A stretch of 64,000 nt of DNA from an uncultured Aminicenantes bacterium (lineage in GTDB: Bacteria; Acidobacteriota; Aminicenantia; UBA2199), in the NCBI GenBank assembly GCA_965195285.1, contig CBDAFS010000040.1, positions 32,791 through 96,790 on the forward strand, given 5' to 3'. Position numbers and translations under genes: made by a program. Positions 1-64,000 of this stretch are shown here, in pieces. The first letter of the stretch is position 1. Each line of letters opens with the position of its first letter. Under the pieces are notes generated by a model, which worked only from the letters and a program-made list of their open reading frames with translations, made no database searches and was not told the DNA's origin.

Positions 1-1067
1 ATATGGGCCACCTGGCCCGGGTAGTTCACCCCAACATAGATTTTCTCCTCCCGGGTATCATAAAATGCCCTGGATACATACCCCAAGCGCTTTTCGGTAA
101 TCACCTTCTGAGAAGAGTAGGGGACCTGTCCAAGCCGTTGCAGGTTTTCTAACTGATATTGCTTTTCCCACTGGATCCATTCCGACCAGGCTTCATTCAG
201 GGATAAACCATAGGTTTTTTTAAACTGTTTGGAAAAGTAGGCCTTGCTATCCCTTGATCGTGAAACCCATTTGATGACACTTTCGGGACCATAGCGGTTG
301 GCCAGGTAACTGAAAAACCGGGTGCCGTACAGATAGGCATTCACACCCACCTGAAAATTCTTCTTGGTGGCTTCGGACTGTAATCCCACCTGGTCATGCA
401 AATCCACCTGCTCATGAATCAAGCTTCTAAAGGCCATTTCATCGTAGGCTCCCAGCGCCCTCCCCAATCCGCCGGTCATCCAGGTCTCCATGAATACCGC
501 AATCCCTTCGTGAAACCATCTGGGGGCAAAATCCCGTGGTGAAGTTAAATAACCGTACAATAATGACAAAGGATTATCGGCTGTGGGTGCCACTTTTCCA
601 AAAAATATTTTTCGATAAAATTTGTCCGATTTGGTGGCCTGATCGCTGGCCAGCACATGAACCAGTTCATGATTCATCATCCAATTCATCCGTTCGTTTC
701 CCAGTATGATCTCAAAAACATAATTAAAAGGGGCAATGGACACAAACATCCGGTTGTTGGGTACAGCTGAGGTTCCGGCATTACCAAAATCAGAAAAATC
801 ATGAAGAACAACCGTAATTTTTTCCGTGGGTTTGTAATCAAAGATTTTCATATGCTGGGCCAGTGAATTCTCAAAACATCGGGCCACATGGGATACCAAA
901 TAGGCATGGGCTTCCCCGAAATAGATCAAGCGAAGGTTTTTTGTTTCAATGGATTGAAAACGGGAGTAAACAGGATGGCTAATAAAAAAAATCGAAAGAA
1001 AAATAAATATAATCAAAACGCTGATTTTTTTAATTTTCTCCTCCTCTTTAGAAAAGCACAATACCAT
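1..1067 (-). CDS. Secreted gluzincin (peptidase MA-like) metallopeptidase-domain protein, runs off the window start (partial)
   Basis: Not in the ORF track because it has no stop in the window. Manual translation gives ...IKKISVLIIFIFLSIFFISHPVYS (signal peptide-like), then NWMMNHELVHV (HExxH) and PRWFHEGIAVFMETW (third Zn ligand E). The start is ambiguous: ATG 1067 or ATT 1034. Confidence 0.8.
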   Translation of the reverse strand, partial: MVLCFSKEEEKIKKISVLIIFIFLSIFFISHPVYSRFQSIETKNLRLIYFGEAHAYLVSHVARCFENSLAQHMKIFDYKPTEKITVVLHDFSDFGNAGTSAVPNNRMFVSIAPFNYVFEIILGNERMNWMMNHELVHVLASDQATKSDKFYRKIFFGKVAPTADNPLSLLYGYLTSPRDFAPRWFHEGIAVFMETWMTGGLGRALGAYDEMAFRSLIHEQVDLHDQVGLQSEATKKNFQVGVNAYLYGTRFFSYLANRYGPESVIKWVSRSRDSKAYFSKQFKKTYGLSLNEAWSEWIQWEKQYQLENLQRLGQVPYSSQKVITEKRLGYVSRAFYDTREEKIYVGVNYPGQVAH

Positions 1068-1099
1068 TTCCTCCCCAGTTGGGGAGAAAATGGTATTGT
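1058..1099 (-). terminator. Long hairpin, terminator or attenuator, downstream of the repeat-protein gene
   Basis: Minus strand ACAATACCATTTTCTCCCCA-AC-TGGGGAGGAAATGGTATTGT followed by GCTTTTCT. The single non-Watson-Crick pair is G-U only on the minus strand. Confidence 0.7.
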
Positions 1100-1113
1100 A
1101 TCGATTGATCGTT

Positions 1114-3453
1114 TTATTTGATCAGTGCTTCTCTGGACAGTGCTTTTCTGAAACTGTCGTGACTGATGGCCCTTCTGAATGAATCCTGGGAGATGGCCTT
1201 GAGAAAAGGCTCGCTGAACAGGGCCCGTCTCAAAACCTCATGTGACATGGCCTTTCGCATGGATTCACTGAAAAATGCCCTTCTGAGCGGCTCCCTGGAC
1301 AGGGCACTCCGCATGGTATCACTGAAAAATGCCTCTCTCAAAACTCCACTGGACAAAGCATTTCTCATGGTTTCACTGAAGAAAGCCTGACGTAAAATCC
1401 CATTGCCAATGGCTTTCCTGAAAGTCTCACTGGACAAAGCTCTGAGCAGTGTTTTATTCTCAAATGCTTTCCTTAAACCGGCATCCCGGGAGATGGCCTT
1501 CAAGAATTGACCGTCTCCGGCTATGGCCTTTCGGAACACTTCATGATCGGCAACCGCTTTCACAAAAGCTTGATTCGAGAATGCTTTTCTCAGCGGTTCA
1601 CTGAAGAGTGCTCTTTTCAGGGGTTGGTCCATCAGGGCTTTGCGAAAAGCCTCCTGGTTCAGCGCTCTCATAAAGGGCCCCGAAAACATGGCTTTTCTCA
1701 TTGCCTGGTCGCCGATAGCCTTTCTAAATGATTCTCCAAACAGGATATTCCGCATGGATTCCATTTCAATTGCCCGGCGGAAAGACTTACAGGCCAGTGC
1801 CCGGAGTAAGGTTTTATTGCCCAGAGCCCGGCGTAAGGTTTCATCGCTTCCCATGGCCCGGATCAATCCGTCATGTTTGGATATGGCTTTTCTCAGGGCA
1901 ACCTCACTGGTCAGGGCCCGGCGGAAAACATCACTGTTAAAGGCTTTGGCCAAGGTCTCGCTGAAAAAGGCTTTATGTAAAGCCTCATCCGCAAATGCCT
2001 TTCGACAGGCTTCACCAAACAGAGCTTTTCTTAAGGGTTGATCAGCCATTGCCCTTCTCATGGGTTGGCTGCACAGGGCTTTCAGCATGACCTCATTATT
2101 CAGGGCTTTGCGCAAGGCCGGATCATTGGCCATGGCTTTTTGCAACCCGTCATGTCCGGAAACAAAATTCCGCAATGCATTCTGATTACCCAGTGCTTTG
2201 CGGAAAGATGCATCCATCATGGCCTTTTTCAAGGGCTCTCCGAATAGGGCTTTTCTTAAATTTTCTCTGGCCAGTGCTTCCTTGAAAGGTCCGTGAAAAA
2301 GGGCTTTTCTGAATTCATCCGCTTCCAGAGCCCTACGCAGGCTTTCATGGGAAAATGCCTTGAGAAAGATTTCGCTATTGACAGCCTTCGTGAGATTATC
2401 ATCCCTGACCATGGCCTTTTTCAAGACCTCATTTAAAGCAATGGCCTTACGAAATGCCTCACGACCGGACATGGCCTTACGAAATGCCTCTCCTGATAAG
2501 GCCTCTCTGACCGGCTTACTGAAAATGGCTTTACGTAACACATCATCAGCCATGGCCCGATAAAAGGGTTCGCTGAATAAGGCCTCCCTCAATATATCAT
2601 GAGACAGAGCCTTCATCAGGGTTTCATTGGAAAGGGCTTTGCGAAGGGATTCGTCATGCAAGGCCTTTCGCACGGAATGGCTGGACAACGCTTTCAATAA
2701 AACATCCTGGTCAAATGCCCGGCGCAATTCCGGGTCTTTGGAGAAAGCTTTTTGTAAGCTTTCATCACCGGAGATGGCTTTGCGCAGCGCTTCATGATTT
2801 CCCAACGCCTGGCGAAACACATCTCTTGCCAATGCTGCCTTAAGGGGTTCGCAAAAAAGGGCTTTTCTCAACACCTCATCGGACAAAGCCTGGCGGAAAG
2901 GTTCATTAAAAATGGCCTTGCGCAATTCATCATTAAAAATTGCCATGCGAAAAGACTCACTGTTCATGGCTTTGCGAAATCCCTCATCAGACATGGCCTT
3001 TCTGAAGCTGTTACTCATCATGGCCCGGCGCATACTCTTATGAGAAACGGCTCTCCGCAACGCTTCTCCAAACAGAGCCTTCCTCACCGTTTCATTTTCC
3101 ATGGCCGCAATAAAATCCTTACTGTTGATCAACGCCTGGATTTGATCATTCTGCAACAGGGTTTGAGTTTGGGAATCACTGAGAACCACATCTGCTGGAC
3201 TCAGCTGATCAGCTTGATACCGTTGGGCTTGCTCCACACCACCGATTGTCGCACTGGTTTCTTGTCCATCAGGCCAGGGGAAAAAAAGTCCAAAATAGCC
3301 AATTAAAATGATGGCTGCTACAGCGCCTCCCAATAACCACTTCCTGGTACTTGATTTACTCATTTCGTCCTCCTTAATACTGATTTTTAATTTATATTGA
3401 ATCTCATCCACCTTGCTTCGATAATACTTTTTGAGGCTTTTCTCAGGTCTCAT
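1114..3453 (-). CDS. Membrane-anchored tandem-repeat protein (about 70 x 9-10 aa, [FLM]RKA[LIMF]xx[ED]x), putative anti-sigma or surface protein
   Basis: Basic N-terminus, TM segment WLLGGAVAAIILIGYFGLFF, then repeats from about aa 113 to 779. Lies directly downstream of an ECF sigma. Alternative start at ATG 3363. Confidence 0.85.
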   Translation of the reverse strand: MRPEKSLKKYYRSKVDEIQYKLKISIKEDEMSKSSTRKWLLGGAVAAIILIGYFGLFFPWPDGQETSATIGGVEQAQRYQADQLSPADVVLSDSQTQTLLQNDQIQALINSKDFIAAMENETVRKALFGEALRRAVSHKSMRRAMMSNSFRKAMSDEGFRKAMNSESFRMAIFNDELRKAIFNEPFRQALSDEVLRKALFCEPLKAALARDVFRQALGNHEALRKAISGDESLQKAFSKDPELRRAFDQDVLLKALSSHSVRKALHDESLRKALSNETLMKALSHDILREALFSEPFYRAMADDVLRKAIFSKPVREALSGEAFRKAMSGREAFRKAIALNEVLKKAMVRDDNLTKAVNSEIFLKAFSHESLRRALEADEFRKALFHGPFKEALARENLRKALFGEPLKKAMMDASFRKALGNQNALRNFVSGHDGLQKAMANDPALRKALNNEVMLKALCSQPMRRAMADQPLRKALFGEACRKAFADEALHKAFFSETLAKAFNSDVFRRALTSEVALRKAISKHDGLIRAMGSDETLRRALGNKTLLRALACKSFRRAIEMESMRNILFGESFRKAIGDQAMRKAMFSGPFMRALNQEAFRKALMDQPLKRALFSEPLRKAFSNQAFVKAVADHEVFRKAIAGDGQFLKAISRDAGLRKAFENKTLLRALSSETFRKAIGNGILRQAFFSETMRNALSSGVLREAFFSDTMRSALSREPLRRAFFSESMRKAMSHEVLRRALFSEPFLKAISQDSFRRAISHDSFRKALSREALIK

Positions 3454-3475
3454 GTTGAAGCTCCTTTCGATTATA

Positions 3476-3503
3476 TAGACGAGTGAATAAAAAAAATGGT
3501 GAA
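3476..3503 (-). promoter_or_regulatory. Putative ECF-type promoter TTCACC-N16-CGTCTA
   Basis: Lies between the ECF sigma stop and the repeat gene. The -10 CGTC and 16-nt spacer are typical of ECF promoters. Confidence 0.55.
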
Positions 3504-3510
3504 AAAAAGA

Positions 3511-4074
3511 TTAAAAACTCAAATCTTTACTCAGGTTTTTTCTGATCAGGCGGACCTTGGATTTGACCGTATTGACATTGAGGTTCAAAATCCGGCTGAT
3601 GTCTTTATATCTCATGTTCTCAAAGAACCGTAAATAGGAAATCTCTCTTTCCGTCTCATCCAGCTTACTCAGACAATGATCAATTTTCTCCAGCAGATCC
3701 TGTTCGATGACAATCTTTTCCGGTGTTCGCAAATCCAGAACTTTTTCAATTTCGATTCCACCGGTATTAATAGAATTTTCTTTTCTGCTTTTCAAAAAAT
3801 CAATACAGTGATTTCTGGCAATTCGATAAATCCAGGCTTTAAATGAATGCAAAGGATTGAAGGTGTTCAGGTTTTTATAAATTTTAATCATGACTTCCTG
3901 AAAGATATCATCAAAGGAAGGATGATTAAAGGGGATCAGATTGGAAATATAAAAACCAATTTTCTGATGGTAATGATACCAAATGAACTGAAATAATTTA
4001 GATTTTTCCTTTTCTCCGAAAGAAGAGCCGATGAAGACATAAAATCGTTCATAAAACTCTTGAACTTTATCCAT
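3511..4074 (-). CDS. ECF RNA polymerase sigma factor
   Basis: Region 2 DDIFQEVMIKIY...FKAWIYRIARNHCIDFLK; region 4 YKDISRILNLNVNTVKSKV. Confidence 0.93.
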   Translation of the reverse strand: MDKVQEFYERFYVFIGSSFGEKEKSKLFQFIWYHYHQKIGFYISNLIPFNHPSFDDIFQEVMIKIYKNLNTFNPLHSFKAWIYRIARNHCIDFLKSRKENSINTGGIEIEKVLDLRTPEKIVIEQDLLEKIDHCLSKLDETEREISYLRFFENMRYKDISRILNLNVNTVKSKVRLIRKNLSKDLSF

Positions 4075-4237
4075 GAAGGTTTAGGTTAGAATTGAGTGAA
4101 AGGAATCCTGGTTTCCCACCTTTTTCATCCTCTCAGACATCTTGCCTGTTAGAAACTATAATCATTGGCAAAAAAAAAGTCAAGCTTTTCATATTAATTA
4201 TTTATTCGACTTTTGCTATAATGACATTGTCATTTAT

Positions 4238-4654
4238 ATGCAGGTAAAAAAAAGTATAAAACTGAAAAACAGTTTTTCAGAAATAAAAAAACTGAATGAA
4301 TTTCTCAGGAAATTTCTTCAGCATCATTCCCTTAACATTCTCAACCATCAGGACATTCAGCTTTCTCTGGAAGAGATATTTAACAATATTTTATTATATG
4401 CCTATCAAGACAGGCAGATCCATGAAATCAGCTTTCAATTCAATTTGGAAAACAAGGTCTTGTGGATTTGCATTGAAGATGATGGCATTCCTTTCAATCT
4501 GCTCAAGGTAAAGGAACCCGAATTAACCACACCTCTTCAGGAACGACAGGTGGGAGGTTTGGGTATTCATTTGATTCGGTCTTTAATGGATGAGATCTCT
4601 TATCAAAGAAAAAACAATAAAAATATATTAATCATAAAAAAAGATATAAATTGA
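4238..4654 (+). CDS. rsbW: Anti-sigma factor Ser kinase (RsbW/SpoIIAB-like, HATPase_c)
   Basis: LEEIFNNILLYAY, IEDDGIPFN and GGLGIHLIRSLMDEISY motifs. ATG 4238 preferred over TTG 4142. Confidence 0.85.
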   Translation: MQVKKSIKLKNSFSEIKKLNEFLRKFLQHHSLNILNHQDIQLSLEEIFNNILLYAYQDRQIHEISFQFNLENKVLWICIEDDGIPFNLLKVKEPELTTPLQERQVGGLGIHLIRSLMDEISYQRKNNKNILIIKKDIN

Positions 4655-4669
4655 TAAAATGGGGGTAAT

Positions 4670-5008
4670 ATGCAAATAAAAGAAGAAAAAATCGGGTCAG
4701 TACTTGTATTATCTGTTTCCGGCAGAGTGGAAATGCTCACCTCACCCCAGCTGAAAGAAAATATTGTCAACCACATCAATATCGGAGAACATCAGCTGCT
4801 ATTCGATCTCTCCGAGCTTGATTACATCAGCAGCCCGGGCCTGGGTATACTGCTGTATGCAGCCAAATTACTACAGGAAAAAAAGGGAAAAATGGACTTA
4901 TGCGCTTTGAAACCCCATATTTTTGAAGTTTTTAAAATCTGCGGTTTTGACAAGGTTCTCCCCATTTTTCAGACCCGGGAGGAAGCCCTCAAGGCATTTG
5001 ACCGGTAA
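4670..5008 (+). CDS. rsbV: Anti-sigma factor antagonist (STAS domain, RsbV/SpoIIAA-like)
   Basis: DLSELDYISSPGLG phospho-Ser motif; adjacent to the RsbW-like gene. Confidence 0.88.
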   Translation: MQIKEEKIGSVLVLSVSGRVEMLTSPQLKENIVNHINIGEHQLLFDLSELDYISSPGLGILLYAAKLLQEKKGKMDLCALKPHIFEVFKICGFDKVLPIFQTREEALKAFDR

Positions 5009-5019
5009 CAGGGTGGCGG

Positions 5020-7296
5020 TCAGGTTTTTATGTTGATGAAAAAGTAGAATGAAACAGCCCCAAATAGAAACAAAGGTGCGAAGGCGGATAAAAAGGGCGG
5101 CAGGATTCCGCTGGAACCCAGGGCACTGAATATCCCGATGGCACCCCAGAAAATCATGGAAACCCCCACCGCGATTCCGATGCCGTACAGGGTTCCCTTG
5201 TTACCCATCAAAAATGAGAAGGGAATGGCAATGAACACCATGATCAAACTGGCAAAGGGAAAGGCAACTTTGTAGTAGAGTTTGGCCCTGAATTTGGTGG
5301 GATCCGATTTGTTCTTTTCCAAATATTGAATATAATTATTCAATTTGGCAATATTCATAAATTCAGAATACGATATTTTTTTGGTGAATATAGACCGTCC
5401 CTCTTTAACAACTATTTGCTTTTGATCAAATTCCTTGAAATCATGCGGAGTATTTTGTTTAAATGTTCGCTCAAAACCGTCTCTGAGAATCAGCTGGTTT
5501 GGCCCTGACCAGGCTGCAGTTTTGGCCACGATTCTTCTGGAAATTTCAAATTGCTCATTAAAACTGATGGCAGTAAATTTCACAAACCGATTGGTTCTCC
5601 GGTTATAAAATTGATAGTGGAACAATTCATTTTGACCGGCTATGATCCAGTTTTTTCTCAATTCAATATCGGTTTTCCGGGTTATATTCCGAATGATATT
5701 CAAGGTTTCCATGGCATTTTTATTGTACTGGGGGGTCAGGTTTTCCTGAATAAAAAAGGCCAGCAGCGAAACCACCAGTCCGAAAAAAAATGCCGGCAAG
5801 GTCAATCGATGCAGGCCGATTCCACTGACTTGAACCGCAATGATTTCATTATTCTTGCTCATCAATGAAAAGGTTAACAAAACCGCTGTTAAAATAGAGA
5901 CCGGGAAGGTAAAGCTGATAAATTCAGGGATATTGTAAAACACATAGTTGAGTAAAAAATAAAATTCCACCTTGTTTTTGATGATCTCATCAATAAGATC
6001 GACAATGGTCAAAATAGAAAAAATGAACATTAGAGAGAGAAGAATCAGTGTAAAAACCAGAGTCAACCGTTTGAGGACATAAATATCCAGAATCTTAAAC
6101 AGTCTGGATTTTGCCTTTTTTACTTTTAAAACAAAGAGAACTTTCCTCCTTTTTAAAAACGCTTTTTCTTTAAACCGATTAAAAAAGGAAAGCATGTCCT
6201 CCCAGTCGATGGATTTTTCTTTTGAAGTAAAAAAGTACAGACCAATCCCTATCAAAATCAGGAACATGTTGGGGAACCATATGCCCGCAAACGGCGAAAT
6301 GATCTTCTTCAGAATCATGTTTCTAGCCGTGGTAATAATGGTGTAATAGAGGAAAATGATACCCAGTGAAATAATGAAACCGCTGACTTTCCCCCCTTTT
6401 TTGGTTGAAATGCCCAGAGACAAAGCCAGGAACCCAAAGGCCAGGCACGTAAATGGCAGGGCAAATTTGTTATGAAATTCAATTTGAATACTCAAATCAT
6501 CGGGTTCATATTTCAGGGTTTCCAGGAGATGGGGAAGGGTTTGCTGGGTGCTCCTGCGGGTTTGCTTGATATTAATCAACTCAGGAATATATTCTCTGAG
6601 GAATTTAAAACTCTGGGAATAGCTCTGTTTGGGTTCTTTTTTTTTAAATCCCTGAATCACTGCATCGCTGAGGGCGATATGGCTTTCTCTTGTTCCATAT
6701 TTTTGAATGAATTTTCCCCTCTTGGCTATGATCATCTTGTCATCATTGGCCTGCTTCATTGAATAGAGGAATATGTCTTTCCATTCTCCGCTTGGATTGT
6801 CAATTTCATTGAAATAAAGCACATAAAACGGAAACCCCGTATAAAACGTTTTTGGTTTTATATTGGAAACCGCCTTGGACAGAATCACCTGGGTGTATAG
6901 CCGGGAAAACCTGTAGTTACTCTCCGGGGCCACATACATGATCAACCAGGAAGAGAACAACCAGGTCAGTACGGTAAAAATCAAAACCGGTTTATAAACC
7001 CGCAGATTGTTTACTCCCATGGTCCGGTAAGCCACAATCTCATAGTCAGTGCTCATCCGACTTAAACCGGCCAATACCCCCATTAGAGTTGCCATGGGTA
7101 TGGTAAAAGACAGAAAATCTGGCAGAAGATACAGCAATATCTTCAAAATGGTCCAAGTGGAAGCACTTCTGGAAATCAGCACATTGGACAAAACCAGAAT
7201 CTGATTAATGAGCAGGGTGAAGGTATACACCAGAAGCCCGATACTGAAGGGCGAAATGATTTCCTTCAACACATACCGATCAAAGGACTTGAGCAT
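5020..7296 (-). CDS. lptF: Fused LPS export permease LptF-LptG
   Basis: Two tandem YjgP/YjgQ halves (FDRYVLKEI...RMSTDYEIVAYRTMG and LDIYVLKR...MSKNNEIIAVQVSG). Confidence 0.92.
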   Translation of the reverse strand: MLKSFDRYVLKEIISPFSIGLLVYTFTLLINQILVLSNVLISRSASTWTILKILLYLLPDFLSFTIPMATLMGVLAGLSRMSTDYEIVAYRTMGVNNLRVYKPVLIFTVLTWLFSSWLIMYVAPESNYRFSRLYTQVILSKAVSNIKPKTFYTGFPFYVLYFNEIDNPSGEWKDIFLYSMKQANDDKMIIAKRGKFIQKYGTRESHIALSDAVIQGFKKKEPKQSYSQSFKFLREYIPELINIKQTRRSTQQTLPHLLETLKYEPDDLSIQIEFHNKFALPFTCLAFGFLALSLGISTKKGGKVSGFIISLGIIFLYYTIITTARNMILKKIISPFAGIWFPNMFLILIGIGLYFFTSKEKSIDWEDMLSFFNRFKEKAFLKRRKVLFVLKVKKAKSRLFKILDIYVLKRLTLVFTLILLSLMFIFSILTIVDLIDEIIKNKVEFYFLLNYVFYNIPEFISFTFPVSILTAVLLTFSLMSKNNEIIAVQVSGIGLHRLTLPAFFFGLVVSLLAFFIQENLTPQYNKNAMETLNIIRNITRKTDIELRKNWIIAGQNELFHYQFYNRRTNRFVKFTAISFNEQFEISRRIVAKTAAWSGPNQLILRDGFERTFKQNTPHDFKEFDQKQIVVKEGRSIFTKKISYSEFMNIAKLNNYIQYLEKNKSDPTKFRAKLYYKVAFPFASLIMVFIAIPFSFLMGNKGTLYGIGIAVGVSMIFWGAIGIFSALGSSGILPPFLSAFAPLFLFGAVSFYFFINIKT

Positions 7297-7399
7297 TTTC
7301 CAATCATATCATATTCACAATAACAAACCAATATTTGATGTTTTTGAGATATTGTTGTGTTCGGCTGTTCTAAAAGTTATAATAAAAAGCGGAGAAAAA

Positions 7400-8536
7400 A
7401 TGAAACCACTGAAATCTATCATGTTTTGGTTATGGTTAAGCCTAATTTTAAATTTCCAACCATCAATGGCCGTGAAAAGCGAAGCGGCGATCGTCATGTG
7501 TGGACCCAGCGTCAAGCAGATAGAAAACATCAACCAGTTGTATGAGAGGGATTTGCTCCATCTCAACAATATCAAACTGATTTGTGTTTATCACCAGAAT
7601 GAATTGATTTTCCACAAGCCCTCATTCGAAGAAGAGATCATCTCCAATTACCAGCCAGCAATTGACTACGTAAGGGAAAAGGATCTGGACTGGGTCAGTT
7701 TTGAAGTGATAAAAGGTGTGGTTGAGATAAATAACCTCTTCAAAAATAATATCTGGACCCCTCAATTCAAAAGAATTTACGATCAGAGTCAGGGCATTAT
7801 TTTTACCGGTGGTTACGATTTACCGCCATCCATATACGGTGAGGAAAACAATCTTCTCACCTCGGCTGCCACCCCCATCCGATCACTCTATGAGTGTTCT
7901 TTTCTATTCCATCTTTTGGGCGGCAACCAGAATTCTGATTTCACGGCTTGGCTCGAATCCAGAAAAAGTTACGTTGTACTGGGTATATGTCTGGGTGCCC
8001 AAACCTTGAATGTATCCACAGGAGGGACCCTGTTCCAGGATATTCCATCCCAGATTTATCATTTGAATACCATCGAACAAGTATTAAAACTCTCTCCGGA
8101 TAAAATCCACAGTTCCATTTATATTAAAAAGCTTCATCCCTTTGAAAAGGATCTGGCCCCGGCATTTCATCAAATAAAATTCAAGAACCACAGTCTGTGG
8201 ACCCAAAAAATGGGCATGCACAAGTCAGATCGCCCTTTTGTCTTATCCTCTCATCATCAGTCCGTCAAAACTCTGGGGAAAGATCTTGTGGTGGCCGCCA
8301 CTTCATTGGATGGAAAAGTGATAGAAGCCATCGCCCATTCCAGATACAAAAATGTCCTGGGAGTTCAGTTTCATCCGGAATATTTCCTCCTTTACCAAAA
8401 AGGATCACGCTTCAAAACATCTCCCCGGCAGAAATCCAATTTGAATTTACGTTCATTCTTATTTAACCACCCACCCTCAATGAAATTTCATCAAAACTTA
8501 TGGAAATGGTTTTCTGAAGCCCTTTTGGGTATATAA
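7400..8536 (+). CDS. Gamma-glutamyl-gamma-aminobutyrate hydrolase family (peptidase C26) with signal peptide
   Basis: FTGGYD, LGICLGAQ (nucleophile Cys), SSHHQ and GVQFHPE motifs. ATG 7400 follows a GGAG RBS. Confidence 0.85.
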   Translation: MKPLKSIMFWLWLSLILNFQPSMAVKSEAAIVMCGPSVKQIENINQLYERDLLHLNNIKLICVYHQNELIFHKPSFEEEIISNYQPAIDYVREKDLDWVSFEVIKGVVEINNLFKNNIWTPQFKRIYDQSQGIIFTGGYDLPPSIYGEENNLLTSAATPIRSLYECSFLFHLLGGNQNSDFTAWLESRKSYVVLGICLGAQTLNVSTGGTLFQDIPSQIYHLNTIEQVLKLSPDKIHSSIYIKKLHPFEKDLAPAFHQIKFKNHSLWTQKMGMHKSDRPFVLSSHHQSVKTLGKDLVVAATSLDGKVIEAIAHSRYKNVLGVQFHPEYFLLYQKGSRFKTSPRQKSNLNLRSFLFNHPPSMKFHQNLWKWFSEALLGI

Positions 8537-8541
8537 TATAT

Positions 8542-8570
8542 TTGCTTTTTGGTACAAAATTTTTTATAAT
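8542..8570 (+). promoter_or_regulatory. Sigma70 promoter of the nusA operon
   Basis: TTGCTT-N17-TATAAT upstream of nusA. Confidence 0.6.
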
Positions 8571-8597
8571 GGCATGTTAAACAAATGAGGACTATAA

Positions 8598-9659
8598 ATG
8601 GCAGAAGATTTGTTGAAGAGCATCAAACAAATGAGCAAGGAACGCGGGATTTCCCCAGATATTTTCTATACTGCCATTGAAGAAGCCCTCCTCACCGTTT
8701 CCCAAAAATACTTTGAAGAAGGTACCGATATACAGGTGGAAATTGACAAGGAAAAAGGGCAGATTCAGGTCTTCACCACCAAACTAATCGTAAGAAATGC
8801 AAAAGACCCTATCTCTGAAATAGACTGGAAGGAAGCGTTGAAACTCAATCCAAAAGTCAGAGAGGGTGATGAAATCAAAATATTCCTTCCCGGTGAAACC
8901 CTGGGAAGAATAGCCGCACAGTCAGCAAAACATATCATCATGAACAAGGTACTACAGGCAGAACAACAGAGAATCTATGAAAAGTACTTTCCCCTCACCG
9001 GAACCCTGCTTTCCGGTGAGATTCGGCGAAAGGAGAAAGACAACCTGATTGTGGGCCTGGATATCGGCGAAGCCATTTTGCCCCCCAAGGAATTATCTCC
9101 CAAAGATGCTTTTAAAAGAGGCGAGATCGTCAAATTTTTAATCAAAAGGGTTTTTTCTGAGGGTAACGGGCCATTAATACTGGGATCAAGATATATGAAT
9201 GATTTTGTTATAGAACTCATCAAAAAGGAAGTACCGGAGGTTTCTGAAGGCATTGTGAAGATATTTTCAATTTCTCGGGAACCCGGAACCAAAACCAAGG
9301 TAGCGGTTTATTCCATTGATAAAAGTGTTGACCCGGTCGGTGCCATTGTGGGAATGAGTGGCAACCGGGTTCTGTCTATTAGCAAAGAACTCCATGGAGA
9401 ACGGATAGATGTAATTGCCTGGAGTAATTCCCCCGATCGATTCATTGCCTCAGCCTTAACACCTGCAGAAGTGTTGAAGGTAATTATCATTGATCAAGAT
9501 AACTGCAAGGCCGAAGTGACCGTATCCGCGGAATCACTGTCCTCGGCTATCGGGAAAAAGGGCATCAATATCAAACTGGCCTCCAAATTGACCCAGTGGA
9601 ATATTCAACTTACCAACGAAATGGAAAACAGAACTGAAACGAATCAAAAAAAATTGTAG
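8598..9659 (+). CDS. nusA: Transcription termination factor NusA
   Basis: GRIAAQSAK, REPGTKTKVAV, DPVGAIVG and AIGKKGINIKLASKLT motifs. Confidence 0.97.
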   Translation: MAEDLLKSIKQMSKERGISPDIFYTAIEEALLTVSQKYFEEGTDIQVEIDKEKGQIQVFTTKLIVRNAKDPISEIDWKEALKLNPKVREGDEIKIFLPGETLGRIAAQSAKHIIMNKVLQAEQQRIYEKYFPLTGTLLSGEIRRKEKDNLIVGLDIGEAILPPKELSPKDAFKRGEIVKFLIKRVFSEGNGPLILGSRYMNDFVIELIKKEVPEVSEGIVKIFSISREPGTKTKVAVYSIDKSVDPVGAIVGMSGNRVLSISKELHGERIDVIAWSNSPDRFIASALTPAEVLKVIIIDQDNCKAEVTVSAESLSSAIGKKGINIKLASKLTQWNIQLTNEMENRTETNQKKL

Positions 9660-9670
9660 GAGAAAGCTCT

Positions 9671-11983
9671 ATGCAAACCATAAAATTACACGAAGCGACC
9701 AAGCAGTTTGAAATTTCAAATAAATTGGCCATGTTTTATCTGAAAAAGAAAAAAGTACCGGTTAAATCCCATTCCTCGGTTATATCCATGGAACAACTGG
9801 AACTGTTACGGGAATTTTCATCCAATCAGGATAAATACACCAAGCTCATTAATGAATTTAAGGATTCCCAAACCAAATCAAAATCAACCAAGACAGTAAA
9901 AACCGATACCGCCCCGAAAAAAGAACCGGAGAAAAAAGTGGAAATACCAAAGCAGAAAAAATCCCCGGCCAAAAAAACCCCGAAAGTAAAAATTGAGGAA
10001 AAGGATATTCCAAAAGAAAAAAAGCCAATAATCGAAAAAATAGAAAAAAAAGAGGAAAAAAAGGTAACCCCAAAACCTCCCGAACCTCTGAAAATTATTC
10101 CCAAAAGGGAGCCGGAGAAGAAGAAACCTGCCAAACCGGAACAGCCAAAAAAACCGGAAGCGCCTCCAAAGGAAATGAAGGAAAAAACACCCCCTGTTGT
10201 CAAACCCAGACCTGAGAAGAAATTCCCCAATTTACCGGAAACGATTCAAATATCCGATTTTATTACCTATAAAGAACTTTGCGAAAAATTGAATCTAAAA
10301 TTAAAAGATGTTGGTAAAAAATTGAAACACCTCAGCCAACAACATCAAACCAACCAGCTGCTTAACCTGGAAGACATCAAGAACATCTGCGGTGAATTTA
10401 AAGTTGAATTTGATCTGAAAGGTTACGAGGATTATATTTTTAATGAAGGTATCGAAAAAAGCGGCGCAAAATTAATTCCCCGGGTACCAGTGGTTGCCGT
10501 AATGGGACATGTGGATCATGGAAAAACCACTCTATTGGATCATTTAAGAAAGACCCAGGTGGCCGCTAAAGAAGCTGGCGGAATCACCCAGAAAATTGGG
10601 GCTTATTTGCTTCGAATTAATAAAAATGCAATTGTGTTCATCGATACACCGGGTCATGAAGCCTTTACCAACCTGCGAGCCCGGGGTGCGCAAGTAACCG
10701 ATCTGGTTATTCTGGTTGTGGCTGCCAACGAAGGGGTTAAACCCCAGACCATCGAAGCCATTAATCACGCCCTGGCAGCCAAGGTTCCCATTATCGTGGC
10801 CATCAATAAAATAGATATGAAAGGTGCGGAACCGGATAAGGTCAAACAGGAACTGAGCCAACACAACATCCTGGTGGAGGATTGGGGCGGAGATATCGTT
10901 TCAGTGGAAATCTCTGCCAAAACCGGCCAAAACCTGGATGCCTTACTGGAAATGATCAGCCTGGTTACCGAAATGCAGGAACTTAAGGCCTATAAAGATA
11001 TCCCGGCCCGGGGCACCATTATCGAGTCCCGCCTGGATCCCAAGCTGGGTTCGATGGGCACGATTTTAATTCAACACGGCCAGCTACACAGAGGAGATCA
11101 CTTCATCTGCGGCAACTCCATCGGTAAAGTCAAATCAATATTCAATGACAAAGGAGAGACCATTGATACTGCAGAAGCACCCATGCCGATTGAGATAATG
11201 GGTTTTGATGAAATTCCCAATTCCGGAGATAAATTCCAGGTCATAGATGATATCGAAAAAGCCAGAAAAATCATTGAAATGAGAAAACTCAGAGAAAAGG
11301 AAAGTAAAAAGGAAGAAATCGACGCTGAAAAAAAACTGAGTCTGCAAAATCTTTTTAAAAAAATGGAAGCGAGCAAAACCAAGATATTCCCCATCATTAC
11401 AAAAACCGATAATTTCGGTTCGGGTGAGGTTATTGAAAAACTGTTACTGGAAAAAAATGCTGACAACCTGACCATTGATATCATCCACAAGGGTATCGGC
11501 AATATCACTGAGGGGGATATACTGCTGGCATCAACAGCCGGAGCCATTATCATTGGGTTTAACATCAAGGTTCCCCAAAAAGTATTGATCCTTGCCAAAA
11601 GGGAACAAATCGAAATCAAACTGTTTGATGTTATTTATCATCTCATTGAGGAAATTGAAAAATCCATCAAGGGTGAAATCGTACCGGAATATATTAGCAA
11701 TCTCATTGGAAAAATCGAAGTGCTTCAGAAATTCAAGATTTCAAAGCTCGGACTCGTAGCCGGTTGCATTGTCAAAGAAGGCAAGGTAACCAATAAATCA
11801 AAACTCAAGGTAGTCAGGGGAAACGATCTCGTTTTCGAAGGTGATATCGAAACCCTGAAGAGGGTCAAGGATGAAGTTTCTGAAGTCAGGGCAGGGACCG
11901 AATGCGGGATCAAAATAAAGAACTTCAATTCCATTGAGGTCGGCGATATAATTGAAGCATACGAATTAACTCTGAAAGAATGA
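9671..11983 (+). CDS. infB: Translation initiation factor IF-2
   Basis: [21 protein letters not shown] and NKID motifs; K/P/E-rich N-terminal linker. Confidence 0.98.
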
Positions 11984-12261
11984 TAATCGGTATAATGACC
12001 TTGGATCTAATCGCTGAAAATTCACATAGCTTGAAAGAAAAAAGACATATCGTCTCCAGTATAAAAGACAAATTAAAGTATAAATTCAATGTTTCCCTGA
12101 TTGAAAGTGACTATCAGGATTTATGGCAAAAAATCCAGATTACCATTGTCATGGCTGCCAATAAGAAAGTTCTGGCAGAAAAAGTGTTTCACCAGATTGA
12201 AGAAATTATCTTTTCAAATTATGGCGTTCAAATTATTCACGTCAATAAAGAGTATATTTAA
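11980..12261 (+). CDS. DUF503 (YlxP-like) protein
   Basis: SLKEKR...KFNVSLIE.D.QDLWQ; conserved position after infB. Confidence 0.9.
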   Translation: MIIGIMTLDLIAENSHSLKEKRHIVSSIKDKLKYKFNVSLIESDYQDLWQKIQITIVMAANKKVLAEKVFHQIEEIIFSNYGVQIIHVNKEYI

Positions 12262-12267
12262 CCCATC

Positions 12268-12591
12268 ATGCCCTACCGAAAACAAAGATTCATCAGCACC
12301 TTAAAACAAAGCCTTGGAGATATATTGCTGAACGAGATCCATAATCCCGAACTTCAATTTATTTCAATCTCAGAGGTGAGTGTCAGCAATGATCTGAAAA
12401 AGGCCAGTATCTATGTGTCTTCTCCCACCCAGAATATTGAAAATATTATCGAACAACTGAATAAGGCCAAGGGATTTATAAAGAAAAGACTGCCGGAAAA
12501 AATGAGCCTGAGATATGTTCCGGAACTGGATTTTTATGAAGATGCGGGTTTTGAAATGGATCAGAAAATCTCCGATATGAACCAAACCTGA
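12268..12591 (+). CDS. rbfA: Ribosome-binding factor A
   Basis: ISEVSVSNDLKKASIYVS...LRYVPELDFYED. Confidence 0.95.
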   Translation: MPYRKQRFISTLKQSLGDILLNEIHNPELQFISISEVSVSNDLKKASIYVSSPTQNIENIIEQLNKAKGFIKKRLPEKMSLRYVPELDFYEDAGFEMDQKISDMNQT

Positions 12592-12592
12592 A

Positions 12593-13558
12593 ATGAAAAA
12601 ACAAATTTCAAAAATAATCAATGATTCAAAAAAAATTGCCATCAGTTCACATGTGCGCCCAGATGCTGACTCTATCGGAAGTGGCCTTGCCCTCTGTTTG
12701 ATGCTCAAACAATTGGGCAAACAAGTTCAATTCATGAACACCGACCTTGCACCCTACCCCCTGACCAAATTGCCCGGTTATGAACTCATCCAGTATGAAC
12801 AGATTTATCCTCAGCCTTTTGACATCCTCATACTTGTGGAAGGTGGTACCGAATCCAGAACCGGCCAGAAACACATTGATCAATACTTCACCATCAATAT
12901 TGATCACCATGCCACCAGCAGCCAGGATGCCAACATAAACTGGGTGGTTCCTGAAGCGGCTGCGGTTGGCGAATTAATATATGAACTGGGATTTCAACTT
13001 AATGTTCGATTCACCCGGGACATTGGTTTTAACCTTTATGCAGCCATTATTTCCGATACCGGTTCATTCAAATATTCCAATACTACCCACAAGTCATTGA
13101 GAATTGCATCGGAGTTGGTTGAAAAGTGCCAGTTCTTACCTCATGAAGTAAGCAATCTGCTGTTTAATTCAAATCAATACGACAAAGTGAAGATGATACC
13201 CAAGATTCTATCCACATTGGAATTGAAATTAAATAACCGGGTATCCATCATTGAATTCCGACAACATTTCCTGGAAAATCTGAACCTAAAAGAAATTGAA
13301 ACCGAAGATATTATTGCAGTTGCCAGGTCAATAGACGGTGTACAGGTAACCCTGTTTTTCAAGGAGATCGACACGGATTTATTCCGGGTATCCATCCGAT
13401 CCAAGGGAAATTTTAATTCACAACTGGTGGCCAGTGAATTTGATGGCGGGGGACATGCCCATGCTGCCGGCTTCTTTTTCAACGGCAATATCAACCAGGC
13501 CAAAGAAAAAATTCTCCCGGTAATACAGGATCATTTTGACAATTGCTCTCAGAAATGA
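12593..13558 (+). CDS. nrnA: DHH-family oligoribonuclease / pAp phosphatase
   Basis: HVRPDADSIGS, NIDHH, SDTGSF and GGGHAHAAG motifs. Confidence 0.93.
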   Translation: MKKQISKIINDSKKIAISSHVRPDADSIGSGLALCLMLKQLGKQVQFMNTDLAPYPLTKLPGYELIQYEQIYPQPFDILILVEGGTESRTGQKHIDQYFTINIDHHATSSQDANINWVVPEAAAVGELIYELGFQLNVRFTRDIGFNLYAAIISDTGSFKYSNTTHKSLRIASELVEKCQFLPHEVSNLLFNSNQYDKVKMIPKILSTLELKLNNRVSIIEFRQHFLENLNLKEIETEDIIAVARSIDGVQVTLFFKEIDTDLFRVSIRSKGNFNSQLVASEFDGGGHAHAAGFFFNGNINQAKEKILPVIQDHFDNCSQK

Positions 13559-14457
13559 TATCGGGCCTTCTCGTCGTAAACAAAGCCAGTAATATGACTT
13601 CACACTCGGTTGTGGAAAAGATCAGAACTTTATACCATATACCAAAGGTTGGACATTTCGGAACATTGGATCCCATGGCTGAAGGTATTTTACTGGTGGG
13701 GATTGGTAAAGCCACCAAATTTTTTGACTTTTATATTCAAAAAAAGAAACTGTATTCCGGAACCATAAAATTCGGTTGCCCCACTTCAACCTATGATAGG
13801 GAAGGCACACCCCTGTCTGAAATAAATGACATCGACTTGAATGGAATTGATCTCGATTCCTTACTCAGTGAATTTACTGGGGAAATTCATCAAATTCCTC
13901 CTGCCTATTCAGCCAAAAAGTACAAAGGCAAACCGCTTTATAAATATGCCCGGGAAAAAAAGCCAATTGATATAAAACCGGTTATGGTAACCGTCTACTC
14001 CCTGAAAGGAAAAATTCTCAATCCGGACACCCTCTGGTTTGAAGCCCAGACATCGGCCGGCACCTATATCCGTTCCCTGGCCCATGATATGGGCCAGAAA
14101 CTGGGTGTGGGAGCTTATCTGGATACGTTGAAGAGATTGAGCATCGGTGAGTTTGACCTGACCGCAGCAGTTTCAAGTGAGCAATTATCCAACCGGATCC
14201 ATATAACAGACTTTTCAAAATTGGTCATCCCTATCGAAAGTTTGCTGCCGGAATTCCCGAAAGTTATTGTGACCGAGACAGGGAAAAGGGGGGTGATAAA
14301 CGGAGTTCCCCTGGTAACGAAAGAGATTATTAAAATTCTCCCCTCAATCAACAAAACCTATTTTCGAATATTTGATGAAGAGGGAAAACTCCTGGCCATT
14401 GCCCGCAAGGATGACAAGATCAGGCAGTTCAATCCCTTTATCGTCTTCCCGGACTGA
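13555..14457 (+). CDS. truB: tRNA pseudouridine(55) synthase
   Basis: GHFGTLDPMAEG, PPAYSAKK and SAGTYIRSLA motifs. ATG 13555 overlaps the nrnA stop. Confidence 0.96.
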   Translation: MISGLLVVNKASNMTSHSVVEKIRTLYHIPKVGHFGTLDPMAEGILLVGIGKATKFFDFYIQKKKLYSGTIKFGCPTSTYDREGTPLSEINDIDLNGIDLDSLLSEFTGEIHQIPPAYSAKKYKGKPLYKYAREKKPIDIKPVMVTVYSLKGKILNPDTLWFEAQTSAGTYIRSLAHDMGQKLGVGAYLDTLKRLSIGEFDLTAAVSSEQLSNRIHITDFSKLVIPIESLLPEFPKVIVTETGKRGVINGVPLVTKEIIKILPSINKTYFRIFDEEGKLLAIARKDDKIRQFNPFIVFPD

Positions 14458-14525
14458 TAAAATAATAATCTTTACAATAAATTCGGAAATAGCATAACCG
14501 GAATTGGATCTGCCGGTAACAGAAA

Positions 14526-15128
14526 TTAATAAAAGAAGACTGGGCTAACCACTCGATTGGACAGGTCAAAACGAAGGCCTTCTATTTGCAATAAGGCCCT
14601 TTTCATATCCATCCCTCCCTGAAATCCGCCCAAAGACCGGTCTGATCGAATAGCCCGATGACAGGGAATAATAATCGGAAAAGGATTGTTGGCCAGGGCA
14701 TTGCCTACTGCCCGCGCCGCATTCGATTTTCCCAGAAAGCGGGCAATTCGCCGGTAGGTACTAACAGCCCCCCGGGGGATTTCGTATTCGACACGCAAAA
14801 CTTCTTTCTGAAAATCAGAACAGATATCCATTTGCACATGATCAAGCGAAAACTTGACCGGTTTTCCTCCCAGAAAGAGTTCAATCTCATCAGCCATTGC
14901 CTCCATTTCCGGACAGGTTGCCCGAATCGAATGGGGAAATAGGGCCTTAAGCCTCAATTCAGCTGATTGATCCGGTCCTGAAAGCAATATCCGATAGAGG
15001 GCTGGCTTTTCATTTCGGGATGACCAGAGCACCACCAGCTGACCAAAAGAGGTCAGTCGGGTCATGTTCTTAATTTTTGCATCCATTCGTGAAATTTGCC
15101 CAGCTGACCCGAACCGGTTTTTCCTCAA
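14526..15128 (-). CDS. ogt: Methylated-DNA-protein-cysteine methyltransferase
   Basis: ARAVGNALANNP and IPCHR active site. Confidence 0.92.
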   Translation of the reverse strand: MRKNRFGSAGQISRMDAKIKNMTRLTSFGQLVVLWSSRNEKPALYRILLSGPDQSAELRLKALFPHSIRATCPEMEAMADEIELFLGGKPVKFSLDHVQMDICSDFQKEVLRVEYEIPRGAVSTYRRIARFLGKSNAARAVGNALANNPFPIIIPCHRAIRSDRSLGGFQGGMDMKRALLQIEGLRFDLSNRVVSPVFFY

Positions 15129-15775
15129 TAATATATGGTAATCTTAAAAGAGCCTGAATTATTCTCAAAATTAAAATCATTGATGCCGACATACAGTCTG
15201 TTTTTTCGGTCCATATGAAATGGGGCCTTATCATTCCCCACATAGAATGGTTTTCCCCTTTCTCCGATTTTTGAAATAACCGCACCGGTTGGATGATGGG
15301 GAAGCGGCTTGTTTTTATTCAAGGTAAGATTCAATTCACCATTTTGGAAAACCCGGGTATTTTCATCAATATTTATGAAACCGGTGACTGAGAAGAGAAC
15401 TTCCTGACCGATATTCACATTGATACCCGTATCCAGCCAGTTCTGGTTTCCCTTAATCACAATGGTTTTTTTTCTTTTGTTCTGTCTGAACTTTTGATAA
15501 CTGGATTCGATATCAAAGGATGATAAAAGGCCTTCTTTCTCCCGTTTATTGAATTCAATTTTCCAAACCTGTGATAACGGGAATCTCATGAGTCGGTAAA
15601 ATTTTCCAAACCTATATGCGTTAAGAAAAATCACATTGTATTTGAAAGCAACCATTTGACCCTCAAATACCTTTCCATCAACCGTATAGAGGAAATCTGC
15701 TGACAGATCAACCTGCAAGAGAATGAGGAAACACAAAACAACCATCAAGTATTTGCTATTTTTATTCATTTCCAA
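15125..15775 (-). CDS. Secreted hypothetical protein with a C-terminal beta-sandwich (LecA/PA-IL-like) domain
   Basis: Signal peptide; WLDTGINV..GQ....TG ... LYVGIND...NNSGSF pattern. Confidence 0.65.
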   Translation of the reverse strand: MEMNKNSKYLMVVLCFLILLQVDLSADFLYTVDGKVFEGQMVAFKYNVIFLNAYRFGKFYRLMRFPLSQVWKIEFNKREKEGLLSSFDIESSYQKFRQNKRKKTIVIKGNQNWLDTGINVNIGQEVLFSVTGFINIDENTRVFQNGELNLTLNKNKPLPHHPTGAVISKIGERGKPFYVGNDKAPFHMDRKNRLYVGINDFNFENNSGSFKITIYY

Positions 15776-16581
15776 TAAATACCTTTATAGACTATTTTAC
15801 AAAAATTTTCAAGATATATCTTCCGGATTCCACTTATTTTTATGTTTTCCGATGGTGTCGGGAACGAAAGACTGTCATGGATTTTTTTTAAACGCTGCAT
15901 GACCGCAAAAACAGCCGCACTGCCGGTTGAGGAAAACAGGGTCCTCCCGACCCCCCTTTCGTAATAAAAAATTTGAAGCGGTCTTTCCGCATCCTGACAG
16001 AACAGTTCCACATTGGTCCCCTGAGGAAAAATCGGGGCAGAAGCCAGCTCTTTTGCCATGGCCTGAAGTTTGTGGTCTGAAGAAAATTCAGATAACAACA
16101 CCACTGCATGCGGGTTCCCAACTGAAACCGGAACAAAAGCAATATTCTGATACCGGTACTCGAGACGGTTGGATTCCAGAAAGGGAAAAAATTCAGCTTG
16201 CTGAAAGTTGGGTTCGCCGATTTCAATTCGAAGTTTGAATTTGTTTCCCGTTCTTTCGATCAATTCCACCGCTTTTTTGCCAACCCCGGTATTCAACATG
16301 ACACCATCCCGGAAATGATTCAACTGAAAAAGAACCGAAGCCAGGCCTGCCATTCCATTCCCCGACAGTTCGGCCCGGGTACCATCCTGATTGTATATTT
16401 GAAAATCAGCAGATTTTTTCTGAATCCGGTAATATACAACTCCATCCGCACCAGCGCCGGAATTTCTATTGCAGACAACTCTGGCCAGTTCGCTTTTTTG
16501 CTGGTCCCTGCTTAAATCAGCTTCTTCCAGATCAATATGAATAAAATCATTTCCGGAGCAAACCGTTTTATAAAAAATCAT
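15766..16581 (-). CDS. dapF: Diaminopimelate epimerase (Ser in place of both catalytic Cys)
   Basis: GNDF, GADG, NQDGTRAELSGNG, GNPH, FPQGTNVE and ERGVGRTLFSSTG motifs. Confidence 0.9.
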   Translation of the reverse strand: MIFYKTVCSGNDFIHIDLEEADLSRDQQKSELARVVCNRNSGAGADGVVYYRIQKKSADFQIYNQDGTRAELSGNGMAGLASVLFQLNHFRDGVMLNTGVGKKAVELIERTGNKFKLRIEIGEPNFQQAEFFPFLESNRLEYRYQNIAFVPVSVGNPHAVVLLSEFSSDHKLQAMAKELASAPIFPQGTNVELFCQDAERPLQIFYYERGVGRTLFSSTGSAAVFAVMQRLKKIHDSLSFPTPSENIKISGIRKIYLENFCKIVYKGIYWK

Positions 16582-18005
16582 ACGGGAAGTTTAAACTTTA
16601 TGAAAAATTCATCTCCATTCCGATTCATATAGAAAAAGACAGAAGATCCGGGCTTTTTTTGAGCAATAATACGTCTGAATTCTTCAACACTCTCAATCTC
16701 GGTGCGGTTAATTGCCAGGATGACATCTCCCTCTTTGATTCTGTTTTCCTGGGCCACGCCTCCACGTTTAACACTTTGCACCACCAATCCTTTGGAAGTC
16801 CTAAGCCCATATTTCCTGGCCAGAGACGGTGTGTTCCTGACCAGAACCATTCCCAGGTCCATGCTGCTGCCATCATCTTGAGTCCGGAATTTAACCGAAT
16901 CCGGCGCTTCGCCAACTTTTACCGTTACTTTCTGACGTTTTGATCCCCGGTATATGGTAAGCCGGATTTCATCTCCGGGACTCAAGTTGGCAATCTTGAT
17001 TTTTAATTTTTCAGCGGTTTTAATTTTGTTATTGTTGACCTCAACCACCAGGTCATATTTTTTCAAACCTGCTTTCTGAGCAGGCGAATCGTCTTCAACC
17101 CTTACAATTAAAACCCCGCCCATCTCCAGATCCAGTTCCTTGGCATCTGCGTCATTGATACTCTGTATATTAACACCCAAAAAACCGCGGACAACCCTTC
17201 CTTTGGATTTCAAATCCTCCACGACCTTTTTAGCAAGATTTGAAGGAATGGCAAAACCAACACCCACATTTCCACCGGTCGGGGCAATAATGACCGAATT
17301 AATTCCAATCACTTTACCGTCCATATTAATGAGAGGGCCCCCGGAATTTCCCCTATTGATAGCCGCATCGGTTTGAAGAAAATCTTCGATATCAGCAGCG
17401 CCCAACTGCCTTCCTTTGGCAGAAATAATTCCAGCCGTCACACTTAAGTCCTGATAAAAAGGATTACCGATAGCCAAAACCCATTCGCCGACTTCAACTC
17501 CATTGGAATCACCGAGTTCAATGTAAGGCAGCTTATTGTCCTTGATTTTCAACAGAGCCAGATCGGTTCTGGGATCAACTCCGATTTTCTTTGACTTGTA
17601 TTCTTTCCCATGGATATCGAATATTGATATTTTCACGGCATTTTTCACCACATGATAGTTGGTTAAAATATAACCATCCGGGGAAATGAGAAAACCGGAT
17701 CCCACACCGGAAACCTTTTCCCTTCTTTTGGGAACGCTAAAAAATCGATCAAAAAAATCATCACCAAAAGTGGTACCACCCCTCTCAACGATTGATTCCG
17801 ATATCACTTTGACCACCGCAGGCCTCACTCGCTTCACCAAGGGAGCAAAATTCAGTCCATTGACCTTGATGGTTTCAGCCCGGGCAATGGTCGGACTCAA
17901 GACGGATCTATTGGATTCAGATTTCTGTAAGTACCCAAATGTTAAAGCAAAGAACAATGCCCCGGCAAGGAAACTTATTCCAACAACCAAACCAATTTTC
18001 TTCAT
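16578..18005 (-). CDS. degP: Do/DegP-family serine endoprotease with two PDZ domains
   Basis: GSGF, TNYHV, DLAL and QTDAAINRGNSGGPL motifs. Confidence 0.95.
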   Translation of the reverse strand: MKKIGLVVGISFLAGALFFALTFGYLQKSESNRSVLSPTIARAETIKVNGLNFAPLVKRVRPAVVKVISESIVERGGTTFGDDFFDRFFSVPKRREKVSGVGSGFLISPDGYILTNYHVVKNAVKISIFDIHGKEYKSKKIGVDPRTDLALLKIKDNKLPYIELGDSNGVEVGEWVLAIGNPFYQDLSVTAGIISAKGRQLGAADIEDFLQTDAAINRGNSGGPLINMDGKVIGINSVIIAPTGGNVGVGFAIPSNLAKKVVEDLKSKGRVVRGFLGVNIQSINDADAKELDLEMGGVLIVRVEDDSPAQKAGLKKYDLVVEVNNNKIKTAEKLKIKIANLSPGDEIRLTIYRGSKRQKVTVKVGEAPDSVKFRTQDDGSSMDLGMVLVRNTPSLARKYGLRTSKGLVVQSVKRGGVAQENRIKEGDVILAINRTEIESVEEFRRIIAQKKPGSSVFFYMNRNGDEFFIKFKLPV

Positions 18006-18098
18006 GGCAACCTCCTCAACTTAATTAATCAACCAATATTCAATTTTGACCATTATTCAAGATATTTTGAATTTGACGCTTATATTGATTAAAAAGTT

Positions 18099-19286
18099 TC
18101 AATTTTTTCCCAAACTTTTAATATACGATATTATACCATAATACAGGCCATTTGCAATCAGATAGCGGTAGTAAGAAGTCTTTAACCGTTTTGCTTCATG
18201 TATATTGCTTAAGAATGAAGTTTCCACCAAAGATGCCGGCATTCTGGCCCCTATCAATACATAAAATGGCGCTTTTTTCACACCCAGATTGGTGATTTTA
18301 CTATATTTACTTTTTAATTGCTTGACCACATGCTTTTGAATAAATTGGGAAAGAATTCTTGATTCGGATTTTTTGGCATTTTTTACAATCTGTTTCACAA
18401 TGGTTTCCATCTCTCCAATTGATTTTTTACTGATTGCATTTTCCTGAGCAGCCACACTCATTGACCAGGGATCTGTGGTCAGATTCAGATAATAGGTCTC
18501 AATTCCCCGGGTAGTTTTCCGGGGAGCAGAATTGACATGAATGGAAACAAACAAATCGCTTTTCTTGGAATTGGCAATGGCGGTTCTCTCTTCCAGGGAA
18601 ATATAACGGTCGCGCTCCCGGGTCAGAATAATCTCATATTTTGAATTTTTTTTAAAAATGCTTTTCAGTCTTCTGGCCAGATCCAGAGTTATGGTTTTTT
18701 CATAGAGCTTCAGTGAGCGGTTAAAAGTACCCGGATCCTTTCCCCCGTGCCCCGGGTCAATGACAATCCGGTGAACCCCTAGCCCCAGTTGCCTGACCAT
18801 GGAATACTGACCTTCGATCTGCTCAGGTGTTGAATCCACCCGGTCCGAACGGCTTGAAACCGATTTATCAATATGATTGATATCATCCTGGAAAATATCA
18901 AAGACCACTCTGAAAGGCGAGCTCAAATAAAACTTGTCATATTTTCCGATCTTATCAAAATCAAACACAATTCTCAAATTATGTTTTTGCCGCTGCCCCA
19001 ATCTAATTCTTTTCAAGTTTCCGGATTTTATCAGTATTTCCTTTTTGTTGGCTTCCGGGTAAGCTTTGGAAAAATCGCAGTCCGGTAAATCAAAATAAAG
19101 CCGGGTCAGATTCTGTCCGGGTAAAAGTTTTTCCTGAACTTTCAGTGAAGCGGAAAGATCGAGTACAACCCGGGTATAGTCGGGATATGCATAATAACGG
19201 ATATTTAATAATTGATTGTTTTTTTTTGTAGACAGATTGGCGATGAGAAGGATAAAAAGAAAAAGGAAAAAAAAGGCTTTTTTCAT
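18099..19286 (-). CDS. N-acetylmuramoyl-L-alanine amidase (AMIN + Amidase_3)
   Basis: IDPGHGGKDPG, FVSIHVNS and LVETSFLSN motifs; N-terminal TRVVLDL AMIN domain. Confidence 0.94.
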   Translation of the reverse strand: MKKAFFFLFLFILLIANLSTKKNNQLLNIRYYAYPDYTRVVLDLSASLKVQEKLLPGQNLTRLYFDLPDCDFSKAYPEANKKEILIKSGNLKRIRLGQRQKHNLRIVFDFDKIGKYDKFYLSSPFRVVFDIFQDDINHIDKSVSSRSDRVDSTPEQIEGQYSMVRQLGLGVHRIVIDPGHGGKDPGTFNRSLKLYEKTITLDLARRLKSIFKKNSKYEIILTRERDRYISLEERTAIANSKKSDLFVSIHVNSAPRKTTRGIETYYLNLTTDPWSMSVAAQENAISKKSIGEMETIVKQIVKNAKKSESRILSQFIQKHVVKQLKSKYSKITNLGVKKAPFYVLIGARMPASLVETSFLSNIHEAKRLKTSYYRYLIANGLYYGIISYIKSLGKN

Positions 19287-19356
19287 AACCTATAAATGTA
19301 CTAAAAAAAGCCCTGAAAATCAAATTTGACCGGTCTACCGGCCAAAAATTCTCGGC

Positions 19357-19953
19357 TTACATCCAGTACCTGGCACTTCCAAAGGCGATCAGGGTAACCA
19401 GCATTCCAATGATTACTGAAATGACGATAGCAATAACAATGGTACCCACAAAATAACCGACCGCCTTATCCTGAAGCGGTTCTTTCAGGTCCTTAATCCC
19501 GGTATACAAAAGATACAGGGAATAAAGCCCGCCAATGAAAGCCAGAAAACTGATATTGGGAATCAAATAAAATATACCGGCCACCCACATGGCGGTGTAG
19601 GCATAGACGGCAACTTTCATCGAAGCCACCATATCTTTTTTTGAACCAAATGATGGGGCCAGTGCATCGATTACAAAACCAAGCAAAAATACACCCACCA
19701 GTGAAAAGATATAACTGAAAACTGCCCATAATATACTATTCCCAAACGGAGCTCTGACCGTAATACCCAGAAATGATCTCCCGATCACGATCCAGCCCAG
19801 GAAACCGGCAACGGCGGGAATGGCAGCCAGAATAATGGCATATTTAACAAACAGATCCTGAATGGTGGCGGATTCGCCTTTAATGACTTTCCATTCATCA
19901 TTGGGTTTGGTTAAAATCGCTATCGCTCTTTTAATAATTGCATTGAAATCCAT
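19357..19953 (-). CDS. Yip1-domain membrane protein
   Basis: ILTKPNDEWKVIKGE, about five TM segments, IDALAPSFG. Confidence 0.85.
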   Translation of the reverse strand: MDFNAIIKRAIAILTKPNDEWKVIKGESATIQDLFVKYAIILAAIPAVAGFLGWIVIGRSFLGITVRAPFGNSILWAVFSYIFSLVGVFLLGFVIDALAPSFGSKKDMVASMKVAVYAYTAMWVAGIFYLIPNISFLAFIGGLYSLYLLYTGIKDLKEPLQDKAVGYFVGTIVIAIVISVIIGMLVTLIAFGSARYWM

Positions 19954-20059
19954 TCAAACCTCCTACGCTTTGATATTTACTATAACAGAACGAAAATCCA
20001 TTGTCAATTTTACCGAATTCTTTCATACCCGGTCGATATTGCCAGGATAAAACCGGGAA

Positions 20060-20827
20060 TCAGGCCAAATAGACATTCACCATTGCTTGCAGTTTTGTGA
20101 AATGGCTGCCCTCCCAGTATATTTTCCCGCATAATCGGCATATTGAATAGTTCCGGCACCAGGCTTGAACCTTGGGAGGAATTTTTTCCCGGTTTGATTG
20201 AAACAAATCAGTATTTTCATCCAAAGATATCAAAAGTCCGTTGCAGATCAGACAACGGGTAAAAGGTTTGCAGATATCCCTCAATCGGAGGCGACTCAAT
20301 ACTTCAGGTACCTGCATTTCCGGATCCGTACTCCGGATATACAACCCTTTCTTAATGATTTTCCGCATCAGCAGATGGCGGTCCCGGGTCAGCAACATCC
20401 GGTCTTCTTTGGCTGAAATCGAGGCCAGATCAAGATCCGTCCATTTATTGCTATAAACAGTATCCAATCCCAGCAATCTCAATTTTCGAACCAGGGATCC
20501 CAGATGAACATCTCCGAGAAATTTGACTTCATTCGGATTCAGATGGTCAGCTGACCGGAGATCTTTAATAGAAAAAGGATAAACTTCAATCCGGACTGGC
20601 TTTGAAACCATCTGAAAAGAATCAACAGGCATCCCATCCAATTTGATATTGCCCACCTCGGTGTGGGGGATTCCCATTGATTCGATCAAATCTTTTATTG
20701 ACCTGGCCATTTTCTGGCTTAGTTTTATGGACTTTTCCCGTTCGGATTGGGGTAAAAAATCATTCAATTCATGAAAAAAAATGACCTCAATTTCAAATTC
20801 CATCATGTCTTCGGACTGGTTTGGCAT
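20060..20827 (-). CDS. Mut7-C RNase-domain protein with N-terminal ubiquitin-like domain
   Basis: SIKDLIESMGIPHTEV, DVHLGSLVRKLRLLGLDT, RCLICNG and CRLCGKIYWEGSH motifs. Confidence 0.92.
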   Translation of the reverse strand: MPNQSEDMMEFEIEVIFFHELNDFLPQSEREKSIKLSQKMARSIKDLIESMGIPHTEVGNIKLDGMPVDSFQMVSKPVRIEVYPFSIKDLRSADHLNPNEVKFLGDVHLGSLVRKLRLLGLDTVYSNKWTDLDLASISAKEDRMLLTRDRHLLMRKIIKKGLYIRSTDPEMQVPEVLSRLRLRDICKPFTRCLICNGLLISLDENTDLFQSNREKIPPKVQAWCRNYSICRLCGKIYWEGSHFTKLQAMVNVYLA

Positions 20828-22189
20828 TCAGGGCCGACATGCCCAAAACAACCGTTTTGGATTTCGGTGGGGAAATGAAGGCTTCCTGCCGTAGAGCAAA
20901 TCATCAAAGAACAATGCAATTCTCTGATTGATGGGATTTCTGGAAATATAGAATCGAATCAGCCGGTGAAACAATGTGTTCGGTTTGGTATAAGGGCAGA
21001 CCCGAATGCAAAAACCGCAGTCCGAACCGATTTTTTTCCAGAAAGAAAAGCAGCGCTCCTGGTTAACAGACCAGTGCTGAAATCCCCGGCTGGAAGGCTG
21101 ATCACCGGTAGCAATGGATTTGGTCGGACAATTCTCAGCGCATTTCTTACATATCCTGCAGAAATCATCAATATGAAGGGCTTCTTTCGCGGTTGGCAGC
21201 AGCTCCAATTCAGTGGTCACCACCGAAAGCCTTACACAGGGACCGTAAGTCTTATGCACCAGAATGCCCATGCGACCGAGTTCACCCAGGCCAGATGAGA
21301 CGGCCAGGGGAACACAAAGCGTTTCATAATTCCCATCACTGTGGGCCCGGGCATCATATCCCAAATGCCGTAGATACTCGGCAATTATATAGGCAATCTT
21401 TGCTGCCTCCACATATTGACGGGAAGATTCGAGTATGGCCGGTAAGGCCGGGGCATGAGTCATCATGTTCACATCCATGGCCACCACAATGACAATGGCC
21501 ATCTTATGATGATTATCAATGGGTTTCCCCCAATCTGAACCATGTCGGCCGGCATGACTGTATAAATGATAAGTCTCCAATGGCGAGATTCCCACATCCA
21601 CAGCCCCATAATAAAGGGCTATTTTCTTTAAAATCCCGGTTACGGTTGCCGGATCGATATCCTGCAGACGGGGTTTTACCTCGCCCCTGGCAAAAGGCCT
21701 TATTCTATCCAGAAACGAAAAGGCGGCATCAAAAATCGGAGAATGCTCAGGATCAAAATAGGTATGGGACGTATCTCCCAGTTCAGGCTGGCGATGAATC
21801 TTTTCATCCACCGCCTTCTTTTCAGGATGACGTGAATAATACTTTTGGTGCAATTCAGCATGGAATTTCAGATTATTCCGTGAGAACATGTGATCCCGTT
21901 CATCAAACTGCTCTCTTTGGCTTGGCGGGATATCAGGCTTCCGGGGAAAATATCGGATACATGCAATCAGGAGAAAAAAAGCCAGGAAAAACACCATTCC
22001 GAGGTTCAAATAAAATACCCAGTCCAGGCGGGAAAATAATAGAAATGTAATCCAGGCCATCATATTAACCAGAAATCCCATTGTCAAAATGAAAGTCGCT
22101 CTCATTTCCTTCTCATGCCAGGATGAAACCGTCATCAGTAAAAAAAGGCATGTCGTCACTGTCATCAAAAAAAGATTAATCATTGTCAT
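20828..22189 (-). CDS. Membrane-anchored reductive dehalogenase-like cobalamin / 2x[4Fe-4S] protein
   Basis: Three N-terminal TMs, DERDHMFSR, GAVDVGI, GLGELGRMG, GPCVRL, CRICKKCAENCP and C...CGFCIRVCP motifs. Confidence 0.85.
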   Translation of the reverse strand: MTMINLFLMTVTTCLFLLMTVSSWHEKEMRATFILTMGFLVNMMAWITFLLFSRLDWVFYLNLGMVFFLAFFLLIACIRYFPRKPDIPPSQREQFDERDHMFSRNNLKFHAELHQKYYSRHPEKKAVDEKIHRQPELGDTSHTYFDPEHSPIFDAAFSFLDRIRPFARGEVKPRLQDIDPATVTGILKKIALYYGAVDVGISPLETYHLYSHAGRHGSDWGKPIDNHHKMAIVIVVAMDVNMMTHAPALPAILESSRQYVEAAKIAYIIAEYLRHLGYDARAHSDGNYETLCVPLAVSSGLGELGRMGILVHKTYGPCVRLSVVTTELELLPTAKEALHIDDFCRICKKCAENCPTKSIATGDQPSSRGFQHWSVNQERCFSFWKKIGSDCGFCIRVCPYTKPNTLFHRLIRFYISRNPINQRIALFFDDLLYGRKPSFPHRNPKRLFWACRP

Positions 22190-22713
22190 GATATTTTCCA
22201 GAATTCCTTTTTCTTAACCTGCAGGACCACATCGCTTCCACACAGATAGAAAATGGGAAGCACAAAAAAAACCACTTCCATGGTAATAGTCCTTACATTA
22301 TGCCAGGAAAAAATGTCGCTCAAATTGCCCCTTAAAAAATTAGGAAAAATTCCAAAATTAAATAATTCATTCCAGAGAGGGAAAAACACCCTGAAACCAA
22401 CCGGCGCTACCGGATCAATGATTATCAGATCCAGAACCAGGTGTGAGACGGCAACTAAAAAAAGAGACAACCTTTCCCTTCCCGTTTTAAACACTCCGAA
22501 CAGAAATAGAGTGACAAGGCCGATGAAAAAAATATTATGGGTATATGATTGGTGAAGCTGTGAATCCCTTGAACCCATCAAAAGGAGAAAAAAAAAATCA
22601 ATATCCGGCAAATTGGAAACAAGGATAAATAAAAACAGGGTTTTTATATTCTTTTCGGATCCTGATTTTTGCCAACCCAGAAGACCAATAGCTGAATGTA
22701 CGATGGGCGTCAC
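22186..22713 (-). CDS. Membrane-bound metal-dependent hydrolase (YdjM/YbcI-like)
   Basis: TPIVHS, SNLPDID, HQSYTHN and SHLVLD motifs. GTG 22713 follows a GAGG RBS. Confidence 0.85.
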   Translation of the reverse strand: MTPIVHSAIGLLGWQKSGSEKNIKTLFLFILVSNLPDIDFFFLLLMGSRDSQLHQSYTHNIFFIGLVTLFLFGVFKTGRERLSLFLVAVSHLVLDLIIIDPVAPVGFRVFFPLWNELFNFGIFPNFLRGNLSDIFSWHNVRTITMEVVFFVLPIFYLCGSDVVLQVKKKEFWKIS

Positions 22714-22789
22714 GTTTCCCTCATTAACGGTTATTATACCATAATTGTTATCCGGATGATTGCCCGGCATTGGCATATTTGATATTATC

Positions 22790-25534
22790 ATGGAGATGAC
22801 CGAACTCCCCATAGATGGCTATCGCGATCACATCCGGGATGCCCTGAAAGAAAATCCGGTACTCCTCATTACCGCTGAGACCGGTGCCGGTAAATCAACC
22901 CGGGTGCCTTACTGGTTCTGGAGCCAGGGCAAAAAAGTAGCCGTTACCCAGCCCAGACGAATTGCTGCCAGATCCCTCTCATATTATCAGTCTCAGGTTA
23001 CCGCAACCAGATGGGGAGCCGATATTGGTTATCAAACCGGGTTTGACCGGAAATATTCCAAACAGACCCGATTGCTTTATTTAACCGACGGGGTTCAGAT
23101 GGTCAGGGAAATCAAAGGTCAGAGGAATTACGATGTGTTAATCCTGGATGAGGTTCATGAATGGAACCTTAATCAGGAAGTATTGATTGGATTGGTTAAA
23201 AAGGCCTTGGACAGTCAATACTTCAATAAAACCGGTCAGCGGGTCATTATCATGAGCGCCACACTTCATACCCAGAAACTATCGGGTTTTTTAAACCAGG
23301 CTCCGGTTATTTCGGTTCCGGGCCGTAGTTTTCCGGTGACCATGCACAACAATCATCCGGACTTCCTGCTCTCGGATACGGTGCAGATGGTTGAAATGGA
23401 AAAAAACCTGCTGGTGTTTCAACCGGGGAAAAATGAAATCAAGGCCTTTATTGCCCTTCTCAACCAAACCCTGGAACAGGACGGGCTGAAAGCCAAGATC
23501 CTCCCCCTTCATTCCGAATTGTCTATAAAAGACCAGGCCAGAGTTTTCCAACATTTTACAGTCCCCAAAGTCATTGTAGCCACGGATATTGCCCAGACCA
23601 GCCTGACCATAGATGATATTGATGCGGTTATCGACACGGGAATAAAAAAGGAACTCCGGGTGATCAAAGGTATTGAAGGCCTTTACCCCACAGACATCTC
23701 TTATTCCGAGTGCCTGCAGAGAGCCGGGCGAGCCGGGAGGGTCAAAAACGGTCAATATATCCTTTGTGCTGACCTGGGTCTCAAAGACCGACTGCCCTAT
23801 TCGGAACCGGAAATCAGACGGTTAAATCTTGAATCGGTAGTGCTCAGACTGATTAAATGGGGCCTGCCCCCCCTGGAATTTCCCTACTTTCATTCTCCCA
23901 AAAAAAACTTGATCTATAAAGCCATTAAACAATTGAAAATATTCGGCGCCATTTCCAAACAGGAGAAAATAACCCGGGATGGAGAAAAAATGGCAGAGAT
24001 TCCGGTTTCGATTCGCAGTTCAAGACTGTTAATGGAAGCACAAAAAACCTCTCCCGAAGTCATGGATAACGCTCTGAAATTGATCGCCATCCTTGAAACC
24101 AAGGGGATTGTCAACAAGGAATATCTGGGAGAAAAATATTATTCCGGCCCCGTCAACTCGGATTTAATCAATCAATTGTTTATATGGAATAACCCGGGAA
24201 CAAACCGCAAATCCATTAATCATAAAAAATTTTTCCTGGCAAAGGATATTTACCGGGAATTAAAAAACAGACTGGGAATCAGAAAAAGTTACCGGGGCAT
24301 CTCAGACCAAAACCTGAAGGCCCTGACCGGAGTCATGCTTTCCGCTTTTTTAGATCATGTTTATGTAAAGACGGGCAAGATGTATATCCGGGATAATGAA
24401 GAGCGAGAACTGGACAAAACCTCAGTATTGTTTCCGTCGCTACCGGACATCATAGTGGGGATGCCCTTCGATTTGATTATCGACTGGGAGAATCAGGATA
24501 CCGGGGAAAAAGAAAAAAAATGCCTGTCTCTGATTACCTTCGCTACTGAATTATCCGCTCAACAGCTTCATGAGCTTCAGCCTTACAGTTATTCCAAACA
24601 ACAGGAAGTAATCATAGAAAACAATCATTGCCGGGTAAAAAACACCCTGTTTTTCGGGGGGAGAAACATACTTGAATATGAAAGCAAACCTGACTGGAAT
24701 GACCCGGAACAAAAATCACTGCTGCTGCCATCCATTACCACCTGGCACGAGACCAACCGCCAACAGCTTAAATTTTACCTCAAACTGGATGAAGCCAGAA
24801 AATATTATCAACAAATCGAGAGACTGGTAACCCAGGCAAAAATCAGGATCTCCTCTTTATCATCTTTTGATAAACTCTGGAATCAATACCTGTTCCGAGA
24901 ATTACAAAATCATTTCAAGACCGATGATCTCAAACTTTTTTTCAATCTTCACCCCGGTTTTTTAAACCTGAATCTGAGTCAACTGCTTTCCCGGGAGATC
25001 ATTCGGGAACTGATAAAAATCAAATGGCCGCCCAAACTGGTAATCAATGAAACCGATTATATCCTGCACCGAATCAGAGATAAAGCCTATGTCAAATTGG
25101 ATATGGGTCAATTCGAAAAGATAAAAAAAGACAACCTGATGTTGCCAACCGGTGAGCAGACCGGATTAATACTGAATGACCGGAAATTCATGGACTGGGA
25201 TGTTGCCGTATACCATTTCAACCGATGGAAAAAAAGAAAAATCTTTGATACCAAATGGAGAAACCGGAAAAAGGATGTCCGGGTTGAAGACCTGGCCGAC
25301 ATTTCATTTCCGGTGAAATTCAAGTCCGGTCAAAGCAAGGCCAATATCCCATTTGAATTTTATTCAGCTCCCCATATTGAAGGAAGTGAGGTTTTTCTCA
25401 TTCATTTTTTCGAGGAAAAAACGGCCCAATCTTATTTTGAATCCATAAAGGATGAATGGACCCGGTTCCTTCAAAAATATGAAAAAGAAAAAATTGAAAA
25501 TGTTTTCAAAAAGAAAGGCTGGAAGGTCAAATAG
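22790..25534 (+). CDS. DEAH-box (HrpA/HrpB-like) helicase with an unrecognised C-terminal region
   Basis: AETGAGKST, TQPRRIAA, DEVH, SAT, ATDIAQTSLTI and QRAGRAGR motifs. Confidence 0.9.
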   Translation: MEMTELPIDGYRDHIRDALKENPVLLITAETGAGKSTRVPYWFWSQGKKVAVTQPRRIAARSLSYYQSQVTATRWGADIGYQTGFDRKYSKQTRLLYLTDGVQMVREIKGQRNYDVLILDEVHEWNLNQEVLIGLVKKALDSQYFNKTGQRVIIMSATLHTQKLSGFLNQAPVISVPGRSFPVTMHNNHPDFLLSDTVQMVEMEKNLLVFQPGKNEIKAFIALLNQTLEQDGLKAKILPLHSELSIKDQARVFQHFTVPKVIVATDIAQTSLTIDDIDAVIDTGIKKELRVIKGIEGLYPTDISYSECLQRAGRAGRVKNGQYILCADLGLKDRLPYSEPEIRRLNLESVVLRLIKWGLPPLEFPYFHSPKKNLIYKAIKQLKIFGAISKQEKITRDGEKMAEIPVSIRSSRLLMEAQKTSPEVMDNALKLIAILETKGIVNKEYLGEKYYSGPVNSDLINQLFIWNNPGTNRKSINHKKFFLAKDIYRELKNRLGIRKSYRGISDQNLKALTGVMLSAFLDHVYVKTGKMYIRDNEERELDKTSVLFPSLPDIIVGMPFDLIIDWENQDTGEKEKKCLSLITFATELSAQQLHELQPYSYSKQQEVIIENNHCRVKNTLFFGGRNILEYESKPDWNDPEQKSLLLPSITTWHETNRQQLKFYLKLDEARKYYQQIERLVTQAKIRISSLSSFDKLWNQYLFRELQNHFKTDDLKLFFNLHPGFLNLNLSQLLSREIIRELIKIKWPPKLVINETDYILHRIRDKAYVKLDMGQFEKIKKDNLMLPTGEQTGLILNDRKFMDWDVAVYHFNRWKKRKIFDTKWRNRKKDVRVEDLADISFPVKFKSGQSKANIPFEFYSAPHIEGSEVFLIHFFEEKTAQSYFESIKDEWTRFLQKYEKEKIENVFKKKGWKVK

Positions 25535-25598
25535 AATATTCCCCAAAAACATTTCCAAATATTCCTTTAAATATTACTGTGTGTCTGATCATATATCC

Positions 25599-25669
25599 GA
25601 CTAACATTTGAAATAACTGGTTTTGAAAACACACTTTTTTTCAAGATCCGGTTTATTGATTTGTTATGT
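25599..25669 (-). mobile_element. Integron attC site (71 bp)
   Basis: Minus strand: R'' ACATAAC, aaatc, L'' AATAAACCGG, atcTTGAAAA...TTTTCAAaa, CCAGTTATT, tcaaat, R' GTTAGTC. It is an imperfect palindrome with one extra base in L'' and lies 13 nt after the higA stop. Confidence 0.85.
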
Positions 25670-25682
25670 TTTTATTCATGCT

Positions 25683-26006
25683 TCAAACCATCTGCGAGAT
25701 ATCTCCATTTTTTATGCTTAATCTTTTTATCTTTCTGAGTTCTTTTTTCAGTATATTTTTCTTTTCTTCCAGATCATAATGTATCTGTATGTTTATCCAG
25801 AATTCAGGAGAATTGCCAAAATATTTCGAAAATCTAAGAGCGGTATCAACGGAAACACTTCTCTTTCCTTTAATAATTTCACTAACTCTTGTTTGATCTA
25901 TATTCGTTTCTTTGGCTAATCGATAGGCTGTTATGCCCATTGGTTTCAAAAACTCCTCCAATAGTATTTCTCCAGGATGAATGTTAGGCATTTTATTCAT
26001 GATCAC
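25683..26006 (-). CDS. higA: HigA family antitoxin (HTH)
   Basis: IHPGEILLEEFLKPMGITAYRLAK...FWINIQ. The start may be ATG 26000. Confidence 0.95.
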   Translation of the reverse strand: MIMNKMPNIHPGEILLEEFLKPMGITAYRLAKETNIDQTRVSEIIKGKRSVSVDTALRFSKYFGNSPEFWINIQIHYDLEEKKNILKKELRKIKRLSIKNGDISQMV

Positions 26007-26023
26007 CCTCCCATGATATTAGT

Positions 26024-26305
26024 TTAGTGATAATCAGTAACCTCGATTTCATACACATTTCCATTTTTCCATTTAAAACAAATTCTCCACTGATCATTAA
26101 TTCGTATACTGTGTTGTCCCGTACGATCACCATCCAAAGCATGCAGTCGATTCCCTGGTGGAACTCGCAAATCATTTAAGTCAATCGCACTGTGAATCAT
26201 TATTAATTTCCTCCTGGCTGTTCGTTGAATATCGAATGGAATTTTTTTCGAAAATTTACCATTCCAGATCTTTTCAGTTTCCTTATCTTTAAACGAAATT
26301 ATCAC
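26024..26305 (-). CDS. higB: HigB (RelE/ParE superfamily) toxin
   Basis: DLRVPPGNRLHALDGDRTGQHSIRINDQWRICF...DYH; toxin precedes antitoxin. Confidence 0.95.
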   Translation of the reverse strand: MIISFKDKETEKIWNGKFSKKIPFDIQRTARRKLIMIHSAIDLNDLRVPPGNRLHALDGDRTGQHSIRINDQWRICFKWKNGNVYEIEVTDYH

Positions 26306-26311
26306 ATTAAT

Positions 26312-26351
26312 ATAATAGTATTATTAAATAGTATTGTCAAGTAATAGTATT
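26312..26351 (-). promoter_or_regulatory. higBA internal promoter with three AATA-C-TATT palindromic operators
   Basis: TTGACA(26340)-N17-TATTAT, 6 nt before the GTG (leaderless). AATAGTATT occurs at 26314, 26327 and 26343 on the + strand. Confidence 0.75.
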
Positions 26352-26379
26352 TAAAATTTATTTTTAGAATTAAACATAA

Positions 26380-26438
26380 CTATTACTCTACCCACGTAAT
26401 ATTTTTTTTATTATAAAGCTATTTTTTGGGGAAATCAA
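26380..26438 (-). promoter_or_regulatory. Promoter + attI-like platform 1
   Basis: TTGATT-N17-TATAAT, then 29 nt ending in TAATA and the crossover G^TT. Confidence 0.6.
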
Positions 26439-26450
26439 TTAAAACATGAT

Positions 26451-26479
26451 TTGTCTTTTCCCGTATTTCTTTGTATAAT
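26451..26479 (+). promoter_or_regulatory. Sigma70 promoter of serC
   Basis: TTGTCT-N17-TATAAT. Confidence 0.6.
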
Positions 26480-26522
26480 AAATACTTCTGTAAATCTTTA
26501 ACAATTAGGAGGAATTCCGAAC

Positions 26523-27593
26523 ATGTCAACCAAACATAATTTTTATGCCGGCCCCGCCATACTGCCCCATGATGTTTTGAAAAAGGCACAGGAAGAATTG
26601 CTGGATTTCAATGGGAGCGGATTATCCATCATGGAAATCAGTCATCGATCCAAAGATTTCGACCAGGTGGTGACCACAGCCGAGTCCAAAATCAGGAATC
26701 TTTTAGGTGTTCCGGAAAACTATTCGGTTCTGTTCTTACAGGGAGGAGCCAGCCTTCAATTCGGGATGATCCCCATGAATCTGCTGAAAGGTGGAATTGC
26801 CGATTATATCAATACCGGATCCTGGGCCAAGAAAGCCATCAAAGAGGCCAAACTTTTCGGTACGGTCAACATTGCTGCCAGTTCAGAAGATAAAAACTTT
26901 TCTTATATACCCAAAAACATTCACTTTTCACCCGATGCGGTTTACGCCCATATCACCTCCAATGAAACCATCGGGGGCATTCAATGGAAAACATTTCCGG
27001 ATACAGGTAATACACCGTTATTTGTGGATATGTCTTCGGATATTTTCAGCCGGAAACTGACCGTATCCGATTTCGGGATCATCTATGCGGGAGCTCAAAA
27101 GAACATAGGACCTGCCGGCGTTACACTGGTCATTATTCGAAATGATCTGGTTGATTCCGGCGCGGATAACCTGACCTCAATGTTAAGTTTCAAGACCCAC
27201 GTGGACAAACAATCCCTCTACAACACCCCCCCCTGTTTCGGCATTTACATCATCAAGCTGGTGATGGATTGGATCGAACAACAGGGTGGCATTCAGGCCA
27301 TAGAGTCCACCAATGAAAAAAAAGCAGGATTGTTGTACGAAAGCATAGATAATAGCAATTTATATCAGGGAACAGCAGAAGTTCAGGATCGATCTACCAT
27401 GAATGTCACCTTCCGGTTGACCTCGGAGGATCTGGAAAGCCGGTTTATTAAAGAGGCAACCGAAGCCGGATTTATGGGACTCAAAGGCCACCGCAGTGTG
27501 GGCGGCTGCCGGGCCTCAATTTACAATGCCATGCCCCTCGAAGGAGTTGAAAAACTGGTAGAGTTTATGGCCCGGTTTGAGAAAAAACTCTAA
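26523..27593 (+). CDS. serC: 3-phosphoserine aminotransferase
   Basis: NFYAGPA, EISHRS, YAGAQKNIGPAG and GHRSVGGCRASIYNA motifs. Confidence 0.97.
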   Translation: MSTKHNFYAGPAILPHDVLKKAQEELLDFNGSGLSIMEISHRSKDFDQVVTTAESKIRNLLGVPENYSVLFLQGGASLQFGMIPMNLLKGGIADYINTGSWAKKAIKEAKLFGTVNIAASSEDKNFSYIPKNIHFSPDAVYAHITSNETIGGIQWKTFPDTGNTPLFVDMSSDIFSRKLTVSDFGIIYAGAQKNIGPAGVTLVIIRNDLVDSGADNLTSMLSFKTHVDKQSLYNTPPCFGIYIIKLVMDWIEQQGGIQAIESTNEKKAGLLYESIDNSNLYQGTAEVQDRSTMNVTFRLTSEDLESRFIKEATEAGFMGLKGHRSVGGCRASIYNAMPLEGVEKLVEFMARFEKKL

Positions 27594-29095
27594 CTATCAG
27601 CAGGAATAATTTTTTCAAACATTCTTTTTTCTTGTTTTATTGAGTACATATCCACACCTTTTTGCAGATATGAAATCAGAAGATCCACCACTTTGCTATA
27701 GGATGAATGCCCGGGATCTTGGTGATCAAAGCGATAGGCACTGGCCATATAGTTGTTCATCCCGACCGTATAGGTTTTGTCTTCATCCAGTTCATTATTG
27801 CCGGTGGTTTTTAACTCCACCGCCAGCAGCTTTTTTTTCCTGCTGACAATCACCGTGTATTCAAGCCCGGAAACCTGCAAATCCAGGGGCTTAATATGTT
27901 CATAATCAAAACGGATCAAGGACCTGATTTCTTCCAATGTCATTTCAAACAGCACGACCTCATTGTCAAAAGGATCAATCGCATAGACATCCTTCATCCT
28001 GACGGTTTTGAACAACCGATTCAACCGGATTCCGCCGGAATTATAGAAAACCACATCCAGATTAAGCGTGTGCCGGATAGCGTCGGTGATCAGATTGCCC
28101 ATTTCCTTCTTTCCCTGCAACGGTTCCGGAAGCCTGGCAATAATCCGATTCAATTCAGGGTTATCCATAAATTCTTCAATCATTTGTTTAACTTCGGGTG
28201 CTTCGGATTCAATCTGTTTCAAATCGATCAATTCAGCCATTTTTCCGGTCAATTGGCCGTTAACAAAAAGCAATTCGATTCGACCCAGATACTTATTCCT
28301 TGATCCGGCCTGGACAATGAGGACTCCGTTGATTTCACCCGGTTCTTCAATAACCGAATGGGAATGTCCCCCGATAATCAGATCAAGTTCGCCCAAATTC
28401 CGGGCCAATTTCTCATCTTTATAGTAACCCAGATGGGTCAGGGCCACAAACATATCATTATCCTGCCCTATATATCTGTATTTCAGAGCCGTCTCTATTT
28501 CATCAGTGAAAACAATGCCCTCAAAGTGTTTTGGATTGCTGTCCGGAATTTTGGTAGTCCTGGAAATCTGGAGCAATCCCAAAAATGCAATACTCAAGCC
28601 TTCGGCCGTTTTCAGGACCGCAAAGGGTTCTGGCTGGGGGATAATGCCATTTTTAACCTGTATATTGGCACAAATAATTTTAAATTCGGCCCGGGACATG
28701 TAATCTGCCAGAACCTGCTGCCCGTAATCAAATTCATGATTACCCAGTACCTGGAGATCACATCCGACTTTGTTCAGCAGTTTCAGTATGGGTTCTCCTT
28801 TGGGAATATACCGGTCCACATAGGGATTACCGCTGAAATTATCACCGGCGCTGACAAAAAACACATTGGGACATTTTTCCCTCTCCTGATTGATCACACT
28901 GGCAATTTTGGCAAAATTGGCGATTTCACCATGAACATCATTCACATGAAAAATAACCACCCGAACTTCGTTTTTACCGGTCCGGAATAATGGAAATCCG
29001 TCCCGGGAAAAAATCCCGTAAAACAACACCGTCAATACGATCCCGATGGAACCATAAACACCGATTTTTACGTATTTTTTTCGCGTATTTCTCAT
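27590..29095 (-). CDS. Bifunctional metallophosphatase / 5'-nucleotidase (UshA-like)
   Basis: HVNDVHG, AGD, GNHEFDYG, GGHSH and NSGGIR motifs. Confidence 0.92.
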   Translation of the reverse strand: MRNTRKKYVKIGVYGSIGIVLTVLFYGIFSRDGFPLFRTGKNEVRVVIFHVNDVHGEIANFAKIASVINQEREKCPNVFFVSAGDNFSGNPYVDRYIPKGEPILKLLNKVGCDLQVLGNHEFDYGQQVLADYMSRAEFKIICANIQVKNGIIPQPEPFAVLKTAEGLSIAFLGLLQISRTTKIPDSNPKHFEGIVFTDEIETALKYRYIGQDNDMFVALTHLGYYKDEKLARNLGELDLIIGGHSHSVIEEPGEINGVLIVQAGSRNKYLGRIELLFVNGQLTGKMAELIDLKQIESEAPEVKQMIEEFMDNPELNRIIARLPEPLQGKKEMGNLITDAIRHTLNLDVVFYNSGGIRLNRLFKTVRMKDVYAIDPFDNEVVLFEMTLEEIRSLIRFDYEHIKPLDLQVSGLEYTVIVSRKKKLLAVELKTTGNNELDEDKTYTVGMNNYMASAYRFDHQDPGHSSYSKVVDLLISYLQKGVDMYSIKQEKRMFEKIIPADS

Positions 29096-29181
29096 TTGAT
29101 AAAACCCCGGGTTTCACCCTGCAATCGCCGGAGAACCGCCCTGGCGATCTGGTTCAAATAATATATGTTGGTGCTCATTGA

Positions 29182-30159
29182 CTAGGCCTCACATAATATT
29201 TCTTTAAGCCGGGATATACTTATTTTTCGACCGCTTAAAATCAAAACAACATTCTTTTTTTCAAACCTGGCCGGGTCCTTTAAAAAGACCGCAACCGTCA
29301 GCGCACCGGCCCCTTCAACCAGCATATGGTGCCTTTCCAGAATGAGCCGGAGGGCCTCTTTTATTTCATTTTCTGAAACCAGAACCATATCGTCGATCAA
29401 TCGCTGACAGAGATTAAAGGTAATGGCACCGGGTTCGATTCCCCCGGCCGTACCATCGGAAATGGTCGGTTTCGAATCCATGCTGATGATTTTTCCTGCC
29501 TTGATTGATTCAAACATGACCGCTGAGTTTTCAGGCTGGCAACCGATGGTCTCAATATGCTTATCGATCGATTTCAGATAACCGGCTATCCCTGAAATCA
29601 ATCCGCCGCCGCCCACCGGCACCAGAACCGTATCAATTTTCCTGCCCGGGTATAGGACATCCATCTGGTACTTGATCTCGACCCCTACGGTTCCCTGACC
29701 GTCAATGATATGGAGATCATTATAAGGGGATATGAAAACTTCACCTCGCTTGGCTGCGCTATCTCTGGCAAAACACTCTGCCTGCACACAATCGTTGCCG
29801 TAAAATTCAACCTCGGTTCCCCAGTAACACAATGCGTCCACTTTGGCCGGGGAGGCATTCTCAGGAAGGATGATTCGGCCCCGGGCGCCAAAAATTTTGG
29901 TTAAATAGGCAAAGGCATTCCCATGATTTCCCGAGGATGCGGTGACCAGGCCGCGCCTCAATTCAGAGGCCTTCAATGAGAGCAATTTGTTTGCAGCTCC
30001 CCGCAGCTTGAAAGATCCGGTTGTTTGAAAATTTTCACATTTGAGACAAACGTTGCAATGGCCTAATTCTCCCAGATAGGGCGAGGGTTCCAGGGGAGTT
30101 TCTCTGACATATCGACTGATTTTTTTTTGGGCGTTCAAAACTGCTTTTTTTTGGTCCAT
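29182..30159 (-). CDS. Threonine/serine dehydratase (PLP-dependent)
   Basis: KCENFQTTGSFKLRGA, SSGNHG and VGGGGLISG motifs. Confidence 0.92.
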   Translation of the reverse strand: MDQKKAVLNAQKKISRYVRETPLEPSPYLGELGHCNVCLKCENFQTTGSFKLRGAANKLLSLKASELRRGLVTASSGNHGNAFAYLTKIFGARGRIILPENASPAKVDALCYWGTEVEFYGNDCVQAECFARDSAAKRGEVFISPYNDLHIIDGQGTVGVEIKYQMDVLYPGRKIDTVLVPVGGGGLISGIAGYLKSIDKHIETIGCQPENSAVMFESIKAGKIISMDSKPTISDGTAGGIEPGAITFNLCQRLIDDMVLVSENEIKEALRLILERHHMLVEGAGALTVAVFLKDPARFEKKNVVLILSGRKISISRLKEILCEA

Positions 30160-30194
30160 TATTTCAAACCTGTAAATTTTCTAATTCAAAGACC

Positions 30195-31778
30195 TCATTC
30201 CGGATCACAAATCTCCACAATGGCCGGACGGCTTTCCTCTCCGGTACTTTTGATTGCAACCACCGCATAAACATACTTATTCCCTTTATCCACACCCCGG
30301 TGAAAAAATTCATGATCATTCAGGTCAAGATCATGAAGCCAGGTAAAGCCCTCCTGTCGGAGCAGATAGATACGGTAGCCATAGACTTCTTTTCCCTCAT
30401 TCAGGGGATTGATATCCCAGTTTAAAACATTAATATATTCGGTCATCAATAACGATTGATTCTCCTGCATACTTCCATTCAAATGCAACGGGGGATATAT
30501 ATCCCTTTCTCCGGATAACATGACCATCAGGGGATCTCCCAAAACCGTCATGCCATAATGCCAGAACACATCATAAATATCATAAGGGGCTATTCTTTCA
30601 AACCACTCTTTCAATGCGGTTCCCACCGGATTCCGGGCGCCTAATGATTGATAAAAAAACCGGAATTCCAGCATTGAACCTGTTTTCGTACTTCCTACCA
30701 CCGAAAGGGCTTTCCGCCCCTGGTTGAAGATATAACTGGTGCCCAGACAATTGTAATCGGTATAACGCAGGGCACTGCAACAAAAAAGATTATAACTCAA
30801 ACCCAGCGGGGGGGCATTTCTGATCTGATTGCTGGTGAGCAGCCCGTTTCGAACAAAATGATGAGCACTCGAACTCGAATGGCAGGCCAGCTGAATATAT
30901 TCATATTTTACATTTTTCAATCGGTTGTCCAGATAATCATTTCGATCCGTAGCCGGGGCAGAAATAGCCTCATAATTATTGGCATAGAGATATGAAATAT
31001 CATTCAGCATATCACCGTATATACTCCAATCATCTTCCGTATAGGTCAACCCATACTGATGCACATAGATATTTCCGCTCCAATATTCATGGTTCTTATC
31101 AAAATAGCGGTTCAGGATCTCAATTTCATCCCCCTCCATCCGGGACCCGTCAATCCGGCCGATAAAAATCTCCGGCATCCGATCCCCGCCTCCATCCTGG
31201 TGAAGATCAAATCTTTCGTTCCCATCCGTATCCCGCCACTGTCCGTCAAGGTCCATAAAAAACAAATCACAGGGGAATTCTGCATATCCGTATTCATAAA
31301 AATCATCCTCTATCTCATACCATGCAACCGGAAAATCCCCGATAAAAACACATCCGCTCAGATTCTGCTTTCTGGAAATGATAAAAGATCTCAAATTCAC
31401 CGGGGTTCCCCCTGAATACTCAACCAAGGCCACTTCATAGCCCTGATGATTGAGATCCATACCATAACGGAGTATCTTCTCATGAAGCCCTGAAAAAACC
31501 CGGGGATTCACCAGAATCAATACCTTTTTGGTTTCCGTCGGCAGGTTCATATACCGGTTCAATGCCGGGCGTAGAACCTGCAATTCCTTTACCCGCACCG
31601 GTTTGTTCGCCTGACCGGCCAAATACTCCTCATAGGTCCCGGGCCTCCCGGGTCCCATCCATTTCAGCAGGGGAATACCCGCCTTATCAACTGCAGTAGA
31701 GGACAGTAAAATGCCTTCAATAAAAATAACCAGGAGTAAAAACCAGGGTAGTTTAAAAAGCTTTTTCAGTCGATTCAT
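30195..31778 (-). CDS. Secreted peptidase C25 (gingipain)-like protein with a C-terminal FN3-like domain
   Basis: VFIGDFP, PEIFIGRI, ACHS (His), LFCCS (Cys) and VLGDP motifs. ATG 31778 follows GAGG. Confidence 0.75.
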   Translation of the reverse strand: MNRLKKLFKLPWFLLLVIFIEGILLSSTAVDKAGIPLLKWMGPGRPGTYEEYLAGQANKPVRVKELQVLRPALNRYMNLPTETKKVLILVNPRVFSGLHEKILRYGMDLNHQGYEVALVEYSGGTPVNLRSFIISRKQNLSGCVFIGDFPVAWYEIEDDFYEYGYAEFPCDLFFMDLDGQWRDTDGNERFDLHQDGGGDRMPEIFIGRIDGSRMEGDEIEILNRYFDKNHEYWSGNIYVHQYGLTYTEDDWSIYGDMLNDISYLYANNYEAISAPATDRNDYLDNRLKNVKYEYIQLACHSSSSAHHFVRNGLLTSNQIRNAPPLGLSYNLFCCSALRYTDYNCLGTSYIFNQGRKALSVVGSTKTGSMLEFRFFYQSLGARNPVGTALKEWFERIAPYDIYDVFWHYGMTVLGDPLMVMLSGERDIYPPLHLNGSMQENQSLLMTEYINVLNWDINPLNEGKEVYGYRIYLLRQEGFTWLHDLDLNDHEFFHRGVDKGNKYVYAVVAIKSTGEESRPAIVEICDPE

Positions 31779-31973
31779 TGAATCCTCTCGGGATCTTGTA
31801 ACTGAAAGAAATAAAAATACTCTGAAGCCTAAAACCAGATTATAACAATTTACCCACAATTTTCATAGCACTTTAAGATGAGAATTGTCATTTTAATGGC
31901 GGTTTTTATTTAAAATATTCAGGTCAAACTGATATAATTGAATCAACCCAGATGGATTGTTCGAGGAGGAAAT

Positions 31974-33011
31974 ATGGGATATAAAGGAATTTCTGATTTT
32001 AGAAGCGATACGGTAACCAGGCCCACTGAAGCCATGAGAAAGGCCATGTACAATGCCGAGGTGGGAGACGATGTCCATGGAGATGATCCAAGCGCGATTG
32101 AACTCGAAGCCCGGGCAGCCAAAAAGCTCGGAAAAGAAGCCGCTCTCTTTGTTCCCTCCGGAACCATGGGCAATACCATTGCCATGATTTTAGCTGTAGG
32201 AGAAGGGAAAGTTGTCATCATGGAGGAGAAATGTCATATTTTCAATTTCGAATCCGGCAATGTCTCACGACTGGCCAAGAGTCTTCCCAGGGTTTTACCA
32301 TCCGACCGGGGTAAAATCCCGCTGGATCTGCTGGAGGCCAATATCCCGGGTGACGCTCTCAGGGAACACATCCCGGAAACCCGGGCTATTGCCCTGGAAA
32401 ACACCCATAATATCTGGGGAGGCGCAGTCCTGGATATTGATTATATGAAAAGTGTTTATGCCCTGGCCCGGCAACACCGGCTACACCTGCATCTTGATGG
32501 AGCCCGAATCTTCAATGCCGCTACCACCCTGAAAGTAGAGGCCAGAGAGATTGCCCGGTACTGTGATTCGGTTATGTTCTGCCTATCCAAAGGACTGGCT
32601 GCACCGATAGGTTCTATTTTAGCCGGATCCGGGGATTTTATCAGCGAGGCCCGGAAAATCCGGAAATATCTGGGAGGAGGCATGCGTCAGGTGGGCATCA
32701 TCGCCGCCGCCGGCCTGGTGGCTATAGAACAGATGATTTCCCGCCTTGAAGAGGATCATATAAGAGCAAAGAAGTTAGCCGAGTCAATTTCTGATATCCA
32801 TGATATTGAGGTTCATCCGGAACAAACCGTAACCAATTTCGTCATGATCAGGATCAAAACCATGGATTCCATGACTTTTTTAAATAAATGTAGTCAGGAA
32901 AAGGTTCTGGCCCTGCCCTATACCGATAACCTGGTCAGATTTGTCACCCATAAGGACATTGACGATCAGGATATTGATACCGCCATCAGAACCATTCAGG
33001 ATATTTTTTAG
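31974..33011 (+). CDS. ltaE: Low-specificity L-threonine aldolase
   Basis: DFRSDTVT, SGTMGN, LENTHN, HLDGARIFNA and CLSKGL motifs. Confidence 0.94.
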   Translation: MGYKGISDFRSDTVTRPTEAMRKAMYNAEVGDDVHGDDPSAIELEARAAKKLGKEAALFVPSGTMGNTIAMILAVGEGKVVIMEEKCHIFNFESGNVSRLAKSLPRVLPSDRGKIPLDLLEANIPGDALREHIPETRAIALENTHNIWGGAVLDIDYMKSVYALARQHRLHLHLDGARIFNAATTLKVEAREIARYCDSVMFCLSKGLAAPIGSILAGSGDFISEARKIRKYLGGGMRQVGIIAAAGLVAIEQMISRLEEDHIRAKKLAESISDIHDIEVHPEQTVTNFVMIRIKTMDSMTFLNKCSQEKVLALPYTDNLVRFVTHKDIDDQDIDTAIRTIQDIF

Positions 33012-33053
33012 TTCGGCATTTCCAATTCAACAAATCCTTAATAACATTGGATT

Positions 33054-33093
33054 TTAACCGAATCTTAATCGTTTATTCATTATAAATTCATAT
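33054..33093 (+). promoter_or_regulatory. Putative Pho box upstream of phoB
   Basis: TTAACCG, TTAATCG, TTCATTA and TTCATAT at exact 11-bp spacing. Confidence 0.6.
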
Positions 33094-33166
33094 TATTCAA
33101 TACAATATAGATTAAGGGAATAATGAAGTGTTTGACTAAAAAATACAAATTTGATATTAAAACAGC

Positions 33167-33889
33167 ATGACCGGTAACAAGACCAACAAGCCCGATATAT
33201 CAAAAAAACCTTTGGTGGCGGTTATCGATGATGAAAACGACATTCTGGAACTGGTTTCCATTAATCTGGAGAAAGGCGGATTCAGCAAGGAAACATTTTT
33301 GGCTGCTCAGCCATTTTTTAATTTCTTAAAAACCAACACACCTGATCTGATTATACTGGATCTCATGCTTCCCGATATACAAGGGCTGGAGGTCTGCAAA
33401 ATATTGAAACAAAATTCCGAATGGCGTCAGATTCCCATACTCATGTTAACCGCCCTCGGTGATGAAACCGATGTGGTACTGGGTCTTGAATTGGGGGCTG
33501 ACGACTACATGGTTAAACCTTTCTCAGTCAAAGAATTACTTGCCCGGGTAAAAGCCATACTCAGAAGAAATGAAGACCCGGGATCACCGAAAACCAACAA
33601 AATCATCATCAATGACATTTTAAGCATTGATGCCGATCGCCATGAAGTTTTTGTCAGAGATAAACAGGTTTTGCTGACTAAAACCGAGTTTACCATATTA
33701 ACCGCCCTGGCTAAAAAAATCGGCTGGGTCTACTCCAGAGAAAAATTAATGACACTCCTGTGGGGAGATGAAAAGTTTATCATCGACAGAACCATAGATG
33801 TTCATATCAAAAACCTGCGGGATAAGCTGGAGGATGCAGGTTCATGGATCAAGAGCATCAGGGGAGTAGGGTATAAACTGGAACCGTGA
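33167..33889 (+). CDS. phoB: OmpR-family response regulator (PhoB/PhoP)
   Basis: LDLMLP, GADDYMVKPF, RTIDVHIKNLR and IRGVGY motifs; pho gene context. Confidence 0.88.
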   Translation: MTGNKTNKPDISKKPLVAVIDDENDILELVSINLEKGGFSKETFLAAQPFFNFLKTNTPDLIILDLMLPDIQGLEVCKILKQNSEWRQIPILMLTALGDETDVVLGLELGADDYMVKPFSVKELLARVKAILRRNEDPGSPKTNKIIINDILSIDADRHEVFVRDKQVLLTKTEFTILTALAKKIGWVYSREKLMTLLWGDEKFIIDRTIDVHIKNLRDKLEDAGSWIKSIRGVGYKLEP

Positions 33890-35610
33890 AGAAATCCATT
33901 TTTTTCAAATCCTTCTGGTGGTTTTTACTCATCACCATTGTGGTTTCACTGATCATTGTTTTCTATTCCGTCAATGTGATCAAGAAATGGAACGAGCAAA
34001 CCCTCACTGAAGAACTTCATAAAATCGCCCTGTCGTTAAAGCCCTCCATCCAGCAGTACATTTATCAACAGAACGACCAACTGGATCTTTTTATAAAAAA
34101 TTCGGGACATGACCTTGAAGTCCGGATTACGGTTATTGCACCGGACGGAAAGGTAATGGCGGATTCACTGTCAGATCCGGAATCCATGGAAAACCACAGC
34201 GACAGACCTGAAATCATCAAAGCCCTTCAGGGATTGAAGTTCAAGAATTTTCGATTCAGCTCAACCTTGAGATCCAATATGCTCTATCTGGCCATCCCTC
34301 TGAAGCAGGAGGATACCATTGTTGGTGTATTGAGGACCAGTATGTTTGTTCAGGATATCAGATCACTCAGCCGGAATATCCGAAACCAAATTTTCGGTAT
34401 GGCTGCCATCATGCTACTACTCTCGTTAGTCGTTATATTCCTGGTGTCAAAATCAATTTCCACACCCATAAGCAAAATAGTGGAAGCATCCAGAAAGGTA
34501 TCGCAGGGAGATTATAATGTCCGGGTTTTCAGCAAGGACAAAGGGGAAATCGGAGAACTGACCCAGAGCTTTAACGAGATGGTGAAGCGTCAACAGCAAT
34601 TATTCACCAAAATTTCCAATAGCCGGGAGGAACTTCAAACCATTGTCGGTTCCATCAAGGAAGGATTGCTGGTTGTGGATCAGGAAGGAAAAATCCTGTT
34701 AACCAATAAAAGTTTCGATCAAATAACAGGAACCACACACCCCGAAGGTAAAAAATACTGGGAAGTCTGCCGGAATACTGATTTTTATGATTTTATGCAG
34801 AAATCCATCGTGGAAAAAACCAATACCACCGGACAGCTTGAGATCAATGGCAAAACCTACATAACCAGTTTTAACTTTTTGATTTCACTTCAAAGAGTGG
34901 TCATCACCTTTCATGATATATCTGAAATTAAGCAGCTTGAAACCATAAAGAGAGACTTTATCACCAATGTTTCTCATGAACTGAAAACACCCCTTACCTC
35001 TATAAAGGGATTTGTGGAAACACTGGAAGCGGAGAGCAGTGAAAACAACCAGAAATACCTGACCATAATAAAAAGAAATACCGACCGATTGATCAATATT
35101 GTTAATGACCTGCTGCTGTTAACCCGCCTTGAGGATAAGGTTTTAAGCAAGGAGAAACAGAACGTTAATATCAAGCATTTATTGGATTCCATTATACCTC
35201 TTTTTGAACCCATGCTAAAAAAGAAAAATCTGGATTTCACTCTTAACGCTGCTGAAGGACTGCCTTCCATACAGGGAGATGCCTTCAAATTAGAAGATAT
35301 GTTTGTCAACCTGCTGGATAATGCCATCAAGTATACCGAAAAGGGCGGTATTACCATCCGGCTTTCAACAGAAGAGCAGTGGCTTCGCTGTGATATCAAG
35401 GACACCGGAATAGGCATCCCGGGAAAACATCTTGACCGAATCTTCGAACGGTTCTTTGTCCTGGATCCCTCACGGTCAAAAACAACCGGTGGTACCGGGC
35501 TCGGTCTTTCCATTGTCAAGCACATTGTCCTGATGCATAAGGGAACCATTGAAGTCAGCAGTACGGTCAATAAAGGAACCACCTTTACCATTCGTTTGCC
35601 GATATCCTGA
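33886..35610 (+). CDS. phoR: Phosphate sensor histidine kinase (HAMP-PAS-HisKA-HATPase)
   Basis: MENHSDRPEI, NVSHELKTPLTSIKG, NLLDNAIKY and GGTGLGL motifs. Confidence 0.92.
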   Translation: MKKSIFFKSFWWFLLITIVVSLIIVFYSVNVIKKWNEQTLTEELHKIALSLKPSIQQYIYQQNDQLDLFIKNSGHDLEVRITVIAPDGKVMADSLSDPESMENHSDRPEIIKALQGLKFKNFRFSSTLRSNMLYLAIPLKQEDTIVGVLRTSMFVQDIRSLSRNIRNQIFGMAAIMLLLSLVVIFLVSKSISTPISKIVEASRKVSQGDYNVRVFSKDKGEIGELTQSFNEMVKRQQQLFTKISNSREELQTIVGSIKEGLLVVDQEGKILLTNKSFDQITGTTHPEGKKYWEVCRNTDFYDFMQKSIVEKTNTTGQLEINGKTYITSFNFLISLQRVVITFHDISEIKQLETIKRDFITNVSHELKTPLTSIKGFVETLEAESSENNQKYLTIIKRNTDRLINIVNDLLLLTRLEDKVLSKEKQNVNIKHLLDSIIPLFEPMLKKKNLDFTLNAAEGLPSIQGDAFKLEDMFVNLLDNAIKYTEKGGITIRLSTEEQWLRCDIKDTGIGIPGKHLDRIFERFFVLDPSRSKTTGGTGLGLSIVKHIVLMHKGTIEVSSTVNKGTTFTIRLPIS

Positions 35611-35697
35611 CATCGGTTTAAAAAGTATGAAAACTCAGTTAAAAACAAAGTATACCAAGAAAAATCAAGATTATTATTCGGAATCGAACCATTCAAA

Positions 35698-35737
35698 TTA
35701 ACCAAGAATTAACACAATTTTTATTCTCAATTAATAA
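35698..35737 (+). promoter_or_regulatory. Putative Pho box upstream of the porin
   Basis: TTAACCA, TTAACAC, TTTATTC and TTAATAA at 11-bp spacing. Confidence 0.7.
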
Positions 35738-35777
35738 TTATGCAATAAACTACCACCATACCAAATCAGGAGGTAAA

Positions 35778-36827
35778 ATGATTAAAAATCTTAGAAAATT
35801 TGTTCTGTCTTTATTGCTCATTGTCTGGACACTGTCGAATGTCGCCTACGCCGAAGAAAGCACAACCAGTGGTAAAATTCACGGGTATGCCATTCCCGAG
35901 TATTACTATGTCGGAGGCCATCACACCGATGGTGCTGAAGAAGGAGACATCACCGGACAGCATGGTTTCTGGTTCAGAAGGGTGTACCTGGGGTACGACT
36001 TCAAATTCGATGGCTACACCTTCCGGGTAAGATTAGAAGGCAACAGCCCTGCTTTTGAAGAGAGTACGGTGGGTCCCTTTGTAAAAGATCTCTACCTAAA
36101 GAAAAAAATCGGAGATAGCAACACCCTGCAGTTAGGAATCTATTCTCCCCCCAGCTTTGATAAGATCGAAAAATTCTGGGGATATCGCCACATCGAAAAA
36201 ACCGCTCTCGATCTCTTCAAGCTGGTTTCCTCCCGCGACACCGGTATTGGGATTAGTGGTGGAAAAAATTTCATCTATACCATCATGTATGCCAATTTCG
36301 GTTCCAATAAAGGAGAGGATAACGAGGGCAAGGGTTTCTTCGGTCGTCTTGGTTACAAAACCGATACCCTCTATCTGGAGGCCAATGGTTTCATTGCTGC
36401 CGATGGTTCCAAAGATTATACCCTGTTCCAGGGTTTTGCCGGAATCAAGGGTAAGTGGGGTAATGTTGGCCTTAATTACGCCTACAAGAACCAGGCTGAA
36501 AAAGAAAAAGATGACAAAAACACCAGTTTGATTTCAGCCTTCGGTCACGTCAAAATCAGTAAAAAAACCACTATCGTACTCCGCTACGACCATTTCCTGG
36601 ATGTAAACCTCAAAGAAGCCACCGGTTATATTCCCTTTGCATCCACCATTGCTCCTGCCCGTTTTCTAATCGCCGGGATCGATATCAAGATCAACAAATG
36701 GTTTCAATTCGGTCCCAACATCAAGTATGCTTTTTACGGCGATCCTGTCGAAGCCGGTGTTGAAAAACCGGGTTCTGATTTTTATATCAACCTGACCGGA
36801 AAAATCAAGTTCGAAAGCAAGTTATAA
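35778..36827 (+). CDS. Outer-membrane porin, probably phosphate-selective (OprO/P-like)
   Basis: Signal peptide, FWFRRVYLGY, SSRDTG, amphipathic beta strands; Pho box and phoBR context. Confidence 0.72.
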   Translation: MIKNLRKFVLSLLLIVWTLSNVAYAEESTTSGKIHGYAIPEYYYVGGHHTDGAEEGDITGQHGFWFRRVYLGYDFKFDGYTFRVRLEGNSPAFEESTVGPFVKDLYLKKKIGDSNTLQLGIYSPPSFDKIEKFWGYRHIEKTALDLFKLVSSRDTGIGISGGKNFIYTIMYANFGSNKGEDNEGKGFFGRLGYKTDTLYLEANGFIAADGSKDYTLFQGFAGIKGKWGNVGLNYAYKNQAEKEKDDKNTSLISAFGHVKISKKTTIVLRYDHFLDVNLKEATGYIPFASTIAPARFLIAGIDIKINKWFQFGPNIKYAFYGDPVEAGVEKPGSDFYINLTGKIKFESKL

Positions 36828-36845
36828 TCATTCCGAATAAGTAAC

Positions 36846-36878
36846 AAAAAGGGAGGATGCTTTCATCCTCCCTTTTTT
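36846..36878. terminator. Bidirectional rho-independent terminator
   Basis: AAAAAGGGAGGATG-CTTT-CATCCTCCCTTTTTT. Confidence 0.9.
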
Positions 36879-36904
36879 ATTATTCAATTTCTTCCCCTAT
36901 TAGC

Positions 36905-37003
36905 TTATTTGGCCTTCATTGGCGCCTTAAACACATTGGTCGAAAGCCATTCAATCAGGATTCCATACCCGATACCAGCAGTAGTATACAGGAAGAACCC
37001 CAG
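36905..37003 (-). pseudogene. Possible 3' fragment of a membrane-protein gene
   Basis: Startless frame LGFFLYTTAGIGYGILIEWLSTNVFKAPMKAK* directly after the DUF2179 stop. Confidence 0.3.
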
Positions 37004-37004
37004 G

Positions 37005-37604
37005 CTATTTCGCCTTTCTAGCTCCAATCAGTGCAGAGAGTCTTGGTCGCCACCGATTATCAGTAGAAGAGAAGATACCCCCAGAAACGAAGCGGATATC
37101 CTCGACTGTGTAGAATGCTCGGGGATTAAAGCGTCTGATATGGTTAGTCACGAAAGGCAATTGGGAACGCCTGATTACGGTAAATAGCAAATGCACTGGG
37201 CCACTAGAACCCTCTGCATTGACCACGGTGACACTAAAGTTCTCGTTTCTCAGGAAGACGATCAACTTTGAGGCATCGCGATGTGTAATCACTTGGACTA
37301 AAACCTTACCCATGGCAAGTTTCTGCTCAAGGGTAATACCAATGTAGTTGCCTATGGCAAAGCCAAGTGCGTAGGCGAAATAGTTCGCAACATTGGTTAG
37401 ATTCTGCATGACCTGGCCAATTGCAAGCAACCAAAGCATGATTTCGAAGAATCCGAGGATTGGAGCAACTACTTTCATACTCCTGGAAACAAAAATGATG
37501 CGCAACGTGCCTAAGGACACATCGATAATTCTTGCAAGACAGATGAGAAGTGGAACAATCGCCCAGGTGAAGACGGGAGAGTGTACAAAATCGTGCATGA
37601 TCAT
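37005..37604 (-). CDS. DUF2179/UPF0316 family membrane protein
   Basis: ARIIDVSLGTLRII, GFFE, YALGFAIGNYIG and NPRAFYTVED motifs. Confidence 0.9.
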   Translation of the reverse strand: MIMHDFVHSPVFTWAIVPLLICLARIIDVSLGTLRIIFVSRSMKVVAPILGFFEIMLWLLAIGQVMQNLTNVANYFAYALGFAIGNYIGITLEQKLAMGKVLVQVITHRDASKLIVFLRNENFSVTVVNAEGSSGPVHLLFTVIRRSQLPFVTNHIRRFNPRAFYTVEDIRFVSGGIFSSTDNRWRPRLSALIGARKAK

Positions 37605-37625
37605 TTCCGCCTATAAATTGAGGTC

Positions 37626-37691
37626 TAACTATTAATAAACATCAATATATATTTTATTAAAATAAGAGAGAAATATCAAATAAAATTGATT
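37626..37691 (-). repeat. 66-bp direct repeat copy A: promoter + attI-like platform 2
   Basis: 60/66 identical to 38561-38626. Contains TTGATA-N17-TAAAAT and ends TTAATA-G^TTAGAC, a canonical GTTRRRY core. Confidence 0.85.
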
Positions 37692-37739
37692 GTGTACAAA
37701 ATTAAGGACAGATTGTTAATTTATTAATTTTAAGAAAAT

Positions 37740-37772
37740 GCACAGTCCCCCTTTTTGATCCCATTGTTATAC
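37740..37772 (-). mobile_element. Left half of a truncated attC
   Basis: GTATAAC-AATGG-GATCAAAAAGGGGGACTGTG. The R'' contains the racemase stop, and AAAAGTATAAC complements GTTATACTTTT at the cassette start. Confidence 0.65.
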
Positions 37773-38462
37773 TTTTTCAATTGCAATTCTTAATGCCGCT
37801 CGTGCAAGCAGCCGAGTAGAATCCAATGTTGGCAAGGGGCAATCATCTGGATTGACTATTAACGGAATTTCCGTACATCCAAGAATAGCCGCATCACATC
37901 CGCGTTCTTTAAGCTTTTGTATGACTTCATTAAAATATCGTCTGGATTTTTCAGTTAATATACGGTTTACAAGTTCATTAAATATGATCTTATCAATCTG
38001 TTCTCGATCATTTTCACCTGGTATTTCATATGAAATGTCTAATTTGTCCAAAGTCCTTGGATAGACAGGCCCAACCATCAGATATTTTGTTCCCAAGATG
38101 GCAAGTTTTGAAAATCCATTCTTTTGGGCTTCTTCAGCCACCGCTTCAGCAATATGCAGCCAAGGTATAGGCGACTTTTCGGTGACGAATTCAAAGGCTT
38201 GATGGATAGTGTTGTCGGGGCAAATAGCAAATTTTGCTCCTATTTCGAAAACTTTTTTGACCGATGATAACATGAGTTCAGCAACGTCTTTCCAGTTGCC
38301 GGCACGGATATGCACCATGTATTCCCCAAGTGGATGAGTATGCATGCTTATTTCGGGGTGCATGTGTTTACCCATTTGAAGCGGGGCTTCTGCGCATATA
38401 GATCGATAACAGAGGGCTGCCCCTTCTGCACTACATGCTACGATTCCGATATGTTTTGCCAC
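37767..38462 (-). CDS. Aspartate/glutamate racemase family protein (RacX/YgeA-like), cassette-borne
   Basis: ICPDNTIH, IPWLHI and ILGCTEIPL motifs. GTG start follows AAGGAG. Confidence 0.9.
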   Translation of the reverse strand: MAKHIGIVACSAEGAALCYRSICAEAPLQMGKHMHPEISMHTHPLGEYMVHIRAGNWKDVAELMLSSVKKVFEIGAKFAICPDNTIHQAFEFVTEKSPIPWLHIAEAVAEEAQKNGFSKLAILGTKYLMVGPVYPRTLDKLDISYEIPGENDREQIDKIIFNELVNRILTEKSRRYFNEVIQKLKERGCDAAILGCTEIPLIVNPDDCPLPTLDSTRLLARAALRIAIEKV

Positions 38463-38484
38463 AGCAATTCTCCTTTCTTAAAAA

Positions 38485-38563
38485 GTATAACATCGCAAAC
38501 CAACAGCAGTAATTTATCAAAATCGTCTGTGGCGCATTCGCAGTATATCATTTTCACAGTTAA
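38485..38563 (-). mobile_element. Degenerate attC-like remnant or empty mini-cassette ending in core site GTTATAC
   Basis: GCCACAG...CTGTTGG partial stem, then TTTGCGAT-G^TTATAC. Confidence 0.45.
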
Positions 38564-38626
38564 CTATTAATAAACATCGGTATATATTTTATTGAAATAT
38601 GAGAAAAATATCAAAAAAAAATTGAT
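38561..38626 (-). repeat. 66-bp direct repeat copy B: promoter + attI-like platform 3
   Basis: TTGATA-N17-TAAAAT, 21 nt, then G^TTAAC. Identity with copy A stops immediately after GTTA. Confidence 0.85.
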
Positions 38627-38781
38627 TTTGGATGTCTACAACAGGTCTATAATTCCCAGGGATCTTCCAAAACTTCTAATAATCCCTAGATGGTAATCTC
38701 TTCGTTGATATTAATAATTATTTTTAGTAAAATCATAATTTCATGTTCTTTGATGGCTGATGGGTTAAATCTAGATATGTA

Positions 38782-39777
38782 ATGATGATTAAGAAAAACC
38801 GGGTACTGGTAACGGGCGCAACAGGGTTTGTAGGAAGTAACCTTGTGAAGGAATTGGCAGAGAGAGGATGCAAGACAATCTGCCTTGTTCGTCCTGGGGA
38901 AAGTATCGATCTATTTGAGGATATAAAGTGTGAAATTGTTTTCGGAGATATTATTGAAAAAAAATCCCTGGTAGAAACCATACCAGATGTTGAATATATC
39001 TTTCACCTGGCAGCGGTGTTGGGTAGCCATGATTCCGACACCATGTTTAAGACAAATTTTGTGGGTACCAAAAACCTGGCAGAGGTCTGTCTGGAAAAAA
39101 AATTACCTATTAAGCGGTTTTTATTCGTATCAAGTACAGCTGCAGTGGGCCCTACGGATAAAAATGAGTTGTTGGATGAGACGGCACCATGCAACCCATT
39201 AACCGCGTACGGTAAGAGTAAATTATGCGCAGAAAATTATCTTGACTCCCTCTGTGACAGCTTGCCTGTTACCATCGTAAGATTGCCTTTGGTATATGGG
39301 CCCAGGAGTCAGGGGGGCATATACATCATGTTTAAATTAGCAAAAAAACGGATTCAAATTGATTTGGGCTATGGTGAAACCAATGTCTGTTTTGTAGATG
39401 ATGCTGTAAACGGAATGATTCGGGCAGCTGAAAATGAGAATGCGATTGGCAAAACCTATTTTCTCGGGGAAAATAACATTTATTCCATTCCTCAGATTTA
39501 CAAGATCGTTTCTAAAATTATGGGGAAACGGTCGATCAAAATCAAAGTTCCCTATTTTCTGAGCTATTCCCTTGCCTATCTGTTGGAACTATATGGAAAA
39601 TTTAAAAATACCGTTCCAATTTTCAGCAGGGATGAGCTGGCATCCTATTGTAAGCATCCTTACTGGCGCTTTAATACCCAGGAATCAGAAAAAGACTTTG
39701 GTTTTCAGGCCCGCTACCCGCTGGAAAAAGGTGTCCAGATTACTGCAGACTGGTATAAAAAAAATGGTTTTCTATAG
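38782..39777 (+). CDS. NAD-dependent epimerase/dehydratase (extended SDR)
   Basis: TGATGFVG, HLAA, YGKSK and VYGP motifs. Confidence 0.92.
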   Translation: MMIKKNRVLVTGATGFVGSNLVKELAERGCKTICLVRPGESIDLFEDIKCEIVFGDIIEKKSLVETIPDVEYIFHLAAVLGSHDSDTMFKTNFVGTKNLAEVCLEKKLPIKRFLFVSSTAAVGPTDKNELLDETAPCNPLTAYGKSKLCAENYLDSLCDSLPVTIVRLPLVYGPRSQGGIYIMFKLAKKRIQIDLGYGETNVCFVDDAVNGMIRAAENENAIGKTYFLGENNIYSIPQIYKIVSKIMGKRSIKIKVPYFLSYSLAYLLELYGKFKNTVPIFSRDELASYCKHPYWRFNTQESEKDFGFQARYPLEKGVQITADWYKKNGFL

Positions 39778-39834
39778 ATCTATGGATAGGCTGAAAAATA
39801 GAAAAAGAGTTGGGCTATTTTCCACAGGTTAAAG

Positions 39835-41547
39835 GTGGATAAAAGAATTCCTAAATTGTTCTTGGTTTTTGCCCTCTTTGCCGCTGCAGTGATCGGCAGC
39901 CCTCTGGATGAATCCATATTGAAAAAGAACCTTTTTATAGTGGATATTTTCATAAAAGATTTTCATTTAAGCCTGGATGCAATTCCGGAGGATCCTCATA
40001 ACATTAAAGATTCCTCAACATTGGTGCCATCTGATGGGTCATCGGAGAAATCCAGCAAACAGGCAATAAGGACCCAGAACCACCCAAAAAAGAATAAAAA
40101 AAGGTTCAGCCGGGCTCTTATTATCACCTCGACTTTTATCCTCCTGGATTCCATCCGTTATTGGATCGAGGCCGAATGGGTGGAGGATTGGCAGTACAAA
40201 CTGAGTTGGAAGGATCAAAAAATTCGGTTTTTTAGCCTCGAAGCCAATCGGTTCGATTCCAACCCCTATATCACCAACTGGAGTCATATTATCCCCGGTG
40301 GTTGTTACTATAGTTTTGCCCGATACTATCGATTAAACAGGCTGGAGTCTACACTTTTCAGTACCGGATGTTCCCTGTTTTGGGAGTATGTCACCGAATG
40401 GCGGGAAGTTATCTCCATAAACGATAACATTTTCAGCGGGATAGGCGGCCTAATATTGGGAGAACCACTTTTCCAAATTGCCAGTTACTACAACCATCGA
40501 CCTGGTTTTTTTAATAAAGTTCTCCAAACTATCTTTAATCCGATTATCACACTCAATAATCTATTGGGAGGCAAAAAAAAAGATCCCGGATATAAACCAT
40601 CGACTTCTTCAAAACCTTGTTCGAAATTGTATGTCGGGAACAAAGAGGTCACTTATGAAGGCATTGAAAATCCCGTATCCAGCCTTATCAATGTTGGATT
40701 TGAAACCCAATTCAATACCATTGTTGATTATGGCGCCTCCGGAAAAACCAGCGGATTTGTCAAAGATACGATGCTAAACCAAGTAATGTTTGATCTTTCC
40801 TTTGGGTCTGAAGGTGTTGAAGAGTATAGTATATATGTCGGATCTGTTTTATTCGGATATTTTGATCAAAAATTGAACCAGGAGTCTCCATTAAATAACA
40901 AGGGATACAGTCTCTTTTTAGGATTGGGAACTGGATTCGATTTTTTCAAGAAAAGAAGTACTGCTCCCTATGATAAAGGTGCGTTTCATTTTGATTTTAC
41001 TTCTGACGTAACCCTGGATCAACCCACCGAATTTACCGATAAATATGCGATACTAAATTTATTTGGACCTGTTTTTGATATTTGTGTTCAGGACTCATCA
41101 TTTAAATTTGCCTTTCGTGTGGGGGCCTACCTGGATTTTGCTCTGGTGAATGCCATTGCATTGAATGAATATACGGTGGATCATGACCTTTACGAACAGA
41201 GAATGAAGACAACTTTATCCTATTATGGTTATTATTATGCGTTGGGTTTCACCATTTCCAGTGGTATTGAGATGTCCTATAGAAATGTCGGTATCGAGGG
41301 AAAATTGGGGTACCATTATTTTGATTCCGTTGAAGGGCGTGACCGGTATCAGCATGATTTGGAAGATGATTGTACGGTAAGAGATTCCCGGTTTTTATAC
41401 CGGCTCAGTGTGGGTTATTCGTTTTCAAAGATACCGGTAAAACTCCAGTTATCGCTGGAAGGCATTGAAAGACGCGGGATCATAAAGGAGTTCACTCACT
41501 GTGAAAAGGAAACCCGATTGGTCAGCCAGATCATCTTTTCATTTTAA
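39835..41547 (+). CDS. DUF3943-like outer-membrane beta-barrel protein
   Basis: Signal peptide; FDSNPYITNWSH...YYSFAR...SLFWEYVTE...SINDNI; C-terminal Phe. Confidence 0.72.
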   Translation: MDKRIPKLFLVFALFAAAVIGSPLDESILKKNLFIVDIFIKDFHLSLDAIPEDPHNIKDSSTLVPSDGSSEKSSKQAIRTQNHPKKNKKRFSRALIITSTFILLDSIRYWIEAEWVEDWQYKLSWKDQKIRFFSLEANRFDSNPYITNWSHIIPGGCYYSFARYYRLNRLESTLFSTGCSLFWEYVTEWREVISINDNIFSGIGGLILGEPLFQIASYYNHRPGFFNKVLQTIFNPIITLNNLLGGKKKDPGYKPSTSSKPCSKLYVGNKEVTYEGIENPVSSLINVGFETQFNTIVDYGASGKTSGFVKDTMLNQVMFDLSFGSEGVEEYSIYVGSVLFGYFDQKLNQESPLNNKGYSLFLGLGTGFDFFKKRSTAPYDKGAFHFDFTSDVTLDQPTEFTDKYAILNLFGPVFDICVQDSSFKFAFRVGAYLDFALVNAIALNEYTVDHDLYEQRMKTTLSYYGYYYALGFTISSGIEMSYRNVGIEGKLGYHYFDSVEGRDRYQHDLEDDCTVRDSRFLYRLSVGYSFSKIPVKLQLSLEGIERRGIIKEFTHCEKETRLVSQIIFSF

Positions 41548-41629
41548 GCAGAGTAATCGGAATAAACGAGACCTACGCAAATACCACGGTGGGAAAAGAA
41601 GTAGAAGGTTTGATCATGTGTTCATTTGG

Positions 41630-42298
41630 CTATACTTCTTCACCATGGCGGACAATGTCGCCCTTCACCAGATAAATCACATCCTCGGCAATATTGGTGG
41701 CATGATCTGCAATTCGCTCCAGTCTTCTGGAAATATAAATATATTGAAGTAACACATAGATCTGTTCCGGATCTTCTTTAACCTTTTCCAAAACAGTTTT
41801 TTCAAACTGCTTATTCAATATGTCCACTTCATCATCCGCTATCAAAACTTCCGTTGCCAGCTCCGGATTGAGGTTCACAATCGAATCCAGGCTTTTTTTC
41901 AACATTAGAGATACTTTTTCAAAAATGAGATTTAATTCAAACCGATGGGGAGACTGCGGTTTACTCAGAATCCGCAGCACATGTTTGGCAATTGCCATTG
42001 CCAGGTCTCCGATTCGCTCCAGATCATTGTTTATCTTCAATGCAGCAACAATATACCTCAGATCAATGGCCACCGGTTGATGAAGAGCTAAAATCTTCAA
42101 ACACTCTTCTTCAATATCAATTTCCTCTCTATCAATCTCCTCATCGATTTCAATGACCCTGTTGGCCAGGGTTTCATCCTTCTCTTCCAGGGCATTTAAT
42201 GCCAGTTTAACATTCTCTTCTACTTTGGCACTCAGAGAAACCAACCGTTTGACTAAATTTTCAATGGCTTTCTGTAAATGTTTTGGCATCCTAATCAA
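41630..42298 (-). CDS. phoU: Phosphate signalling protein PhoU
   Basis: QPVAIDLR, DLERIGD and LERIADHATNIAE motifs. Confidence 0.97.
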   Translation of the reverse strand: MIRMPKHLQKAIENLVKRLVSLSAKVEENVKLALNALEEKDETLANRVIEIDEEIDREEIDIEEECLKILALHQPVAIDLRYIVAALKINNDLERIGDLAMAIAKHVLRILSKPQSPHRFELNLIFEKVSLMLKKSLDSIVNLNPELATEVLIADDEVDILNKQFEKTVLEKVKEDPEQIYVLLQYIYISRRLERIADHATNIAEDVIYLVKGDIVRHGEEV

Positions 42299-42304
42299 AC
42301 CTCC

Positions 42305-43126
42305 TTATCCGAATCGACCGGTAATATACGCTTCGGTCTTTCTTTCTTTAGGTGTGGTAAATAATTCCGCAGTGGGTGAAAATTCAATCAACACCCCTTC
42401 ATAAAAAAAAGCAGTATAGTCAGATACCCGGGCTGCCTGCTGCATGTTGTGGGTAACAATAATAATGGTATATCTTCCCCGCAACTCTCCGATCAATTCC
42501 TCGATACTGGAGGTGGCTCTGGGATCCAGTGCAGAGGTAGGCTCATCCATCAACAGGATTTCAGGTTCCACGGCCAGGGCCCTGGCAATACATAATCGTT
42601 GCTGCTGCCCCCCGGAAAGCCCCAGGGCATTATCATTCAACCGATCCTTGACTTCATCCCAGAGCACGGCTCTCTTCAGGCTGATCTCAACCAGACCGGA
42701 CAAGTTTTCTTTCTTTTTTAGACCATGCAATCGAGGCCCATAGGCAATATTGTCAAAAATGGATTTGGGAAATGGATTCGGTTTTTGAAAAACCATCCCA
42801 ATGCGTTTTCTAAGTTGAACCACATCCACATAAGTGCTATAAACATCCACATCGTCAAAAATCAAATTTCCTTTGGCATGACATCCGGGGATCAAATCAT
42901 TCATCCGGTTGATGGCCCTGAGGAACGTGCTCTTACCACAACCACTGGGTCCGATGATAGCCGTCACCTTTTTTTCGGGTATGACCAGGCTGGTTTTAAC
43001 GATGGCTTCATTTGTTCCGTAAAAAACCGAAAAATCCTTTGACTGCAAATGGGCTTTTTCCGAATATATGGAAAAAACCGGTTTTTGCTTTAATTCAGGT
43101 ATATCCAATTTTTTCTTGTTTCTCAT
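42305..43126 (-). CDS. pstB: Phosphate ABC transporter ATPase
   Basis: [26 protein letters not shown] and YITGRFG motifs. Confidence 0.97.
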
Positions 43127-43128
43127 AC

Positions 43129-44475
43129 CTATCCTCTTAACTTCTTGGAGATTCTGGCTCTCATAATGATGGCAACCAGATTCAACAACAACACCAGTAA
43201 AACCAGCGTGAATACCATTCCAAATTGAACGTGGCGAATTTGATCGACGGCCTCATGCTCGGTGACCAGATTGTAAATGTTCCAGGGGAGTGCCGGGGTC
43301 GGTTGATTCAGGGTTTCAAGTAATTTCAGGGGTTTGCCCACGCTCACGGCTGCTGTAAAAATGATGGGTGCGGTTTCACCGGCAGCCCGTCCCATACTGA
43401 TAACAATTCCGGTCAATATCCCGGGAAGTGCGGCTGGCAGAATAACGGTAGCGACGGTTTTGAGTTTGCTGGCACCCAGACTGAAGGCCGCTTCTTTATA
43501 AGTTCTGGGAACCGCCTTGATAGCTTCCTCCGAAGCTCTGATTATTGTGGGTAAAACAAGCAATGCCAGAGTCAGTGAACCAGCGAGGACACTCTTACTA
43601 TCTGATATTTTCATGGTGTTGATAAAAAACGCCAGACCGAACAGTCCAAATACAATGCTGGGGACACCCGCCAGCGTGGAGATAAATATTCGTAATAAAC
43701 TGATTAACTTTCCTTCCCGGGCAAATTCGGTTAGGTAAACAGCAGCAATAACTCCCATGGGTATGGCAAAAATCATGGTCCCCAGGATCAAATAAAAAGT
43801 GCCTAATAATTCAACCCAGATTCCCCCAAAAAAATGGGAGTCAAAGGACTTATCAAATAAAAACTGCCAGTAAAAAGTGAATCGTGGCAACATCATCCGG
43901 TCCAGGTTGCACTCCAGATAAGGAAATAATTTCTCTACAGATGTGTTTTTGAATTGATTGATACGGGGTACCAGAACCTTTTTGCCCATGGCATCGGGAT
44001 CGGAATAATCCCAGGTTTCAATCATCATGATCTCATCAAGTTTCAATAAGACTTTATCCCAGCGGGTAATACCATACTGATCCCTCATCATGACCGGAGA
44101 TGATTCTCCGGGAAAGGGTCCCAGTAACTCTTTTAATAATTTTTTCAACTCATCCAGTTTTGGTTCATATTTATAACCATCCGGAATATCCTGATTTTCG
44201 ATCTGCTTCTCAAAATCAGCAATCAGGTCATAAACCACCTGTCGGCTGGATATTGAAATTTTTTTCTCATGATCAATTCTCTCTTTGCTTCCCCGGTTAA
44301 ACTGTTCGAAGTTCAAACATCGGAATTCAACGGTCCCTCTGAAGAAAAATGCTCCCAGACCTCTGGCAAAAATCGGAGCCAGCACAACAATCAGTGAGGC
44401 GAACAACAAAAAAATTGAAAAAAATCCCATTCCGCTGAAGGATTTATCCAGGAGCTTCCGCGTCTGTATTTTCAT
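43129..44475 (-). CDS. pstA: Phosphate ABC transporter permease PstA (long extracytoplasmic insert)
   Basis: [13 protein letters not shown] and GRAAGETAP motifs. Confidence 0.95.
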
Positions 44476-44478
44476 TTT

Positions 44479-45648
44479 TTACACACCCCACTTCTTTTTG
44501 GAACGCATGACAATCCATTCACTGACAAAATTGCTTATAAAAGAAATCAATAATAATAGCAACGCCATGGCAAACAACACATGATAGCGTGCGGAACCGG
44601 TCACATGATCCGCTTCCCCCATGTCCCCGGCAATGGTGGCAGTTAAGGTTCGTATGGGTTGCAGAATATTATACCAGGGTTTGGGTATCTGGGAGGCATT
44701 TCCCGAGGCCATCCATACCACCATGGTCTCTCCAATCGCCCGCATGACTCCCAGAATAATGGCGGCAACAATTCCTGATCGGGCAGCCGGAATCACTACT
44801 TTTAACATGGTCTCTGCCCGGGTAGCACCCACCGCATAACTCCCCTCTCTGAGTTCCCTGCCAACTGCCTGCAGGGAATCCTCTGACACACTGACAATGG
44901 TGGGCAAGGCCATGATGCTTAAAATAATGGATACATTCAGAGCATTGGTTCCGCTGTTAATGGTAATATGCGAAACCGTTTTGAATAATTCAAAAAGGCC
45001 GTATATTGAAAAACCACCCATAATAAAAGCCAATAAAAACCGATACAAATGCAATGATTCTCTAAAAATCATGGTGCCCAATCCGGATGTTTTTTCAGCT
45101 AAAATATCACTTAAAATATAAACAACCAGAAAAGAAATCGGTATACCTAACATCCACACCATGATCCCTAATAAATGCCCCCCGCTTTTCTGCAGCAGCG
45201 GTGCCAAAACCACCAGGGCAAAAAAACCATAGGCCACTGACGGAATCGCTGCAATGATTTCTATGATGGGTTTGACAACCTGCCGGACTGAGAAGGGAAG
45301 TATATCGCTGAGACTCACAGCTGAAAAAATAGCCAGGGGAACAGCAATCACTACTGCAAAAAAAGTAACCATCATACTGCCGAATATGATGGCCAGGGCA
45401 CCAAACTCCGGTGGAGAACCGGACGGATACCAGCGAATACTGGTAAAAAACTCTTTGATTCCCCTCAACTCAAAAAAGGGCAGGGCGTCACGGGCAATGT
45501 AGAGTATAATAAAAATAACAGCAATGGTTGATATAGACGTAACCAGGAATAAAAACCCTTCAATTGAAAAAGAAACCAGCCGCCTCAGGCGGCTGGTTCC
45601 TTTACTGATTAATATACCTGTTTTTGCTATTTCTTTCACAACATACAA
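44479..45648 (-). CDS. pstC: Phosphate ABC transporter permease PstC
   Basis: AAIPSVAYGF and RAIGETMVV motifs. Confidence 0.95.
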   Translation of the reverse strand: MYVVKEIAKTGILISKGTSRLRRLVSFSIEGFLFLVTSISTIAVIFIILYIARDALPFFELRGIKEFFTSIRWYPSGSPPEFGALAIIFGSMMVTFFAVVIAVPLAIFSAVSLSDILPFSVRQVVKPIIEIIAAIPSVAYGFFALVVLAPLLQKSGGHLLGIMVWMLGIPISFLVVYILSDILAEKTSGLGTMIFRESLHLYRFLLAFIMGGFSIYGLFELFKTVSHITINSGTNALNVSIILSIMALPTIVSVSEDSLQAVGRELREGSYAVGATRAETMLKVVIPAARSGIVAAIILGVMRAIGETMVVWMASGNASQIPKPWYNILQPIRTLTATIAGDMGEADHVTGSARYHVLFAMALLLLLISFISNFVSEWIVMRSKKKWGV

Positions 45649-46473
45649 TTAATAATTGGTGCAGGGAACAAAACCGATTCTCTTAACAATCTCCTGTCCC
45701 TTTTGAGTCAGATAAAGAGTAACAAATTGATATACAACACTCCCCATTTTTGGATAACCATTGGTAAACATAAACAGAGGACGGGCAATGGGATAGGTGC
45801 CGGAAGAAATAGTTTTATTGCCGGGATAAACCCCGTTTACTTTCAAACCCTTTACGGTCTTATCCAAAAAGCCCAGTCCCACATAACCAATCGCAGTTGG
45901 AGTACTCTGTACCCGGCCTCTCACGGCGCCATTACTGCCCACATATTCACAACCCTTAACAATCTTTGCCTTCTTCATGACCAGTTTTGCAAAGGTTTCA
46001 TAGGTACCGCTATTGGTATCACGGCTGATCATGACGATGTTTCTGTTGGGACCGCCTAACTGTTTCCAGTTGGTGATTTTTCCCATGTAGATATCCATGA
46101 TCTGATCTGTGGTAATTTCCTTTAAGGGATTACCGGGATGAACAATCATGGCAATACCATCCAGGGCAACCACATGGGCAACCGGGAAAATTCCCTTTTC
46201 AGCTGCAGCCTTAAATTCTTTGTCCTTCATGAAACGGGACATGTTGGCAATATCACAGGCGCCATTGATTAAACTTTTGGCACCATTACCACTACCGGAT
46301 TCACTAACTGTGATATTCACATCATTGTTCAGGTTCATGTAATACTCGGCAAAGGCCTTGGCAATTGGCCCGACAGTGGTTGAACCATCAATCACAATTT
46401 TTTTCTCGGCATTCAGGGGTGACACATTGAATGCCATAAAAGCAACCAAAAAAGTAACCAAAAAAATTTTCAT
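45649..46473 (-). CDS. pstS: Phosphate ABC transporter substrate-binding protein
   Basis: DGSTTV, GSGNG, SRDTNSGTYETF and YPIARPL motifs. Confidence 0.95.
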   Translation of the reverse strand: MKIFLVTFLVAFMAFNVSPLNAEKKIVIDGSTTVGPIAKAFAEYYMNLNNDVNITVSESGSGNGAKSLINGACDIANMSRFMKDKEFKAAAEKGIFPVAHVVALDGIAMIVHPGNPLKEITTDQIMDIYMGKITNWKQLGGPNRNIVMISRDTNSGTYETFAKLVMKKAKIVKGCEYVGSNGAVRGRVQSTPTAIGYVGLGFLDKTVKGLKVNGVYPGNKTISSGTYPIARPLFMFTNGYPKMGSVVYQFVTLYLTQKGQEIVKRIGFVPCTNY

Positions 46474-46512
46474 GACAACCTCCTTTTTTAATGGAGATAT
46501 GGTAAATGAAAT

Positions 46513-46552
46513 ATGTTAAGCTTATATAAAAGAAAAGTTAAGTTTTGATTAA
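46513..46552 (-). promoter_or_regulatory. Putative Pho box upstream of pstS
   Basis: TTAATCA, TTAACTT, TTTATAT and TTAACAT at 11-bp spacing. Confidence 0.7.
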
Positions 46553-46666
46553 TTTATATCAATTCATTTAAATTTTTCATCAGCTTGACAAAAATCACCG
46601 GCTCTGTTAATGATAACCATTGAAGGGCTTTATAAGGCAATTATGTTGAGCTCTCCGGAGGCTGCG

Positions 46667-48139
46667 ATGAAAAAGTTTTTTATTTATACCTCAATCATTT
46701 TTATGCTTTTGATTCCGGTTTTCTCCCAGCAACAACCGGTTTTTGAGGAATACTTTACCGACCATACCATGAGAATCGATTATTATCATACTGGAGATAG
46801 CACTCAGGAGTTCATCTCAATCGACAAAATACACAAGCAGGGAGCCTGGGCAGGGAATCCCAAGCAGTTGGTCAACACATTTAACAACGGACGTTATTTT
46901 ATTAAGGTTTATGATAAAAAATCAGGAACCCTTATATTTTCAAAAGGATTTGACAGCTATTTTGGTGAATACAAGACCACAGGACTGGCAATAAAGGGGA
47001 TAAAAAAAACCTTTCACGAAACCGCATTAATTCCATATCCCAAAAACAAAATCCGTTTCAGAATCGAGATAAGAGATCGTAAAAATCAGCTAGAATCTCT
47101 CTTTGAAAGGAAAATAAAGCCCGATTCCCTTGAAATTCACCGGGAAAGTTTAACAGGCGGGGTAAAAGTCTTTGAGATTCTGAAGAACGGCCCCCCGCAT
47201 CATAAGGTTGATCTGGCCATTATTGCCGAGGGATATACTCAAAAAGAAACAGATAAACTGAAAGCTGACCTGAACCGGGTTAAACGGATCTTCTTCCAGC
47301 AGGAGCCCTACAAACATTTTCAAGATCGATTCAATATTTATGGGGTATTCAAGCCCTCCCGGCAGAGCGGCTGCGATGAACCCAGAAGATTGATCTTTAA
47401 AAATACCAGTATTGGTTCATCCTTTAATTCACTGGGTTCGGAACGCTACCTGCTAACCGAAGACAACCGGGCATTGAGAGATATTGCTGCTCATGTACCC
47501 TACGATGCCTTAATCATCATGATAAACAGCAAAAGATACGGTGGGGGAGGGATATATAATTTTTATTGTACCTTTACGGTTGACAATCAATGGCACCCCT
47601 ATCTTTTACTCCACGAATTCGGACATTCATTCGCCGGATTGGCCGATGAATATTATTCATCTTCAACAGCCTATAATGACTTTTACCCCAAAGGGATTGA
47701 ACCGTTGGAACTCAATATAACCGCTTTGGTGAATATTGAAAATCTGAAATGGAAAAACCTGCTCAGTAAGAAAATTCAAATTCCAACTTCCTGGGAAAAA
47801 CAGGATTTCGACCGGATGCAAAGTGAATATCAAGCCAAACGAAAGAAAATCAACAACAAGATTGCCAAAATGTCACGCCGGGGTATTCCCAGTGCCGAAA
47901 TAAAAAAAATTCAAGAGGAATCGGAACGACTTTCAAAGGAAAATGCCCGAAGGGTTGATGGGTTTTTAAAACAGAGCCGATTCAATGGGAAAGTCGGTGC
48001 TTTTCAGGGAGCGGGTTATTCATCAGAGGGATTATACCGCCCCATGGTGGACTGCATCATGTTTACCAGGGGTAAAAAACCATATTGCCGGGTTTGCGAA
48101 TCAGCCATTGTGCAAATAATCAAGACCTATACTGAATAA
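46667..48139 (+). CDS. Peptidase M64 (IgA peptidase-like), secreted
   Basis: TMRIDYYHTG, YGGGGIYN, HEFGHSFAGLADEY and CIM...YCRVC motifs. Confidence 0.92.
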   Translation: MKKFFIYTSIIFMLLIPVFSQQQPVFEEYFTDHTMRIDYYHTGDSTQEFISIDKIHKQGAWAGNPKQLVNTFNNGRYFIKVYDKKSGTLIFSKGFDSYFGEYKTTGLAIKGIKKTFHETALIPYPKNKIRFRIEIRDRKNQLESLFERKIKPDSLEIHRESLTGGVKVFEILKNGPPHHKVDLAIIAEGYTQKETDKLKADLNRVKRIFFQQEPYKHFQDRFNIYGVFKPSRQSGCDEPRRLIFKNTSIGSSFNSLGSERYLLTEDNRALRDIAAHVPYDALIIMINSKRYGGGGIYNFYCTFTVDNQWHPYLLLHEFGHSFAGLADEYYSSSTAYNDFYPKGIEPLELNITALVNIENLKWKNLLSKKIQIPTSWEKQDFDRMQSEYQAKRKKINNKIAKMSRRGIPSAEIKKIQEESERLSKENARRVDGFLKQSRFNGKVGAFQGAGYSSEGLYRPMVDCIMFTRGKKPYCRVCESAIVQIIKTYTE

Positions 48140-48216
48140 ATCGGTAACAAATTCTACTTTTAGCAATTGAACATATATTCTGATTGGCTGAGAAATTGAA
48201 TAGGGAGGATAGATAA

Positions 48217-49263
48217 ATGCACTTTCTGGAATGGGGAATCTTCGCCGCTTTAATCATTGTCATTGTTTTAATCATCATATCATTGTTAAAAAAAAATATA
48301 TCCAGTACTTCGGAAAGTATTAACAAACTGCTGAAGGAACAATTCCTGGATTTCCAGACCCGAATCCATAATGAACTGAATTCCACCCGGCAGGAAGTCA
48401 GTTTATCAAAAGACATTATTTCCAAATACACAATCAAAACACTGGAAACCATAAAAGATATGGGAGAAACCATTAATAAAATCACCCAGCAGCAGGAGGA
48501 AGCCCAAAAATTCGGTCAGTCACTAAGAGACCTATTACAGGCTCCCAAATTGAGAGGAAATTACGGGGAAACCATTTTGGAAGAAATGCTGGAACGGGTA
48601 TTGCCCAAAGACATATGGGAATCTCAGTATACCATTGATGAGCAAAAACAGGTGGATGCCGTGGTTAAGATGAAGGGGATTGTAATTCCCATTGATGCCA
48701 AATTCTCCCGGGATAATTACCAGAGATACCTCGAATCATCCAGCCTGGAAGAAAAGGAAAAATACTGGAAGGCCCATGAAACGGATGTAAAAAGGCAAGT
48801 AAAGGAAATCAGCACTAAATACATCAAACCGGAAAAGGGAACCTCAGATTTTGCCCTGATGTTCATCCCCTCGGAGGCGATTTATTATGAAACCATTGCT
48901 GAAAAAAATTATCTGGGGAAACCATCTAAAATCTACGAATATTGTCAACAGAATAAAGTGATTCCGGTAAGCCCCAATACTTTTTATGCATTTCTTCAGG
49001 TCATTGTGATTGGCATTCGAAACCTGGAAATCATTAAAAGCGCCCGGCAATTACAGGAGGGTTTGTCAGCAATTGAAAAATCTTTTGATTTTTTCTTTAA
49101 ACAATACCTGAATATGGGAGACCATATTGAAAAAGCGGCAAAATCATTTGATCTGGGACGGGAACATATCACCCGTTATAAATCGCGTCTGGATAACACG
49201 TTAAGAATAGAGGGTCTGCAAAAACATGATCAATCGATTCCGGATAACACCCCGGACAAATAA
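48217..49263 (+). CDS. rmuC: DNA recombination protein RmuC
   Basis: N-terminal TM, RGNYGE, IPIDAKF, KYIKP and FALMFIPSEA motifs. Confidence 0.92.
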   Translation: MHFLEWGIFAALIIVIVLIIISLLKKNISSTSESINKLLKEQFLDFQTRIHNELNSTRQEVSLSKDIISKYTIKTLETIKDMGETINKITQQQEEAQKFGQSLRDLLQAPKLRGNYGETILEEMLERVLPKDIWESQYTIDEQKQVDAVVKMKGIVIPIDAKFSRDNYQRYLESSSLEEKEKYWKAHETDVKRQVKEISTKYIKPEKGTSDFALMFIPSEAIYYETIAEKNYLGKPSKIYEYCQQNKVIPVSPNTFYAFLQVIVIGIRNLEIIKSARQLQEGLSAIEKSFDFFFKQYLNMGDHIEKAAKSFDLGREHITRYKSRLDNTLRIEGLQKHDQSIPDNTPDK

Positions 49264-49278
49264 GCAACCGATGATTTG

Positions 49279-49315
49279 AAAAGCCCTGCCCCCTAAAGGG
49301 AGCAGGGCTTTTTTT
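49279..49315. terminator. Bidirectional terminator between convergent genes
   Basis: AAAAGCCCTGC-CCCCTAAAGGGA-GCAGGGCTTTTTTT. Confidence 0.88.
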
Positions 49316-49701
49316 TACTCAAACCAGATCTTAACCGTTTCATCCCCTTCATTAATTTCAATCAAACAATGAGGACCCATTTTTTTCAATTCCTTCAAAA
49401 TGGTCTTCAAATCAATCCGGCAACGGTTCCTGATTTTAAACGAATCATCCGAACACTCTGAAATCATTTCAACCAGAGTTATGGGAAGGGTAATCCGAAC
49501 TTTTACCTTTTGGTTGAAATTATCCTTCACCAAGATTTTAAAATAGGTCACATCTTTACTGATTTTTTTACTTTTTACCGCTTTTTTGATAACCTTATAA
49601 TCATCTGCGGAATTCCCATTCAAATCAGCTCCTATAAACATCAACAAGAAAACCATAGCGAAGAGAATCATTACTTGCTTTTTCATTTTAGCCTCCTTCA
49701 A
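49315..49701 (-). CDS. Secreted hypothetical protein (domain shared with the upstream TPR protein)
   Basis: Signal peptide; KVKVRITLP...IDLKTILKEL...VKIWFE. Confidence 0.8.
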   Translation of the reverse strand: MKEAKMKKQVMILFAMVFLLMFIGADLNGNSADDYKVIKKAVKSKKISKDVTYFKILVKDNFNQKVKVRITLPITLVEMISECSDDSFKIRNRCRIDLKTILKELKKMGPHCLIEINEGDETVKIWFE

Positions 49702-49771
49702 TCTAATTTAATTTTGCATGCATGCATTTTCCTGACCTATAGCAAATAAAAACAATTGACTTTCATGACAT

Positions 49772-50608
49772 TCATTCGATCCATAACTTAAAGATTGATT
49801 CCTCGTCATCAACTTTTAAGATCTCCCCTTTCTTCATCAGTTTTTTAAGCAAAAGGTCGATATCATATCCTTCTTTCTTCAATGCTGATTTCTCTTTTTT
49901 AGGAATGGATTCCAGAGCCAGCTTGCCAAACATGAGAGGGATGGATAAGGAAAAGGTTACTTTTTTCAATTTCTTATCATAGACCTGTATGTGCAAGAGT
50001 TTGGCTTCGGACTCTCTTTCTGCTGAAATTTCTTTCAATAAATCCGGATCAATGCGCATCAGAGCGATTTTAGCCCGGTCCCGGAGTTCTTCATCTATTC
50101 CTCTCTGAATCATTTGCTTCAATACCGGAACAGCTTTGACCGATATTCTCTTATCTTTGGCATAACTCAGCTTGAATGCCGCATAATATTTTATGGTGAG
50201 TTTTTTATATTTCAGATAAGGTAAAATTTTATTTAAGTAGGACTTGTCTTTATTCTGGTAAAGATCGAAATACAAATCAATGATGGAAATGATTGCTTCC
50301 TCTCGGAGATTCTCATTAAGTGAAATGTCCAAAAAAAGCATGTAATTAAGAAGGGCTTTTTTGTACTGTTTTTTTTCTTCCAGGCATTTGCTTTTATAGA
50401 GGATAGCCAGAGAAAGATGATCGCTCTCGGGAAATTTTTCAATGAACTCATTCAGAACAGACAAGGCACTGTCCCATTGCTTGTCGAAAAGCAAAAGTTT
50501 TGCCCGTTCCAACAATTCCACTTCACCAGCCCACAAAATAGCAAAACTGGAAAGAACACAAATTAACAAGACAAAGATTAAAATTCTTTTTTTCATTTTA
50601 AACCTCAT
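49772..50608 (-). CDS. Secreted TPR/HEAT-repeat protein
   Basis: Signal peptide; QWDSALSVLNEFIEKFPES TPR; ELRDRAKIAL HEAT-like segment. Confidence 0.8.
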   Translation of the reverse strand: MRFKMKKRILIFVLLICVLSSFAILWAGEVELLERAKLLLFDKQWDSALSVLNEFIEKFPESDHLSLAILYKSKCLEEKKQYKKALLNYMLFLDISLNENLREEAIISIIDLYFDLYQNKDKSYLNKILPYLKYKKLTIKYYAAFKLSYAKDKRISVKAVPVLKQMIQRGIDEELRDRAKIALMRIDPDLLKEISAERESEAKLLHIQVYDKKLKKVTFSLSIPLMFGKLALESIPKKEKSALKKEGYDIDLLLKKLMKKGEILKVDDEESIFKLWIE

Positions 50609-51374
50609 AAGATGATAATTCTTTTTCTATTAAACGAATCTTTAATAAAAGTCTCTCCTGGTGAATAAGTCGCTGCAAACGCTGGATTTGCTCACAGGTA
50701 ATTTCTTCCTTCATAATAAGCATTTCATACAGTATCAATTCAATTTTGCGTAACAGGTTCTTGGAGCTCATCAGTTGCGGATCGTTTAAATCCTGGGAAA
50801 AATATCGGTTCATTACCAGCAGTATTTTAATTTGTTCTGTACTAGACCGTTTATTCAAGGGAATCCCGGATTGAATATGGCATTGTTCCATAAACCCGGT
50901 CAATATCAGCTGGGTCTTTCTAAAATAATCAAGAATTTGCCTTCTGGATAAAGTGGTTTCAATCCGATTCAGAGCACCCTTGAAATTTACAGACTTCTTT
51001 AATTTCAAATCGGTTGAATGAAATAAATAAAACCCGGCCATCAATCCCAGAATGAAAACGGTGGTCAAGGCAAATGAGGGCACCTTCCATCTGGATAGAT
51101 GAAATGGAAAATAAGAGCGGCCCGCCGGCTTTGATGAAACCGGGGGTCTATTCAATCGAACTGCTTCACTCCCCCAATCCTTGGCCTTCACTGCCTGGTT
51201 ACAATCCTCCTGAAGATACCCAATACCCCTGAATGTTTCCTGGATCTGATGGTATTTGATTTGACAGGATTGACATTTTTCCACATGGGCTTTAACTTGG
51301 TCTACTTCCATGGTTCCAAGTTCATCGGAAAAATAAGCCACCAATAATTTCTTTACCCTTTTACAATCGTTCAT
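50598..51374 (-). CDS. Zinc-finger (zf-HC2) anti-sigma factor
   Basis: C...HVEKCQSC motif, one TM; follows an ECF sigma. Confidence 0.87.
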   Translation of the reverse strand: MNDCKRVKKLLVAYFSDELGTMEVDQVKAHVEKCQSCQIKYHQIQETFRGIGYLQEDCNQAVKAKDWGSEAVRLNRPPVSSKPAGRSYFPFHLSRWKVPSFALTTVFILGLMAGFYLFHSTDLKLKKSVNFKGALNRIETTLSRRQILDYFRKTQLILTGFMEQCHIQSGIPLNKRSSTEQIKILLVMNRYFSQDLNDPQLMSSKNLLRKIELILYEMLIMKEEITCEQIQRLQRLIHQERLLLKIRLIEKELSSYEV

Positions 51375-51378
51375 ATTA

Positions 51379-51978
51379 TTACCTCATCCCTACAAAACCT
51401 TTTTTTATCTTATTAATCGAGCGATGGTGTGAAGATTTGACGCCCCCAATTGAAATATTCAAAATATCAGCAATCTCTTTATATTTATAATGACCATAAT
51501 GCTTTAATACAAATATTAATTTCTGACGTTTTGGAAGTAAGGATATGGATCGTCTCAGAATTTGTTTTTGTTTCAAGATGAACATATGATCTTCCGGATT
51601 CATTGCTATTTTTGCTTGATGTTGAAAGATTCGATATAAATTTTCCTGATTTTGATTTTTTTTCTTGAACTTTCGATAATAATCAATGCATAAATTTAAA
51701 GATATACGATAAATCCAGTTTCTGAAATGGGTATGTTCATTAAAATCATCTATTTTTTCAAAAATCCGAATAAATGTTTCCTGCACTATTTCCATGGCAT
51801 CATCTCTATCATGAAAAAAACCATAAGCCAGCCGGAAAATTCTTTTCCGGTACAGGGTAACGATCCCGTTAAAGGCCTGTCGATCACCCTTTTTGACCCG
51901 TTGAATAAGATCTCTCTCTTCTGAAACTTCATAAAAAAAGTCTCTGCCAGTCTTTTCAATCATCACCATACCCAACAA
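51379..51978 (-). CDS. ECF RNA polymerase sigma factor
   Basis: GDRQAF, DAMEIVQETF, WIYRISLNLCIDY and YKEIADIL motifs. Confidence 0.94.
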   Translation of the reverse strand: MLGMVMIEKTGRDFFYEVSEERDLIQRVKKGDRQAFNGIVTLYRKRIFRLAYGFFHDRDDAMEIVQETFIRIFEKIDDFNEHTHFRNWIYRISLNLCIDYYRKFKKKNQNQENLYRIFQHQAKIAMNPEDHMFILKQKQILRRSISLLPKRQKLIFVLKHYGHYKYKEIADILNISIGGVKSSHHRSINKIKKGFVGMR

Positions 51979-51981
51979 CGG

Positions 51982-52107
51982 TTAAAACCTCTGCATTCCA
52001 ATTACGGGACAATCCGGATCCGATTCAATCCCGGATTTGATTGATCCAATTGTTAAAAACACCATCAGTAAAAATATGAAAAGCCAAATTAACATTTTGT
52101 TGATCAT
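51982..52107 (-). CDS. Putative 41-aa single-TM small protein
   Basis: MINKMLIWLFIFLLMVFLTIGSIKSGIESDPDCPVIGMQRF*. It has a GAGGG RBS and fills the gap between the ECF promoter and the sigma gene. Confidence 0.45.
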   Translation of the reverse strand: MINKMLIWLFIFLLMVFLTIGSIKSGIESDPDCPVIGMQRF

Positions 52108-52142
52108 TGAAGACCCTCTGTTTTCACCTTCTTTCTAAATAG

Positions 52143-52170
52143 ATAACGCAGGTAATACCCAAAAGGTTTG
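52143..52170 (-). promoter_or_regulatory. Putative ECF-type autoregulatory promoter CAAACC-N16-CGTTAT
   Basis: AAC...CGT signature with a 16-nt spacer upstream of the ECF operon. Confidence 0.6.
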
Positions 52171-52212
52171 CAAGGAAAATGATTATATTCAGTTAGATTT
52201 CAGATAACATCA

Positions 52213-53232
52213 TTATTTTTTTAATTTTCGAATCTGCTCTTTATAGTCCGGATAGATCACCTTTTCTTCGGTTATGATTGCAGTAATAAATCTATTGGGA
52301 GTAATATCAAAGGCAGGATGAATCACTTCTGTTTCCGGATCGGCAATGATCTGATTTCTGAAATAAATAATTTCTTCCTTTCCTCTTTCTTCGATTGGTA
52401 TTTCACTGCCAGTATCCAAGGTAAAATCAAAGGTTGAAATAGGGGCCGCCACATAAAATGGTATTTGATGATAGTCCGCCAGAACCGCAATTGAATAGGT
52501 CCCGATTTTATTGGCGGTATCTCCATTCTGAACGATTCGATCTGCCCCAACAATTACTCCATCAATCATTCCCTTTGACATCAGGTACCCCACCGAATTA
52601 TCCGTGACCAGTTTCACCGGAATTCCATCCTTTTGCAACTCCCAAACTGTCAATCGGGCACCCTGAAGGTAGGGTCTGGTTTCAGCGGCAATTACACAGA
52701 TCTGCTTTTTATTTTCAACAGCAGACCGGATAACTCCCAGGGCCGTACCATAGCCAGCCGTTGCCAATGATCCCGCATTGCAATAAGTGAGAATTGTTTG
52801 TCCGGATTTTATTAAACGCTGCCCATTCTTGCCAATTTTTCGATTGATGGAAACATCTTCCCTATCGATTTTTAATGCCTCCTTGACAATATTCTCCCTT
52901 AAGGCATCTGAATCATGCCGGTAACGGTGATACACACGCTCCATTCTATCCAGAGCCCAAACCAAGTTTACAGCCGTGGGGCGGGTTTGGGCAAACACAT
53001 TGATTATTTTTTTAAATTCATGTTCATCGGAGGCCTCTCCTTTTACCACAGCCAGTGCAATACCCATGGCTGCCGCAACTCCAATGGCCGGAGCTCCTCT
53101 GATCGCCATATCTTTAATGCTCCTAACAATATCTCTGTAATCATGATGAATCATCATTTCTTCCTTTTCCGGAAGAAGACGCTGGTCCAGCATATATACC
53201 CTATCATTATTCCACTCAATGGCTGGATACAT
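52213..53232 (-). CDS. mtnA: Methylthioribose-1-phosphate isomerase
   Basis: LDQRLLP, IRGAPAIG, RPTAVNL, CNAGSLAT, ETRPYLQGARLT and NKIGTY motifs. Confidence 0.96.
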   Translation of the reverse strand: MYPAIEWNNDRVYMLDQRLLPEKEEMMIHHDYRDIVRSIKDMAIRGAPAIGVAAAMGIALAVVKGEASDEHEFKKIINVFAQTRPTAVNLVWALDRMERVYHRYRHDSDALRENIVKEALKIDREDVSINRKIGKNGQRLIKSGQTILTYCNAGSLATAGYGTALGVIRSAVENKKQICVIAAETRPYLQGARLTVWELQKDGIPVKLVTDNSVGYLMSKGMIDGVIVGADRIVQNGDTANKIGTYSIAVLADYHQIPFYVAAPISTFDFTLDTGSEIPIEERGKEEIIYFRNQIIADPETEVIHPAFDITPNRFITAIITEEKVIYPDYKEQIRKLKK

Positions 53233-53278
53233 TAATTCTCCTTGGGGAATTCTTTACAAATGATATTTAGAAAAAAAC

Positions 53279-53842
53279 TTACCTCACCCAACCCGGGGGG
53301 ACTCCCGCTTTTCTTGCCTTTTCAGATAAATCACTCAACTGATTTTGTAGACTCTCCAGTTTCAATTTATTCTTATTATGTTCTACAGTAAATTTGTCAA
53401 TTTGATTTTTCAGGTCAATTTTTTGGAGGGGGAGATTCATAGAAAGATGGTCGGTTACCATTTGATTAAAGACTAGCTGATCCGCTTCAACTTTTTTATT
53501 TAATTCCGCAACTTGTTTTTCCAGCTTATTTTTTAGATCGCTCCAGTATTTCCTTTCTTTCTGGGGATCTTTCTTTTGAACAGTGCTATTTTCCACTTGC
53601 TTTTCTTCTTGATCCAAGGTTTCCACCTCTCCCGTGAATTGGACAAACCCGTAATTTATTTCAGGGACTTTGATGGAAGCCAGATTATAATTGGTGAGTT
53701 TATATTTTGATTTTTGTATTTTTTTTCTTCTTTTTTCCTCTTCTTTTTTTAATTTCACCAAATCCACGGTATCGGGGAAAACACAAGGAGTGAAAATACT
53801 TATTATAAAAAAAGAAAGAACAACCAGTATCAAACTCCTCAT
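53279..53842 (-). CDS. Secreted coiled-coil hypothetical protein
   Basis: Signal peptide, heptad-rich C-terminal half, ends ARKAGVPPGWVR. Confidence 0.8.
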   Translation of the reverse strand: MRSLILVVLSFFIISIFTPCVFPDTVDLVKLKKEEEKRRKKIQKSKYKLTNYNLASIKVPEINYGFVQFTGEVETLDQEEKQVENSTVQKKDPQKERKYWSDLKNKLEKQVAELNKKVEADQLVFNQMVTDHLSMNLPLQKIDLKNQIDKFTVEHNKNKLKLESLQNQLSDLSEKARKAGVPPGWVR

Positions 53843-55062
53843 TTTCCAATCACCTGAATATGAACCAACCTGTTTTTTCTTCTCTGCTCTTCACTGGTAT
53901 TGTCAAATGGCGACTCTTTTTCTCCATAAAAATAGCTTTCAATGAAATTCTCCGCGATGTCATATTTATTGATTAACATCTCCCGAACCCGATCTACCCT
54001 TTCTTTTGAAATTTTCAGGTTGTATTCGAGGCCGCCAATACCGCAGGCATATCCTTTCAGTATAACAACAAATTCAGATTTAGATTTGATAAATTCCTTT
54101 ATTCTTCCAAACTCAATCTCATAACTGGGATCAATGCTCTTGCTATCCAGATCAAACAAAATACTGATTTCAACTTTTTGGATTTCATCCGGTAATTTTC
54201 CAGATTTCAAGGCTTCAACAATCGGAATTTTTTCAACATCTTCCAGCGTTTCTTCAGGTTCCTCAGAAATCAAGACCACCCGGTTTCCAATTCCTATGGC
54301 GTAGGTGGAATCTAAAATTTTTACGGTTGAATTGGTATTCTGGGGATTGACTACAATGCCGAGTCCTGTTATAACCGGCGGCAGGTCATTTTTGATTATC
54401 TTGAAAAACAAAAGGAAATCTCCTTTGGCCACCAGGGCTTTGCCAAGATCAACCGCCACAAAATTGGAAGTACCGGCAATTTCTCTTTCAACCCCAATTA
54501 TCAGATCACTGTAAACCACTCTCCCCTCAAAGGGTGACTCAGGTAATCGACATTCCTGATAATCAATTTTTTTCTTAAAAACCGTGTCTTCTGGTTTGAA
54601 TGGCAATAAAATATCATCAAGATGAACCATGTCACAACCTTTTCTCAAGGTAATAACCGCTCTATCTTCATATACACACGTTACTTCTGCCAGAGATTTT
54701 TTTAAATAGTAAATTCCCAACGATTTTAATGAAAAGGGATTGGAAATCCGCTTACCCTGCTCAAGTACGATCCACATATCTCCTTCTTTAATACCATCAA
54801 CCGAGCCCCTATTAATAAAAAGTTTATCTCCGTCAGCATAAGCACTTTTATTCAAAAACATCTCTTCTGCACCGATAATAACCACATCCCGGATGATTTT
54901 TTTACCGATAAAAAAAGAACAATACAGATCGCTTTCAGAGATTAAAGTAGATGCGGGTTTAAATGAGTAACTCTTTGTTAGACTAAAAACTTTCTGTTCA
55001 TCTTGTGAAAAAAGGGCAAGGCAAAAAACCATAACCAAAAATGCAACAAAAAATTTTTTCAT
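53839..55062 (-). CDS. OmpA-family peptidoglycan-binding protein with N-terminal beta domains
   Basis: C-terminal LFDLDS...GYAC..G..EYNLKISKER...YGE...NRLV. Confidence 0.82.
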   Translation of the reverse strand: MKKFFVAFLVMVFCLALFSQDEQKVFSLTKSYSFKPASTLISESDLYCSFFIGKKIIRDVVIIGAEEMFLNKSAYADGDKLFINRGSVDGIKEGDMWIVLEQGKRISNPFSLKSLGIYYLKKSLAEVTCVYEDRAVITLRKGCDMVHLDDILLPFKPEDTVFKKKIDYQECRLPESPFEGRVVYSDLIIGVEREIAGTSNFVAVDLGKALVAKGDFLLFFKIIKNDLPPVITGLGIVVNPQNTNSTVKILDSTYAIGIGNRVVLISEEPEETLEDVEKIPIVEALKSGKLPDEIQKVEISILFDLDSKSIDPSYEIEFGRIKEFIKSKSEFVVILKGYACGIGGLEYNLKISKERVDRVREMLINKYDIAENFIESYFYGEKESPFDNTSEEQRRKNRLVHIQVIGK

Positions 55063-55317
55063 TGTTCTCTCCTATTGTAAAAAAATACTAACTCCCCGGA
55101 AAAATTCCCGAAAAACAACTTAAACATAAGCATTACACTTTATTTAATAAAACAAAATAAGGATTTTGTCAAGTTTATTTCCATATGTTGCTCAATCAAT
55201 TAAATGCATACGTTTATAAAAAACCTCCCGGATGTCGCGAAATTAAAATTGACAGCAACGTGGTTTTATAGTAAAAATAGACATGTATTATTTTTGCCGA
55301 ATTGATGTGAAATAGAA

Positions 55318-56754
55318 ATGACCAAAAGTATTGCAGAAAATCCAATCCCCCTCATGTTAAAAAATATTTTAAAAGGAAAAGTCAGCGGAGAATTGACTAT
55401 AACCCTGACCCAACATTCGAAAAAATTATTCTTCTCCCAGGGCATTCTTAAGTTTGCACAATCCAATATCAAACAAGAAAGATTGGGGGAAATTTTATTT
55501 AAAATCGGGAAAATAAACCAAACCCAATTCTGGAATATTCATAAACTTTTGGAAGGTGAAACAGATAAAATCGGTAAAATTCTGGTTCAAAAGAATATTA
55601 TTACCCAGAAGGACGTCTTTTTTGGACTGGTTTCCCAGTTCCGAATTATCGCGCTCTCAATATTTGAACTGGAGTCCGGGCAATGGGAATTCCAGGAAAA
55701 AATTCCCGATGTGCCCGGGGATCTAAGCTTTAATATCGAACTCCCTTCAATCATCGTTGAGGGGATGAACAAAGTCAATAATTTGTCATTTTACACAAAT
55801 AAATTTAAATCATTTTCTCCTTATGTCATCAATCTTCATCCCAGCCATAAGGATATGCTCACTGCAGAGGATATGAATATCCTACAAATCTTGTCCGATC
55901 ACAAAAACACCTCATCTGAAAAGTTGATGACTCATCTAAAAATTTCTGAGGGTATTTTTTGGAGAAAAATGATAATTTTATACCTTCTCGATATCATTGA
56001 TTTCAAGGAAATCCAATTAGAGAAAACCATTGACAAGAACGTCGAAGAGTTGCTGAAATATTATGATAAAATAAGATTTAAAAAAACGGATTACTATGAA
56101 TTGCTCGGCATAAAAAATTCCAGCCAGGTAAATGAAATCAAGGAAGCATATTTCTCATTAGCCAAGAAATTTCATCCTGACCGGATAAACAATTCAGTAG
56201 GTTCGGAAATAAAAGAAAAGGCCAATTTCGTATTCGCTACTATCAACAAGGCCTATGACACCCTGAGTAATGAAAACAGAAAAGAAGAATACGATTCCAA
56301 AGGATACAAGGAAAGTGATCAGGAAGACTCCAAACAGGTAAACCTGAAAGAAAAAGCCCGGATTTTATTTTTGAAGGCAAAAACACTCTACAACAAAAAA
56401 CAGTACTGGGAAGCCGCATCACTGCTTGATGAAGCAGTTAAGATAGACAACAACAAACCGGCTTATATCTTATTGCTGGGTCTCAGTCAAATGAATACCG
56501 ACACCTTGAGAAGAATGGCGGAAAAGAACTTGCAGAAGGCAATTGAACTGGAACCATGGAATTCCGAACCTTTAATCGCCATGGGAAAACTCTTTCTTTA
56601 TGAAGGATTGAAAAAAAGAGCCGAAACATTTTTCCGAAAAGCATTATCCATAAATCCGGAAAATAAAATCGCCAAAAAAAAGCTTGATGAAATTAACAAG
56701 AGCTCATCAAAAAGAATATCAATCGGTTCCATCTTCGGAAAAAAGAAGAATTAA
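55318..56754 (+). CDS. DUF4388 + DnaJ + TPR domain protein
   Basis: ERLGEIL, DYYELLG...KKFHPD...INKAYDTL and C-terminal TPRs. Confidence 0.87.
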   Translation: MTKSIAENPIPLMLKNILKGKVSGELTITLTQHSKKLFFSQGILKFAQSNIKQERLGEILFKIGKINQTQFWNIHKLLEGETDKIGKILVQKNIITQKDVFFGLVSQFRIIALSIFELESGQWEFQEKIPDVPGDLSFNIELPSIIVEGMNKVNNLSFYTNKFKSFSPYVINLHPSHKDMLTAEDMNILQILSDHKNTSSEKLMTHLKISEGIFWRKMIILYLLDIIDFKEIQLEKTIDKNVEELLKYYDKIRFKKTDYYELLGIKNSSQVNEIKEAYFSLAKKFHPDRINNSVGSEIKEKANFVFATINKAYDTLSNENRKEEYDSKGYKESDQEDSKQVNLKEKARILFLKAKTLYNKKQYWEAASLLDEAVKIDNNKPAYILLLGLSQMNTDTLRRMAEKNLQKAIELEPWNSEPLIAMGKLFLYEGLKKRAETFFRKALSINPENKIAKKKLDEINKSSSKRISIGSIFGKKKN

Positions 56755-58409
56755 TCCACGATATTCAATTCTTTATTCAATATTTTTTTTATTTTTCCCA
56801 CTACATTCTGGACCTGTTTGTTCAACTGAGAAGCCTGACTGCTTATTTTTGTTTTAAAACCCTCATCTTCGATGCCTTTAAGATTTATCATGACATTGTA
56901 AAGCGCCGCTTCTGCTGCAGCGGAAGCTGTTAATCCGGCAACACCAGCATCGGACAGAGAATTCCTGTTCCCCTTTTCAGTAACCATTAAGGCCAAATCA
57001 GCTGCATTCTTTGATTTTTCCAAGACCGAAAGTGGAACCAAGGTAGCTGCTTTGGTGGCTTCCAGAATTTGATTGTTTCTGTAGTCAATTTCTTGGTCGG
57101 TTTTTTTAGGCAAGGAGAAACAATCCATAATCTTATTGAAAGCTTCTGTATCTTTATCAATGGCCTCAACAAAAAAATCTTTGAGTTGTTGTGCTTTTTC
57201 TGCTACCGATATCATTTCATCGCGAATGTCTTTGTACTCTTTCTTGTTATAGGTCAGATTTCCAACCATGGCGCTCAAACCAGAACAAAGGGCTCCGTTA
57301 ACTGCAGCCACACTACCTCCGCCCGGTGCAGGTGAATCAGAGGCCAGTTCATCCATAAATTCATAACTGTTCATGGAAGCCAACCTGCCTGGTTTTTTAA
57401 AGCGGTACTCGATTATTTTATGCTGAGGATTGAACTCAGCCACATCTTCCATACCCAGGGATTGAACCGCTATTCTTACCAATTCCTTTTGAGCGACTCC
57501 AGTTGATGAACCCTGCTTTTTTAAAAAATGCCTTCCCACTTCCAAAATGGCCTCGAAAGGTATTAATCCTACCAGCTCGCTCCCGGTAACCCGAACCCCA
57601 AAGGTATGGGCGAACTTTTCTGCCTCCTCAAAAACCCGATACAGAGGTGTGATTTTATAATTCAGGAGGTTAATCGAAATCTGGGCCATATTGTATTCAT
57701 CTATATACCAACCAACTCCTCTGACTGCCTTCAGGGTGCCGGGAATTCGCTCCTTTTTCCCGGTCTCTTTATTTTTCACCATTCTTCCCTTTTCTCTTAT
57801 TCGGTTGGCTATTTTTCTGGCGATTTTTACATCTCTGGTATTTAAATTAACATTGTAAGCAATCAGAAATTCCCTGGCCCCAATCACAGTAGCACCGGCT
57901 TTTTTATTAAAGACCGGTTTACCATAATCCGGTTTATATTTTTCAGTTTTTAATTTTTCAGGTAGCGCTTCATACTCTCCTTCCCTGATAAATGCCAGGC
58001 TTCTTCTCTCTTCAGATAGGGCCGCTTCTTCATACAGATAAACCGGAATATTCAATTCTTCTGCCACTCTTTCAGCCAAGCTTTTGGCTATGGCCACACA
58101 GTCCTCCATGGTTACTCCCGAAACCGGTACAAACGGACATACATCCGTTGCCCCCATTCGGGGGTGTTCGCCGCTATGAATGGCCATGTCAATAAGTTCT
58201 GATGCCTTTTTTATGGCTTGAAAAGCAGCTTCCAGAACGCCTTCGGGAGATCCTGCCATCGTAACCACAGTCCGATTGGTATCCTTGCCCGGATCTACAT
58301 CCAAAAGCATTACATTTTCTACTTTTTCTATCTCACCTGTGATCTGGTTGATGATGGACATATCTCTGCCTTCTGAAAAGTTCGGAACACATTCAACTAT
58401 TTTTTCCAT
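56751..58409 (-). CDS. ftcd: Fused glutamate formiminotransferase / formiminotetrahydrofolate cyclodeaminase
   Basis: ECVPNFSEGR, HPRMGATDVCPF and SDSPAPGGGS motifs. Confidence 0.96.
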   Translation of the reverse strand: MEKIVECVPNFSEGRDMSIINQITGEIEKVENVMLLDVDPGKDTNRTVVTMAGSPEGVLEAAFQAIKKASELIDMAIHSGEHPRMGATDVCPFVPVSGVTMEDCVAIAKSLAERVAEELNIPVYLYEEAALSEERRSLAFIREGEYEALPEKLKTEKYKPDYGKPVFNKKAGATVIGAREFLIAYNVNLNTRDVKIARKIANRIREKGRMVKNKETGKKERIPGTLKAVRGVGWYIDEYNMAQISINLLNYKITPLYRVFEEAEKFAHTFGVRVTGSELVGLIPFEAILEVGRHFLKKQGSSTGVAQKELVRIAVQSLGMEDVAEFNPQHKIIEYRFKKPGRLASMNSYEFMDELASDSPAPGGGSVAAVNGALCSGLSAMVGNLTYNKKEYKDIRDEMISVAEKAQQLKDFFVEAIDKDTEAFNKIMDCFSLPKKTDQEIDYRNNQILEATKAATLVPLSVLEKSKNAADLALMVTEKGNRNSLSDAGVAGLTASAAAEAALYNVMINLKGIEDEGFKTKISSQASQLNKQVQNVVGKIKKILNKELNIVD

Positions 58410-58419
58410 TCATACCTCC

Positions 58420-59073
58420 TCAAGATTTTTCTCTTTTTTTTTGATTTTTCTTTCTCCAGGAATCGATTTCTTTGTGATTCCCCGACAATAATATCTCTGG
58501 GACTTTTAATCCCCTGATCTCTCTGGGCTGGGTATACTGAGGAAATGCATATTGATCCGGATAAAAGAAAGAATCGGTCTCCAGAGACCTCGGATTTCCC
58601 ACCACTCCGGCCAACATTCTGCTTACGCTCTCAATCAATACCTCAGCGGCAACTTCTCCACCCATTAACACATATTCGCCGATGGAGATTTCCTCATCGA
58701 CCAACGTATCGATAACCCGCTGATCAACACCTTCATACCGGCCGCAAATGCATATTAAATGCTGTTCTTGTGCTAACTCTTTTATTTTTTTTTGATTTAA
58801 AAGATTTCCATAAGCAGAAAAAAGAATGACTTTGCCATTATTCTTTTGGGTCACATGCTCAATGGCATTAAACAGAGGTTCGGGCATCATAACCATTCCG
58901 GCTCCGCCAGCAAAAGGCCGGTCATCCACTTTTTTATGTTTATCCCGAGTAAATATTCTTAAATCGTATGTGTCCAGCTGAATGATATTCTCTTCAATGG
59001 CTTTGGAAACCAAACCATATTTTGCAAAACTTTTTATTAAATCAGGGAATATGGAAATAATTGAAAACTTCAT
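58420..59073 (-). CDS. trmD: tRNA (guanine-N1)-methyltransferase
   Basis: DDRPFAGGAGM, CGRYEGVDQR and SIGEYVLMGGE motifs. Confidence 0.97.
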   Translation of the reverse strand: MKFSIISIFPDLIKSFAKYGLVSKAIEENIIQLDTYDLRIFTRDKHKKVDDRPFAGGAGMVMMPEPLFNAIEHVTQKNNGKVILFSAYGNLLNQKKIKELAQEQHLICICGRYEGVDQRVIDTLVDEEISIGEYVLMGGEVAAEVLIESVSRMLAGVVGNPRSLETDSFFYPDQYAFPQYTQPREIRGLKVPEILLSGNHKEIDSWRKKNQKKREKS

Positions 59074-59561
59074 TTATTCAAATCCCATAATCCCTCGGGA
59101 GGATCGATGATGATTAACCCTTCATTCATTCTTATCTCATGGATGATTTCATCACTGAAGGGAATATAGATAATTTCTTCGTTATTGGAAATTTCAAACA
59201 CCTTATTCAGGCCAAATTGCTTTATGTCCCGGACTGTTCCCCACAATTTTTCATGAATATCTCTTACCAAAAAGTGAATCATGGACTTATCTTCTTCCTG
59301 AATTATCTTATCTAAAATGAAAACCGAATATCCGATTAATTTGTAAGCCTCTTCTATGGTATTGACATCATAAAATTTCAGAATGAATTTGCTGTTTATC
59401 CGTTTACTGTATTCAATCTTTTGTTTTTTTATATATTTCTCCGATTTCAGGATGACGACCTGATCCTTTTTTAAACTTAAGTTATCACAATAAGGTTCAA
59501 GCCCAATGACAATTTCCCCTTTATTGCCTTTAATTTTTAAGATTTTTCCAAAAGAAATCAA
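59070..59561 (-). CDS. rimM: 16S rRNA processing protein RimM
   Basis: GKILKIKGNKGEI, IPF and DPPEGL motifs; operon position. Confidence 0.9.
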   Translation of the reverse strand: MISFGKILKIKGNKGEIVIGLEPYCDNLSLKKDQVVILKSEKYIKKQKIEYSKRINSKFILKFYDVNTIEEAYKLIGYSVFILDKIIQEEDKSMIHFLVRDIHEKLWGTVRDIKQFGLNKVFEISNNEEIIYIPFSDEIIHEIRMNEGLIIIDPPEGLWDLNK

Positions 59562-59567
59562 ATAGAA

Positions 59568-59810
59568 TTATTGATCGTAATTTTCGATAATTTCAAGATT
59601 ATATCTTCTTCTATGCTTCATCCCGGAAGCAGCAAGGATAGTTCTAATAGCTCTGGCAGTTCTCCCTTGTTTTCCAATTACCTTACCGAGATCAGAGGGC
59701 GCCACATGTAGTTCCAGAATAGTTGTCTGTTCTCCATCAATCTGAGTTACCTTTACCTGATCAGGATTGTCAACCAATGATTTGCATACTGTTTCCACGA
59801 GCTGTTTCAC
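59568..59810 (-). CDS. khpA: KH-domain RNA-binding protein
   Basis: [17 protein letters not shown]. Confidence 0.95.
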
Positions 59811-59820
59811 GCTGTCCTCC

Positions 59821-60063
59821 TTAATTATCCGTTTTAACTTTCTTCAATAAGGACTTAACTGTTTGAGATGCTTTTGCTCCTTTTTTTATCCATTCATCAT
59901 ATTTGTCGACATCAATCTTTATTTCCACGGGATCGGTCATGGGATTATAATGTCCGATTAATTCAATATATCTCGACTCTCTGGGTTTTTCCTTGTCCAT
60001 TGCCACAATCCTGTAAAAAGGCCTGCGCTTGGTTCCTCGTCTTGTCAATCTAATCACAACCAT
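59821..60063 (-). CDS. rpsP: 30S ribosomal protein S16
   Basis: [17 protein letters not shown]...GHYNP. Confidence 0.98.
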
Positions 60064-60090
60064 TAATTGTTATCTCCTTAAAAACCAATA

Positions 60091-60134
60091 CTGCAACACT
60101 CCCTTCTGATTTCATCAAAAAAGACCCATTGCAG
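60091..60134 (-). promoter_or_regulatory. Structured RNA element between ffh and rpsP
   Basis: CTGCAAT-GGGT-CTTTTTTGAT-GAA-ATCAGAAGGG-AGT-GTTGCAG two-part stem; the G-U pairs favour the minus strand. Confidence 0.45.
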
Positions 60135-60142
60135 GTAGAAAT

Positions 60143-61486
60143 CTACATCATTTTTGATAAAAAGTCAAATTTTCTCAGCATCTTTCTAAAAAACGGCTTT
60201 TTCATATACTTCTTCATCTCAACATATTGTTTCAGCAGTTGATTCACTTCCTGAACCGTGCGGCCCGAGCCCCTGGCTATTCGCAATCGTCTTCTTCCAT
60301 TAACAATCTTAGGTTTTTCCTTCTCTTTTTTCGTCATTGAGCTAATGATGGCAATCAAGTACTTGATTTTGTTATCATCAATCTGGGGGTTGCTTTGCCC
60401 CGTATTCATTCCCAAATTAGGGGCCATATTCGGCAACATACCCATGATATCACTCATGGATCCAAGCTTTTGAACCTGCTTCAACTGAGACAGAAAATCA
60501 TCCAGGGTAAATTCATCTCTCAACATTTTTCGAGCTGTTATTTCAGCTTGTTTCTGGTCGAATTTATCTTCCGCTTTCTCAATCAGGGTTAACACATCGC
60601 CCATTCCCAGAATTTTTGAAGCTATTCTATCGGGATAAAATTTTTGGAAATCACTGTTTTTTTCACCTATACCCACAAATTTTATCGGTTTTCCGGTAAC
60701 CTTCACGATCGATAAGGCTGCACCACCACGGGAGTCTGCATCCAGCTTGGTTAGTATAATGGAATCAATTCCTATTTCTTCCGCAAAAACAAGAGCAGAA
60801 TTTACTGCATCCTGACCGGTCAGAGAATCAGCCACAAATATCACTTCAGTTGGATTTAAATCCCGCTTAATCATCTTCAATTCAGTCATCAGGTCATCAT
60901 CGACATGAAGCCTTCCGGCAGTATCGGCGATTACATAATCATATCCATATTCTCTGGAGACAGAAAGCAGTTTTTTAACAATTTTTTTTATTTTATCCCC
61001 TTCAGTCTTGAAGTAATTCACCCCAACATCCCGAGCAATTGTTTCAAGTTGTTCTCCTGCGGCAAACCTCTTCAAATCAAGCGAACACAAAAGAGAAGAG
61101 CTTCCTGCTTCCTTCAAATGGAGAGATAGTTTTCCGGCTGTTGTGGTCTTTCCCGTGCCCTGCAGCCCCACCAGCATGATAATGGATGGCTTTAAGGCAG
61201 ATTGATTTAATTCTTTGAATTCAGAACCGAGTAATGTCTCCAATTCCGTTCTGACTATCTTTATAACTTGCTGATAGGGAGTTAAACTTTCCTGTACTTC
61301 TTTCCCCAGAGACTTTTCCCGGATATTTTCAATAAATTCTTTTACGACTTTAAAATTTACATCGGCCTCTAACAATGACAGTTTTATTTCCCGTAAGGCC
61401 TGTTTTATATTATCTTCTGTGACTTTTACTTCACCTTTAAGATATTTAAAGACACTGGTAAATTTTCCGCTTAAATTATCAAACAT
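60143..61486 (-). CDS. ffh: Signal recognition particle protein Ffh
   Basis: GLQGTGKTT, DTAGR, TKLDADSRGG and RIARGSG motifs. Confidence 0.98.
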   Translation of the reverse strand: MFDNLSGKFTSVFKYLKGEVKVTEDNIKQALREIKLSLLEADVNFKVVKEFIENIREKSLGKEVQESLTPYQQVIKIVRTELETLLGSEFKELNQSALKPSIIMLVGLQGTGKTTTAGKLSLHLKEAGSSSLLCSLDLKRFAAGEQLETIARDVGVNYFKTEGDKIKKIVKKLLSVSREYGYDYVIADTAGRLHVDDDLMTELKMIKRDLNPTEVIFVADSLTGQDAVNSALVFAEEIGIDSIILTKLDADSRGGAALSIVKVTGKPIKFVGIGEKNSDFQKFYPDRIASKILGMGDVLTLIEKAEDKFDQKQAEITARKMLRDEFTLDDFLSQLKQVQKLGSMSDIMGMLPNMAPNLGMNTGQSNPQIDDNKIKYLIAIISSMTKKEKEKPKIVNGRRRLRIARGSGRTVQEVNQLLKQYVEMKKYMKKPFFRKMLRKFDFLSKMM

Positions 61487-61609
61487 GTTTACCTACTCTC
61501 AATTTTAACACAAATGGGCCCTTCAATAAACCCGAAGGGATTTTCAGGACCTAAAATATGATAGGAAAATCAAAAGGGATGCGAGGATCTAAATACAGTC
61601 AAAAAAGCA

Positions 61610-62086
61610 CTATTTAGCTTCCTTGATCCTTGGACCATAGGTAAATAGACCGTTTGAAAAAATGATATCATTCTCAAAATGATTCAAAGAAGTCACATCA
61701 TAAACTCCATTTTGTGACCAGTTCACGGTTCCGTCCCCATGTTGTCCGCCGGATCCGAGTGAATAAGAATCCCCGTCCTCTCCGGTACCGTGGGTATAAG
61801 CAAATATATTACCCCACCCATCCCTGAAGGGGATTTTTTTCATATAAAATGGCACAAACCAGTCCACATTCAGGTTTGAAATATTATTGGAAATATTGGG
61901 TGCAATAGATAGATCGATAATATACGCCTCAATGGCAGTCCCCACCAGTTTCATGTCCGCCATGGTTGTTTTTTGCTTGCCTTTTTGAATGGCAATCATC
62001 AAATTGGGAATTGCCAGAGCGGCAATGATTCCGATTATCGCCACAACTATTAATAATTCCACCAGTGTAAAGCCGGTTGGTTTCAC
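61610..62086 (-). CDS. Prepilin-type (GspG-like) pseudopilin or pilin
   Basis: G^FTLVELLIVVAIIGIIAALAIP and DGWGN..Y motifs. GTG 62086 follows GGAG. Confidence 0.9.
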   Translation of the reverse strand: MKPTGFTLVELLIVVAIIGIIAALAIPNLMIAIQKGKQKTTMADMKLVGTAIEAYIIDLSIAPNISNNISNLNVDWFVPFYMKKIPFRDGWGNIFAYTHGTGEDGDSYSLGSGGQHGDGTVNWSQNGVYDVTSLNHFENDIIFSNGLFTYGPRIKEAK

Positions 62087-62121
62087 TATAATCTCCAAAT
62101 TGGTACTCTGGTAATAATGTA

Positions 62122-62138
62122 TACAATTTTCATGCCAA
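62122..62138 (-). promoter_or_regulatory. Putative sigma54 promoter of the pilin gene
   Basis: TTGGCAT-GAAAA-TTGTA: correct -24/-12 spacing, with C>T at -12. Confidence 0.5.
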
Positions 62139-62287
62139 TTTTAAATGTTGATATAATGCGATTTCAACAAAACCCAGGAAACATGTTGACAAATTCTGTC
62201 ATTAAAAGCACAAAATATTGTTATTCCCGGGAATCCCGATTAATCACCTGAACCCTCAACCATTTTCAACTATACTTTTTATAGCAG

Positions 62288-62818
62288 CTATTTTTCAATA
62301 CCCAATCGGGCCGAAACCTGTTTATCATAGTAGTGCTTGACATTTTTCATATCGGTGATGAGATGAGCCCGTTTTAATATTTCTTCAGGGGCATTTCGCC
62401 CGGTCAAGATCAATTCAATATCATCGGGTTTGGCATCCAATATTTCAAGCACCAGACCTATATCAATAATTTTAAAATTAAGTAAAATGTTAATTTCATC
62501 CAGGATAATGATGTCGTATTCTCCTGATTTCAACACACTTTTCACAGCATCAAGGCCTTCCAGTGCAGCCATTCTCTCTTTATCGGTCACCGGATCTCCC
62601 TTAAAATGAAAATCAGGTAACCCGAATTGTTGAATATTAATATAATGGGACAAATATTTTCGGATGACAATCAATTCCCCGTATTCTCCCTTTTTCATAA
62701 ACTGGGCAATATAACTTTTTTTCCCTCTGCCTGCTGCCCGGATGGCAAGACCGATTGCAGCAGTGGTTTTCCCCTTCCCATCTCCAGTATAAACCTGAAT
62801 ATATCCTTTTCTCCTCAT
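62288..62818 (-). CDS. cobO: Cob(I)yrinic acid a,c-diamide adenosyltransferase
   Basis: YTGDGKGKTTAA, QFMK, ILDEI and LTGR motifs. Confidence 0.95.
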   Translation of the reverse strand: MRRKGYIQVYTGDGKGKTTAAIGLAIRAAGRGKKSYIAQFMKKGEYGELIVIRKYLSHYINIQQFGLPDFHFKGDPVTDKERMAALEGLDAVKSVLKSGEYDIIILDEINILLNFKIIDIGLVLEILDAKPDDIELILTGRNAPEEILKRAHLITDMKNVKHYYDKQVSARLGIEK

Positions 62819-62927
62819 TTAACCAGTATAACAGACCACACCTGATTTACAATAACCCCTTATCCTTGACAATATCTATCCTTTCACTTATAAATTAAAT
62901 ATTCAAGTTATTCAACTGGAGTGGAAC

Positions 62928-64000
62928 ATGTACAAAAAAACTATATCTTGGGGGCTTTTCATTCTTTTTATTTTTTTCACACTCCCTTATTTAGAATCGA
63001 ATAATGGAAAATTCCATCAATTAACCATGAACCGGGAAATCGCCTCCAAATTTGCATCCATGGCTTTGAGATGTATTGAAAAAGAGTATCCCAACAAACC
63101 GTCGCATGTGATGAACAATGAAAAAGAAGTATGGAATCCCAGAATTATGCATCCGGTTTTTTACGGATGTTTTGACTGGCATTCAGCTGTACACGGACAT
63201 TGGATGTTAATTCGTCTCCTGAAGAGATTCCCGGATCTGGTGGGCAGCCAGAAAATCAGAAATGCGCTGAATCGGAATTTGCAGAAGAATAAAATTCTCA
63301 AAGAAGTTGAATATTTTCAACAAGAAGGCAGAAAATCCTTTGAACGGACCTATGGCTGGGCATGGTTACTTAAATTGGTAGAAGAACTGGATGGCTGGAA
63401 TGATAAGCAGGCAAAAATATGGCGACACAATTTGATACCTCTTGAAAAAGAAATCATTAACCTGTATCTTGAATTTTTTCCCAAACAAACCTATCCGATC
63501 CGTACCGGTGTTCACCCCAACACAGCATTCGGACTATCCTTTGCTCTGGATTACGCCAGGCAGCTAAAAAACCATGAATTGGAAACCTTAATCATTGAAA
63601 GAAGCAAAACCTACTTTAATCATGACAAAAACTGTCCGGCTTCCTGGGAACCCGGCGGCGAGGATTTTTTCTCCCCATGTCTGATGGAAGCCGACCTGAT
63701 GAGGCGAATCCTGGAGCCGCGTATGTTTATCAAATGGTTTCAGGAATTTTTACCGGATATGATTAACAGCAAACCCAGAATTCTTCTCGAACCTGCCATT
63801 GTCACTGACCGGAGTGATGGTAAACTGGTTCACCTGGATGGTGTAAATCTGAGCCGTGCCTGGTGCATGAAACACATTGCAGGGGTTTTCCCCGAAAACC
63901 ACCCTATTCGAAAAATTCTCATTCAATCGGCTATCAAACACGCCACCGATGCCCTGAATAATATCTCCAGCGGTGACTATGCAGGAGAACACTGGCTGGC
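62928..64000 (+). CDS. DUF2891-family secreted protein (partial, runs off the window end)
   Basis: Manual translation: EYPNKPSH...HPVFYGCFDWHSAVHGHW...SFERTYGWAWLL...GVHPNTAFG...GEHWL. Confidence 0.88.
   Translation, partial: MYKKTISWGLFILFIFFTLPYLESNNGKFHQLTMNREIASKFASMALRCIEKEYPNKPSHVMNNEKEVWNPRIMHPVFYGCFDWHSAVHGHWMLIRLLKRFPDLVGSQKIRNALNRNLQKNKILKEVEYFQQEGRKSFERTYGWAWLLKLVEELDGWNDKQAKIWRHNLIPLEKEIINLYLEFFPKQTYPIRTGVHPNTAFGLSFALDYARQLKNHELETLIIERSKTYFNHDKNCPASWEPGGEDFFSPCLMEADLMRRILEPRMFIKWFQEFLPDMINSKPRILLEPAIVTDRSDGKLVHLDGVNLSRAWCMKHIAGVFPENHPIRKILIQSAIKHATDALNNISSGDYAGEHWL

Follow-up and report, generated by a model that had tools for sequence, protein, structure and literature searches.

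Organization of the locus

The window considered here is a stretch of 64,000 nucleotides (64 kb) from a 3.28-Mb, 95%-complete Aminicenantes MAG representing an uncultured sediment bacterium. Three sites on its minus strand share the layout TTGAT(A/T)-N17-TA(T/A)AAT followed by TAATAG^TT (the caret marking a predicted crossover), in agreement with a preliminary description of the same DNA, with the G falling at 26380 (site 1), 37629 (site 2) and 38564 (site 3); a promoter scan gave 10/12 consensus hexamer positions for all three. Based on the comparisons presented below, site 1 is classed as a module of repeat family F2, and sites 2 and 3 as copies b and a, respectively, of family F1. The features of the locus are as follows.

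25595 to 25673, minus strand: attC of the higBA cassette, 3' of higA, with R'' CATAAC and R' G^TTAGTC
25674 to 26379, minus strand: higBA cassette (higB 26024-26305; higA 25683-26006)
26380 to 26443, minus strand: F2 module (-35 TTGATT, 26438-26433; -10 TATAAT, 26415-26410; predicted crossover G 26380, TT 26379-26378)
36880 to 41620 (approximate), no strand assigned: accessory island of 4.8 kb, holding both F1 units, an epimerase gene and a DUF3943 gene
37005 to 37604, minus strand: DUF5698/DUF2179 membrane-protein gene (Pfam), starting 24 nt past the G of F1 copy b
37629 to 37691, minus strand: F1 module copy b, upstream of the DUF2179 gene (-35 37679-37674; -10 37656-37651; predicted crossover G 37629, TT 37628-37627)
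37767 to 38491, minus strand: Asp/Glu racemase unit (gene 37767-38462; Pfam Asp_Glu_race, 1.1e-28)
38564 to 38626, minus strand: F1 module copy a, upstream of the racemase gene (-35 38614-38609; -10 38591-38586; predicted crossover G 38564, TT 38563-38562)

The cassette behind site 1 matches Pfam families HigB-like_toxin (1.2e-19) and HTH_3 (2.3e-10), and also contains an internal promoter-like site (TTGACA-17-TATTAT, 26340-26312; 11/12). Sites of the attC type were sought with two covariance models, R1 and R2, which replaced scans for AAC...GTT hairpins, the crude version of which was too noisy and the stricter version of which missed some sites. With R1, trained without this site, the higBA attC scored 20.4 bits (E 0.007) and was the sole match below E 0.1 in the window; with R2, whose training set included the site, it scored 61.6 bits. 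The complement of its R'' equals the cassette start over 9 nt, bearing out the full attC, complementary to the start of its cassette, that had been proposed for higBA. As first described, no integrase lies nearby, there being no intI on the window's contig, and higBA with the only attC of the window corresponds to a SALIN. Contigs from RNA libraries span 25578-26346 at 100% identity; the start is not readable from them, DNA carry-over is possible, and such coverage cannot separate the promoter of the module from that of the cassette itself. An Rfam scan of 24000-41000 returned sub-threshold chance matches only.

The two F1 copies, of which copy b is the reference for a 13-member family, flank the racemase gene in direct orientation, giving an attI-ORF-attI layout. 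The short repeats previously noted around this gene proved to be a 12-nt inverted repeat at the ends of the racemase unit, with G^TTATACTTTTT (38491-38480) at one end and the complementary AAAAAGTATAAC (37777-37766) at the other, where it overlaps the stop codon. The 24-nt spacing of the DUF2179 start from the G was likewise confirmed, and a terminator scan placed a bidirectional terminator (36846-36877) beyond the end of this gene. No attC was detected 3' of either the racemase or the DUF2179 gene by models R1 and R2 with filters off, and the racemase gene retains just an R''-like box. Of the cassette hallmarks earlier ascribed to the downstream DNA, an attC is therefore present behind higBA and absent behind these two genes. 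Two further candidates were considered and rejected: a long attC beginning at the racemase R'' box, with an F1 module supplying its 3' half, for which a 150-nt fold was no better than shuffles (z -0.05), and the 70 nt between F1 copy a and GTTATAC as a short attC, which gave no model match.

Comparison with the congener G001 delimits the accessory island, in that the orthologues of 35778-36827 and 41630-42298 are only 257 bp apart on the syntenic contig. G001 does carry, at another location and without an F1 module, a racemase orthologue (72% amino acid identity), as well as the one DUF2179 homologue found among five related genomes (32% identical).

Two repeat families with a sharp 3' edge

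Sites 2 and 3 (37626-37691 and 38561-38626) share 90% identity across 60 nt, parting after GTTA, as the preliminary description had observed. A genome-wide search with a profile of these two sites recovered 13 F1 copies (E <= 7e-5; next match E 2.7). Site 1 was not recovered, and the three sites hence do not form the single motif originally envisaged; instead, a second family, F2, comprises three copies in this genome, namely site 1 (26380-26443) and copies on contigs C60 and C35. The two families have in common only the promoter layout and a 9-nt terminus, TAATAGTTA. Copies of both are sigma70-like promoters terminating in TAATAG^TTA, where similarity ends: among 29 non-identical copies, identity is 80-99% through TAATAGTTA and ~40-50% just beyond, and the genes 3' of the modules are unrelated to one another. 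Conservation is highest between the -10 and GTTA. Module 5' edges are ragged, with no target duplication, and a conserved motif or G^TT marking this edge was rejected as inconsistent, being found in the F2 copy of the window (ATG^TTTT) and not in congener G002.

It is as a whole, as a repeated 66-bp unit with an abrupt 3' edge, that the module exceeds chance expectation, rather than through its individual elements. In DNA this rich in AT, promoter-like hexamers by themselves do not exceed the number expected by chance (7 versus 5.1 expected; 9 versus 6.5), nor is the word TAATAGTT enriched (95 found versus 87 expected). The two in combination mark 8/10 F sites versus 1/85 other sites, and no third module family emerged when this combination was searched for. 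Folding energies of the modules equal those of shuffles (z -0.29, 0.02, 0.56 and -0.32, the F2 window copy at +0.56 and F1 copy a at 0.02); lacking a hairpin, the modules are as expected for attI, which recombines as double-stranded DNA, and not for attC. Reading of the module sequences revealed no recognisable L box (inverted TAAC) such as that of attI1 as given in the accessible part of PMC12901181. In a metagenome scan, the F1 pattern matched three short contigs and the F2 pattern none.

attC sites and cassettes across the genome

Genome-wide, the covariance models identified 11 distinct attC sites. Four attC sites, homogeneous in sequence, lie behind an intI remnant on C60. In a 10-site alignment, 89.7% of pair cells were paired, versus 19-48% with the partners slid, and four pairs had changed on both sides. 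Whereas the proposed genome-wide motif search did return the 13 copies of F1, a downstream attC was modelled behind just two of them, with one more recognised by eye. The order F1, gene(s), attC was observed at C56:3024, C60:28267, G002:C246, G002:C220 and L044. Cassette starts complement their own R'' over at least 7 nt in 4/7 units versus 8/42 mismatched pairs (p ~0.03, by our own estimate), which weakly supports the predicted crossover point. On C35, a 108-aa gene is accompanied by F2, at a position where its homologue in L044 has an attC.

Variable cargo at the site 1 module

The site 1 module begins 85 bp from a divergent aminotransferase gene that is conserved in three congeners, and relatives carry different cassettes after G^TT at this orthologous locus, as had been anticipated. 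In the present genome F2 is followed by higBA and its attC; in congener G003 (95% identity) F2 at the orthologous place precedes a Ser/Thr kinase gene, with similarity stopping at window position 26377; in congener G002 (80% identity) an F1 module leads a CPBP-like gene and attC that directly adjoin the end of the same helicase gene (junction F1^TTATGT); and in sequencing run X9 F2 is followed by TTATACT. In addition, contigs from runs X6 and X9 carry the higBA cassette (90-97% identical) behind GC-rich sequence, with similarity lost exactly at G 26380, and a run X6 contig joins 25641 to 26503 via 62 other letters, representing a form that lacks both F2 and higBA, either an empty site or another allele. 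Across these alleles and contexts cassettes join at the G^TT of a GTTRRRY-type box, the point at which identity also drops among the 29 copies. Given differing cargo at a locus conserved in three congeners, it appears that insertion went on after the loss of any local integrase. Module number varies as well, with one F1 copy in the genome G013 versus 13 here.

Integrase remnants and the canonical attI position

The only integron-integrase remnant of the genome is an internally deleted intI on C60, of whose product some 54-60 residues remain at the N-terminus and 63 at the C-terminus, encoded in different frames. The C-terminal piece scores 98-101 bits against TIGR02249 (cut-off 265); of six genuine IntI proteins, five match it at 65-73% identity and the sixth at 47%, and its identity to the genome's own Xer-like recombinases is 35-60%. 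Approximately 100-170 bp upstream of this deleted gene, divergent from it and ahead of the first cassette, lies an F2 copy followed by at least four cassettes, each with a terminal attC. The expectation that sequence adjoining an intI would match the modules was thus realised by an F2 of the site 1 type: site 1 matches the C60 sequence that separates the deleted intI from the first cassette at 87% identity over 77 nt, and the third copy on C35 at 90% over 50 nt. In another genus of the same bacterial family, an F1 module (G013/L045) is situated ~240 nt upstream of an N-terminal intI remnant (TIGR02249 75.8 bits, residues 2-75). These two modules occupy the position that defines attI, between intI and the first cassette, in contrast to the other 15 copies of the present genome, including all three window sites. 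Since each family is found in the Pc-attI position beside an intI remnant, both F1 and F2 appear to be Pc-attI platform sequences.

Intact intI genes (TIGR02249 above cut-off) were found neither in the 95%-complete MAG nor in three congeners (70-91% completeness). The intI that had been expected in this genome or its relatives was therefore recovered as remnants, on C60 and in G013/L045, and not as an intact gene in the four genomes of the genus, such that no current recombinase was identified. Within this genome no IntI-like remnant accompanies the 15 modules other than that on C60, and no F-like module was found beside intact intI genes at six loci from five family genomes and one class-level genome.

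Interpretation and alternative explanations

Taken together, these findings suggest that the ~66-bp repeats are probably integron platform modules, in which a sigma70-type promoter equivalent to Pc is fused to an attI-type site, and which have multiplied without an adjacent integrase. The original reading of the locus, in terms of dispersed integrase-less platforms as a variant of the integron, was largely correct: the genome holds 16 copies of the unit, 15 of them away from the integrase, and cassettes are carried. The surroundings of sites 2 and 3 differ from that reading, being an accessory island and not housekeeping genes. Crossover would take place at the G^TT of TAATAG^TTA, 21-29 nt 3' of the -10, and transcripts of an inserted cassette would thus carry a short leader. 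Within this genus, the modules would have multiplied and come to lie, as they now do, away from any integrase gene. Site 1 would then represent an F2 module that captured the higBA cassette with its attC, and sites 2 and 3 F1 modules that flank the racemase gene as attI-ORF-attI and lead the DUF2179 gene within the island. The promoters may fire, and the modules may be recognised by IntI and may have spread as attI-type (delta-attI-like) cassettes or via attI x attI exchange. Since no intact intI is present here or in the three congeners, we infer, rather than observe, that an IntI has acted on the modules in trans.

A bolder version of this explanation, which we advance tentatively and rate somewhat below an even chance, is that the platform, once freed from its integrase, became a self-propagating promoter-attI module, spreading either with attI-type cassettes, as their recombination site, or through exchange between attI sites. 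The chromosome as a whole might then function as a distributed integron with at least 16 independently expressed docking slots, loaded by an integrase that acts in trans and is present transiently or comes from a mobile element.

The same repeats might instead be nothing more than a strong promoter and conserved leader that has been propagated, as a mobile or re-used element, with cassettes associated incidentally, given that many GTT/GWT sites (attG) accept integron cassettes and that these persist behind a resident promoter. Such a promoter would account for the 10/13 F1 copies here that lack a downstream attC, and the highly conserved stretch from -10 to GTTA could serve transcription or a 5' leader. 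There are also precedents, in the accessible parts of the respective reports, for similar upstream regions before unrelated genes (PMC3575422) and for cassettes that integrate at GWT sites other than att and are expressed from promoters nearby (10.1101/2022.09.11.507474). We nevertheless consider this explanation unlikely, given that F1 and F2 are each found next to an intI remnant, where Pc-attI is canonically placed, that two otherwise unrelated promoter sequences have just the 9-nt end TAATAGTTA in common, and that cargo switches at an identical nucleotide in several genomes and samples, which would be unexpected under a diffuse landscape of attG sites. It seems quite improbable that every module is all that is left of its own decayed integron, or of a rearranged piece of one array, after deletion of the integrase, with no unit having multiplied and nothing acting in trans. 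Although both intI genes adjoining modules are indeed remnants, and CALINs are commonly taken as decayed integrons in the accessible part of 10.1101/2022.09.11.507474, decay would not readily explain why an IntI-like remnant occurs on C60 only and near none of the 15 other modules, why the cargo of site 1 differs among three congeners at a conserved locus, or why F1 occurs once in G013 and 13 times here.

An IS end or a target-site duplication was named at the outset as an origin that would undo the integron reading. In this view the repeat would be the end of an IS or MITE with an outward promoter, and GTTA a terminal repeat or target-site duplication. A multi-copy repeat with a sharp 3' edge and an outward-facing promoter does resemble such an element, but the modules have no inverted partner or hairpin, their 5' edges are ragged without target duplication, no transposase gene was found among the Pfam-scanned neighbours (window and C60), and the breakpoint coincides with the boundary of attC cassettes. 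We accordingly find this origin hardly credible, and retain integron platform modules as the preferred explanation.

Comparison with known systems

An integron is defined by one platform comprising intI, attI and Pc, with expression limited to the cassettes near that promoter. Cassettes elsewhere, as in CALINs and SALINs, are regarded as debris or as having inserted at GTT sites at random. The system described here resembles the platform of a sedentary chromosomal integron in having a predicted promoter directed into a putative double-stranded attI, a predicted G^TT crossover within a GTTRRRY-like box, and attC-bounded cassettes; C60 even preserves the typical order of intI (as a remnant), divergent Pc/attI and array, with homogeneous attC sites. 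It departs from a sedentary integron in its 16 copies of the Pc-attI unit, which fall into two families and of which 15 have no integrase gene nearby, in a sole intI that is internally deleted, in the lack of a recognisable L box, and in a promoter contained wholly within the ~66-bp module, 21-29 nt from the predicted crossover. With the promoter-attI part multi-copy and apparently in use, simultaneous expression of many captured cassettes from one genome would be possible.

As a single cassette with attC behind a predicted promoter and with no integrase nearby, higBA is comparable to SALINs and CALINs and to attG insertions, as described in the accessible part of 10.1101/2022.09.11.507474. 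Unlike those insertions, it is preceded by a Pc-attI copy and not by an arbitrary GWT, and other cassettes occupy that place in relatives. Another parallel is offered by the unusual delta-attI-type cassettes, and the attI1-ORF-attI1 arrangements, of mobile integrons (PMC12901181, accessible part), in which a gene carries an attI-derived 3' site instead of attC, as seen here for the racemase with F1 copy b and for the 108-aa gene with F2 on C35; retention of an R'' box at the racemase stop codon matches one of the types described. According to that part of the report, such variants are rare and occur within class 1 and class 2 arrays of clinical bacteria, beside an active intI, whereas the putative attI-type sites here have a full predicted promoter, are chromosomal and dispersed, and outnumber the canonical site. 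A partial literature search returned no published description of dispersed attI modules, an absence that constitutes weak evidence.

Docking sites of this kind would be overlooked by tools anchored on intI and attC. Two putative families of attI, a single attC family and naturally occurring alleles make them a testable system with bearing on attI recognition and on platform evolution in uncultured phyla. Finally, the modules recall the putative mobile promoters of PMC3575422, as highly similar upstream regions placed before unrelated genes within and between genomes. The accessible part of that report offers no general mechanism; here, in contrast, the 3' edge of the repeat coincides with the predicted integron crossover and the repeat itself with integron platform sequence, suggesting a concrete route by which promoters may become mobile.

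Two families of attI-like promoter modules

The preliminary description had assigned three minus-strand sites a common layout, TTGAT(A/T)-N17-TA(T/A)AAT followed by 21-29 nt to TAATAG and then TT, and this layout was borne out, with the crossover G at positions 26380, 37629 and 38564 (minus strand). Sites 2 and 3 are 90% identical over 60 nt; what site 1 has in common with this pair is limited to the hexamers and the end TAATAGTTA.

Modules of the window and associated features (genes from ORFs and Pfam)
26380-26443 (-), site 1, family F2
26024-26305 (-), higB, behind site 1
25683-26006 (-), higA, behind site 1
25595-25673 (-), attC after higA
38561-38626 (-), site 3, family F1 (F1a)
37767-38462 (-), Asp/Glu racemase gene, behind site 3
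37706-37730 (-), AT-rich word
37626-37691 (-), site 2, family F1 (F1b)
37005-37604 (-), DUF5698/DUF2179 membrane protein gene, behind site 2

The module-led genes are surrounded by ordinary genes, including those for a helicase, a class-V aminotransferase and a two-component system. Elsewhere in the window, dense 27-nt-period repeats at 1180-3110 fall within a single long reading frame that looks like a repeat-domain protein gene. In a promoter scan of the window's AT-rich DNA, promoter-like hexamers by themselves showed no excess over chance.

Searching the assembly (3.28 Mb, 62 contigs, 42% GC, 95% complete; the window lies on contig C40) with a profile made from sites 2 and 3 identified exactly 13 copies of F1 (E <= 7e-5; next match E 2.7), compared with one in G013, a genome of another genus of the family, and 2-5 in each of three fragmentary congeners; the F1 core was also identified in other Candidatus Aminicenantes and Acidobacteriota MAGs. 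Site 1 was missed by this search, its F2 relatives being located on contigs C60 (87% over 77 nt) and C35 (90% over 50 nt). Between the -35 hexamer and TAATAGTTA, 29 non-identical F1 copies of this genome and its relatives show 80-99% identity; directly past TAATAGTTA the figure drops to approximately 40-50%, and the genes downstream are unrelated to one another. The word TAATAGTT is not enriched genome-wide; a promoter pattern lies ahead of it at 8 of 10 F sites versus 1 of 85 other sites, and only F sites, as a group, are so preceded. The modules have ragged 5' edges, and no hairpin was found in a folding test of F1 and F2. By this measure, they behave like attI rather than attC.

Also identified was an AT-rich word of 20-25 nt ending in a TTAACA/TTGACA-like hexamer, present in five intergenic copies of 96-100% identity: between the racemase stop codon and F1b in the window, and at C15:118533-118557, C45:10638-10659, C24:3509-3533 and C12:113538-113557. 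This word may represent another reused promoter or UP-element module.

A decayed integron and its platform

In the window's own genome, the integron-integrase model gave no match above its cut-off. The best match, on C60, was strong (98 bits) and covered 62 C-terminal positions; it belongs to an intI remnant of which ~54-60 residues of the N-terminus and 63 of the C-terminus are left, in different frames. Compared with six bona fide IntI of related genomes, its C-terminal piece shows 65-73% identity to five and 47% to the sixth, versus 35-60% to the genome's own Xer-like recombinases, and integron integrase ranks top among NCBIfam models for the remnant. An F2 module is located ~100-170 bp upstream, in divergent orientation, and directly after its TAATAG/TTAGG (slash, crossover) are at least four ORFs, each with an attC behind it. 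Covariance models built from the array sites identified, genome-wide, 11 distinct attC sites (C60, C13, C6, C56 and C40); two more on C60, spotted by eye, have weak model scores. In the attC alignment, 89.7% of cells fit the proposed pairing, and there are compensatory changes. These features mark a real, decayed integron, with F2 as its probable platform.

A second cassette cluster was identified at C13:1-2800 (attC at 573-699 and 1420-1498), comprising two toxin-antitoxin-like cassettes, each with its own promoter, just downstream of a paralogue of the window's racemase; the opposite end of C13 has two further attC sites (19572, 21864).

F1, too, takes the platform position elsewhere. G013 has a frameshifted remnant of the intI N-terminus (75.8 bits against TIGR02249, residues 2-75), and ~240 nt upstream of it an F1 module is located in divergent orientation. 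Directly behind this truncated remnant, where the integrase gene breaks off, is a VapBC-like toxin-antitoxin pair (4322-4986 of that locus, L045).

Site 1 as a docking site

The attC after higA scores 20.4 bits (E 0.007) against a model built without it, and is the sole such match in the window. Orthologous loci are flanked by the same aminotransferase and helicase genes. The congener G003 (95% identical) keeps F2, with a Ser/Thr kinase gene after TAATAG/TTAGAC, and the congener G002 (80% identical) possesses an F1 module, then a gene for a CPBP-like membrane protein, and an attC abutting the helicase gene's end; the congener G001 has no module at this locus and a different neighbour gene. Public-run contigs from other samples revealed a fourth allele, F2/TTATACT, higher in this locus, F2-like modules in other contexts, and the higBA cassette preceded by another, GC-rich sequence, with similarity stopping exactly at G 26380. 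Together, these alleles point to site 1 being a docking site in use.

In public run X6, from another sample, one contig links window positions 25641 (helicase side) and 26503 (aminotransferase side), with 62 letters in place of the intervening 861 bp; F2 and higBA are missing from this form, which seemingly keeps the 3' half of the attC. The higBA cassette has its own promoter-like site and is covered at 100% identity by contigs from two metatranscriptome libraries, which cannot show the start.

Given that cargo differs between congeners, recombination must have continued once the module was established, and this would require an integrase from somewhere. No intact intI was found in this genome or its three congeners, all MAGs at 70-95% completeness; it is present in 5 of 72 family genomes. 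As attI sites differ strongly between integron classes, it is unsurprising that no F-like module lies at the intact intI loci of those five.

F1 modules with and without attC

F1-led genes are followed by attC at five loci (C56:3024, C60:28267, G002:C246, G002:C220 and L044 of another MAG), and at a sixth, C60:895, by eye only. Cassette starts are complementary to their own R'' over 9, 7, 6, 4, 7, 8 and 4 nt, compared with a mean of 5.2 nt for mismatched pairs (at least 7 nt in 8 of 42); since the attC family is homogeneous, this lends modest support. The unit at C60:28267-31570 (L017 2268-5571) comprises F1, genes for a methyltransferase, a 432-aa unknown protein and an N-formylglutamate amidohydrolase, then attC, and is located 3' of the deleted intI, opposite the main array. 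C43:50851-54410 is possibly a defence or mobile island: its F1 module leads a 67-aa ORF and an 823-aa ATPase-like ORF, and 3 kb upstream of this module is a gene for a 368-aa phage-type tyrosine recombinase that is not IntI-like (~50 bits).

Both F1 units of the window fall inside a 4.8-kb island absent from the syntenic G001 contig. The G001 racemase orthologue is at another location without an F1 module, and among five relatives the DUF2179 gene has a single homologue, at 32% identity. The racemase had been described as bracketed by cassette-like ends; these, G/TTATACTTTTT and its complement over the stop codon, were confirmed. No attC was found behind either the racemase or the DUF2179 gene. 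The racemase gene lies between two F1 modules in direct orientation, and these features match architectures known from a recent account of mobile integrons (PMC12901181), attI-ORF-attI and delta-attI-type cassettes. A parallel occurs on C35, where a 108-aa gene is followed by F2 at the place of the attC in its L044 homologue, itself behind an F1 module. On the basis of the bracketing, this match and the C35 parallel, sites 2 and 3 are read as platform modules like site 1, their present cargo presumably brought by integrase action.

Comparison with known systems

The candidate function best fitting these sequence comparisons is that of an integron platform, and we consider it probable that the module works as one. 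No complete integron was identified, because an intact intI is missing, and 15 of 16 module copies lie outside the position that defines an attI. Promoter reuse has been catalogued, in excerpts of PMC3575422 without a mechanism. A partial literature search returned no earlier account of attI-promoter modules dispersed in multiple copies; such modules rather likely constitute an apparently undescribed variant of the integron platform. In the terms of 10.1101/2022.09.11.507474, higBA in the window would count as a SALIN, but what precedes it is a copy of the Pc-attI sequence of the integron itself and not an arbitrary GWT site.
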